A DNA stretch of 41,701 bases from Alphaproteobacteria bacterium (GCA_035625535.1 DASPPM010000037.1:1-41701), one strand, 5' to 3'. Shown: positions 1-41,701, counted from the stretch's first letter. Numbers and translations are program-made. The notes: a model not told the origin generated them from the sequence alone.

Positions 1-788
1 GCGCAGATCGCGGCGGCGAGCAGGACCGCCGCCTCCGCCGCCTGCTGGGCAGCGCCCAGCACGTCGCCCGTATAGCCGCCGAGACGGGAGCGGGCAAGCA
101 CGCCGATGCCGCCGGCTGAGGCTAGGCCCAAGGCGAGCGCGACTAGGGCGGCGAGAGGTCCGAGCAGGAGCACCGCGGCGAGGACGCCGAGCGCCGCTGC
201 TGCCGCGACCGTCTCCTGGCGCGGGCGTGCGACCATGGCCCCGAGCCCGTCGCGGCGGGCCGGCTCGAGAAAGAATGTCAGCAGCGGCAGGAGGCCGCGC
301 GAGGCCGCCGCCGCGGCGATAAGGGCGGCCGCTGCTGCGGCGGGCTCGGCGAGCTGGGCAAGCGCACCCGCGCGCGTGCCGACGCTGAAGAGGAGCGCGA
401 GTGCGCCATAGCTGCCGAGCCGGCTGTCACGCATGATGGCGAGCCTATCCGAGGGACTGGCGCCGCCGAGCGCATCGGCGAAGTCGGCGAGCCCGTCCTC
501 GTGGAAGGCGCCGGTCGCCGCGATGGTGAGCGCGAGGGCGAGCAGCGCCGAGAGGTATGGCGAGAGGCCGATAAAGCCGGCGAGGGCGTAACCGATTCCG
601 CCTGCGCACCCGATGGCGAGCCCGATGAGAGGTGCCGCACGCAGTGCGTCCGCCGCTTCCCGGTCCGCAATCTCGCCCTCGCGGCGGATCGGCAAGCGCG
701 TGAAAAGGATGGCGGCGATGCGCAGATCGTCGGCCCAGCCGCGCGCCAGGCTCGACCAATCGAAGCGCTGCCAATCGAAGTGTCCCAT
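1..788 (-). CDS. cobS: Adenosylcobinamide-GDP ribazoletransferase (cobalamin synthase CobS), first ~262 codons; 3' end lies beyond the window
   Basis: Hand translation of the minus strand from the ATG at 788-786 gives MGHFDWQRFDWSSLARGWADDLRIAAILFTRLPIRREGEIADREAADALRAAPLIGLAIGCAGGIGYALAGFIGLSPYLSALLALALTIAATGAFHEDGLADFADALGGASPSDRLAIMRDSRLGSYGALALLF... FTRLP, H-x-DGLAD-x-AD and IMxDSRxG are CobS hallmarks. The gene is absent from the ORF track because there is no stop codon inside the window. Confidence 0.75.
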   Translation of the reverse strand, partial: MGHFDWQRFDWSSLARGWADDLRIAAILFTRLPIRREGEIADREAADALRAAPLIGLAIGCAGGIGYALAGFIGLSPYLSALLALALTIAATGAFHEDGLADFADALGGASPSDRLAIMRDSRLGSYGALALLFSVGTRAGALAQLAEPAAAAAALIAAAAASRGLLPLLTFFLEPARRDGLGAMVARPRQETVAAAAALGVLAAVLLLGPLAALVALALGLASAGGIGVLARSRLGGYTGDVLGAAQQAAEAAVLLAAAIC

Positions 789-829
789 CTCGCTTCCCCC
801 GGCGAAGTGTCCTATCTCGCTTCCCCCGG
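776..829. repeat. Perfect-but-one 27-bp tandem duplication covering the cobS RBS and start codon
   Basis: 776-802 (cgaagtgtcccatctcgcttcccccgg) is repeated at 803-829 (cgaagtgtcctatctcgcttcccccgg). The only difference is c786 versus t813, so the proximal copy carries the ATG (cat on plus) and the distal copy reads ATA. Confidence 0.9.
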
Positions 830-870
830 GCGTGCGCCGGCCCCACCCCTCACGCCTCCCTGCGCGGCCC

Positions 871-1704
871 TCACTCCCCCATTTGCAGAAGCAGCCCGCG
901 CCGTCGCGCAATGCGGAAGAAGCCGAGGAAGGCGGAACCGCCTGCGACGAGATAGACCGCGTTGAGCGCAAGCGCGGAGAGGATCAGATCGGTGCGGAAG
1001 ACGTGCTCGAACATGACGGCGCGCATGCCCTCGAACACATATGACATCGGCAACGCCCAGGCCAGCGGCTGCAGCCAGTCAGGCAGCGTCGAGATCGGAT
1101 AATAGACGCCGCTCAGGGGTGCCAACGCGAAGATGGCGAGCCACGCGAGACTCTCCGCACCAAGGCCGTAGCGCATAATGCAGCCCGAGACGGCGAGGCC
1201 CATTGCCCAGCCGAAGATCATGAGGTTTGCGAAGAAGGCGATGAGCGGCAATCCCATGGTGAAGATCGAAAAGGAGTAGAGCGGGATCGCGATGAGGGCT
1301 GCGGGCACCACGCCGATGAGGGTGCGCAGCAAGCTCATCGCGGCAAGCGAGAGCATGAGCTCGTAAGGCTGCAAGGGGGTGACGAAGAGCTGGCCGACAT
1401 TGCGCGCCCAAACCTCCTCGAGAAACGAGACCGCGACGCCAAGCTGACTGCGGAACAGCACGTCCCACAGCAATACGCCGGCGATCAACACGCCGCCGGC
1501 GCGCGCCAGCCACGTGCTGTGGGTCACGAAGAACTGCGTGATGAGGCCCCACAGGATCACCTGCACGGTCGGCCAGTAGATGAGCTCGGCAATCCGCGGC
1601 CATGAGCCGCGCAGGAGGTAGAAGTAACGCAACGCCATCGCCCAAACGCGCCGTGCCGAGAAGAAGGCGGGGGGCGCCTTCGCGTCAGCTCGCCCGCTCG
1701 TCAT
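871..1704 (-). CDS. ABC-2 type transporter permease
   Basis: This is the C-terminal 277 aa of track ORF 871..2652, starting MTSGRADAKAPPAFFSARRVWAMALRYFYLLRGSWPRIAELIYWPTVQ... It is a polytopic membrane protein with ABC-2 architecture. Its ATG at 1704 overlaps the stop of the upstream ATPase gene (ATGA), suggesting translational coupling. The track ORF sequence upstream of this ATG is an open-frame artefact. Confidence 0.8.
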   Translation of the reverse strand: MTSGRADAKAPPAFFSARRVWAMALRYFYLLRGSWPRIAELIYWPTVQVILWGLITQFFVTHSTWLARAGGVLIAGVLLWDVLFRSQLGVAVSFLEEVWARNVGQLFVTPLQPYELMLSLAAMSLLRTLIGVVPAALIAIPLYSFSIFTMGLPLIAFFANLMIFGWAMGLAVSGCIMRYGLGAESLAWLAIFALAPLSGVYYPISTLPDWLQPLAWALPMSYVFEGMRAVMFEHVFRTDLILSALALNAVYLVAGGSAFLGFFRIARRRGLLLQMGE

Positions 1705-2462
1705 TGCGCCGCCTCCTCCGCCGCCCTGCGTGCGATGTCGAGAAAGACCTCTTCGAGGTTGCGCCGCCCGTAGCGCGCGATGAGATCGGCGGGCGAGCCC
1801 CGGTCGACGATCCGCCCCGCCTTCATCATCAGCACGTCCGAGCAAAGGCGCTCCACTTCCAACATGTTGTGGGAGGCGAGCAGCACGGTGGCCCCCGTGC
1901 GCAGGCGGTAACGCTCGAGGAAACTGCGCACCCAATCGGCGGTATCCGGGTCGAGGGAAGCCGTGAGCTCGTCGAGCAGCAGGAGCTCGGGCTCGTTCAA
2001 GAGCGCCTTGGCCAGGGCCACGCGGCTGCGCTGGCCGGCCGAAAGCGTGCCCGTGGCGCGCTTCAGGAAGGGGGTCAGCATGAGCTCCTCGGCGATCTCC
2101 TCCACGCGCTGGCGTACGTTCGAAATGCCGTAGAGATGGCCGTAGACCGTGAGGTTCTCGAACGGCGTCAGCCGCTTCGGCATCTCGACATAGGGGGAGG
2201 AGAAGTTGATCCGGTGCAGGACGCGATGGCGGTGACGAAGCATGTTCTCGCCCAGCACCTCGACCGTGCCCTCGCTGGGCAAGAGCAGGCCGAGCAGGAT
2301 CGAAATCGTCGTGGTCTTGCCCGCCCCGTTGCCGCCGAGAAGCGCCACCGTGGTGCCCTCGGCCAAGCTGAAGCTCACGCCATCGACGGCCGTCACGGCG
2401 CCGAAGCGCTTGGTGAGGCGATCGACGCGAACGACCGTTCGACGAAGGGTAGGGGCGGGCAT
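1701..2462 (-). CDS. ABC transporter ATP-binding protein
   Basis: Starts at the internal ATG at 2462 of track ORF 1701..3239 (MPAPTLRRTVVRVDRLTKRFGAVTAVDGVSFSL...). Walker A is GGNGAGKTTT, the signature motif is LSAGQRSRVALA, and Walker B is LLLLDELTASLD. The protein is 253 aa. Confidence 0.9.
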   Translation of the reverse strand: MPAPTLRRTVVRVDRLTKRFGAVTAVDGVSFSLAEGTTVALLGGNGAGKTTTISILLGLLLPSEGTVEVLGENMLRHRHRVLHRINFSSPYVEMPKRLTPFENLTVYGHLYGISNVRQRVEEIAEELMLTPFLKRATGTLSAGQRSRVALAKALLNEPELLLLDELTASLDPDTADWVRSFLERYRLRTGATVLLASHNMLEVERLCSDVLMMKAGRIVDRGSPADLIARYGRRNLEEVFLDIARRAAEEAAQ

Positions 2463-2582
2463 CCGGCCAATATGGTTCGTACGCGCCGCCCTGCCAAGGC
2501 CGGAAAGACCCGCTCCGGCCCCGGCCGCGCGCTTGGCCTCGGCGTTGGCCGCGGGGCGCCGCCGCGCTAGACTTCGCAACCT

Positions 2583-3944
2583 TTGCCATGCGGCGGAGCG
2601 GGAGAAGGGACGATGGTCGCGGCGCACGACTTGGGTCACGCGGATTTCCCAAACAATGACAGCCGCGGCAGGCTCAAGCAGCGTACCCTGGTCCTGATCC
2701 GCTGGATCGCGGTCGCAGGCCAGGCGGCGGCGATATGCGTCGTACAATTCGGCATAGGGCACCGCCTGCCCCTCGTCCCCGCCCTCGCAGTCGTGGCCGC
2801 CTCGGCGGCTCTCAACATCGTGGTGGGACGCTGGCGCAACTTGCGCAGTCTGCTCAGCGACGGGGAGGCGACCCTCTACCTCGGCTACGACATGGTGCAA
2901 CTCTCCGTGTTGCTCTATCTCACGGGCGGCCTGGTCAATCCCTTCGCCGTGCTCATCCTCGCCCCGGTCATCGTGTCGTCGACCGTGCTGTCGCGCGCCA
3001 GCACGATCGGCCTTGGTCTTCTTGCCGGCGCCTCCATCTCGCTCCTTGCCGTGGCCCATCTGCCGCTGCCGTGGCGCGAAGGCTCCTTCGAACCGCCCAC
3101 GGTCTATGTGCTCGGCATCTGGTTGGCGCTCATGCTCAGCACGCTCTTCATCGCCGCCTATGTCGGCAGCGTTTCGGAGGAGGCTCGCCGCATGTCGCAG
3201 GCGCTGTCGGCGATCCAGCTCGCACTTGCGCGCGAGCAACGCCTGGCTTCCCTAGGGGCGCTTGCCGCGGCGGCGGCGCACGAACTCGGCAGTCCGCTCG
3301 CCACGATCGCGCTGGCGAGCAATGAGCTTGCCCGCGAGCTGCCCGAAGGCAGCGCGCTCCGCGCGGACGCCGAGCTTCTCATGAGTCAGAGTGCCCGATG
3401 CCGCGACATTCTCGCCGAGCTCGGGCGGGCGCCGGGGGCGGAGAAGCGGCTGCCGTTCACGCGGCTGCCGCTCTCGGCGCTCGTCGAGGCGGCGGCAGAG
3501 CCGCACCGCAACCCGGCCGTCGAGCTCATCCTTGATGCAGCCCCCGCCGAGGAAGCGCCCGAGGACTCGCCCGAGCCCTTTGTCACGGGCGGTCCCGAGA
3601 TCCTCCATGGGCTCGGCAATCTGATCCAGAATGCCGTTCAGTTCTCCCGCAAGGAGGTGGTGGTGCGCCAACGCTGGAACTTCTCGGAGGTCACCGTCGA
3701 GGTGATGGATGACGGCCCGGGAATCCCGCCTTATCTTCTCGAACGAATCGGCGAACCCTACCTCTCAAGCCGGGCGCAAAGGGGCCTCCATATGGGGCTC
3801 GGGATTTTCATCGCGAAGAATCTTTTGGAACGTACCGGGGCCGAGCTCAGCTTCATGAATCGGCCGGAAGGCGGCGCCAAGGTTACGGTGCGCTGGCAGC
3901 GCTCCGCGATAGAGCCCGCCGGCGCTGAAGAGGTGAGGCGATGA
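2583..3944 (+). CDS. regB: Redox-sensing histidine kinase, RegB/PrrB/ActS family
   Basis: The N-terminus is multi-TM and contains the quinone-site heptapeptide GGLVNPF (GGxxNPF). The H-box is AAAHELGSPLATI. A conserved redox-box cysteine sits in SQSARCRDILAEL, and there is a C-terminal HATPase region (DDGPGIP...GLGIFIAKNLL). The gene overlaps regA by ATGA. The true start could instead be the ATG at 2613. Confidence 0.9.
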   Translation: MPCGGAGEGTMVAAHDLGHADFPNNDSRGRLKQRTLVLIRWIAVAGQAAAICVVQFGIGHRLPLVPALAVVAASAALNIVVGRWRNLRSLLSDGEATLYLGYDMVQLSVLLYLTGGLVNPFAVLILAPVIVSSTVLSRASTIGLGLLAGASISLLAVAHLPLPWREGSFEPPTVYVLGIWLALMLSTLFIAAYVGSVSEEARRMSQALSAIQLALAREQRLASLGALAAAAAHELGSPLATIALASNELARELPEGSALRADAELLMSQSARCRDILAELGRAPGAEKRLPFTRLPLSALVEAAAEPHRNPAVELILDAAPAEEAPEDSPEPFVTGGPEILHGLGNLIQNAVQFSRKEVVVRQRWNFSEVTVEVMDDGPGIPPYLLERIGEPYLSSRAQRGLHMGLGIFIAKNLLERTGAELSFMNRPEGGAKVTVRWQRSAIEPAGAEEVRR

Positions 3945-4516
3945 CTCCGACACGTGCGGATGGCCTGCGCGATGGGGGCTCCGGCGAGGACAGAGGGCGC
4001 CTCTTGATCGTCGACGACGACGAGCCGTTTCGCACCCGCCTCGCGCGCGCCATGGAGCGCCGCGGCTATCAGGTGACATCGGCGGACAGCGTGGAGAGCG
4101 GCATTGCTGCCGCGCGGACAGCCCTGCCCGCCTTCGCGGTCGTCGATCTGCGCCTAGGCGAAGGCAGCGGGTTGGACGTGGTCAAGGCCTTGCGCGAGGC
4201 GCGCAACGATGTGCGCATCGTGGTCTTGACGGGGTACGGCAACATTGCCACCGCCGTGGCGGCGGTCAAGGCCGGCGCCATCGACTACTTGCCGAAGCCC
4301 GCGGATGCGGACCAGATCGAGGCGGCGCTCAAGGCCCATTGCAGGCCCTTGCCGCCGCCGCCCGACCATCCCATGACCGCGGATCGGGTGCGCTGGGAGC
4401 ACATCCAGCGCGTCTTCGAGCAATGCGGTCGCAACGTCTCGGAGACGGCGCGCCGGCTCAACATGCACCGCCGGACGCTCCAGCGCATCCTCGGCAAATA
4501 TGCGCCGCGGGAATAG
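3941..4516 (+). CDS. regA: Response regulator RegA/PrrA/ActR
   Basis: Has a receiver domain (LLIVDDDEPFRTRL...VVDLRLGEGSGLDVV...LTGYGNIATAVAAVKAGAIDYLPKP). The near-invariant RegA helix-turn-helix is present: VSETARRLNMHRRTLQRILGKYAPRE. Confidence 0.93.
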   Translation: MTPTRADGLRDGGSGEDRGRLLIVDDDEPFRTRLARAMERRGYQVTSADSVESGIAAARTALPAFAVVDLRLGEGSGLDVVKALREARNDVRIVVLTGYGNIATAVAAVKAGAIDYLPKPADADQIEAALKAHCRPLPPPPDHPMTADRVRWEHIQRVFEQCGRNVSETARRLNMHRRTLQRILGKYAPRE

Positions 4517-4703
4517 CGAAAGGCGGCTTCGGTACCGCTCGTGGTTGCGCCTGCAGTTTGCGACATTCTTTGCAGATTGCATTTGCAGAATGGTACAGAG
4601 AGGGTTCACAGATGCGTCCCAACCCCTGCAAAACTCGGCCGCTGCCCGCCCTGCCAAACTCCACCGAGCGCGGCGCCTCTCCCGGGCAAGACAGGAGAGA
4701 ATA

Positions 4704-4732
4704 CTAAATCTAGATTCAGATGCATCTAAATC
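4704..4732. promoter_or_regulatory. Candidate operator: two adjacent perfect 10-bp palindromes flanked by a direct ctaaatc repeat, in an AT-rich patch
   Basis: aatctagatt (4707-4716) and agatgcatct (4718-4727) are each self-complementary. ctaaatc occurs at 4704-4710 and again at 4726-4732. The site lies in the 480-bp noncoding region between regA and the first EPS gene. Confidence 0.35.
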
Positions 4733-4925
4733 ACAACATATTGTGCCCCCGCTTCGCCTTCAGACTATTCTGCCTGGCTCGAGCGGGCGGGCGCGCTGCG
4801 CTCTAAGAGGGCCGATGACGCCCTCCGCCATCCCCGGCATGCATGGTGCAAAGCAAGCCTCGCGGCCCAAGCTCTGCGTGGAGCTTGGGAACCTAAGCTG
4901 CCGGACCGTGAAAGACGGGCTATTC

Positions 4926-4954
4926 TTGTCATGAGTCTTGGCAGCGCGTATAAA
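4926..4954 (+). promoter_or_regulatory. Candidate sigma70-type promoter for the EPS export operon
   Basis: TTGTCA (4926-4931), a 17-nt spacer, then TATAAA (4949-4954), ending about 40 nt upstream of the ATG at 4996. This is a pattern match only. Confidence 0.35.
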
Positions 4955-4995
4955 AAGAGATGGGCGAGAAATAGCTAGTTAGGGAGCCCAAGGGG

Positions 4996-6426
4996 ATGGT
5001 CGAGAGCTTTATCCGGAACAATCGCGCCCTCGGTGGATTGGCCTTTGGCGGAATGCTTGGCCTTTCCCTCGCGCTTGCAGGACCGGTCTCGGCTACAGAC
5101 GCGCCGGCCGGAGCCCCTGCGGGTGTCGCCCCTGTCACCGCGACTGAAATTCCCTCCGGCACCACGGCCGGCACGGCCACAAATGCCGCCCCCAACGCCG
5201 CCCCGCAGAATGCGGGCGCCCCTGCGGGCGCGCCTGCGGGCGAGGCCGCAGCGGCCCCGGAGAAGCCGTACATCGGCCCCTCGGCCAAGCCAAACGAGAT
5301 CCCTGCCGGGGCGGTCGTCCCCAAGGCGGCGGCGCTGCCGATTCCGCCGCCGGCACCGACTTTGGCCGAGCTGCCGGCAGTTCAGGTTCCGCCAGAGGTG
5401 GCCCAGGCGGCCATTGATGAGAACCCCGCCGGAGATGCCAAGGTGCGGGAGTTCCTCGTGGCCGACCACGCCGACGCCCAGGCCATCACGGACCGTGGGC
5501 GGGCGCTGGTGCGCGACCTCTTCAACAATCCTGCCGCCCAGGACAAGTTCTTGGACATCTCCCAGCACGTTGCCGAGCTCACGGCTAATGTCGTGAAGGA
5601 GGTCGCGGGCGGCCAGGTTCAGAGGGTGGCGGTCGACAAGCGCTACCTGCCCGGACCCAACGACAAGGGCGTCAAGTTCGGCGCCGCCGATACCTCGTTG
5701 CCCTCCGGTTTTGAGCTGCTCACTCCCCAGGATCCGCGCGTCAAGGGCGTGAACATGCGTGTCATCGCCTTGCCGCAGGGCGACCCGATGACGGGCAGCG
5801 GGATCGTCGGCTTGCGCAGCTTTCAAATCGATGTGCCGAACGGCGACTATCGCGTGATTCTGCTGACGGCCGACTCAGGGCAGCCGGATACCGCCGAGGC
5901 TCCGTTTGGCGCCGAGGTCACGGTCAATTCGGTCGCGCAAAATGTGGCCCTCAGCGAGCCGAGCAAATGGACCGGGAACGGCACCCTCTCGACTCCACCT
6001 GAAGCAGCGCCTGCCGAGAAGCTTCCGGGCGCGCCGCCGGCCACCGACACGCTCCCCGGCACCAACAACCAGGGCGGCGTCACCACGCACCAGGCCAGTG
6101 GCTCGGGCAGCGGCGGCGCCCTCGTCGTGACGACGCACGTCGGCGACAACCGGCTCGACGTTTCGTTTACCCCTCCGGCCGATCGCCCGAACCAGCAGAC
6201 CTTCATTGTCGGGATGATCGCCGAGTCGACGACCCACCCCTCCGGCCTTCAGGGGGTGATCAATCCATTGGATGTCCAGAACGCCATCATGGGCGATGCC
6301 ACCAGCTTGTTCAACCCGCAAGCTGGCGGAGCCGGTGCGGGCGGCACCGGGGCGATCCTCGACCCGCAAGGCACCACGACGCCACCGCCTTACTCGAACA
6401 TTGTCCCGCTGGCCAGTCCGGGGTGA
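4996..6426 (+). CDS. Exported protein of unknown function, with a Pro/Ala/Gly low-complexity N-terminal half and a possible beta-sandwich carbohydrate-binding C-terminal half
   Basis: An AAGGGG RBS precedes the ATG. The signal peptide is MVESFIRNNRALGGLAFGGMLGLSLALAGPVSA/TD. PAGAPAG-type repeats follow. The C-terminal part (NGDYRVILLTADSG...VTVNSVAQNV...GDNRLDVSFTPP...FIVGMIAE) is reminiscent of malectin/CBM-like folds, but I cannot verify that. It is the first gene of the EPS export block. Confidence 0.7.
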   Translation: MVESFIRNNRALGGLAFGGMLGLSLALAGPVSATDAPAGAPAGVAPVTATEIPSGTTAGTATNAAPNAAPQNAGAPAGAPAGEAAAAPEKPYIGPSAKPNEIPAGAVVPKAAALPIPPPAPTLAELPAVQVPPEVAQAAIDENPAGDAKVREFLVADHADAQAITDRGRALVRDLFNNPAAQDKFLDISQHVAELTANVVKEVAGGQVQRVAVDKRYLPGPNDKGVKFGAADTSLPSGFELLTPQDPRVKGVNMRVIALPQGDPMTGSGIVGLRSFQIDVPNGDYRVILLTADSGQPDTAEAPFGAEVTVNSVAQNVALSEPSKWTGNGTLSTPPEAAPAEKLPGAPPATDTLPGTNNQGGVTTHQASGSGSGGALVVTTHVGDNRLDVSFTPPADRPNQQTFIVGMIAESTTHPSGLQGVINPLDVQNAIMGDATSLFNPQAGGAGAGGTGAILDPQGTTTPPPYSNIVPLASPG

Positions 6427-6464
6427 TGCGCGACCCGCTCATCGACGCCCTCCTTTGACGCTGC

Positions 6465-6495
6465 GGGCCGACGGTTGGGGGACAGCCGTCGGCCC
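6465..6495 (+). terminator. Stem-loop downstream of the exported-protein gene
   Basis: gggccgacgg (6465-6474) pairs perfectly with ccgtcggccc (6486-6495) around an 11-nt loop. The trailing T-tract is weak (gaactttgag), so it may be a partial terminator or a processing site. Confidence 0.45.
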
Positions 6496-6653
6496 GAACT
6501 TTGAGAGATATCATCACAATGTGTTGTGGTCCCGACACAACCCCCGGGATTCGGCGGGGGCGGCGCCGTGGCGGCCCAATGGTCATTGCGGCCCGGGTTT
6601 CGAAAAGGCATAATAAAATGAAAGGAATGGCCGCGATCTGATGAGGAGGGGTC

Positions 6654-7946
6654 GTGAGGCGGGGGGCAGTGCGCGGGCGTTTAGGCTTTTTCGCAGGCGC
6701 CCTGTTGGCGCTTTTCATGACGAACACCGCATGGGGACAGAACCCTGATTTCCCGAACGCCCAGGTCGAATCCGTCACGGGTCGGCAGCGTACCGACTTT
6801 CAGTCGCTCGGAATCGAAGTCGGAAATTTCATTCTCCACGGCGCCCTTCAGGGCGAAGGCGAATATGACAGCAACGTCTTCCTCACGCCGAAAGCGGAAG
6901 GCGATTTCGTGCGACGCCTGAGGCCCAGCCTCGGTCTGGCCGGCGAGGTCGAGGACACGACCATTCAGGTGAACGCCGACGCCGAAGCGACGTGGAACAA
7001 AAAGTTTCACGCCAACAACTACATCGACTTCAACAGCGTCGCCAGCGCCAAGCACGACATCACGGATGAAAGCAACATCACGCTGACCGCCCGCGAGGCG
7101 CGCATCCACGAGATGCGCGGCACGGTCAACGATCCCGGTACGGCGTGCGGGCCGAACCAGTATGACCTCACCGTGCTCACGGCCCAGCCCCAATTCAGCG
7201 CCGCGCCCTATATCGGGTCGGTCAAGATCGAGGGCCGCTATTTCGATTGGCTGCCCAATTGCGGATTCTCAAACAGCGACCGCAGCGTCCGCGAGGCCTA
7301 CGTGAATACCCGCGAGGGCTATCAATTCGACAACGGTATCACGGCATTTGTCGAGCCGAGCTATGAAGTCCATCAATTCATCAAGCGGGTCGACCGCGAC
7401 GGCATCAACCACGACTCGCAGACCTATCAGGGCCTCCTGGGGGTCAGCTACGACGCGCTGCAGAACGCCAACCTCGAGTTCAGCGCCGGTTATTTCTACG
7501 AAACCTTCTTCGCCAAGCACCAATTCCTCGGCACCGAGGCGGTCCCCGCAAGCGTCAGCGGCTGGTCGGTGCAGGGTACGGGGCTGTGGAATTTCACCGA
7601 GGACATGACGCTTACCGGGTCGATCAGCCGATCGAACTCGGACGTGCTTCCGTTCAACTTCACGATCGACACGACCGTGGACGAAACGACGGCGGCCTTG
7701 CTGCGGCTGGATTGGGAGACCACCGACCATCTCGTGACCTATATCCTGGCCACCGACCACTACGACCAGTACCCGGGGACGTCGCTCAATGAGAACACGA
7801 TTTCAGCGAGCGTGGGCGGTACCTATTATGTGAATCAGTACCTTTCCTTCGAGCTGCAATATGTTTACTCTATGCGGGACTCGACGCTCTCCACGCGGAA
7901 CTATACCGACAACCAGATATTCTTCCGGGTGAATGGGCAATATTGA
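6654..7946 (+). CDS. Outer-membrane beta-barrel protein associated with polysaccharide export
   Basis: GTG start preceded by GAGGAGGGG. The signal peptide is ...LLALFMTNTAWG/QNP. The sequence has an alternating, aromatic-rich beta-strand pattern throughout and ends in ...NQIFFRVNGQY, with the terminal aromatic residue typical of OMPs. Confidence 0.75.
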   Translation: MRRGAVRGRLGFFAGALLALFMTNTAWGQNPDFPNAQVESVTGRQRTDFQSLGIEVGNFILHGALQGEGEYDSNVFLTPKAEGDFVRRLRPSLGLAGEVEDTTIQVNADAEATWNKKFHANNYIDFNSVASAKHDITDESNITLTAREARIHEMRGTVNDPGTACGPNQYDLTVLTAQPQFSAAPYIGSVKIEGRYFDWLPNCGFSNSDRSVREAYVNTREGYQFDNGITAFVEPSYEVHQFIKRVDRDGINHDSQTYQGLLGVSYDALQNANLEFSAGYFYETFFAKHQFLGTEAVPASVSGWSVQGTGLWNFTEDMTLTGSISRSNSDVLPFNFTIDTTVDETTAALLRLDWETTDHLVTYILATDHYDQYPGTSLNENTISASVGGTYYVNQYLSFELQYVYSMRDSTLSTRNYTDNQIFFRVNGQY

Positions 7947-7980
7947 GTACAAGTTTCAGGCGCTTAACCCAGGCGAATCC

Positions 7981-8589
7981 ATGACGAGGCGCACACCGCT
8001 CATCGAGTCGGCCCGATCGGGCCTTCTGCTCGGGGCCATTGCCCTGGCGCTCATCGTCGGCGCCTGCTCGGGAGGTGGCCGTTCCAGCGCCCCAGCGTCG
8101 CCTGCCGGTGATGACGGCGGGCAGAAGGCCATGGCGGAGTACAAGCTGCAGGAAGGCGACGAGCTCGCCATCGCGGTATTCGGCCAAAAGGACCTCTCCG
8201 GCAAGTTCGCCATCGATAGCAACGGCAACTTGAGCCTGCCCCTCGTCGGCCAGCTCCAGGCCGAGGGCCGCACGGCGCCCCAGGTTCAGGATGCCTTGAC
8301 CGAGGCCCTCAAGGCCTTCCTGGTCAACCCGAAGGTCACCGTGCAGGTCGCCACCTATCGGCCATTTTACATCCTGGGCGAGGTCAATAAGCCCGGCAGC
8401 TATCCCTTTACGTTCGGCATGACGGTGCGCCAGGCCGTCGCCACCGCCGGCGGCTATACCAAGCGGGCGAGGACCGGCACGGTTGAGGTCTTCCATTCCG
8501 GCGAGACCGACAAGGATGCCACGGAAGCCCCGGAGGACTACCAATTGCAACCGGGCGACACCGTGCAGGTCGAGAAACGCCTGTTCTAA
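7981..8589 (+). CDS. Short OPX polysaccharide export lipoprotein (GumB/Wza N-terminal type)
   Basis: Poly_export/SLBB-like sequence: YKLQEGDELAIAVFGQKDLSGKFAIDSNGNLSLPLVGQLQAEGRTAPQVQDALTEAL...NPKVTVQVATYRPFYILGEVNKPGSYPF...GMTVRQAVATAGGYT. A lipobox LIVGAC is present. I prefer the ATG at 7981 over the track start at 7933, which overlaps the OMP gene. Confidence 0.85.
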   Translation: MTRRTPLIESARSGLLLGAIALALIVGACSGGGRSSAPASPAGDDGGQKAMAEYKLQEGDELAIAVFGQKDLSGKFAIDSNGNLSLPLVGQLQAEGRTAPQVQDALTEALKAFLVNPKVTVQVATYRPFYILGEVNKPGSYPFTFGMTVRQAVATAGGYTKRARTGTVEVFHSGETDKDATEAPEDYQLQPGDTVQVEKRLF

Positions 8590-8884
8590 TTTTGCCCCAT
8601 TTGACATATTCTTCCCTGCGGCCGAGGCTCCGCCAAGCGCCCATTGGCATGCCGATTGTATGGAGTCCGGCCGCGGAGAGGGTCAGACCCCGCCGGGTCA
8701 AGGGATGCTGGCGGGAGGGATAGCGGGCTCGCATCCTGTATTGCAGAATGCGAGAGGGGCTGGGTACGCCTAGAGAGAGTTCCTGACTGTCCGCCCGGCC
8801 GGGGCCGGGAAGGCCGCAAAGACGCGCGAGCAGCCGCGGCGCGCCGAGCGCGATTTGAGGCGCGGCTTTTATACAGGTGTGTCG

Positions 8885-11158
8885 ATGTCGACGATTACCC
8901 GTCTTCCTGTGCCCAGCGGCGAGGAACCCGGCCCGGAGAGCGGCTTCGAGCTCGCAGCGCCCGCGGATACGGCGCTCGACCTGAGGCGCATCCTCTCCGT
9001 CCTCAAGCGCCGCAAGGTGATGATCCTCGGCGTGATGTTCGTCATCACCAGCCTTGCGGCACTGGTCGTCTCCCAACTGACCCCGCTCTACCGCGCCGAG
9101 GTCAAGCTGGTCGTGGAGGGCAACCGCCAGAACATCGCGCCGATTCAGGCGGTCGTGCAGGGCCTCAATCCGGACGTCATGACCAATGAGACCGAAGCGG
9201 CGATCCTCACCTCCCGCGAGCTCGCGGCCAAGGCCGTCGAGCGGCTCAACCTAGTGAACAACCCGCTCTACAACCCCGATCTCCTGCCCAAGAAGAAGGG
9301 GCTGTTGAGCACCATTTTCGATCCGATCAGGGGGGCGCTTTTTGGCGCCGCGGCCCCCTCTGCCGAGACGGCCGGTATCGCCCCGGATGAGAAGCGCCGC
9401 CAACTCGTGCAAGCGACGATCGACAAATTTCTGCACGCCCTCACCGTGACCGCGTCGGACCGCAGCCGGGTGCTCACGCTGCAGTTCGTCTCGCCGGACG
9501 CGCGCGTGGCCGCACTCGGTGCCAACACCACCGCCGAGGTCTACATCCTCGATCAACTTGCCGCCAAGGGCGAGACCACCTCGCGCGCCTCCGACTGGCT
9601 CAAGCAGCACGTCGAGGAGCTGCATGAGCGGGTCATCGAGTCCGAGCAGAAGCTCGAGGATTACCGCCGGCAGTCCGGGATCATCGACACGGGCGGCGAG
9701 ACGGTCTACCAGTCCCAGTTGGGACGCCTCAACGAGGAGCTGGTGCTCGCCCGCACCAAGCTCGCCGAGTCCGAGGCGCGCGCCCAGCAGATCCAGGACC
9801 TGGTGAAGAGCGGCAATCTCGACACGGCCGCGGCGGTGCTCGACAGCAAGATCATCCAGAGCCTGACCGATCAAGAGGCTCAGGTGTCGCGCAAGCTCGC
9901 CGAGCTCAAGACCCAGCTCAAGGACACCCATCCCGAGGTGAAGCTGACCGAGCATGAGCTCGCGGACATCAAGGGCAAGATCTCGAGCGAGGTGCAGAAG
10001 ATCGCGGCCAATCTCAACAACGAGCTCGCCATAGCGCGCGTGCGCGCCGCCAACCTCGGCGGGCAGGTGGCCGATTTGCAGCGCAAGGTGGGGCAGCAGA
10101 ACGAAGCCGAGGTCACCCTCCGCTCGCTCGAGAGCGAAGTGAAGGCGAACAAGACGATCTACGAGACGCTGAATGCCCGTCTCAAGGAGACCAATATCCA
10201 ACAGGACGCGTCCATGCAGCAGCCGGATGCGCGCATCATCTCGCGCGCGACCGTGCCGAGCGCCCCCTTTTATCCGCGGCGCGACCTGATGATCCTGGCG
10301 GCGCTCGTCGTCTCCGCGGCCTTGGGTATGGCGTTGGCGCTGGTCGTCGAGTATCTCGACTCGGGCTTCCGCAGCCTCTCGCAAGTCGAGAGCCTTACCG
10401 GCATGCCGACCTTGGCGCTGGTGCCGAAGCTCAAAGACGTGGCGGGCGAGAACGCTCGGGCGCACCAGATCGCGGTAGAGCGCCCGAACTCGAGCTACGG
10501 TGAGGCGATCCGGACAATTCGAACCGGGCTCCTCCTGAGCCACCTCGATCACCCGCCGCGCACGGTCATGGTCTCCTCGTCGGTGCCGGGCGAGGGCAAG
10601 TCGTCGGTCGCGCTCTCGCTTGCCTGTGCCGCCGCGCGCTCGACGCAGAAGGCGATCATAATCGATTGCGATCTGCGGCATTCCAGTCTGCACAACTATC
10701 TGGGGTGTCCGAACAAGATCGGGCTCACCGACTACCTTGCCGGCCAGGCGAGCCTCGAGGACGTGGTGGAGATCGACCCGCACTCGGGCGTGCACTTCAT
10801 CACGGCTGGCTCGCGTGCGCCCAACCCGGTCGATCTCCTCGGCTCCCAGGAGATGAAGAAGCTGCTCACGCGGCTTTCCTCGCTTTACGATCTCGTGGTG
10901 ATCGATTCGCCGCCGCTGCTGCCGGTGTCGGACGCGATGGTGCTCGCGCGCGCCGTGGACAAGACGATCTTCCTCATTCGGTGGGAGAAGACCAAGCGGG
11001 AGACCGCGCTCTCCGGGCTCAAGCTCCTGATCGAGGCCGGCGCCAACGTCGCGGGCATCGCGCTCACCCAGGTGGACGTGCGCAAGCACGCGAGCTACGA
11101 CTATTCCGACTCCGGCTACTACTATTCGAGCAGCTACAAGAACTATTACATAGAATAG
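8885..11158 (+). CDS. Polysaccharide co-polymerase / tyrosine autokinase (GumC/ExoP/Wzc family)
   Basis: Has a Wzz-like N-terminus with a TM helix (VMILGVMFVITSLAALVV), a long coiled-coil, and a second TM helix. The P-loop kinase has Walker A VPGEGKSSVALSLA, A' IIIDCDLRHSSL and B DLVVIDSPPLLPVSD. The Tyr-rich tail YDYSDSGYYYSSSYKNYYIE has 8 Tyr in the last 20 aa. The start could be 8855 (track) or the ATG at 8885. Confidence 0.9.
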   Translation: MSTITRLPVPSGEEPGPESGFELAAPADTALDLRRILSVLKRRKVMILGVMFVITSLAALVVSQLTPLYRAEVKLVVEGNRQNIAPIQAVVQGLNPDVMTNETEAAILTSRELAAKAVERLNLVNNPLYNPDLLPKKKGLLSTIFDPIRGALFGAAAPSAETAGIAPDEKRRQLVQATIDKFLHALTVTASDRSRVLTLQFVSPDARVAALGANTTAEVYILDQLAAKGETTSRASDWLKQHVEELHERVIESEQKLEDYRRQSGIIDTGGETVYQSQLGRLNEELVLARTKLAESEARAQQIQDLVKSGNLDTAAAVLDSKIIQSLTDQEAQVSRKLAELKTQLKDTHPEVKLTEHELADIKGKISSEVQKIAANLNNELAIARVRAANLGGQVADLQRKVGQQNEAEVTLRSLESEVKANKTIYETLNARLKETNIQQDASMQQPDARIISRATVPSAPFYPRRDLMILAALVVSAALGMALALVVEYLDSGFRSLSQVESLTGMPTLALVPKLKDVAGENARAHQIAVERPNSSYGEAIRTIRTGLLLSHLDHPPRTVMVSSSVPGEGKSSVALSLACAAARSTQKAIIIDCDLRHSSLHNYLGCPNKIGLTDYLAGQASLEDVVEIDPHSGVHFITAGSRAPNPVDLLGSQEMKKLLTRLSSLYDLVVIDSPPLLPVSDAMVLARAVDKTIFLIRWEKTKRETALSGLKLLIEAGANVAGIALTQVDVRKHASYDYSDSGYYYSSSYKNYYIE

Positions 11159-11177
11159 CCCGGCCCCGAGGGCGCTT

Positions 11178-11876
11178 GTGCCGCAACGAATGCACCTGGT
11201 ATCGACCGCGCTCACGCTCGCCGGCGGGGCGCTGCTCATAGCGCTCTCGCTCCCGCAGCTCATCGGGGGGCTCGATTTCCTCTCGCAAGAGCGCACGCTC
11301 GACAATATCGCGGGGGGCAACTACACAAGACGGCTTTCGCCCGCGGAGATCAGCTATGCGGTCGCGCGATGGGGCGAAGCCGCTCCGCTCATCGAGGACG
11401 GCGATACCTGGGCCGGCTACGGCGACGTGTTGCTCGCGGCAGCCGCCGCCACGAGGAACGACCAGGAGAAGCGCCGCCAGCTCGTCGAGGCCGCGGTCGA
11501 TGCCTACCGCAAGGCGCTGACGCTCGGCCCGGCCGATGCGCGCGCCTGGACCATGCTGGCCTTCGCTCGCTTCGCCTACGGCGCGTCACCAGCGGAGCTC
11601 TTCCCGCTCCTCTACATGTCGCTGCGCACGGGGCCGCGCGAGCCAGGCCTCTCCTTCCCGCGCCTTGACATCGCGCTTTTTTATTGGCAGCTGCTCAATC
11701 CGATACTCAAGGTCGCCATGCAGGACCAGGCGCTGATCGCGGCCAACGACAATCCCCGCCGCCTCGCGGAGCTCGCCCACCGCCGCTATATGCTCGGGCC
11801 CGTTCGCGACATGCTCGATGTCAACCGTTACCTCAAGTGGCGCTTCGACGATATATACTCCCGCCTTTACCCGTGA
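11178..11876 (+). CDS. Membrane-anchored protein of unknown function (possibly TPR-like), with an EPS-cluster accessory role
   Basis: The start is GTG at 11178, or the ATG at 11190. There is one N-terminal TM helix (LVSTALTLAGGALLIALSLPQLI). The rest is helical and Ala/Leu-rich (AVDAYRKALTLGPADARAWTMLAFARF). It lies immediately downstream of the PCP gene. I recognise no family. Confidence 0.55.
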   Translation: MPQRMHLVSTALTLAGGALLIALSLPQLIGGLDFLSQERTLDNIAGGNYTRRLSPAEISYAVARWGEAAPLIEDGDTWAGYGDVLLAAAAATRNDQEKRRQLVEAAVDAYRKALTLGPADARAWTMLAFARFAYGASPAELFPLLYMSLRTGPREPGLSFPRLDIALFYWQLLNPILKVAMQDQALIAANDNPRRLAELAHRRYMLGPVRDMLDVNRYLKWRFDDIYSRLYP

Positions 11877-11901
11877 GTGGACCGGGAACGCGAAAGGTCG
11901 C

Positions 11902-13416
11902 TCAGGAGCTCTTGTCCGCGCCGCTCGTCCCGCGCGTCCGGGGCGCATCGCCTGCGTGGGCGATTTGCCTGCGGCCGGGTCGGGTCAAAAGCGCAATGCG
12001 GCTCAAGAGCGACCCTCGCTCGGCGCTCCCGGCCTCTTGCTCTGCGCCCCGTCGCGTCGGGAAGGATTGGGCGTAGGCCGTACCCAGGAGAAGCGCGTAG
12101 GCCACCGCGATCGCCGGTATCTGCAAGCTGAAGTCGACCACGGAATGAAGCGCCATGAGTGCCGTGGCGCCAAGCCCCGCCGCGGGGTAGACGAAGTCGC
12201 GTTGGCGGGTGAGCAGCCCGCGCGCGCATACCGCCACGATGCCGATCAGGATGGCGAGCATAAGGCAAAACGCCGGCAAGCCGATCTCGAGGGCCAACTC
12301 GAGGTAGGTATTGTGCGCGCGGTCGAACGTGGCCACGAGAAAGTCGAGCCGATCGTCGCGGTACATCTGGAAAGTGTCGTGAAAGCCCCCGAGGCCGACG
12401 CCGAGAAGGGGGTGGTCGCCGATCGCGCGCAAGGTAAGCGCGTAGATGACTCCACGCCCGGTCTCGTTGCCGGCATAGTCGCTCACTCGGCCGATAAGAC
12501 CGCTGCCGCTGAAGCTCACCAGGATCACCGCTCCGATCACGAGCGAGAGGGCGAAGATCGGCAACCGGCCGGCCGCCCTCCGCTGGCGCCCGGCCAACCG
12601 CAGCGACAAGGCGAGAGCGATGGCGCCCACGAACGTCGCGCCGAAGCCGCCGCGAGACTGGGTGAAGAGCAGCGCCGTGGTGATGACGACCGTCGAGACG
12701 AGCAGCAGATAGGGGCCGAGTGTCGCCGTCTCGACGAAATGCAGCAAGCCGAAGCGGCTGAAGACTCCGTGGCGCAGGCTCTTGTCGGATAGGTGGCTGA
12801 GCAAGGCCAAGCTTGCGATGAGCGTCAGCCCGCAGTAGGCGGCGAAGCTGTTGCGATTGACGAAGGTAGAGGTTAGCGAGCCTGGATAGGCCCATTTCTC
12901 GTACCACAGCACCATGTCGAAGTGGCCGAGCTGCATGACGAGCCCGTAGACCGCGTAGATCGTCCCGGCGATGGTCAGCGACCATAACGCAATTTTCGCA
13001 TAGGCGCGCGCGCGGCAGAGCTGAATGGCGAGAAAGAAGACGCCGGCATAGGTGATGAGGCGCAGGATGGTCTCGCGCGCCGCCCCCGGATCGATGGCGA
13101 TGGAGCCCTTGAGCGGCGTGCCGAGCAAGCCGCTTGCCTCGCGCCAAAGCGGGTTGTGCCAGGAATCGGGCGTCATGGTGCTCTGCTGCACGAAAAACCA
13201 CACGACCAGCACGGCGAAGGCGACGAGAGCGGCGCCGTAGCGGCGCCATTCGAGCTGAATGAGACCCCTGTCGAAGAGGGCGGCGAGCGAAAAGGCGACA
13301 AGCTGGATGCCGACGCTGGCGCCAAGCACGCCCCAGGCCCATGGCCGATTGCTGGCAAGGGGCAGCGGCGCCAGCCCGACGGTGATCACGAGAGCCCAGA
13401 AGACTATGTTCGCCAT
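11902..13416 (-). CDS. O-antigen ligase / Wzy-like polymerase family membrane protein
   Basis: Starts at the internal ATG at 13416 of track ORF 11902..13701 (MANIVFWALVITVGLAPLPLASNRPWAWG...). It has more than 10 predicted TM segments and a Wzy_C-like core (LLFTQSRGGFGATFVGAIAL). A periplasmic loop carries RAHNTYLELALEIGLP. Confidence 0.75.
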   Translation of the reverse strand: MANIVFWALVITVGLAPLPLASNRPWAWGVLGASVGIQLVAFSLAALFDRGLIQLEWRRYGAALVAFAVLVVWFFVQQSTMTPDSWHNPLWREASGLLGTPLKGSIAIDPGAARETILRLITYAGVFFLAIQLCRARAYAKIALWSLTIAGTIYAVYGLVMQLGHFDMVLWYEKWAYPGSLTSTFVNRNSFAAYCGLTLIASLALLSHLSDKSLRHGVFSRFGLLHFVETATLGPYLLLVSTVVITTALLFTQSRGGFGATFVGAIALALSLRLAGRQRRAAGRLPIFALSLVIGAVILVSFSGSGLIGRVSDYAGNETGRGVIYALTLRAIGDHPLLGVGLGGFHDTFQMYRDDRLDFLVATFDRAHNTYLELALEIGLPAFCLMLAILIGIVAVCARGLLTRQRDFVYPAAGLGATALMALHSVVDFSLQIPAIAVAYALLLGTAYAQSFPTRRGAEQEAGSAERGSLLSRIALLTRPGRRQIAHAGDAPRTRGTSGADKSS

Positions 13417-13448
13417 GCGGGGACCGGGTGGCCTCACGGGAAGGGCGC

Positions 13449-13871
13449 CTACTTGAACAGCTGGCTCAGTTGCTCCATGAGCTGCGCTAAGAAGGAGCCC
13501 GAGCCTGCGCCGCCCATGCTGAACGCCGCTTGCAGCAGATAGAGCGATAGCAGAATCGGGATTCCCACCACCAGGCAAAAAATGACGGTAATGAACGCAT
13601 TCCCCAGGCTCGCGAACGGGTGGCGATCGCGCTCCCGGGCGCGGCGCTCGGGGGGGCGCTGCTCCCGGCCGGCCAGAAAGACGAGGTAGAAGCGACGCCA
13701 AAGCAAGGGAAACGACCAGCGGATATCGATCGTATGCGAGCCCCAGGTGCGGGCGCCGAAGGCCAGCTTGATCGCGGCGAGCTGGGCCGGCGTGAAGCTT
13801 TGGGCGACCGAGGGGTGGATACGGCTGAAGAACTTCTCGAGGAAGGGATCGCTCGGCTCATCCTTGACCAT
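13449..13871 (-). CDS. Small membrane protein of unknown function
   Basis: 140 aa with coding-like GC3. The N-terminal part is soluble (MVKDEPSDPFLEKFFSRIHPSVAQSFTPAQLAAIKLAF...). It has hydrophobic helices (FPLLWRRFYLVFLA; AFITVIFCLVVGIPILLSLYLLQAAF). It sits between the priming transferase and the Wzy-like gene on the same strand. Confidence 0.6.
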   Translation of the reverse strand: MVKDEPSDPFLEKFFSRIHPSVAQSFTPAQLAAIKLAFGARTWGSHTIDIRWSFPLLWRRFYLVFLAGREQRPPERRARERDRHPFASLGNAFITVIFCLVVGIPILLSLYLLQAAFSMGGAGSGSFLAQLMEQLSQLFK

Positions 13872-13936
13872 GCATCATACTCCAGCTCGTCTTGGCCGTA
13901 GTGAGGCCGTCGCCCTCGGCCGGCGCCGCGATTTGT

Positions 13937-15337
13937 TCAGTAGGCATTCTCGTGCACGAAGCCCACGAAGAGGGTGAGAAAGAGAATCTTGAGGTCGAGG
14001 AAGAGCGACCAATGATCGATGTAATAGAGATCGCATTGCACGCGCAGCTGCATCTTGCGCAGGCTGTCCGTCTCGCCCCTGAGCCCGTTGACCTGCGCCC
14101 AGCCGGTGATGCCGGGCTTGACGCGGTGGCGGCCGATGTAGTCGTCGATGGTCTTGGCGAACTGCTCGTTGTGCTGGACCGCGTGGGGACGCGGGCCGAC
14201 GAGGGACATGTCGCCCTTGAGCACGTTGAAGAGCTGAGGCAGCTCGTCGAGGCTCGTGCGCCGCAAGAGCGCGCCTAGGCGCGTGATGCGCGGATCGTTG
14301 CGCGTCGCCTGCCGCAAGTCGCTCTCGCGCGCCGCCTCTGCCACCATGGTGCGGAATTTGTAGACGGTGAATTCGTTGTTGTTGAAGCCGTAGCGCTTCT
14401 GCCCGAAGAGCACGGGTCCCGGGCTGTCGAGCTTGATCGCGAACGCAATCAGCGCCATCAGCGGCAGCACGAGGATCAGAATGATGCTGGCGATGATCCT
14501 GTCCTCGAGGGACTTGAGCACCAGGTTCCAGCCGTGGAGCGGCCGCTCGAATACCCCCAGCATGGGGACGCCGCCGAGCGTCATGAAGCCGTGCGTCGGT
14601 ATGTCGAAGCCGGCGGCCTCCGGGCACAAGCGCACATTTGCCGGCAGCGTCTTGAGCTCCTTGAGGAGCGCGGTGATGCGCTCGCTTTCCTGCCAGGAAA
14701 GCGTGATCACCACTTCGTCGACCGGATCTTGGCGGAAGCGCGCGAGAAGGTCGGCGATGGTTCCATTTACCCTCACCTCTTCGTCGCCGGCATGCGATTT
14801 CGGCGGGCGGTCGTCATAGACCCCGACGAACTCGTATTGCTCGTCCCGGCGGGCGAGCAGACGGCGGCGCAAGCGCGCGGCGAGCGGCGTGGCGCCCACG
14901 ATCGCGATCCTCACGTGCAGCAGGCCGCGCCGGCGCCATCTCGCGAGTTGCCAGTAGACGGCGAAGTGCGCAAACACCATGGCGAGAAACGCCGTCACCG
15001 CCCAAAGCGCCAGCCAGACGCGCGAGAACTCGTCCGAGCTCTTTGTGAAGTAGGCGAGCACGACAAGGGTCAGCACCACGCCGACCCAGCAGGCGAGAAG
15101 CTGGCCGATTTGGAAGCCGAGCTGTTGTAGGTTCGCAAGCGTATAGACCTTGCCGACGTGCATGACGTTGAGGGTGAGGATGCCGCCTGCAAGAATGGCG
15201 ATGATGTAATAGCCGGGCAAATCCCACGTGTCGTGGCGCAGCCAGTAGCAGATCGCCCCTGTAAGGATGACGAGCGCCACGTCCGCTGCGCGCAACGCCC
15301 CCATCAGGAACGTCGGCGCGTCCGATGCCATCGCCAT
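13937..15337 (-). CDS. Undecaprenyl-phosphate hexose-1-phosphate transferase (WcaJ/ExoY-type priming glycosyltransferase)
   Basis: Has N-terminal TM helices, a central domain, and a C-terminal bacterial sugar transferase domain (PGPVLFGQKRYGFNNNEFTVYKFRTM...DELPQLFNVLKGDMSLVGPRPH...KPGITGWAQVNG). The track start at 15352 is TTG; ATGs occur at 15337 and 15331. Confidence 0.9.
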   Translation of the reverse strand: MAMASDAPTFLMGALRAADVALVILTGAICYWLRHDTWDLPGYYIIAILAGGILTLNVMHVGKVYTLANLQQLGFQIGQLLACWVGVVLTLVVLAYFTKSSDEFSRVWLALWAVTAFLAMVFAHFAVYWQLARWRRRGLLHVRIAIVGATPLAARLRRRLLARRDEQYEFVGVYDDRPPKSHAGDEEVRVNGTIADLLARFRQDPVDEVVITLSWQESERITALLKELKTLPANVRLCPEAAGFDIPTHGFMTLGGVPMLGVFERPLHGWNLVLKSLEDRIIASIILILVLPLMALIAFAIKLDSPGPVLFGQKRYGFNNNEFTVYKFRTMVAEAARESDLRQATRNDPRITRLGALLRRTSLDELPQLFNVLKGDMSLVGPRPHAVQHNEQFAKTIDDYIGRHRVKPGITGWAQVNGLRGETDSLRKMQLRVQCDLYYIDHWSLFLDLKILFLTLFVGFVHENAY

Positions 15338-15493
15338 TCCGCGCGCGCTCAAGCCGTCTCTCCTTGAGGAGTGCGATCGCCACGGGCCGGGGCTCCGCGC
15401 GCCCGCTGCCGCGGGCGCCCGCGAGCTTGCGTCCGGGCGCTGCCCCGGCCGGCGGCAAGTGTCGAAAAGAGTAGCATTAACAAGACCAAAGCA

Positions 15494-16174
15494 CTAGCCG
15501 CGATGGATCCACAAATGCTGCTCGTTGATCGAATAGGTGGGGCGGTAGTGCACGATGCTCTTGGCGTTCACGACCTGGTTCTTGATCTGGTTGTCGAGCA
15601 CAAGCGCCTGGCCGTCTATGTAGACGACAAGAATGGCGTGATCGACCCTGAGGTTGAGATCCTTGAGCACGACGATGCGCAGCTCGTCAAGAGTCCAGCC
15701 GAGAAAGCGCAGCGACCAGTATTTCGCGACGGCATAATCCCGGCACATGCCCCGCTTGTGAAGGAACTCAAGCGGGGTCTCCCAGATGAGGTCCTGGAGA
15801 TAGGGGACGTTGTTCATGAAGTCGTTGACCTGCTTGAGCTGGCTCATCTTGTCGAGGGTCTTGATGCTCGAGAGGAAGGGTGTCCAACGCTTGAGCTCGC
15901 ACAAGTTGAGCGGGGGGTTCTCGCAGACATTGGCGAATGGCTCCGGGGTCTCGTTCATCCGCTCGATCACCCCACCCCATTGCGGCAGCATGGTGCGCAA
16001 GTTGGCACTGTCCATGCGGGTCTCGGTCGAGCCGAAAAGCTGGGGATAATCGACGGCGCGGGCGGCTTCAGGCAGGACTACCGCGAGCACGAGAGCGACC
16101 GCGAGGCTATATGCTGCAATGCAGCATAGACTTCTCCTTGCCGTCGTTCCGTGCGCCGCCTGGATGCCCAGCAT
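15494..16174 (-). CDS. Secreted transglutaminase-like cysteine protease, BTLCP / LapG family (copy 1)
   Basis: Starts at the internal ATG at 16174 (MLGIQAAHGTTARRSLCCIAAYSLAVALVLAVVLPEAARA/VD). The catalytic pattern is GMCRDYAVAKYWSL (Cys) ... DHAILVV (His) ... LVLDN (Asp). About 60% of residues align identically with copy 2, judged by eye. Confidence 0.85.
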   Translation of the reverse strand: MLGIQAAHGTTARRSLCCIAAYSLAVALVLAVVLPEAARAVDYPQLFGSTETRMDSANLRTMLPQWGGVIERMNETPEPFANVCENPPLNLCELKRWTPFLSSIKTLDKMSQLKQVNDFMNNVPYLQDLIWETPLEFLHKRGMCRDYAVAKYWSLRFLGWTLDELRIVVLKDLNLRVDHAILVVYIDGQALVLDNQIKNQVVNAKSIVHYRPTYSINEQHLWIHRG

Positions 16175-16463
16175 GACCCTAGCTTGCTCCCCTGTGGGGG
16201 TGGCGGAGCCCTTTGGCGCGCGCGGAGCGGCCCGCCCGTGCCGCCCTGCCAGGATGCCTTGGCTCCAGCTACGGACCATGCCCGTCCCCCCGCAGCAGGG
16301 TCAAGCGAGCAAAATCCGCGCCACGGCGCCCCTCTTCCTCGGCTGCGTCAGGTGCCCGGCGGCGGCCCCCAAGAGGCGCCCTCGGGCCCCGCGGGCGCCG
16401 CCCATCCATAAGCGGCGAAAATAAAAAGATGATAACGAAATGACGCGGCGCCGCCAGCCCGGC

Positions 16464-17162
16464 CTATCCTCGCCGAAAGAGCCAAAAGGCGTGCTCGGTG
16501 ACCGCGTATACGGGGCGATAGTCGACGATGCTTTTCGCATCCACGAGGTAGCCTTTGTGCAGATTGTCGAGCACGAGACTCTGACCGTTGATGTGGACCA
16601 CCAGAACGGCGTGGCTGGTCGGCCTCCCCGTTTGGCCGTCGGGCATGTCGAGGATGTCCAAGACCACGATGCGCAGGCGGTCCGACGGCCAGCCGAGGTA
16701 GCGCAGCGACCAGTACTTGGCGACCGCGTAATCCCTGCACATGCCGAATCTGCGGAGGAATTCGAGCGGCGTCTCCCAGACGGTGTCCACCAGATATGGA
16801 ACATTGTTCATGAAGTCGTTTATTTGCTTGAGCTGCGTCATCTCGTCGAGACCCTTGAGGCTGGAGAGGAACGGGGTCCATTTCTGCAGCGCGCAGAAGC
16901 TCAAGCGGGGGTCCTCGCAGCGGCTATCGAACGGCTCGGGGGTCTGGTTCATGCGGTCGATGACGGCGGCCCATTGAGGCAGCAGCTGATGCAAGTTGAC
17001 CGCGTTCATTTGCACGCCGATGCTGCCGAAGAGGCTTTCGCCTTCCAAGGCCTCAGCCGGCCCCGATAATGCGAGGAGGAGCGCGAGTGCGGCGGCTAAG
17101 GCTGCCGTACGCCGCCTCGAGCAGAGACCGCCCGCCGTGAGCCACGCGGCGATCATCGACAT
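16464..17162 (-). CDS. Secreted transglutaminase-like cysteine protease, BTLCP / LapG family (copy 2)
   Basis: MSMIAAWLTAGGLCSRRRTAALAAALALLLALSGPAEA/LE is the signal peptide. The catalytic pattern is GMCRDYAVAKYWSL ... SHAVLVV ... LVLDN. The loop just before the catalytic His is 7 residues longer (DILDMPDGQTGRPTS versus KDLNLRVD in copy 1). The track start at 17171 is GTG; ATGs occur at 17162 and 17156. Confidence 0.85.
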   Translation of the reverse strand: MSMIAAWLTAGGLCSRRRTAALAAALALLLALSGPAEALEGESLFGSIGVQMNAVNLHQLLPQWAAVIDRMNQTPEPFDSRCEDPRLSFCALQKWTPFLSSLKGLDEMTQLKQINDFMNNVPYLVDTVWETPLEFLRRFGMCRDYAVAKYWSLRYLGWPSDRLRIVVLDILDMPDGQTGRPTSHAVLVVHINGQSLVLDNLHKGYLVDAKSIVDYRPVYAVTEHAFWLFRRG

Positions 17163-17310
17163 TCCACGCACTACCTCGCGGCCGAGGGCGATTCCCGCGG
17201 CCCGAAACTTGTGTTAAACCTGGGCCACCTTTCTGCCGAACGTTTCTCTGCCGGCCGGTGCCGACCCGATCATATTCTCCAACGACCCAGGCCGCACATG
17301 GCTGGGGCAT

Positions 17311-19452
17311 GTGGAGACAGCCTCCGAGGCCCCTATGTCCGATTTACTGAATTCCGAGCCGAAAGGAAAGCGTTGGCGTGTCAGTAGCGGCGTCGTTCTC
17401 ACCGCGGCGGGGATCTTGCTTGTTGCCGCCCTTGGGGTCTGGCAGGTCTTTCGCTTCGTCGACGACTTGCGGGAGCGCGATCTGCGCACTTGGCAGGACC
17501 GGCTCGGCCTGGTCGCCGACAGCCGTAAGGACGCCGTGGAGGCCTGGCTCGCCCAGCAATGGCAGGATTTGGGCGATGTCGCCGAGAGCGATTCCGTGCG
17601 GCTTTTCTTGACCCAGCTCAAGCTTGCCGGCGGCGATATAAGCAAGGTGCAGGACGGCGAGGCCCAGGCCGAATATCTCCAGAACATGCTCATCGTGAGG
17701 GCCGACGGCGCCGGCTTCAAGGCCCCCGTGCTCGGTCCCGAGGTCCCCGCCGACGTGCAGCGCATCGGGCTTGCGGGAATGGCCGTTCTCGGTCTCGACG
17801 GCAAGACGCTGGTGACGACCCACAGCATGCCGGCGCCTGATCTGGCCACAGGCGAGTTCGTCGCTTCGGCGGCCAAGGCGCGGCGCGCGCTCCGCGATAT
17901 CTTCCTCGATCCCGCCAAGCAGACCGCCATGGGCTTCCTCGTGCCCATCTATGCCATCCAGGCGGAAGCGTCGGCGGACCAGCAGGTGGGTTGGGTCCTC
18001 GGCATCAAGGAGGTCGGCAGCGAGCTCTATCCCAAGCTGAAGCAGCCGGGCGATATCGAGACGGCCGAGGCCGTGCTCGTGCGCCAGGAGGGTGCGGTCA
18101 TCCGCTATCTCTCCCCCCTCCAGGGCAACAGGCCTTTGCTGTCGTTCGCGCTCGCGACCAATACGCCTGATCTTGACGCCGCCGCCGCCATCGCCGCACC
18201 CGGCGGCTTCGAAATCAAGCGCGATTACCGCAATACGCCCGTGCTGTTCATCAGCCGGAAGATCGAGGGCACGCCGTGGCTGCTGATCTACAAGGTGGAC
18301 CGTGCCACGGCGCTCGGCGCCAGCGATCGGCGCGCGCGGGATTTGCTTGCGGTCTTCCTGCTCGCGATCCTTCTGCTCACCGCCGGCATCATCGCCATCT
18401 GGCGCCACGGTGCCTCCCAGCGCGCCTCGGAGGCCGCTCGGCGATATCGCGCGCTCGCCCAGCGCTTCGAGCATCAAGGCAATTTCCTGCGCCTCGTCAC
18501 CGACAGTCAGCCCAACTCGATCTTCATCGCCGACGAGCAATCGCGCTACCGCTTCGCCAATCGCCGGTCGGCGGACGAGGCGGGCATTCCGGCCACCGAC
18601 ATGATCGGCAAAACGCTCGCCTCCGTGCTCGGACCCGACGCCGCCAAGCGCCTCGAGCGGCTCAACCGCAGCGCGCTCGAAGATGAGAAGATGGTCTCGG
18701 CCGTTCACCGCCTGGGCGCGGGGCGCACGCTCCGCGTGCTGCAAAGCGAGCATATTCCGCTCACCACCATGCTCGACATCGTGCCGCGCGGCGTGCTCGT
18801 CGTGGAGCAGGACGTGACGGTCGCGGTGAGCGAGCGCGAGCGGCGCGAGCGTACGCTTGCCAAGCTGGTGAAGAGCCTGGTCAGCCTGGTCGACCGGCGC
18901 GACCGCTACGCCGCGGATCACTCCTCGCGCGTCGCCACCGTGGCGCACGCAATCGCGGGCGAGATGGGCCTCGACCCTACGTTGGTCGAGACCGCGGAAA
19001 CCGCCGGCAATCTCATGAACCTCGGCAAGATCTTGGTGCCGGCCGACGTCCTCACCAAGGATGGCCGCCTGAGCGAGGAGGAGATCGAGCGCGTGCGCGA
19101 CAGCCTCGATGCTACGGCCGACTTCCTCGAGGGCATCGAGTTCGACGGCCCGGTGGTCGAGACCCTGCGCCAATGCCGCGAGAATTGGGACGGCTCGGGC
19201 CGGCCGCGCGGCCTCGTGGGCGAGGCCATCGTGCCGACCGCGCGCGTGGTCGCCGTGGCCAACGCCTTCGTCGCCATGGTGAGCCCGCGGCTCAAGCGCC
19301 CCGGCCTCGACATGAACGCGGTCGCCGAGTCGCTCGTGCGCGGCATGGGCACGCGCTTCGATCGGGGGGTGGTGGCGGCCCTCATCAACTACCTCGACAA
19401 CAAGGGGGGCCGCAGCGCCTGGGCCGAGTTCTCGAACATGCCGCGGCCATAG
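17311..19452 (+). CDS. Membrane sensor: TM, periplasmic Cache-like domain, TM, PAS, and a catalytically degenerate HD-GYP-like domain
   Basis: TM1 is VVLTAAGILLVAALGVW. The ~300-aa periplasmic region ends in a Cache-like stretch, DYRNTPVLFISRKIEGTPWLLIYKV. TM2 is LLAVFLLAILLLTAGIIAIW. The PAS-like region is FLRLVTDSQPNSIFIADEQSRYRFANRRSADEAGIPATDMIGKTL. The HD-GYP-like region is DRYAADHSSRV...LMNLGK...CRENWDGSGRPRGL...AVANAFVAM. The start is GTG at 17311, or the ATG at 17335. Confidence 0.8.
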   Translation: METASEAPMSDLLNSEPKGKRWRVSSGVVLTAAGILLVAALGVWQVFRFVDDLRERDLRTWQDRLGLVADSRKDAVEAWLAQQWQDLGDVAESDSVRLFLTQLKLAGGDISKVQDGEAQAEYLQNMLIVRADGAGFKAPVLGPEVPADVQRIGLAGMAVLGLDGKTLVTTHSMPAPDLATGEFVASAAKARRALRDIFLDPAKQTAMGFLVPIYAIQAEASADQQVGWVLGIKEVGSELYPKLKQPGDIETAEAVLVRQEGAVIRYLSPLQGNRPLLSFALATNTPDLDAAAAIAAPGGFEIKRDYRNTPVLFISRKIEGTPWLLIYKVDRATALGASDRRARDLLAVFLLAILLLTAGIIAIWRHGASQRASEAARRYRALAQRFEHQGNFLRLVTDSQPNSIFIADEQSRYRFANRRSADEAGIPATDMIGKTLASVLGPDAAKRLERLNRSALEDEKMVSAVHRLGAGRTLRVLQSEHIPLTTMLDIVPRGVLVVEQDVTVAVSERERRERTLAKLVKSLVSLVDRRDRYAADHSSRVATVAHAIAGEMGLDPTLVETAETAGNLMNLGKILVPADVLTKDGRLSEEEIERVRDSLDATADFLEGIEFDGPVVETLRQCRENWDGSGRPRGLVGEAIVPTARVVAVANAFVAMVSPRLKRPGLDMNAVAESLVRGMGTRFDRGVVAALINYLDNKGGRSAWAEFSNMPRP

Positions 19453-19611
19453 GCCGGCGTCTCCGCTCGCTGAGCTCTTTGCTATTCCGGCCGTCCGTTC
19501 CCACCTAAGAGGGAAGCCCGGCCGGCACGGGCCGGGAGCGGCGCGCCTTCGAGCGCCCGGGCACGCTCGGCGGGGAGAGAACGAGGCATCGTCGCGTTAC
19601 GAGAGAGCAGC

Positions 19612-20379
19612 ATGCTCAAGCACCTGTTCACGTCGCGTCCGCAGCCGATCGAGAGGGCATTCAGCGTTCCTCGGGGCACGCGCGTCTACGCGATCGGCGA
19701 TATCCACGGCCGCGCCGACCTCCTCGAGACGCTTCACCGCAAGGTCAGAGAGGACGCGCGCCAAGCTGCCGTCGAGCGAAGATGCGTCGTCTATCTCGGC
19801 GACTATGTCGACCGCGGCCTGCAGTCGCGCGAGGTGATCGACCTCCTCCTCGACGCGCCGCTCGAGGGCTTCGAGAGCGTGCACCTCATGGGGAACCACG
19901 AGGAATTCATGCTCCGCTTCCTCGAGGAGCCGAAGGCGGGGCCGGGCTGGTTCATGAACGGCGGCGGGGCGACGCTCTACAGCTACGGCGTGCGCATGCT
20001 GGAGCGCGGGACGGACCTCACGCGCATGAGCCATCTGTGCGAGCAGCTTGGCCGCAATCTGCCGGAGCGGCACCTCGCGTTCCTGCGCGGGCTCAAGCGC
20101 TGGCATATCGAAGGCGATTATTATTTCGTCCATGCCGGCATCCGCCCGGGCGTCCCCCTCGAGCAGCAGCGCGACGAGGACACGCTGTGGATTCGCGAGC
20201 CCTTTCTCGACGACGCGAGCGATCACGGCAAGATGGTGGTGCACGGCCACACGATCATGGCCGAGCCCCAGGTGCGCCCCAACCGCATCGGCATCGATAC
20301 CGGCGCCTATGCCACGGGCGTGCTCACTTGCCTCGTGCTGGAGGGAAGCACGCGGCGCTTCCTGCAGACGAGCGCCTGA
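19612..20379 (+). CDS. PPP-family metallophosphoesterase (serine/threonine protein phosphatase 1 / PrpA-like)
   Basis: The motifs GDIHGR, GDYVDRG, GNHE, FVHAG and VVHGHT occur in the canonical order. The protein is 255 aa. Confidence 0.85.
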   Translation: MLKHLFTSRPQPIERAFSVPRGTRVYAIGDIHGRADLLETLHRKVREDARQAAVERRCVVYLGDYVDRGLQSREVIDLLLDAPLEGFESVHLMGNHEEFMLRFLEEPKAGPGWFMNGGGATLYSYGVRMLERGTDLTRMSHLCEQLGRNLPERHLAFLRGLKRWHIEGDYYFVHAGIRPGVPLEQQRDEDTLWIREPFLDDASDHGKMVVHGHTIMAEPQVRPNRIGIDTGAYATGVLTCLVLEGSTRRFLQTSA

Positions 20380-20405
20380 TACACCAGCCTCCTTCTTAAA
20401 GAGGA

Positions 20406-20433
20406 ATCGGCCGCCCGTTGAGGAGCGGCCGAT
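20406..20433. terminator. Hairpin between the convergent phosphatase and MFS genes
   Basis: atcggccgc (20406-20414) pairs perfectly with gcggccgat (20425-20433) around a 10-nt loop. There is no strong T-tract on either side. Confidence 0.4.
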
Positions 20434-20482
20434 GGGGTGGGAGTGACGCGCGAATCTCCCGCCGGCCGCGCCCGGCGCGCGC

Positions 20483-21871
20483 CTACGCCGCTTGAATTGC
20501 CGGCATCGTGTCCCCGCGGCGGTCGGATCGGGCACCGTCATCCATGAGCCACTGCAAAGCTGCCGCGGACAGCCCGATCACGATCATGGACATCCAGGCC
20601 GTCGAATATGACCCCGTAAGGTCGAAGGTCAAGCCGCCCAGCCAAGCGCCGAGAAAGGCACCCACCTGGTGGCTGAGGAACACCATGCCGAATAAGGTGT
20701 TGAGGTAGCGCAGCCCGAACATCCGTCCGATCAGGCCGCTGACAAGCGGAATCACGCCGAGCCAGAGGAAGCCCATGGCAGCCGCGAAGACGAGCGTCGA
20801 GAAGGCGGTGATGGGGGCAGTCAGGTAGAGCGCGATGGTCAAGGTCCGCAGCAGATAGATGAGAGCAAGAAGCCGCTTCTTGCTGTAGCGCGCGCCGAGA
20901 AGGCCGAAGACATAAGACCCGACCGCGTTGGCGAGCCCGATGATGCCGATCGCAGTGGCGCTTATGGTAGGGGACAGGCCGCATATCGCCAAAAATTCCG
21001 GCAGGTGCGTGGTGAGGAACATGAGCTGGAAGCCACAGGCAAAGAATGCGACCGCCATGGCGATGTAGCCGCGATGACTGAGCGCCATCATCACGGTGTC
21101 GCGTGACGAGCGGACTTCGTCGCTATCTGCCGTATCGCTTGCCGCGGGCTCTTGCCTGAGCAAGACGGCGATCACGGCCATGATCAGCGCGATGGCGGCA
21201 AACGCCATCAGGGCGGTCCTCCAACCGTAGCCCTCGATCACCGCCTGGCCGAACGGCGCCAGGACGAAGGTGGCGACCGAGCCCGCCGCCGAAACCAAGC
21301 CGACCATCTGGCTGCGTTGCTCCGGGCGCACCGCCCTTGACACCGCGCCGACCAGCACTCCGAAGCCTGTCCCTGCGATGCCGAGGCCAACCATGACGCC
21401 GGCACCGAGGCCGAGCCCAACCACCTCGCCACCGAGTGTCATCAGCAGCAGTCCGGCGGCATACACCAAGGCGCTGCCGATCAATACAGGCCGGGTGCCG
21501 TAGCGATCGCCAAGCAGCCCGATAATCGGCTGGCTCAAGCCCCACACGATGCTTTGGAGCGCCATGGCGAAGCCGAAGGCCGAGGCTGAGACCCCGAGGT
21601 CGAGATGAATCGGCCCGAGGAACAGCCCGAGGCTTTGGCGAAGGCCCATGCTGAGCGACATGGTTGTCGCGGCGATAACCACGACCAGAAGTACTTGTCG
21701 ACTCGCCGCGCGGTTGCTCGATTGGGCGATCCCCGGTGCCCGTGACAAGGATGCAGCGTCACCGGTCGCGTTCGAAAAATGCTTGGGCATTCCATGCGCT
21801 CCAAGAAGTGGCGTTGCCGCATTGGACGCGCTTGGCGCGGCTTGCTCAATCGACATTTCAGCTCGCGTCAC
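20483..21871 (-). CDS. MFS transporter (oxalate/formate-antiporter-like subgroup by general appearance)
   Basis: Twelve-TM-like hydrophobic pattern with the MFS motif GLLGDRYGTRPVL after TM2. The start is uncertain: the track M at 21871, or the ATG at 21790 (MPKHFSN...). Confidence 0.8.
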   Translation of the reverse strand: MTRAEMSIEQAAPSASNAATPLLGAHGMPKHFSNATGDAASLSRAPGIAQSSNRAASRQVLLVVVIAATTMSLSMGLRQSLGLFLGPIHLDLGVSASAFGFAMALQSIVWGLSQPIIGLLGDRYGTRPVLIGSALVYAAGLLLMTLGGEVVGLGLGAGVMVGLGIAGTGFGVLVGAVSRAVRPEQRSQMVGLVSAAGSVATFVLAPFGQAVIEGYGWRTALMAFAAIALIMAVIAVLLRQEPAASDTADSDEVRSSRDTVMMALSHRGYIAMAVAFFACGFQLMFLTTHLPEFLAICGLSPTISATAIGIIGLANAVGSYVFGLLGARYSKKRLLALIYLLRTLTIALYLTAPITAFSTLVFAAAMGFLWLGVIPLVSGLIGRMFGLRYLNTLFGMVFLSHQVGAFLGAWLGGLTFDLTGSYSTAWMSMIVIGLSAAALQWLMDDGARSDRRGDTMPAIQAA

Positions 21872-22083
21872 ATGAACAACCGGAATGTATCAATGGCTGC
21901 CACGGCTGATCCTCTTGCCGCCCAGGGACAGGTATTTCAAACGCTAACGCGCGCCGCATGGACCACCATCACTTCCTTTGCGGCGCAGTAGTCTCGCTAG
22001 GCCCCAAAACCTGTGAGTAAGCCGCGCGGTCGGGTCGTTCCCTTCCGCTGTCAACGTCGCGAGATACCTGACTGGGCTGCCCC

Positions 22084-22338
22084 TCACTGGCGAGCGTTCC
22101 AATTCCCCATTAAGAGGCGCTCCGTCATTTGGCGCTCGATATCGTCGGTCAAGCGCCCGCCCGATCGAGCGAGAAGGCGGGTGGCGTCTCGGTCGACCTG
22201 CTTCTGACGCGGCTCAAAAAAAATGGCGTCAAAAATGCGCCGGAGGACGCCGACCTTGCTCGTGACGCCATTGCTCCTGGCGACAGCCTTGTCGCCGAAG
22301 CAAGGAGCGAAATCCCTGTGATGTGCTGCATTAGCCAT
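22084..22338 (-). CDS. Small hypothetical protein (84 aa)
   Basis: Open frame with coding-like composition. The C-terminal motif SGGRLTDDIERQMTERLL resembles small conserved alphaproteobacterial proteins as I recall them, but I cannot name a family. Confidence 0.4.
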   Translation of the reverse strand: MANAAHHRDFAPCFGDKAVARSNGVTSKVGVLRRIFDAIFFEPRQKQVDRDATRLLARSGGRLTDDIERQMTERLLMGNWNARQ

Positions 22339-22470
22339 GTCCCCATCTCCGCCGTGTTCCGAACCCCGGCAATCCAGCGTTCCTAACCCGTCGTATTCGT
22401 CGTATGTATATCCGCCCTGGAATTGCAGCTGACAAAGGATGATTTCTCAGCCTATACATGAGTATTTCTC

Positions 22471-22869
22471 ATGCAGGAACCAGGACCACGGGCGAATGCC
22501 CTACGCGTGTTCGAGGCCGCCGCGCGGCATCTGAGCCTGACCAAGGCAGCGCAAGAGGTGCACGTGGCGGCGGGCGCACTGAGCCACCAGATCCGCGGGC
22601 TTGAAGAGCTGCTCGGTGTCAAGCTGTTCGAACAGCGCGTGCGATCGATCGAGCTTACGCGCGCCGGGAAGGAGCTTTATCCCGGCCTGGAGTCGGGCTG
22701 CGGCCATATCCGTGACGCCGTGGCAGGTCTGAGCAACGCGAGTCACGAACGCGTACTCGTGATCAACAGGCCGCCCGGCTTTACCTCAAAGTGGCTGCCG
22801 CCGCAGCTTTGCCGCTTCGCACGCGCTTACCCCGAGATCGATGCTCGGTTTTCCTCGGCGCGTGAATGA
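22471..22869 (+). pseudogene. LysR-family (GcvA-like) regulator, truncated after ~130 codons
   Basis: The HTH is intact (LRVFEAAARHLSLTKAAQEVHVAAGALSHQIRGLEELLGVKLFEQR). Only the first strand of the effector domain remains (VLVINRPPGFTSKWLPPQLCRFARAYPEIDARF) before a stop. Full-length LysR proteins are about 300 aa. Confidence 0.7.
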
Positions 22870-22909
22870 ATGATAGTCAGCACGCGATCACAGCGTTCGA
22901 CGCGGACCG

Positions 22910-23110
22910 TCATGGGAATCTCCCTCCGCGAACACGATAACGACATAGGTCGGCGAACCTCTCCCCTTCCTCCCTGATCGAGCGAACCATTTCTTTTTCT
23001 TCGGAACGCACAGCGGAGGGGATTCGGATCAACCAGTACGAATCCGACACGACAGGTCCCGACTGCGGCAGGCGCCCATGGGCTCGCGCGAGACCAACCG
23101 GTTCCAGACG
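22910..23110 (-). pseudogene. Remnant of the 3' end of a LysR-family gene
   Basis: Minus-strand translation from 23071 gives LPQSGPVVSDSYWLIRIPSAVRSEEKEMVRSIREEGERF...* This aligns with the C-terminus of the intact LysR at 24916..25821 (MPQPGPVTSNAYWLIRASSAPRSEVEEVIRWIKEEAEKV). There is no upstream body: it abuts the stop of the HCCA isomerase gene. Confidence 0.6.
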
Positions 23111-23116
23111 ACCTCC

Positions 23117-23746
23117 TCACACCTTCTGTTCCGACGCAAAGAGCAGAGCGTCGTCCAAGCGATCGTTGCCCCAGAACATCTCCCTCCCGACGAAGAAGGT
23201 AGGGGCGCCGAATATTCCTTTGCCACGCGCCTCTTCCGTTTGCTCTCGCAAGCGGGCTTTCGCGGGCTCGGCCTGGGCCTGTTCCAAAATGTCCGGGGCT
23301 GGGAGACCCAGCTCGGTCAAAATCGGAGCCAAGCGGTCGGGTTGGTTGATGTCCTCGTCCAGCACGAAGTTGAGTTCCATCACCCGACGGGAGAAGGCTC
23401 CGATCCACGGCTGTTCGACCCCCAGCAGCGCTACTCGCAAGGGCAGCACGCCCAGTCGTGGAAATGTGCTTGGCTTTGCCCATCGCAGCCCATACTTGCG
23501 ACACTGACGAACCATGTCCTGCCACACATAGGCACCCTTCTCCTTTTGCAGCACGAAGGGAGAGTTTTCCATGCCCAAGGCCCGGAAGATCGGTCCCAAA
23601 AAAAACGGTTTCCAAACGATGCGGACGCGGTGTCGTCGCGCCTCGTCCTCAATCCGCATGACGCTCAGGTAACTGTAGTTGCTGCCGAATTCGAACCAGA
23701 ACTCGATTTCCGGCGACGCTTCGGAGGTCACTGTTGAACGCGTCAT
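23117..23746 (-). CDS. 2-hydroxychromene-2-carboxylate isomerase family protein (DsbA-like thioredoxin fold)
   Basis: The N-terminal IEFWFEFGSNYSYLS and C-terminal GIFGAPTFFVGREMFWGNDRLDDAL patterns are typical of the HCCA isomerase / DsbA-like family. The protein is 209 aa. Confidence 0.8.
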   Translation of the reverse strand: MTRSTVTSEASPEIEFWFEFGSNYSYLSVMRIEDEARRHRVRIVWKPFFLGPIFRALGMENSPFVLQKEKGAYVWQDMVRQCRKYGLRWAKPSTFPRLGVLPLRVALLGVEQPWIGAFSRRVMELNFVLDEDINQPDRLAPILTELGLPAPDILEQAQAEPAKARLREQTEEARGKGIFGAPTFFVGREMFWGNDRLDDALLFASEQKV

Positions 23747-23802
23747 TGCGGCTTACTCCGACGTACAGAGAGAGAGCGACGAGGTACTGCAGGCGAAGCC
23801 GA

Positions 23803-24726
23803 TCAGCCGTAAGTCACGAGGCAGCGGACCTCGATGCTCTCCCTGAGGGGTGCATGAGGTGGAATCTCAGGGAGATCGAAGGCTGAGTGCGGCGTGAAGC
23901 GGGCCACGCCGTTCACTTGAGAATCATATTGTTTGAAGACCAAGGCCTCGTGGCTGTCCATCTCGGAGAAATAGAACCACTGGTGGCGCGGAGAGTGCTG
24001 CACGAGGTATCTCTCGCCGGTGCGGTGGGGATAGAGAAGATCGCCCGCAACGAGATCCCTCGCCGAGACCGTTCGCGCATCGCACACCGCAAGCGGGGTA
24101 TCCATGACCTGCCCTCGGATGGAACGCCAGATGTTGACGATGGCGAAGCGTTGCACCTTCGAGCCAACGTGATGATCCAAATCCACGACCTCGAAACGCT
24201 TCTGTCCGGAGGCTTCGCTGTAGTCGGTGTGCACGTGCCCCACCGCACCAGGGCGGCTACCGTCACCCTTGCGTCCGAAACCCAGTGGGGGACGCCCCAT
24301 CTCTCGCCGTCGAATGGTGTGATCGAAAATGTACGCATGTCCGGCACCCGTAACACATTTCGCCAGCTCGGCCGCTTCCGCGTAATAGCGGCTTCGGATG
24401 GCGTCCTCGTCCTCTAAGTCGATCATCGAGGTGGGGGCATTCCACAACTCAAATCCTTCCACGTGAATGGTGGGAGCTGAGGCCATGGCCCGGGCGTCTG
24501 CGATCCGTGCCGGCCTCACCCGATATTCGCAGTTGTGCCAAGCCCGTCCGGCCGGCGGTTCGTACATATAGTTGTAGGGGCGCTCCTTCGTCGGGGAGAG
24601 GTAACCAAGTCCAGCTGTCACGCAGGGTACTCTCGGTATTGCGGGTGAGAAGTTGCAGATGGCAAGACCCGTCCCGTGCCCGGAATGACGAATATTCTGT
24701 GGCGAAAGCAACATTAGGGTTTGCAT
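23803..24726 (-). CDS. CmcJ/NvfI-family (AsaB-like) putative oxygenase
   Basis: The family-typical N-terminal segment YLSPTKERPYNYMYEPPAGRAWHNCEYRVRPARIADAR...VEGFEL is present. The core is HVHTDYS...FAIVNIWRSI...DTPLAVCDARTV. The start is the ATG at 24726, or the GTG at 24621; the track ORF start at 24912 is probably too far upstream. Confidence 0.65.
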   Translation of the reverse strand: MQTLMLLSPQNIRHSGHGTGLAICNFSPAIPRVPCVTAGLGYLSPTKERPYNYMYEPPAGRAWHNCEYRVRPARIADARAMASAPTIHVEGFELWNAPTSMIDLEDEDAIRSRYYAEAAELAKCVTGAGHAYIFDHTIRRREMGRPPLGFGRKGDGSRPGAVGHVHTDYSEASGQKRFEVVDLDHHVGSKVQRFAIVNIWRSIRGQVMDTPLAVCDARTVSARDLVAGDLLYPHRTGERYLVQHSPRHQWFYFSEMDSHEALVFKQYDSQVNGVARFTPHSAFDLPEIPPHAPLRESIEVRCLVTYG

Positions 24727-24915
24727 GGCCCCTCCGGTTCGCCACCGCAAGAATCGTCTTTGCCTGCGACGGTGGCGATGAGCGACGCCATCATCAAAGG
24801 CGATCTCAAACGTCGGCGCAAACGAGGAAAACTTCCCATTTGCATGCATCAGGGGAATGTGAAAAATCCGCGTGCCGGTCGAGGAATGAGGCACGACGGC
24901 GAAGATCGCCAAATT

Positions 24916-25821
24916 TCAAGCGGCGACCTTCTCCGCCTCCTCCTTGATCCAGCGAATCACTTCTTCCACTTCGGAGCGCGGGGCGGAGGAGGCGCGGATC
25001 AGCCAGTAGGCGTTCGACGTGACAGGTCCCGGCTGCGGCATGGTCACTGTCGCCAGACGGCTATCGGCCAGCGCGAGGCCGATCAGTTCGAGACGACCAA
25101 GAGCAACTCCTTGGCCCGCAATGGCTGCGTGGATCGTCTGATCGTACTGGTTGAAGCGAAGCACGGCCTTAGGTTTGAAACCTTTCCAGCCCTGGCTGGC
25201 AAGCCATTCGTCCCAGCGCAGCCAGGGCCGATACTCGCCATCGAACTCCAACAGGATCTGCGCCTCCAGTTCTCGAGGAGAGCGAAGCACAGACAGCCCC
25301 AGAGACGGGTGCGCTACCGGAGCCACGGTCTCTCCGAACAGCCTGATTGCCCTCGCCGGCGCATCCTCGGGCGGACAATACCGGATGGCTAAATCAAGCC
25401 CGTCGTTGCGCAGATCATTCAATTTGTTGCTGGCGGATATCCGCACATCGATGTTCGGATGCTGCTGCAGAAAATCCCCAAGACGGGGCAGCAGCCAGAG
25501 ACCGGCTACGCCTATGCTGGACGTGATGGTCACCGGCCTGGCCGCGAAACCGACACGAATGGCGCCGATGACTTCCTGTAACTGCTTGACGGCCCCATCC
25601 GCGCTGCGGAACAACCGCTCTCCCTCCGTAGTGAAAGAGATGGAGCGGTGACGGCGCACGAGCAATTTCACGCCAAGCATTTCTTCCAGTGTGCGCACCT
25701 GGCGGCTAACTGCCGACTGGGTCAGGCACAGATCGTCGGCCGCAAGAGTAATGCTCATGCGGCGACCGACCGCGACAAAGCCCCGGATTAGGTCGAGGGA
25801 GGCAAGTTGACCAAGCGTCAT
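24916..25821 (-). CDS. LysR-family transcriptional regulator (GcvA-like)
   Basis: The HTH is LIRGFVAVGRRMSITLAADDLCLTQSAVSRQVRTLEEMLGVKLLVRRHR, followed by a full effector domain. The start is the ATG at 25821, or 25848. Confidence 0.9.
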   Translation of the reverse strand: MTLGQLASLDLIRGFVAVGRRMSITLAADDLCLTQSAVSRQVRTLEEMLGVKLLVRRHRSISFTTEGERLFRSADGAVKQLQEVIGAIRVGFAARPVTITSSIGVAGLWLLPRLGDFLQQHPNIDVRISASNKLNDLRNDGLDLAIRYCPPEDAPARAIRLFGETVAPVAHPSLGLSVLRSPRELEAQILLEFDGEYRPWLRWDEWLASQGWKGFKPKAVLRFNQYDQTIHAAIAGQGVALGRLELIGLALADSRLATVTMPQPGPVTSNAYWLIRASSAPRSEVEEVIRWIKEEAEKVAA

Positions 25822-26155
25822 TGACAGTCCGGCTGCCCGTGGCCTCATGTTGCCTCCTCTCTCCGCAGGATACGCGCGACGCGCCCGCCTGCTCGGCGTT
25901 TTCGGCGGAGCATCAGCAGCGCCGCGCGAGCCCGCGCGACAACGCCGAAAATCGCAGGCTGAGCGGGACAAAGGCGATCATGCGATAGCCGCCCTGCGGT
26001 GCTCGATCGCGCGGATCACCGCGATCATATCGGTGCCCCCGAGATCCGGAGCAGGGATCCAACCGCTAAGGGCGCAGCAATGCGGGAACTGTAGCAATGG
26101 GCCTGGCATTCGAATATCATATAGTTATGAAATGTCACTTCAAGGAATCAGAACG

Positions 26156-27094
26156 ATGAGATCCACATTTGACATGAATGCGCTGCGCACGATGGTGGCT
26201 GGCGCCGAGCTGGGGAGTTTCGCCCGTGCCGCATCGCGACTCGGCCGCTCGCAGTCGGCAGTCAGCATGCAGCTGAAAAAGCTTGAGCAGCAGGCTGGGC
26301 GGCCCTTATTCCGCCGGAGCGGGCGCGGACTCGCCCCGACCGAGGCTGGCGATGCGCTCCTCGCCTATGCACGCCGGATCATCGCGTTGAACGATGAGGC
26401 GGCTGCCTCGCTGGGCGCAACGGCCGCGGTCGCCTCAGTGAAGCTCGGGCTCCCTCAAGATTTCGCGGAGGATGTGCTGCCCGACGTCGTCCTGCGATTT
26501 TCGCGCAAATGGCCGCTCGTTCACGTAGAAGCGCACGCAGGGCGCAATTACAGCCTGGAGAACGATGTCCAAACGGGCCGCCTCGACGTCGCGATCGCCT
26601 TCTATCGGCCGGGCTCCGAGAGGCAGGGGACTCGCATCGCTTCGCTGCCGTTGTTGTGGCTCGCCGCGAAAAGACCGGTACGCGGTTCGAGCGACGATTC
26701 GGTTCCCCTCGTGCTGTTCGACCATCCCTGCCTATTCCGACAGACCGCGCTCGAGACGCTCGATGGTCGCGGGCCCAGGTGGCATTTATCCCTCACAACA
26801 CCGAGCCTTCCCGGGATCTGGGCTGCGCTGCGTTCCGGTCTCGGCATTACGATCCGGACAGCGCACCGAGTTCCGCCCGGAGTGCGCGAGGTGCGCCGGG
26901 AACTCGGCCTCCCCCGATTGCCACACATCGACGTGCGCATGCTTGCGGGAAGCGGGCTGTCGCCCGCCGCCTCGGATCTGCGAGACATCCTGGACCAGGT
27001 CGTCCGCGCGCGACTGATCGCGCCCGGCACTAAGTCACGTCGTCGCAATGACGGTTCTCAGCGCGCGGCGCGAACCCTAGAATCGGGAATCTAG
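26156..27094 (+). CDS. LysR-family transcriptional regulator
   Basis: AAGGA lies 9 nt upstream of the ATG at 26156. The HTH is LRTMVAGAELGSFARAASRLGRSQSAVSMQLKKLEQQAGRPLFRR, followed by an effector domain. It is divergent from the other LysR gene. Confidence 0.88.
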   Translation: MRSTFDMNALRTMVAGAELGSFARAASRLGRSQSAVSMQLKKLEQQAGRPLFRRSGRGLAPTEAGDALLAYARRIIALNDEAAASLGATAAVASVKLGLPQDFAEDVLPDVVLRFSRKWPLVHVEAHAGRNYSLENDVQTGRLDVAIAFYRPGSERQGTRIASLPLLWLAAKRPVRGSSDDSVPLVLFDHPCLFRQTALETLDGRGPRWHLSLTTPSLPGIWAALRSGLGITIRTAHRVPPGVREVRRELGLPRLPHIDVRMLAGSGLSPAASDLRDILDQVVRARLIAPGTKSRRRNDGSQRAARTLESGI

Positions 27095-28548
27095 CGCAGC
27101 CGTCCCGGCATCGGCCGTCGCACGAGCGCCGGCCGGCTGGCATTGCGCGGCCGGAAGGCGACGCCGCGCAGCGGCGCTGCCGCTCTTTGCGGCCGCGTCG
27201 CCTCGGCCGCCTCGAGATAGGGCAGCTTGCACAGGATGCCGGCGAACATCCAGAAGTAGATGTTGATGGGATCGATGTCGATCGCATAGCCCTTGATGCT
27301 GTTGATGGCCATGACCATGACGAAGGCCGTGTAGGCCGCCGCCGTCGTCTTGAGCTCGGGCGTGCGCACGAGGCTGCGTCCCCTCAGGCCCACGGCGATC
27401 AGCGCGCCGAACATGGCGAAGATCGCGATGAGCCCGAGAAAGCCCAGCTCCACGATCGATTTGGTGTAATAGCTCTCGATATTGAGCGGCAGGCTGAAGG
27501 ACGGGAGGGACTGGTTGGGAAACGCGTAGCGGGCGGGGCCCGTGTCCGCACCCGTGCCCATGCCGAAAGGAACCAATTCCAAGGCGCGCTCCGGGCTCTC
27601 GAGAACGAATTCCTGGCCGTACCTGCCGGTGAGCTCGCTGGTCACGCCAAGCACCTCAAGGGGCTCGACGCCGCCGAGATCGAGCGCTCCGTAGACGAGA
27701 ACCGGGATCACGACGATGGCGGCCGCGACGCCCTTGAGCCGGCCATCGAGCAGATAAAGGGCGATCACCGTCAGTGGGGTGAAGAGATAGGCTTGTCGGC
27801 TGCCGGCGAGAAAGGAGGCGACGATCACGGTGTAGAAAACCAGGCCGGCGAAGCGCCGCCACTTCCGCGACGGATCGACCCTCCGCGCGACGTAGGACAC
27901 GACGGTCATCGAGAGGAGGAAGCCGTAATATTGCGTCACGAAGGAGAAGGTCGAGGGAATGCGGTAGAACTTGCCGCCGTAGTCGAACTCGCTGAATCCT
28001 TGCGTCGCCTCCTTGGCCGCGGCGCCGTAGAACCATTGCATGGCTTCGCGGTAGCCGATGCTGAGCGAGAGAAACCACTGCAAGAGTCCGACTGCGCTGG
28101 GCAGCAAGGCGAGCACCGTCATCAGGCGCAACAGGCGAACGTGATCCTCCGGCCGGCGGATCATGGCGGCCATGACGTAGATAAGCGGCAGGTAGAAGAG
28201 CCACACCTTCACCCCGATCAATGCCGCCAGCATCACTGTTACGCCGGGATTGAGAGTCTGCCCGAGCACGAGGACGGCGAGGAAACCTAAGGCCGCGCTC
28301 AGCAGTCCCGGCACGTGCCCCGATTTGACCTCGCGCGGATGGAGCAGGAAGAGCGAGACATAGAGCGGGACGACGAAGAGCACGTCCTTGAGGACGAGCG
28401 CCAGCGAATTGTGCCCCGAGAGCAGAATGGGGATGCCCGTGAAGGGTGCCAAGAGCAACAGGCCGTAGACCATGCGCCGCCAATCCAGGACGGCGATGAG
28501 CCACACGCCCAGCAGAAAAACCGCGCCAACCGCGAAGGCGAGAATCAT
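27091..28548 (-). CDS. Wzy / O-antigen-ligase-like polysaccharide polymerase family membrane protein (second copy of this type in the window)
   Basis: A 485-aa polytopic membrane protein. It has a Wzy_C-like core (FLAGSRQAYLFTPLTVIAL) and a periplasmic loop with GMGTGADTG...ESYYTKSIVELGFLGLI. Confidence 0.7.
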   Translation of the reverse strand: MILAFAVGAVFLLGVWLIAVLDWRRMVYGLLLLAPFTGIPILLSGHNSLALVLKDVLFVVPLYVSLFLLHPREVKSGHVPGLLSAALGFLAVLVLGQTLNPGVTVMLAALIGVKVWLFYLPLIYVMAAMIRRPEDHVRLLRLMTVLALLPSAVGLLQWFLSLSIGYREAMQWFYGAAAKEATQGFSEFDYGGKFYRIPSTFSFVTQYYGFLLSMTVVSYVARRVDPSRKWRRFAGLVFYTVIVASFLAGSRQAYLFTPLTVIALYLLDGRLKGVAAAIVVIPVLVYGALDLGGVEPLEVLGVTSELTGRYGQEFVLESPERALELVPFGMGTGADTGPARYAFPNQSLPSFSLPLNIESYYTKSIVELGFLGLIAIFAMFGALIAVGLRGRSLVRTPELKTTAAAYTAFVMVMAINSIKGYAIDIDPINIYFWMFAGILCKLPYLEAAEATRPQRAAAPLRGVAFRPRNASRPALVRRPMPGRLR

Positions 28549-28628
28549 GCAGTACTCTCAGCCCCGGAAAATGCCGGTGAATCCTAACACAACTCGCGCC
28601 GGTGGTGCCAGAAAGCCGCCTCCTCGCC

Positions 28629-29894
28629 TCAGCGCCCGGTAAGGTCGATGCAGTCTCCCTCCGGCGCTTCCGTGCCCTCGAGCATCTGGCGATAGAGCAT
28701 GCCGATGCGCCGCTCGCGCGCGGCCCAGTCGAAGCCGAGGGCGCGTTGCCGCGCGTTCGCCGCGAGTGCCGCTCTCAAGTCCGCATCATCGTGGAGCCGC
28801 CGGATGCGCTCTGCGATCCCCGTCACGTCGCCGACCGGGACGACGAAGCCCTCGATGCCGTCGCTGAGGCCGGTTTGCGCGTGGGCCGTGGCGATCACGG
28901 GAAGGCCGCTGGCAAGCGCCTCGAGCACGACGAAGGGGCCGCCCTCCGAAAGCGAAGGGCAGACGAGGACATCGGCGTCCCGATAGATTTCCGGCAAGCT
29001 CTGCCGCGGCACCTGGCCGAGCCAGCGGGTCCCGGGCGTGCGCTTGAGCTCCGCCGCGACGGCCGCATCCACCACGTGACCCGCCACCCGCAGCTCCGCA
29101 CCCTCGAGGCCGAGCCGGAGCCATGCGCGCAACAGGTGATGGAGGCCCTTGCGGATGCTGATCTGACCCACGAAAAGGACGCGGAAGGGCCGTGGGCCAG
29201 CGGCCTTCGCCGCCGGGCGAAAGCGCTCCACATCGATGCCAAGCGGCACCAGGAAAATGCGGCCGGGTGGGACGCCGAGCCGTCTCAGCTCGGAGACGCT
29301 GTAGGAATTCTGGGCCACGACATAGTCCGCCTCGCGGAGCTCCGCGAGTTGCGCCTTCTCGTCGGCGTCGAGCCAGGCGCTGGGGCGAATGCCTTCGCGC
29401 TCCTCTTCCGCGGCGACGAAGCGAAGACTCGTCGGCGGCAGGGTGACCTCGACGAGCGCCTTCATGCCGCAGCGCTTGGCGGCGGCAAGGCTCGAGAGAC
29501 AGCGCCCGATGTAGCCGTGAAAGATCGTCCATTCGCCGCGCGCCGCGTGACGGCGCAGCCAACCGGACACTAGCCGATCGTGGAAGAGACCGGCGAGACG
29601 GTCGCTGCGGGTCAGTCGCATCGAGAGCTCGGCAAGGGGGAGACCGAAGCTCAGCACGGCCCCCTCGTCGAGCCCCTCGAGCCGCCGCCGCCGGAGCTTC
29701 GCCTCGAGCGGCGCGCGCGTGCCTTGCGGCAGCAGGCCGAGCAGGCTGTAGGGAAGCTTTCCCGGCCGATAATAGAGGCCGGTGATGAGCCGGAACGGCA
29801 GGCCGAGATGCTGGCAAGCGAGCGCCGCGCGATAGGCGACCCCCTGGTCGTGCGTGTGGCTCAGAACGACGCGCGGCTGGCGAGTTGCCGTCAT
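28629..29894 (-). CDS. Glycosyltransferase family 4
   Basis: The GT-B C-terminal domain has FRVLFVGQISIRKGLHHLL and the E-x7-E region LVCPSLSEGGPFVVLEALASGLPVIAT. Confidence 0.85.
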   Translation of the reverse strand: MTATRQPRVVLSHTHDQGVAYRAALACQHLGLPFRLITGLYYRPGKLPYSLLGLLPQGTRAPLEAKLRRRRLEGLDEGAVLSFGLPLAELSMRLTRSDRLAGLFHDRLVSGWLRRHAARGEWTIFHGYIGRCLSSLAAAKRCGMKALVEVTLPPTSLRFVAAEEEREGIRPSAWLDADEKAQLAELREADYVVAQNSYSVSELRRLGVPPGRIFLVPLGIDVERFRPAAKAAGPRPFRVLFVGQISIRKGLHHLLRAWLRLGLEGAELRVAGHVVDAAVAAELKRTPGTRWLGQVPRQSLPEIYRDADVLVCPSLSEGGPFVVLEALASGLPVIATAHAQTGLSDGIEGFVVPVGDVTGIAERIRRLHDDADLRAALAANARQRALGFDWAARERRIGMLYRQMLEGTEAPEGDCIDLTGR

Positions 29895-30088
29895 GGCGTT
29901 TCCGGCTCCTGACCTGGACCGACCATGTCCTTGAGCCGTCCCGCCACAAAGGAAATATCGCTCACCGACGGCGTGAAGAGGGCGAGAGGTGCCACGCCGA
30001 GCTGGCGGCGCGCCGCGAGCACGCCGCCGACGAAATTGGCGAGAAGGACGATGGCCTGCGCGAAGTAAGAGGTGAAGATGTCCTTCAT
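29891..30088 (-). CDS. 65-aa ORF, possibly a remnant of the N-terminus of a Wzx/MOP flippase, or a small membrane protein
   Basis: ATG at 30088; the stop overlaps the GT4 start (ATGA). GC3 is high. MKDIFTSYFAQAIVLLANFVGGVLAARRQLGVAPLALF resembles the first TM helix and the ...laR.Lg...fG.. motif of polysaccharide flippases. This is weak evidence. Confidence 0.3.
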   Translation of the reverse strand: MKDIFTSYFAQAIVLLANFVGGVLAARRQLGVAPLALFTPSVSDISFVAGRLKDMVGPGQEPETP

Positions 30089-30204
30089 CGCCCGTCCGAA
30101 AATTCCCCTCCGATCCAACACCGCTACGGTTTCACCTGGCGTACCATACAGAAGCAGGCCCGAAAAATCGCTCCGCGATGAGAGCGTCAGTCGCTTGCCC
30201 CGCC

Positions 30205-31275
30205 TTAGCCGGGCGGGCCGAGTGCCGAAAGCGCCTCCTCGACGGCTCTCGCGACCTCGGCGGGCGTGATCGAGACAATGCAGGCCTTGCCGTAGCGGCG
30301 GCAGTCGACGCGCTTGCATTCGGCACAGGCCGCCGTCGGGTAGAGCACGCGGTGCCCATGCCCATGGGGAAACCAGACGCCTGGAGGGTTGCGCGCGCTG
30401 AACACCGCAACCACCCGCACGCCGGCGGCGGCCGCGAGATGCATGGGACCGCTGTCATGCCCCATGAAGAGGCGGGCGCGGCGAAGGAGTGCCGCACTCT
30501 CCCTCGGCGCGAGCCGGCCGCAGAGGTCGAGCCGGGGGCCGGGCCAGGCGGCGGCGACGGCTTGCGAAACCTCGGCCTCCTCGGCGGCGCCCAGCGTCGC
30601 GAGGCCGAGTGCGCCATGGCGGCGGCCGAGCTCGGCGAGTGCCGCTTGCCAGTTGGCCTCGCCCCAGTCATTGACCGGGAATTTGGTGCCGATGCCAAGG
30701 GCGAGAAACGCGCCTTTGCCCGGCCAGCCGGCAAGCGCCCGTTCGGCCGCCGTCTCCTCGGCCGGGCCGAGGCGCAGGTCCCAGCTGCCGGGCTCGTCCA
30801 CCGCGGCATCGCCGAGCGGGGCGAGGCAGCGCGCGAGGCGCGACGCCTCCGCCTCCCACAAGCCGTCCGAGAGGGCCTTATGGGTGGCAAGCTCGCGCGA
30901 AAGCGGCGCGCCGACCGTTCGCCCGATCCCGCACAGGCGGAAGAAGGCGAGGTCGCGCCACACGGCGAGGCGGCCGCGCGGTGCCACGAGATAGACGAGA
31001 AGATCGGGCCGCCAGCGCCTGATCTCGGCGCTGAGCGCGAGGAGCGCGCCGGGATCGCGCAGGCCCACCGGGTAGTGAAAGGCGCCATGGACGAGGCCGC
31101 TGCCCTCGAGCACGCTCATCAGCGGAGCCGCCTTTCCTGCAACCGGCAAATTGGTGAGGACCCGGCGCTCGGCATGGGCGAAGTGCCGGGCGATGAGATG
31201 AAAGCACGGCAGCGCGACCACCGTGTCTCCCAGGCTGCCCAAACGATAGACGAGAACGCGCCCCTCGCGGTCCAT
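30205..31275 (-). CDS. Glycosyltransferase family 9 (heptosyltransferase-like)
   Basis: The N-terminus is RVLVYRLGSLGDTVVALPCFHLIARHF. The GT9 C-terminal motif is FMGHDSGPMHLAAAAGVRVVAVFS. The start is the ATG at 31275, or 31302. Confidence 0.85.
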   Translation of the reverse strand: MDREGRVLVYRLGSLGDTVVALPCFHLIARHFAHAERRVLTNLPVAGKAAPLMSVLEGSGLVHGAFHYPVGLRDPGALLALSAEIRRWRPDLLVYLVAPRGRLAVWRDLAFFRLCGIGRTVGAPLSRELATHKALSDGLWEAEASRLARCLAPLGDAAVDEPGSWDLRLGPAEETAAERALAGWPGKGAFLALGIGTKFPVNDWGEANWQAALAELGRRHGALGLATLGAAEEAEVSQAVAAAWPGPRLDLCGRLAPRESAALLRRARLFMGHDSGPMHLAAAAGVRVVAVFSARNPPGVWFPHGHGHRVLYPTAACAECKRVDCRRYGKACIVSITPAEVARAVEEALSALGPPG

Positions 31276-31388
31276 GGCACTCTCTGCGTGAAGCAACTTC
31301 ATATCACAGGCGGCCCCCTCGAGACATCGCGCCGCCGACCCGGGAGCGCGCCTCGACCGAGGCGGTTGCGGCTGTTATGGTCGCGGCG

Positions 31389-32555
31389 ATGAACATCCTC
31401 CACGTCATCGCCTCCTTGGCGCCGGAGACCGGCGGCCCGCCGCGTGCCTGCCTCGGCATGGCGCGCGCCATCGCGCGACGCGGACATCGGGTGACAGTCT
31501 TCTCGACCGATCACGGCCTTGCGCCCGCCCTCCCGCGCGCCCCGATCGAGGAAGAGGGCGTCGCCATCCGCTATTTCCCGCTCGGCTGGCCGCGCGGCCT
31601 CGCCACCTCGTGGCCGATGGCGGCAGCGCTCATGCGCGAGACCGGCGGCTACGACCTCGTCCATCTCCATGCGCTGCACCGCTTTCAGGATTGGGCCGTG
31701 GAGCGCGCCTGCCGCCGCCACCGCAAACCCTACATCATCATGGCGAACGGCATCCTCGATCCCTACATCTTTGGCCGCAAGCGGCTGGTGAAGCGCGCGG
31801 CCGAGCTCCTCTTCCAGGACCGCGCCACGCGGGGCGCCGCCGCCATCCAATATGTAACCGAGCGCGAGAAGGCGGCATCCGCGCCCAACGCCCTCGGTGT
31901 GCCCGGCGTGGTCGTCCCGCTCGGCATCGATGCCGCCGCCTTCGCCACATTGCCGGCACCAGGCGCCTTCCGCTCCCGCCATGCGGAGATCGGCGCGCGC
32001 CCGATCGTGCTCTTCCTCGGGCGGCTGCACGAGAAGAAGGGGATCGACGTGCTGGTGCGCGCCTTTGCCGTCTGCACGCGGCGCGGGCTCGACGCCGTGC
32101 TCGTGATCGCCGGTCCCGATGAGGGGGTGCGGGGCGCGACCGAGCGCCTGGCCGAAGCGGAGGGCATCGCCGCGCGTACGCTCTTGACCGGCATGCTGGG
32201 CGACGACGAGAAGATGCCGCTCCTTGCCGATGCCGACGTCTTCGCGCTCACCTCGCATAGCGAGAATTTCGGCATCGCGGTGGTCGAGGCCATGGCGGCG
32301 GGCCTGCCCGTGCTCGTCTCGGACCGCGTCGATCTGGCGCCAGAGGTAAAGGCGGCGGGTGCGGGCAAGGTGACGCCGGTCGAAGCCGGCGCCGTGGCAG
32401 AGGCGCTCGCGGCGATGCTCGGCGATGCCGCCGGGCGCCGAGCGATGGGGGAGCGCGGCCGCCGCCTCGTCGCCGAACGCTTCACCTGGCCGCAGGTGGG
32501 CGAGGCCCTCGAGCGGCTCTATGCCGAGGTGGCGGCGGGCCGAGCGCTTGACTGA
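31389..32555 (+). CDS. Glycosyltransferase family 4
   Basis: MNILHVIASLAPETGGPPRACLGMARAIARRGHRVTVFS... is followed by IVLFLGRLHEKKGIDVL and FALTSHSENFGIAVVEAMAAGLPVLVS. Confidence 0.88.
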   Translation: MNILHVIASLAPETGGPPRACLGMARAIARRGHRVTVFSTDHGLAPALPRAPIEEEGVAIRYFPLGWPRGLATSWPMAAALMRETGGYDLVHLHALHRFQDWAVERACRRHRKPYIIMANGILDPYIFGRKRLVKRAAELLFQDRATRGAAAIQYVTEREKAASAPNALGVPGVVVPLGIDAAAFATLPAPGAFRSRHAEIGARPIVLFLGRLHEKKGIDVLVRAFAVCTRRGLDAVLVIAGPDEGVRGATERLAEAEGIAARTLLTGMLGDDEKMPLLADADVFALTSHSENFGIAVVEAMAAGLPVLVSDRVDLAPEVKAAGAGKVTPVEAGAVAEALAAMLGDAAGRRAMGERGRRLVAERFTWPQVGEALERLYAEVAAGRALD

Positions 32556-32556
32556 G

Positions 32557-34314
32557 TCAGCCTCGGCGCCGGCGCGAGACGATGAAGTCGCCGAGCACGA
32601 GCATGTCCATCTCCGTGCGCAGGAAGCAATCGATCGCCTCCTCGGGCCGGCAGACCACGGGCTCGTTCTCGTTGAACGAGGTGTTGAGCAGGATCGGCAC
32701 GCCGGTCATGGCGCCGAAGGTGGCGATAAGCCGGTGGTAGCGCGGGTTCGTCTCGCTGCGCACCGTCTGCAGCCGGCCGGAGCCGTCGACGTGGGTGACC
32801 GCCGGGATGAGCGGGCGGCGCTCGGCGCGGATCTGGAACACCTGCATCATGAACGGCACGTCGTCGTCGGTCTCGAACCAGTCCTTGACCGCCTCGCGCA
32901 GGATGGCCGGCGCGAAGGGACGGAAGGACTCGCGGCGCTTGATCTTGGCATTGAGGATGCCCTTCATGTCGCCGCGCCGCGGGTCGCACAGGATCGAGCG
33001 GTTGCCGAGCGCGCGCGGGCCCCACTCCATGCGTCCCTGGAACCAGCCGATCACCTTGCCCTCCGCGATCGCCTGAGCGCTGTCGCGGCAGAGCTGGAAC
33101 TCGCTCTCGGCCGCGGCCACCAGGCAGCCCTTGGCGATCAGCTCCGTCTCGCGCGCAAGGAGCGCCTGGGAGAGGGCCGCATGATCGAAGTGCGGGCCCC
33201 AAAAGGCGTGGTCCATGACGAAGCGGGGACCCTTCTCCTCGAGGCCGGCCAAGGCGACGAGGGCTGCGCCGATAGCGCCGCCTGCGTCGCCGGCGGCGGC
33301 CTGGATATAGGCGTGCTTGAACGGTGTCTCGCGGTAGAGCCGGCCGTTCGCCACCGAATTGAAGCCGCAGCCGCCCGCGATCGCGATGGCGTCGGTCTTG
33401 TGGCGCGCGTGGAGCCGGCGATAGAGGTGGAAGACCGCCTCCTCGAACATCGCCTGCACCGAGCGCGCGATGTCCTGGTGGCGTTTCTCGATGGGAGCGC
33501 TCGGCTCGCGCGCGGGGCCGAGAAGGTCGACGAGGGCGGGGGTGTAGAGCTGACCGACCTCTGGGACGCCGCCCCGCCATTCGTAGGTGATGTTGTCGTT
33601 GTGGTGTCGGAAATAGTCGAGCCCGAGGCGAAAGCTGCCGTCATCCTGCAGCAGGACGAGCTTTCTCATCTCGCCTATGAAGCGGGGCTCGCCGTAGGGT
33701 GCCAGGCCCATTACCTTGTACTCGTCGCCGTAGTAGGGAAAGCCGAGGTACTGGGTCATCGCCTCATAGAAGATGCCAAGCGAGTGCGGGAAGCGCACGC
33801 GCCCCTCGACCGAAAGGCGGTTTTCCCGCCCCACTCCCCAGGCGGCACTCGAGAAATCGCCGAAGCCGTCGACCGAGACCACGACCGCTTCCGTGAAGGG
33901 CGAGACGAGGTAGGCCGAGGCGAGATGCGCCAGATGATGCTCGACGTGGTGCACCTTGGCAGCCAAGGGCTCGGCGGGAAAGGCCTTGGCGAAGGCGGCC
34001 CCGATGCCCGCCCACTCGCGCGCGTTCTTGAGGCGCGAGAGGATGAGCTCCAGGCTCGGACGCTTGATGAGGCTGTAAGAGAGCTTGTGCCAGAGGTTGG
34101 CGCGCGGGTCGCGGTTGATCGCCACATGCTCGATTTGGGCGAGCTTGACGCCGCCCTCGGCAAGACAGTAGCGGATCGCCTCGCTGGGAAAGCCGGCCCA
34201 ATGCTTGACGCGGCGAAAGCGCTCCTCCTCGGCCGCGGCGACGAGCTTGCCGTCGCGGAAGAGGCAGGCGGCGCTGTCGCCATGGTAGGCATTGAGGCCC
34301 AGCACGAGCGTCAT
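32557..34314 (-). CDS. Carbamoyltransferase, NodU/CmcH family
   Basis: Starts at the internal ATG at 34314. MTLVLGLNAYHGDSAACLFRDGKLVAAAEEERFRRVKHWAGFP is the Carbam_trans_N pattern. The C-terminal region is LLNTSFNENEPVVCRPEEAIDCF. Confidence 0.9.
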   Translation of the reverse strand: MTLVLGLNAYHGDSAACLFRDGKLVAAAEEERFRRVKHWAGFPSEAIRYCLAEGGVKLAQIEHVAINRDPRANLWHKLSYSLIKRPSLELILSRLKNAREWAGIGAAFAKAFPAEPLAAKVHHVEHHLAHLASAYLVSPFTEAVVVSVDGFGDFSSAAWGVGRENRLSVEGRVRFPHSLGIFYEAMTQYLGFPYYGDEYKVMGLAPYGEPRFIGEMRKLVLLQDDGSFRLGLDYFRHHNDNITYEWRGGVPEVGQLYTPALVDLLGPAREPSAPIEKRHQDIARSVQAMFEEAVFHLYRRLHARHKTDAIAIAGGCGFNSVANGRLYRETPFKHAYIQAAAGDAGGAIGAALVALAGLEEKGPRFVMDHAFWGPHFDHAALSQALLARETELIAKGCLVAAAESEFQLCRDSAQAIAEGKVIGWFQGRMEWGPRALGNRSILCDPRRGDMKGILNAKIKRRESFRPFAPAILREAVKDWFETDDDVPFMMQVFQIRAERRPLIPAVTHVDGSGRLQTVRSETNPRYHRLIATFGAMTGVPILLNTSFNENEPVVCRPEEAIDCFLRTEMDMLVLGDFIVSRRRRG

Positions 34315-34529
34315 GGGGGTCTCAGCCGCATGCCGAGCGCAAGGTGCCAAAGATCATGCGTTCGCCTGTCCTTATCGCGATCATGGTGAGGACTGCCGGT
34401 AAAATATAGAGGTCGGCTGCGACGGGCAACGCTCGCTCGCCCTCTCCGGAGGCGGCGGCGATGCTTGTCGCGGCAAGGGGCCGCCTCTATCGTGAGCGCC
34501 GCGGCAAAAGCGACGGCCTCGGAGAGCCG

Positions 34530-35741
34530 ATGCGCATCCTCGTCCACGACTACTCGGGCCACGCCTTTCCGGTGCAGCTGAGCCGCGCGCTCGCGCGCCG
34601 GGGCCACGAGGTGCTTCATCTCTATGCCGCCTTCTTCCAGTCGCCCAAGGGCAAGCTGGAGCTTGGCCCCGGTGACCCCGCGACGCTTCTGATCGAGGGG
34701 CTCGAGCTCGGCGAGCCGTTCGCCAAATACCGCTTCTTGATGCGCCGCGCCCAGGAGCAGGCCTATGGCGCGCTGCTTGCCGGCCGCGTCGCGGCGTTTG
34801 GGCCCGAGCTCGTGCTGTGCGGGCAGACCCCCCTCGATCCGCTGCGGAATTTTCAGCTCTGGTGTCGCAAGCGCCGCATTCCCTTCGTCTTCTGGATACA
34901 GGACATCTACAGCGTCGCCATCGATCGCTACTTCCGCGCCAGGCTCGGACCGCTCGGCGCCCCGATCGGCGCCTACTATCGGAAGCTCGAGCGTTGCATC
35001 GCGCGGGCGAGCGACGCGATCGTGATGATCACCGAGGACTTCCGGCCCGTGCTCACCGGCTGGGGAGTGGCAGCCGAGCGTCTCTTCGTCATCGAGAACT
35101 GGGCGCCCATCGAGGAGCTGCCGGCGGCACCCCGGCGGAATGCGTGGTCGCGCGAGGCGGGCCTCGACGACAAGATCGTGCTGCTCTATGCGGGCACCCT
35201 CGGTCTCAAGCACAATCCGGGACTGCTCGCGGCCCTCGCGGAGCGCTTTCGCGCCGACCCGCGCATCGCCGTCGTCGTCGTCTCCGAGGGCCTCGGCGCG
35301 GATTGGCTCGCGGCGCGGAAGCAGGCGCTCGGACTCGACAATCTCCGCCTGCTGCCGTTTCAGCCTTATGCGCGGCTGCCCGAGGCGACGGCTTCGGGCG
35401 ACGTGCTCGTGGCCATCCTCGAGCCCGACGCGGGCGTCTTCTCGGTGCCGAGCAAGGTGCTGAGCTATCTCTGCGCCGGGCGCGCGCTGCTCGCCGCCAT
35501 TCCCGCGGCCAACCTCGCCGCCCGCGTCATCCTGCGCGAGGAGGCGGGTCTGGTGTGCGATCCGCGCGACGAGGCGGGCTTTGTCGCCGCAGCTGAGCGG
35601 CTCATTGCCGACGCCGCGCTGCGCGCGCGCATGGGCAAGAACGCCCTGGACTATGCCCGCAAGACCTTCGATATTGACGGCGTCGTCGCCGGTTTCGAAG
35701 CGGCGTTCGCGCGCGCGGAGGCGAGGGTGCCTCTGCCATGA
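34530..35741 (+). CDS. Glycosyltransferase family 4, WcaI/WbuB-like
   Basis: GGAGAG lies upstream of the ATG at 34530. MRILVHDYSGHAFPVQLSRALARRGHEVLHLY... is followed by IVLLYAGTLGLKHNPGLL and a C-terminal GT-B domain. Confidence 0.8.
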   Translation: MRILVHDYSGHAFPVQLSRALARRGHEVLHLYAAFFQSPKGKLELGPGDPATLLIEGLELGEPFAKYRFLMRRAQEQAYGALLAGRVAAFGPELVLCGQTPLDPLRNFQLWCRKRRIPFVFWIQDIYSVAIDRYFRARLGPLGAPIGAYYRKLERCIARASDAIVMITEDFRPVLTGWGVAAERLFVIENWAPIEELPAAPRRNAWSREAGLDDKIVLLYAGTLGLKHNPGLLAALAERFRADPRIAVVVVSEGLGADWLAARKQALGLDNLRLLPFQPYARLPEATASGDVLVAILEPDAGVFSVPSKVLSYLCAGRALLAAIPAANLAARVILREEAGLVCDPRDEAGFVAAAERLIADAALRARMGKNALDYARKTFDIDGVVAGFEAAFARAEARVPLP

Positions 35742-35775
35742 TTGAGGACGTCTCCTCGACCACGCCCGAGATCGC

Positions 35776-37239
35776 ATGATGGACCGCTCCGCCCTTCTCG
35801 CCCGGGCCCAGGCGCTTGCCGGTGCCGACGTGCTCTGCCTCGGCGACGTGATTCTCGATCGCTACGTCTACGGCACGGTCGAGCGCGTCTCCCCCGAGGC
35901 GCCGATCCCGGTCCTGCGCATCGTGCGCGAGCGCACCATGCCCGGCGGCGCCGGCAACGTGGTGCGCAACCTGGCCGCCCTTGGCGCGCACGCGCGTTTC
36001 CTTTCCGTCATCGGCGCCGATGCGGCGGGGCGCGAGGTCGCCGAGCTGCTCAAGGCGGCGGACCGCATCGAGTCATCCCTCCTCGTCGAGGAGGGCCGCG
36101 AGACGAGCGTCAAGACCCGCTTCGTCGCGGGTATGCAGCAGCTCCTGCGCGCGGATCGCGAGAGCGTGCGGCCGATCGCGGCGGCGAGCGAAAAGGATCT
36201 TCTCGCGCGCCTCGCGGCCGAGCTCAAGAAGGCGGGCGTCGTGGTGCTCTCGGACTACGGCAAAGGCGTGTTGACCGACAAGGTGCTGGGCGAGGCCATC
36301 AAGGCATCGGCTGCCGCGGGACGTCGCGTAGTGGTTGATCCCAAGGGTAGCGATTACGCCTGCTACCGCGGCGCCGATCTGGTGACCCCGAACCGCGCGG
36401 AGCTCGCACTCGCCTCCGGCATGCCGGTCGAAAGGGACGACGACATCGTCGCCGCGGCGCAAGCACTCATCGAGCGCTGCCGCTTCGGCGCAGTGCTCGC
36501 CACGCGCGGTGCCGACGGCATGACGCTTGTCACCGCCCGCGGCCAGGTCGACCACCTCGCGGCCGAGGCGCGCGAGGTCTTCGACGTCTCGGGCGCCGGC
36601 GACACCGTGGTGGCAACGCTCGCGGCGGCGCTTGCGGTCGGGCTCGATCTCGTCGATGCCGCGCGGCTCGCCAACGTCGCGGCGGGGATCGTGGTGGGCA
36701 AGGCCGGGACCGCGGTGGCATACGCAGACGAGGTGTTCGCGGCCCTTCACACCCAGGCGCTGATGAGCCATGAGGCGAAGATCGCGCCCCTTGCCCAGGC
36801 GCTCGACCGCGTCGAGACCTGGCGGCGCCAGGGCCTCAGGATCGGCTTCACCAACGGCTGCTTCGACCTCTTGCATCCCGGCCACGTGGCGCTCTTGGCC
36901 CAGGCGCGCGCGGCCTGCGATCGGCTCGTGGTCGGGCTCAACGGCGACGCCTCGGTGGCACGCCTCAAGGGCAAGGGCCGGCCGGTGCAAAGCGACGCCG
37001 AGCGCGCGGTGGTGCTCGCCTCGCTCGCCAGCGTCGACCTCGTGGTGATCTTCGCCGAGGACACGCCCATCAAGCTCATCGAGGCGGTGCGCCCCGACGT
37101 GCTGGTCAAGGGTGCCGACTACACGCGCGAGACCGTGGTCGGCGGAGCATTCGTCGAGGGCTATGGCGGCAAGGTGATCCTCGTGCCGCTTACCCCCGGC
37201 CACAGCACGAGCGCGACGCTCGAGCGCCTGGCGCGTTAA
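35776..37239 (+). CDS. hldE: Bifunctional D-glycero-beta-D-manno-heptose-7-phosphate kinase / heptose-1-phosphate adenylyltransferase
   Basis: The N-terminal half is a pfkB-type kinase ([15 protein letters not shown]...[17 protein letters not shown]). The C-terminal half is a cytidylyltransferase ([19 protein letters not shown]). The protein is 487 aa. Confidence 0.93.
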
Positions 37240-37679
37240 AGCGAGGCTTCGGGATCGAGTAGGCGCTGAAGGCGCGCGCTTGCCGCGATGGCGAAGCTCA
37301 AGACGAGCGCGCGGCGGCGCGAGCCGCGCATGGGCGGCAGGCTGGGCGAGGGGCGCAAGACCACGCTCTCGTAGGAATCGGCGACGATGAGCCCGCAATC
37401 CTCGGGCAGGATGAGGCGCGGGAAGCCCTCCGGCACCGCGAAGAAGAAACTGTCGCAAAAGGGCAGATACTCGGGCCATTTCTGGTCGGCGCGGAAGTCG
37501 GCTTCCGAGGTCTTGATCTCGACGATGGCAATCTCGCCGGCGCCGTTCACCCCGATCACGTCGGCGCGCCGGCCGTTCCTCAAGGTGAACTCGGTGAGCG
37601 CGCCATAGCCGAGCGCGTGAAGCGTGCGGCACACCCCGCGCGCTAGCCGGCTCGCGTCCCGGATTTCCACCATCGTCAC
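37236..37679 (-). CDS. mmcB: MmcB-family DNA repair protein (PD-(D/E)XK nuclease fold)
   Basis: The [32 protein letters not shown] core is typical of MmcB-like proteins. The start is GTG at 37679, or the ATG at 37673. Its 3' end overlaps the hldE stop by 4 nt (convergent). Confidence 0.75.
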
Positions 37680-37967
37680 GCTTTGAGCCCACCCCTAGAA
37701 GAGCGCAAGAGCCGCCATCATAGCGGGGATCGGCAGGTGCGGAAAAGGCGCCAGGCCGGGGCTCTCCGTAGCGCGGCTCGCGGCCCTTCGCGAGCACTGC
37801 AGCCGCGGTATTTTTGAGCTGCCAAGAGACGCGGGCGCCCCCTTTTTGTCATACGACTCTGGGCCAAACGCCACACTTCCGCCCCACTCCTGTGCGAGTT
37901 AATATAGCTACAGGCATCGCAGCCCAGCGCCGGCCAACTGTGCCAAAGGCGTCTCAGGCTGTCCTGG

Positions 37968-37994
37968 GCCCTGCCTCAGGCGGGGCTCTTCTTT
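37968..37994 (+). terminator. Orphan intrinsic-terminator-like hairpin with a U-tract (plus strand), with no annotated upstream plus-strand gene
   Basis: gccctgcc (37968-37975), loop tca, ggcggggc (37979-37986): 8 bp including one G-U pair, extendable by 2 bp. It is followed by tcttcttt (37987-37994) and lies 75 nt upstream of the ATG at 38069. Confidence 0.4.
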
Positions 37995-38068
37995 GAGCGC
38001 AGGGCGGACGGTGTTCGCCCGTATCGGTGCATAGGCAAGCAGGCAGGCATGTTCAAGGAGGCCAGACA

Positions 38069-38440
38069 ATGAGGATCTTGGACATACTGAGGCGCCCCTT
38101 GGTTGTGGGCGCAGTCGTGCTGACTGCGATGACCGCGCTGGCGGCAACGCCGGCGGCCGCACGCGTCTTCGTCGGCGTCGGCGTGGGCTTCCCAGTATTT
38201 GGGCCCTACCCTTACTACCCCTACTACCCCTACTATCCCTATTATTACGCGCCGCCAGCCGCCTATTACCCGCCGTATTACGCGGCCCCGACCGCGGCGG
38301 CGCAGCCAGCAGCGCCGGCGGCGGCGCCTGCGCAGTCCTGGTACTACTGCGACAACCCGAAGGGCTACTATCCCTACGTGCAGTCGTGCAGCAGCGGCTG
38401 GCGCCAGGTGCCGGCAACGCCTCCGGGTGCCACGCAATAG
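38069..38440 (+). CDS. Small exported Pro/Tyr-rich protein with a two-cysteine C-terminal motif
   Basis: AAGGAGG lies 7 nt upstream of the ATG at 38069. The signal peptide is MRILDILRRPLVVGAVVLTAMTALAATPAAA/RV. A GPYPYYPYYPYYPYYYAPPAAYYPPYYAAP tract follows. The C-terminus is SWYYCDNPKGYYPYVQSCSSGWRQVPATPP. Confidence 0.75.
   Translation: MRILDILRRPLVVGAVVLTAMTALAATPAAARVFVGVGVGFPVFGPYPYYPYYPYYPYYYAPPAAYYPPYYAAPTAAAQPAAPAAAPAQSWYYCDNPKGYYPYVQSCSSGWRQVPATPPGATQ
38204..38248 (+). repeat. In-frame 9-bp tandem repeat encoding (PYY)n
   Basis: The sequence reads ccc tac / cct tac tac / ccc tac tac / ccc tac tat / ccc tat tat / tac. That is four near-identical 9-bp units inside the CDS. Confidence 0.85.
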
Positions 38441-38486
38441 GGTCCGACGCAGCATCGGCGCTGAGCTGAAGCGCATGACGCGGCGA

Positions 38487-38523
38487 GGACGGCCGGGGTG
38501 ACCCGGCCGTCCTTGTTGCATTT
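38487..38523 (+). terminator. Rho-independent terminator of the Pro/Tyr-rich protein gene
   Basis: ggacggccggg (38487-38497), loop gtga, cccggccgtcc (38502-38512): 11 perfect bp. It is followed by ttgttgcattt. Confidence 0.8.
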
Positions 38524-38670
38524 GAGGCACCCCTGGAATCTGATGGCGAATCCGATGGCGCAGGAAGAGCAGGAAGAAGCGCCTCGGCGCGTATCATCGG
38601 GCGTGTTAGGGAAGTCGCGTCGCAGCTCTCTGGGCGTCAGGCTCTCTCTCGGAATTCTTGGAGGAAACTA

Positions 38671-39237
38671 ATGAATCTTCGCAACATCGCCCTTGTCTCC
38701 TTCGCGGCGCTTTCACTGGGCGGCGCCGCGGCTCTCGCTCAATCCTCACCCCCCGCCGGCGCTCCGCCCGCCGGCGCTCCGCCGCACCATCACCACCAAA
38801 TGTCACGCGCCGAGATGTGTACGGTGCACCAAGCGCACATCGCCGGCCACATGGCCTTCCTTGAGGTCAGGCTCAATCTGACGGCCGAGCAGAAGGCCCT
38901 TTGGACCAAGTGGCGCGAGGCGCTCGCCCCCGGGATGGAGAAGGCGCACGCCATGTGCATGGAGCGCGCGGCGAAGCCGGAGGCGCCCCGGAGCATCGTC
39001 GAGCGGGCGGCCGAGGCGCAGCAAATGCTGGCGGCGCGGGCGGCCAGCTTAGCTGCGGCCCAGCCGGCGCTCACGGCCTTCTATAACGCGCTGAAGCCTG
39101 AGCAGAAGGCCATTCTCGACCGTCCCATGGGGCGGTGGGGCCATCACGGAGGCCACCACGGGGGCCACCATATGGAAGGCAAGGGTGACGGCTGGCACCA
39201 TCATCAGCCTGGCGACGAGCAGAAGAAGAGCGAATAG
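38671..39237 (+). CDS. Periplasmic Spy/CpxP/ZraP-family protein with His-rich termini
   Basis: GGAGGA RBS. The signal peptide is MNLRNIALVSFAALSLGGAAALA/QS. An LTxxQ motif is present (LNLTAEQKALW), plus a related LKPEQKAIL. His clusters are HHHHQ near the N-terminus and GHHGGHHGGHHMEGKGDGWHHHQ at the C-terminus. Confidence 0.8.
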   Translation: MNLRNIALVSFAALSLGGAAALAQSSPPAGAPPAGAPPHHHHQMSRAEMCTVHQAHIAGHMAFLEVRLNLTAEQKALWTKWREALAPGMEKAHAMCMERAAKPEAPRSIVERAAEAQQMLAARAASLAAAQPALTAFYNALKPEQKAILDRPMGRWGHHGGHHGGHHMEGKGDGWHHHQPGDEQKKSE

Positions 39238-39580
39238 GGCGTGCCACTGGCGCCGCCGCTGCATCCCTAAGGCGGCCACCTCGCGCGAGGCGGTCAAGCG
39301 CCCGAGTCGCTGACGCCCCCGAGTCGCGGCCCGGGGCGCTGGGCACCTCCCTTTGAGCAGTAGAGGCGACCCCGCGGGCCGCCGGCGCAAGCCGGCGGGC
39401 GCGGGATTCCTCTGTCGCCTGCGGAAATTTCAGCGATAATGAGAGCGGGCCTGCGAGGTGTCCGTGCGCCGAGCCATGGGCGCCTCGCGATCCGGGCGGG
39501 GATGGGCCACCGTCTGCAGCGCGGGTGCGGGGAGGCGTGCGCCTTCGCGGCCGAGAGGTGGCAAGCGGCGATGGAAGGGC

Positions 39581-40345
39581 ATGATCGAGGCTCGTGAACT
39601 CTACAAGTCGTTCAGCGGAGTGCATGCGGTCCAAGGGGTCAGCTTCATCGCGCGCGACGGCGAGATCACCGGCATCATCGGACCGAACGGGGCCGGCAAG
39701 ACCACCATTCTGCGCATGATCTACACCGTGCTTGCCCCGGACTCGGGCAAGACGCTGGTCGACGGCATCGACGCCGAGCTCGACCGGCGCGCGGTGCAGC
39801 GCCGCTTGGGCGTGATGCCCGACGTGCGCGGCCTCTATCCGCGCCTGACCGCGCGCGAGCACGTGCGCTATTTCGGCGAGCTGCATGGCCTTGAGGCGCA
39901 CGAGATCGAGCGACGCACGGCCGAGCTCGTCAACACCCTCGCCATGGCGGACTTCATCGACCGGCGCGCCAAGGGTTTCTCGCGCGGCCAGCAGATGAAG
40001 GTGGCCTTGGCAAGGGCGCTCGTGCACAACCCGCACAACGTCATCCTCGACGAGCCGACGAACGGTCTCGACGTGGGCACAAGCCGCTCCGTGCGCGAGC
40101 TTCTCCGCCGCTTCCGCAGGGAGGGCCGCTGCGTGCTCCTCTCGAGCCACATTATGCAGGAAGTGGCGGCACTCGCGGACCGCATCGTCATTCTCTCGGA
40201 CGGGCGCGTGGCCCTCCAAGGAACGCCCGACGAGCTCCGCGAGTCGACCGGCGTCGACGAGCTCGAGGATGTCTTCATGGCAGCGACGATGGCTCTGCCG
40301 GCGGACCGCGCGGCGCCTGCGGCGCTCGGCGCGGTCGCGGACTGA
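39581..40345 (+). CDS. ABC transporter ATP-binding protein (NatA-like)
   Basis: Starts at the internal ATG at 39581, preceded by GGAAGGG. MIEARELYKSFSGVHAVQGVSFIARDGEITGIIGPNGAGKTT (Walker A) is followed by FSRGQQMKVALARAL (signature) and VILDEPTNGLD (Walker B). Confidence 0.9.
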   Translation: MIEARELYKSFSGVHAVQGVSFIARDGEITGIIGPNGAGKTTILRMIYTVLAPDSGKTLVDGIDAELDRRAVQRRLGVMPDVRGLYPRLTAREHVRYFGELHGLEAHEIERRTAELVNTLAMADFIDRRAKGFSRGQQMKVALARALVHNPHNVILDEPTNGLDVGTSRSVRELLRRFRREGRCVLLSSHIMQEVAALADRIVILSDGRVALQGTPDELRESTGVDELEDVFMAATMALPADRAAPAALGAVAD

Positions 40346-40348
40346 GCC

Positions 40349-41521
40349 ATGTCGACCATCGCCATCGTCTTTCGCAAGGAGATGACCGATAATCTGCGCG
40401 ACCGGCGCAGCATCCTGGTGGCGATGATCTATCCGCTCATGGGCCCGCTCCTGCTCGGTCTCCTCTTCAGCTTCGTCGGCAGCATGCTCAAGACCGAGCA
40501 CGGTCCGGGCCGGCCCGTCGAGGTCGCCGTCGTCCACGCGGAGAATGCGCCTGAATTCACCCGCTTCCTCGAGGCGCACGGTGTCGTCATCCGCCCGGCC
40601 CCGGACGACCCTAAAGCCGCGGTGCAACGCGACGAGCTGCCCTTCGCGCTCGTGCTTCCGGAGCGGCCCGCGGCCGCAAGCGCCACGCCGCTCGAGGTCA
40701 CGGTGGTGACCGACCCCGCGCGCCTCGACAGCATCGTGGCGAGCGGACAGATCCTCGACATCCTGCGCGACTACGAGCGCGAGACGACGGCGGCGCGACT
40801 CCGCGCCAAGGGCCTCGATCCAGGCGTCATGACCTCGCTCCGCGTCATGCACGAGAACGTCGGCCGCGCCGCCAACCTCGGCTTCATGTTCCTCAACATG
40901 ATCCCGCCGTTCCTCATGTTCACGCTCTTCATCGGCGGCGTCTATCTCACGCTGGATGCCACCAGCGGGGAGCGCGAGCGCGGCTCCTTCGAGCCCTTGA
41001 TGATCAATCCCGTGACCCGCTCGCAGGTGCTGATCGGCAAGCTTGCCGCCGCCGTGGTTTTCACCTTGCTGGCGCTTGCCGTGCAGGTGGTCGCCTTCTG
41101 GATCATGCTTCACTCGATACCGCGGGAGGCGCTCGGAATCGGCACGCTCCCGAGCGTCATGCATCTCTCGCTTCTGGTTCCGGTCTGCGTGCCGCTCGCC
41201 GTCTTCGCGGTGGCGACGCAGCTCATCATCACGGCGGTGACCCGGAGCATCAAGGAGGCGCAGACCTACCTCGGCCTCTTGCCGCTGGTGCCGGGCATCG
41301 CCGGCATGATTCTCGTCTTCGTTCCCGTCAAGGTGCACTCGCTGCTCGCCTCGATCCCGACCTTCGGGCAGACGCTGCTCATGGGCCAGATGATGCGCAG
41401 CGAGGCGGTGAGCTGGTCGCTCATCGGCGTCTCCGTGCTGGCGACGCTGGCCTTCACCTTGGCCCTTCTGGCGCTCGGCTTCCGGCTCTACGAGCGCGAG
41501 GGCATCCTCTTCCCGAGCTGA
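40349..41521 (+). CDS. ABC-2 family permease (NatB-like, with a large extracytoplasmic loop after TM1)
   Basis: MSTIAIVFRKEMTDNLRDRRSILVAMIYPLMGPLLLGLLF is followed by a ~140-aa loop and then 5 more TM segments. It lies 3 nt downstream of the ATPase gene. Confidence 0.85.
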   Translation: MSTIAIVFRKEMTDNLRDRRSILVAMIYPLMGPLLLGLLFSFVGSMLKTEHGPGRPVEVAVVHAENAPEFTRFLEAHGVVIRPAPDDPKAAVQRDELPFALVLPERPAAASATPLEVTVVTDPARLDSIVASGQILDILRDYERETTAARLRAKGLDPGVMTSLRVMHENVGRAANLGFMFLNMIPPFLMFTLFIGGVYLTLDATSGERERGSFEPLMINPVTRSQVLIGKLAAAVVFTLLALAVQVVAFWIMLHSIPREALGIGTLPSVMHLSLLVPVCVPLAVFAVATQLIITAVTRSIKEAQTYLGLLPLVPGIAGMILVFVPVKVHSLLASIPTFGQTLLMGQMMRSEAVSWSLIGVSVLATLAFTLALLALGFRLYEREGILFPS

Positions 41522-41535
41522 GGGGCGCGCGAGCT

Positions 41536-41701
41536 TCATTCGTCCGCGCGGGCGGCGCGCAGGCGTTTCAAGGCGGAGCGCCGTGCCTTGTCCGCGAGTC
41601 GCCGGCGGGAGGCGCTTGCCGAAGGCTTGGTCGGCTTGCGCGTGAGAGGGGGGACCGCGGCGCGCGCGATGAGCTCGATCAGCCGCGCGAGCGCCTCTCG
41701 G
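41536..41701 (-). CDS. arfB: Peptidyl-tRNA hydrolase ArfB (YaeJ), C-terminal tail only; 5' part lies beyond the window
   Basis: Hand translation of the minus strand gives ...REALARLIELIARAAVPPLTRKPTKPSASASRRRLADKARRSALKRLRAARADE*. The basic tail pattern (R.PT.P...RRL..K...S..K..R) matches the ArfB C-terminus. Confidence 0.6.
   Translation of the reverse strand, partial: REALARLIELIARAAVPPLTRKPTKPSASASRRRLADKARRSALKRLRAARADE

Follow-up and report, generated by a model that had tools for sequence, protein, structure and literature searches.

Genetic organization of the locus

The window, a 41.7-kb stretch of alphaproteobacterial DNA analysed here in full, encodes a DvhD-type membrane receptor divergent from two tandem genes for secreted transglutaminase-like cysteine proteases (BTLCP1 and BTLCP2), which are in turn head-to-tail with a gene of a Wzy-type exopolysaccharide (EPS) locus. 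The features discussed below are as follows.

6654–11876, (+): gene with Pfam matches (NCBIfam TIGR01005, E 2.8e-105; TIGR01007)
11902–13416, (-): Wzy_C / O-antigen-ligase-like membrane protein (Pfam Wzy_C, E 1e-17)
13449–13871, (-): 140-aa protein in the EPS operon, conserved in six related loci (L005, L007, L008, L009, L030, L034)
13937–15352, (-): undecaprenyl-phosphate glucose phosphotransferase, WcaJ type (TIGR03023, E 7.7e-157)
15494–16174, (-): BTLCP1, secreted transglutaminase-like cysteine protease paralog (Pfam Peptidase_C93, PF06035, E 2.1e-11)
16464–17162, (-): BTLCP2, paralog of BTLCP1 (PF06035, E 1.2e-8)
17335–19452, (+): DvhD-type receptor, 705 aa (Pfam; phmmer to 9RC0, E 6e-46; family profile, 3.4e-73)
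17464–18360, (+): periplasmic dCache domain of the receptor (AF2 model, pLDDT 93.3; best Foldseek match 9RC2)
18502–18822, (+): cytoplasmic PAS domain of the receptor (PAS_4, E 1.5e-14; aligns with the DvhD PAS in 9RC0)
18877–19368, (+): degenerate HD-GYP domain of the receptor (HD_5, E 1.9e-29)
19612–20379, (+): cytoplasmic calcineurin-like metallophosphoesterase (Pfam Metallophos, E 5.8e-13)

The WcaJ-type transferase, which primes the EPS/capsule pathway, scores 523 bits against TIGR03023 (cutoff 411) and matches Pfam Bac_transf and CoA_binding_3. Its gene follows BTLCP1 in the same orientation after a gap of 141 bp, in agreement with the placement of the proteases upstream of a priming transferase in an earlier, sequence-only reading of this DNA. 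The window also holds Wzc, Wza and the Wzy_C protein, whose longest ORF extends to 13701 and whose ortholog in a 96% relative (L002) is called at 504 aa, while the 140-aa protein has no Pfam or NCBIfam match. BTLCP2 and the receptor gene are separated by 139–172 bp, and the metallophosphoesterase gene follows 159 bp downstream of the receptor. No type 1 secretion system (T1SS) component or giant adhesin is encoded in the 41.7-kb window, as had been noted before, and the 22-kb loci of its clade are likewise free of them.

Two BTLCP paralogs lack the calcium site

BTLCP1 and BTLCP2 share 59% identity over 195 residues (BLASTP E 2e-88), and both carry a signal-peptide-like N-terminal segment and the Cys-His-Asp pattern GMCRDYAVAKYW / HA[IV]LVV / LVLDN, confirming the tandem paralogs described in the sequence-only reading. 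The longest ORF of BTLCP1 (15494–16279, (-)) would encode 261 aa; translation probably begins at the ATG at 16174, for a product of 226 aa, the length at which its 93%-identical ortholog P0122 is annotated by NCBI. For BTLCP2, the longest ORF (16464–17171, (-)) opens with a GTG at 17171, and the ATG at 17162 is the likely start, giving 232 aa. The spacing from Cys to His is 35 residues in BTLCP1 and 42 in BTLCP2, where a 7-residue insertion separates the two catalytic residues, and the spacing from His to Asp is 15.

The proteases have the BTLCP fold of LapG from Pseudomonas fluorescens and Legionella pneumophila: LapG structures (PDB ID: 4FGO and 4U65) are the top Foldseek matches of the BTLCP1 AF2 model (E 1e-10, about 30% identity), with an rmsd of 2.1 Å over 141 columns. 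The NCBIfam LapG equivalog, whose cutoff is 320 bits, gives 73 for BTLCP1 and 64 for its paralog. The calcium site of LapG and DvhG is lost in both paralogs, M-C-R replacing D-C-E, and the calcium loop carries a 7-residue deletion in BTLCP1 and the same deletion in BTLCP2. Since the D316A/E318A substitution inactivates DvhG, the two paralogs could be inactive or could work differently.

Taken further, this loss might mean that the module is decaying or being repurposed in the window's clade, with calcium-dependent protease activity and high-affinity c-di-GMP binding both gone, and with the proteins perhaps serving as non-catalytic binders or using transglutaminase or other chemistry. The protease duplication, limited to the window's clade, would suit this idea, as would a substitution in the receptor that is peculiar to the same clade (Y652, below). 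However, both paralogs retain the catalytic triad and most of the core residues, their GC3 of 0.81–0.82 is typical of expressed genes here, and full-length ORFs are kept in orthologs at 80–96% identity. In addition, the stepwise series DCEDY to DCKDY/ECKDY to MCRDY looks like a basic side chain taking the place of the metal, and we regard decay or repurposing as very unlikely. The clade-specific duplication also means that the pair of proteases, previously put forward as a feature of the system, does not characterize it as a whole.

The receptor is a relative of DvhD

The longest receptor ORF (17311–19452, (+), 713 aa) begins with a GTG at 17311 and corresponds to the divergent TM-Cache-TM-PAS-HD-GYP protein recognized previously; translation more likely starts at the ATG at 17335, because all of more than 100 full-length homologs have about 705 aa. 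The protein consists of a first transmembrane helix (TM1), a periplasmic dCache domain of about 300 aa, a second transmembrane helix (TM2), a PAS domain and a catalytically dead HD-GYP domain. In the latter, LMNLGK stands for LHDIGK, CRENWDGSGRP for HHExxDGxGYP and AVANAF for the motif with the last Asp. The metal ligands (HD, HH and Asp) are replaced in 120/120 homologs, and hydrolysis is therefore not expected.

The sequences of the DvhD crystal structures (PDB ID: 9RC0 and 9RBZ) match the PAS/HD-GYP region at E 6e-46 (phmmer, PDB), with about 35% identity across the cytoplasmic part, and the profile of the receptor family matches DvhD at 3.4e-73. The next-best matches of the module are active HD-GYP enzymes, at 1.8e-15 at most; active HD-GYPs such as PmGH (PDB ID: 4MCW and 4MDZ), V-cGAP3 (PDB ID: 5Z7C) and RpfG share the HD_5 fold with the C terminus of the receptor, but they match 30 orders of magnitude less well than DvhD does. 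Similarity between the periplasmic domains is detectable by fold only. The Pfam dCache_1 match is weak (22 bits, cutoff 45), and the top Foldseek match of the modelled domain is the DvhD periplasmic dCache (PDB ID: 9RC2, E 6.8e-11, TM score of 0.76 normalised to the target), followed by another dCache at E 3.5e-7; the hits ranking below 9RC2 come from sensor domains of chemoreceptors and kinases.

DvhD and DvhG (DVU1020 and DVU1019 of Desulfovibrio vulgaris Hildenborough; PDB ID: 9RBZ, 9RC0 and 9RC2) are the sole characterised relatives of the window's receptor and act on T1SS adhesins. DvhD is inactive as a phosphodiesterase, binds c-di-GMP with an experimental Kd of ~0.1–0.3 μM, and restrains the BTLCP DvhG (Karbelkar et al. 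PNAS 2024; Font et al. Nat Commun 2026). The window's receptor is a clear relative of DvhD, homologous in every domain: both have a transmembrane helix, a dCache domain with a broken first helix, a second transmembrane helix, a PAS domain and a metal-free HD-GYP domain, several c-di-GMP contact residues are common to the two, and in both systems a BTLCP gene lies directly beside the receptor gene. The host is a member of the Alphaproteobacteria, whereas DvhDG belongs to the Desulfovibrionales, and unlike in DvhDG the receptor and BTLCP genes are divergent, with a Wzy-type EPS locus and a metallophosphatase nearby in place of a T1SS and adhesin. The proteases differ as well, being duplicated, fitted with signal peptides and devoid of the calcium site, whereas DvhG has a TM anchor. 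The architecture is thus not undescribed, as had been supposed, since that of DvhDG was published in those two studies; the receptor type is already known, and it is the pairing with polysaccharide genes rather than with a giant adhesin that looks new.

Mapping onto DvhD indicates that about 7 of its 12 c-di-GMP contact residues are kept in the window's receptor. Across the homologs, R650 is kept in 120/120 and R653 in 117/120, and K520 is Arg in 120/120, which suggests that a nucleotide site is retained and makes the degenerate HD-GYP a candidate cyclic-dinucleotide binding module. N643 and G622/P624 show little or no variation within the family, position 577 is Leu or Met, position 646 is Met, Leu or Ile, and P567 is kept in 91/120. 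The position of Y652, the base-stacking aromatic residue toward c-di-GMP in DvhD, is aromatic or His in 113/120; this residue is lost in the window's clade, and in that clade only, where the equivalent is Lys or Asn (Lys in the window's receptor). Nor does this clade conserve Y621 (the Tyr of GYP), K582, R569 or E668, and the window's receptor may consequently have low affinity for the nucleotide or bind a different ligand.

A capsule locus with similar parts in Caulobacter

HvyA (CCNA_00166) of Caulobacter crescentus is a capsule-restricting BTLCP encoded inside a Wzy-type locus, where its gene stands between those of the priming transferase and a metallophosphatase (order pssY, hvyA, metallophosphatase CCNA_00167, Wza); it blocks capsulation, requires its catalytic triad to do so, and needs no receptor, its regulation operating through cell-cycle transcription, translation and instability (Ardissone et al. 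eLife 2014). Like the BTLCPs of the window, HvyA is alphaproteobacterial and periplasmic and has the Cys-His-Asp triad, with almost the same Cys-His/His-Asp spacings, 34/15 in HvyA and 35/15 in BTLCP1. A priming transferase, an O-antigen-ligase-like protein, Wzc, Wza and a metallophosphatase are present at both loci, where the parts are locally ordered alike, and the metallophosphoesterase of the window sits where CCNA_00167 (described as a 'Wzb-like metallophosphatase') sits beside hvyA in Caulobacter. HvyA retains the calcium-binding residues that the window's BTLCPs have lost, and the DvhD-like gene that separates protease from metallophosphatase in the window has no counterpart at that point in the described Caulobacter locus. 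HvyA, which the sequence-only reading had overlooked, is a precedent for the EPS target proposed there for these proteases.

Conservation of the gene neighbourhood

We surveyed 80 related genome loci, the receptor residue counts above being drawn from 120 homologs. A divergent, directly adjacent BTLCP gene is kept in 55 of the 71 loci, all from other species, that have at least 1 kb upstream of the receptor gene; these 55 span 41–96% receptor identity and have varying outer neighbours. The synteny check proposed in the sequence-only reading thus came out in favour of the pairing. The metallophosphatase, sought within 2.5 kb downstream in 74 loci, is found on the same strand as the receptor in 45 and is the most conserved third member of the BTLCP-receptor module. 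Of 44 loci, 16 have the priming transferase as a neighbour, and these fall in several branches of the receptor tree. No EPS genes and no EAL-like gene are present in 19 of 44 BTLCP-positive loci (at least 4 kb upstream), and the link to EPS is therefore frequent, not universal.

These data bear on whether protease and receptor act together at all. The BTLCPs could be capsule regulators of the HvyA kind under expression control only, and the receptor could work outside-in, its dCache sensing a periplasmic ligand and its dead HD-GYP signalling to a cytoplasmic partner, for example the downstream metallophosphatase (regulating Wzc in a Wzb-like manner) or a protein with a GGDEF domain. Such a division would accord with the usual role of dCache domains as ligand sensors and the sensor domains among the later fold matches, with the frequent metallophosphatase directly downstream, with the control of HvyA by timing of synthesis, with the 16 of 71 receptor loci from which a BTLCP is absent, and with the contact residues not kept in the window's clade. 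However, the divergent pair persists while its outer neighbours change, DvhD acts on its own BTLCP in response to c-di-GMP, and the near-invariance of R650, R653 and Arg at position 520 points to a nucleotide site; we consider separate functions unlikely.

T1SS or RTX genes lie beside BTLCP/receptor relatives in some lineages (L054, L076, L078, L086 and L088) and are confined to one small receptor clade, from which the metallophosphatase is absent; a T1SS flanks the receptor in L054, L078 and L088, and L076 encodes an RTX/cadherin adhesin longer than 2154 aa. Together with the adhesin substrates of DvhD/DvhG, a 45%-identical BTLCP that adjoins an ABC/HlyD pair, and the loci in which EPS genes are not nearby, this clade speaks for a classical DvhDG/Lap-type switch, in which receptor and BTLCP(s) would release a T1SS giant adhesin encoded elsewhere and the EPS operon would be a mere neighbour. 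The window, however, falls in the metallophosphatase/priming-transferase type of the receptor tree, it and the loci of its clade are free of T1SS and adhesin genes, its BTLCPs immediately precede the priming transferase in the same orientation, and its parts list is that of the hvyA capsule locus. An adhesin switch is accordingly, in our view, rather unlikely here.

A proposed c-di-GMP switch on capsule or EPS assembly

The best reading, which we hold tentatively and at somewhat less than an even chance, is a c-di-GMP inside-out switch acting on capsule or EPS. The 705-aa protein would be a DvhD-type pseudo-enzyme receptor whose cytoplasmic dead HD-GYP binds a cyclic dinucleotide, most likely c-di-GMP; the PAS domain and the transmembrane helices would relay the conformational change to the dCache on the periplasmic side. 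This domain, a candidate docking surface for BTLCPs, would then bind or inhibit the divergently encoded secreted protease or proteases. In the window's clade, the protease would belong not with a type-1-secreted adhesin but, like HvyA in Caulobacter, with a Wzb-like metallophosphatase and a Wzy-dependent capsule/EPS locus. The likely output would be post-translational control of capsule/EPS assembly: at high nucleotide, the protease would be held and polysaccharide made, and at low nucleotide, the protease would be free and assembly blocked.

The sequence-only reading had proposed the same LapD-like logic built on a dCache domain and a dead HD-GYP, and this core is strongly supported by the homology to DvhD, with further support from the conserved synteny; from gene context we infer that the target belongs to the EPS machinery. 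The receptor differs from LapD in lacking LapD_MoxY_N, HAMP, GGDEF and EAL domains, and the locus differs from the LapG system in having no calcium site, T1SS or LapA-like adhesin. The likeness to LapD/LapG lies in the inside-out arrangement, with a degenerate cytoplasmic c-di-GMP domain predicted to control a periplasmic BTLCP.

Gene organization around the two BTLCP genes

The DNA of the window is GC-rich (0.60-0.73), and its genes were mapped by listing ORFs, filtering them by codon-position GC and scanning for protein families. The sequence-only reading had described two tandem secreted BTLCP proteases, divergent from a membrane receptor with a degenerate HD-GYP-like domain and adjoining an EPS operon; all of these elements appear in the map, so this observation is confirmed in every point. 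The local order is Wza, Wzc and a 232-aa protein (u232), then Wzy_C, a 140-aa protein (u140), the priming transferase, BTLCP1 and BTLCP2, and then the receptor and a metallophosphatase.

Mapped features of the EPS locus
6654-7946, plus strand, BBP2_2 outer-membrane barrel
7933-8589, plus strand, Wza-like exporter
11178-11876, plus strand, 232-aa protein, function unassigned
11902-13416, minus strand, Wzy_C/O-antigen-ligase-like protein, converging on the plus-strand set
13449-13871, minus strand, 140-aa protein, function unassigned
13937-15352, minus strand, undecaprenyl-phosphate glucose phosphotransferase, WcaJ-type (priming transferase; TIGR03023, E 7.7e-157)
15494-16174 (or to 16279), minus strand, BTLCP1, 141-bp gap from the priming transferase
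16464-17162, minus strand, BTLCP2, 289-bp gap from BTLCP1
17335-19452, divergent from BTLCP2 (gap 139-172 bp), receptor of 705 aa (713 from GTG)
19612-20379, cytoplasmic calcineurin-like metallophosphoesterase, 159 bp past the receptor and followed by an MFS transporter

Between 27 and 37 kb the window encodes more glycosyltransferases, a carbamoyltransferase, a heptosyltransferase and HldE.

Homology of the receptor to DvhD

Pfam identifies PAS_4 and HD_5/HD domains in the receptor, with dCache_1 below threshold, and residues 44-342 are bounded by two hydrophobic segments. A phmmer search against all PDB sequences returned 9RC0 and 9RBZ as the best matches by far (E 6e-46 over residues 381-693), with active HD-GYP enzymes reaching E 1.8e-15 at best in the same search; a family profile matched 9RC0 at E 3.4e-73, and the cytoplasmic modules are 35% identical. 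According to the depositing paper, these entries are the PAS/HD-GYP and HD-GYP-c-di-GMP structures of DvhD (DVU1020) from Desulfovibrio vulgaris. By sequence, the family profile of the periplasmic domain found nothing in the PDB at E values up to 10, 9RC2 included. An AF2 model of this domain (residues 52-350 of the 713-aa ORF, 101 homologs, pLDDT 93.3) gave 9RC2, the periplasmic dCache domain of DvhD, as its top Foldseek match (E 6.8e-11, TM score of 0.65 normalised to the query and 0.76 to the target), and the next dCache domain followed at E 3.5e-7. The first helix is predicted to be broken into two segments, like that described for DvhD. Homology to DvhD thus extends over all domains of the receptor.

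The degeneracy of the HD-GYP domain is uniform and conserved in 20 aligned homologs (47-100% identity), which carry LMNLGK for LHDIGK, xQEHWDGxGxP for HHExxDGxGYP and AVANAF at the last Asp. In the window receptor HD is replaced by MN (SQ in DvhD), HH by CR (MN in DvhD) and the last Asp by Asn; replacement at these positions is conserved family-wide, and judged from these motifs the domain is catalytically dead. Assignment as an active HD-GYP phosphodiesterase was rejected because all metal ligands are replaced across the family, and assignment as LapD, the receptor of the classical adhesin-release pair LapD/LapG, because a Pfam scan found none of LapD_MoxY_N, HAMP, GGDEF or EAL.

DvhD has a TM-dCache-TM-PAS-HD-GYP architecture; its HD-GYP domain is devoid of metal ligands and shows no hydrolysis of c-di-GMP. 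The protein binds this nucleotide at canonical and dimer-bridging sites with a Kd of about 0.1-0.3 µM, and 3'3'-cGAMP more weakly, and binding changes its conformation. In the reconstituted system DvhD restrains the adjacent BTLCP DvhG (DVU1019), the protease responsible for release of the T1SS adhesins DvhA and DVU1545. The view in the sequence-only reading that this architecture had not been described therefore does not hold: since DvhD and DvhG have been characterized with those very parts, the combination of TM-dCache-TM-PAS-dead-HD-GYP with a BTLCP has been in the literature since 2024. The available part of the Font et al. supplementary files makes no mention of Alphaproteobacteria, of names beginning with Rhodospirill or of four alphaproteobacterial genus names.

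The only match to the receptor in the PLSDB plasmid collection was an unrelated Acinetobacter HD-GYP protein. A protein database search with the DvhD fragment from the PDB alignment did not return DvhD itself, the best match being 59% identical and most matches being fragments. A search for a docking surface, comparing BTLCP-linked with orphan receptors, found differences over all domains (8 periplasmic, 5 PAS, 5 HD-GYP) and is uninformative, because the differences are dispersed and all orphans fall in one clade.

The putative nucleotide site is partly conserved

The contact residues named in the DvhD paper were mapped onto 120 homologs (DvhD numbering). R650 is kept in 120/120 and R653 in 117/120, and K520 is Arg in all 120; the L577 position is L or M and the M646 position M, L or I. 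At Y523, 98/120 have Y or F; P567 is present in 91/120, and the position of Y652, the base-stacking clamp for c-di-GMP in DvhD, carries Tyr, His, Phe or Trp in 113/120. Conservation is lacking among these homologs at K582, R569, E668 and at Y621, which is the GYP tyrosine.

The window receptor keeps K520 (as R), Y523, P567, L577, M646, R650 and R653, and lacks R569, K582, Y621, Y652 (as K) and E668. In its own clade (at least 74% identity) Lys or Asn takes the Y652 position, within PRLKRP; the codon at 19294-19296, for residue 654 of the 705-aa protein, encodes Lys in the window, and the closest relatives have Asn. On this pattern nucleotide binding is plausible for the family and uncertain for the window receptor.

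The proteases retain the catalytic triad and lack the calcium site

Both paralogs, which are 59% identical to each other, exceed the Pfam gathering score for PF06035 (Peptidase_C93), carry N-termini that look like signal peptides by eye, and contain the Cys-His-Asp triad in alignment with LapG. An AF2 model of BTLCP1 (pLDDT 79.6) superposes on LapG with a Foldseek E value of 1e-10 and an rmsd of 2.1 Å, placing it within the BTLCP fold. Two residues fewer than in LapG separate His from Asp in the BTLCP1 sequence. The cutoff of the NCBIfam LapG equivalog model is 320 bits; the two proteins score 73.1 and 64.3, and LapG orthology was rejected for both on these scores.

In LapG and DvhG, the acids of a D-C-E motif flanking the catalytic Cys bind calcium, and D316A/E318A inactivates DvhG. 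Both window paralogs have M-C-R at this position, and a 7-residue deletion has removed the calcium-binding loop (DLWHEVD in LapG; family consensus NWGVxDY); the BTLCP1 model is least confident at the lost site (residues 121-140). In a comparison of 54 BTLCPs encoded next to receptors in other genomes, 43 have D-C-E-D, 4 have D-C-K-D and 7 have M-C-R-D, all 7 of the last belonging to the window and its close relatives. One relative with 74% identity has E-C-K-D with the loop still in place. Read from sequence, the series DCED, DCKD/ECKD, MCRD looks like a stepwise swap of the metal for a basic side chain. BTLCP1 and BTLCP2 may also have lost activity. The missing calcium site and a Lys in place of Y652 suggest decay or repurposing of the system in this clade, a reading that strikes us as improbable. 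The Lys/Asn exchange at the Y652 position coincides with the clade that carries the duplicated, calcium-site-less BTLCPs.

The signal peptides (16060-16174 and 17050-17162) have RR or RRR ahead of the hydrophobic core, so export by Tat instead of Sec is possible.

Conservation and genomic contexts of the module

Two family-specific motifs, run against one genome per species, gave at least 521 confirmed loci, and the alphaproteobacterial module proposed below would be present at roughly 500 loci in species-representative genomes. Synteny was counted by tblastn with the window proteins on the best 80 of these loci, almost all of which come from alphaproteobacterial MAGs (Rhodospirillales-like, Stellaceae, Dongiaceae); Pacificispira spongiicola KN72 and Aestuariispira insulae CECT 8488 are the cultured members of the best 80, and Algihabitans albus carries the module too. 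The pairing of a BTLCP with a dead HD-GYP receptor, proposed from the window alone, is conserved: a divergent BTLCP adjoins the receptor in 55/71 of the best-80 loci with at least 1 kb upstream. A metallophosphatase lies within 2.5 kb downstream in 45/74 of the best-80 loci with at least 1 kb on that side. Where both flanks were available (66 of the best 80), 37 loci have both neighbours, 16 the BTLCP only, 2 the phosphatase only and 11 neither. These counts bear on the reading in which BTLCP and receptor are independent and the dCache domain is an outside-in sensor that signals to the phosphatase, which we judge unlikely.

Association with EPS genes is frequent. The priming transferase sits beside the BTLCP in 16 of the 44 BTLCP-positive loci with at least 4 kb upstream (best 80), a degenerate EAL-like protein (Pfam EAL, E 8.6e-10) occurs in 10 of the same 44, both occur in 1 and neither in 19. 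Duplicate BTLCPs were found, among the best 80 loci, only in the close relatives of the window and once elsewhere.

The EAL-like gene directly follows the BTLCP at L016, L033, L048, L059, L064, L066, L067, L069, L074 and L081 (related loci from other genomes). Its product is about 420 aa long, has a degenerate C-terminal domain (DDFGTG and EGVE are not kept) and is found at roughly 10-14 loci; it offers a second hint of a c-di-GMP connection.

A neighbour-joining tree of receptors labelled with gene context shows three classes. The majority class, which includes the window, has a BTLCP and a metallophosphatase, with priming-transferase or Wz genes on several branches. A small separate clade (L054, L078, L088 and L076), to which the T1SS and adhesin genes are confined, has a BTLCP together with a T1SS or an RTX/cadherin adhesin and no metallophosphatase: the T1SS at L054, L078 and L088 comprises an ABC protein with a C39-like domain, an HlyD/AprE-type MFP and an OEP, and the adhesin at L076 (5217-11681) is a Cadherin/Big_9/RTX protein of more than 2154 aa. 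The third class is an orphan receptor clade with neither BTLCP nor metallophosphatase. Because the classes differ in having T1SS or metallophosphatase/EPS neighbours, the same receptor-protease pair appears to be wired either to an adhesin system, as in Dvh and Lap, or to a metallophosphatase-linked, often EPS, output. The classical Dvh logic can be extended to the window by supposing that the target is an adhesin encoded elsewhere in the genome. No T1SS component (ABC, MFP, OMP) or giant adhesin with an N-terminal retention module was found in the window or its clade, and we regard such a target as rather doubtful.

A BTLCP 45% identical to BTLCP1 lies beside two ABC exporters and an AprE/HlyD-type protein at L086/L087 (8001-8684), with no DvhD-like receptor within 8 kb.

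A possible link to capsule control

The Wzy-type capsule locus of Caulobacter crescentus encodes the lipoprotein CCNA_00162, the Wzc CCNA_00163, the priming transferase PssY, the BTLCP HvyA (CCNA_00166), CCNA_00167 and the Wza CCNA_00168. HvyA is a periplasmic BTLCP that blocks capsulation and requires its Cys-His-Asp triad, and CCNA_00167, a "Wzb-like metallophosphatase", is needed for capsulation. BTLCPs of the HvyA type are characterized by constitutive capsule when lost and by absence of capsule when overexpressed. By locus description, the window BTLCPs likewise lie inside a Wzy-type EPS locus with a priming transferase and a metallophosphatase, and the local order (priming transferase, BTLCP, metallophosphatase) is the same; unlike the Caulobacter locus, however, the window has a DvhD-type gene between protease and phosphatase. 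Triad spacing is 35/15 in the receptor-adjacent family and 34/15 in HvyA (C192/H226/D241), and the calcium-binding residues are reported to be kept in HvyA but are lost in the window paralogs.

We tentatively propose that the BTLCP, the DvhD-type receptor and the Wzb-like metallophosphatase form a second-messenger-gated periplasmic switch on Wzy-dependent capsule or EPS, with calcium-independent duplicates in the window clade. By analogy with DvhD, a cyclic dinucleotide would bind the receptor in the cytoplasm, the signal would pass inside-out to the dCache domain, and the BTLCP would dock at, or be inhibited by, that domain. HvyA and the gene context suggest that the protease may act on capsule/EPS assembly, so that high nucleotide would favour polysaccharide production. 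The switch would possibly act as a post-translational on/off control, joining the capsule restriction of HvyA with inside-out signalling of the DvhD/LapD type.

The finding behind the sequence-only reading is real and its mechanistic intuition was good; the receptor class and the link between protease and capsule were already in the literature. A full-text literature search found no paper tying HvyA or any BTLCP to a DvhD/HD-GYP receptor in polysaccharide control. What appears new is the combination of a DvhD-type receptor, a BTLCP and a metallophosphatase in one module. This module appears widespread in Alphaproteobacteria, is frequently fused to Wzy-type EPS loci and stands apart from the clade of this receptor family that is linked to T1SS; in the window lineage its proteases are duplicated and have lost the calcium site. 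If the proposed switch operates, regulated proteolysis on the periplasmic side would place capsule/EPS assembly under c-di-GMP control, a route unlike the known transcriptional, PilZ-type and glycosyltransferase-activating ones, and one receptor-protease pair would serve two surface outputs, adhesin and polysaccharide. The DvhD class, studied so far only in Desulfovibrio, would then reach hundreds of soil and marine Alphaproteobacteria, and the system would offer a biochemical handle on what HvyA-type BTLCPs act on. Loss of the calcium site provides a natural experiment on the calcium dependence of BTLCPs.

Other features of the locus

A promoter and terminator scan of the window gave 5 terminator-like sites against 3.5 expected from shuffled sequence, which is not above chance; a terminator-like hairpin with an AT-rich stretch lies past the BTLCP2 stop (16441-16456), within the 289-bp spacer ahead of BTLCP1 (16175-16463). 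BTLCP1 and BTLCP2 may be transcribed separately. GC content drops to 0.60 (against 0.65-0.70) at about 22000-27000, where LysR-type regulators and DSBA-like and YDMC-family genes interrupt the polysaccharide cluster, and this segment may be an insertion. The distal part of the cluster includes a 485-aa membrane protein (27091-28548), whose distant similarity to HpsL, a hormogonium polysaccharide protein, stays below cutoff (E 1.4e-36), and the carbamoyltransferase (32557-34350). At 2583-4516 the window encodes a complete ActS/PrrB/RegB histidine kinase and ActR/PrrA/RegA response regulator, both above cutoff for their NCBIfam equivalogs; the kinase family is also found near the module at other loci and is therefore part of a conserved chromosomal backbone.
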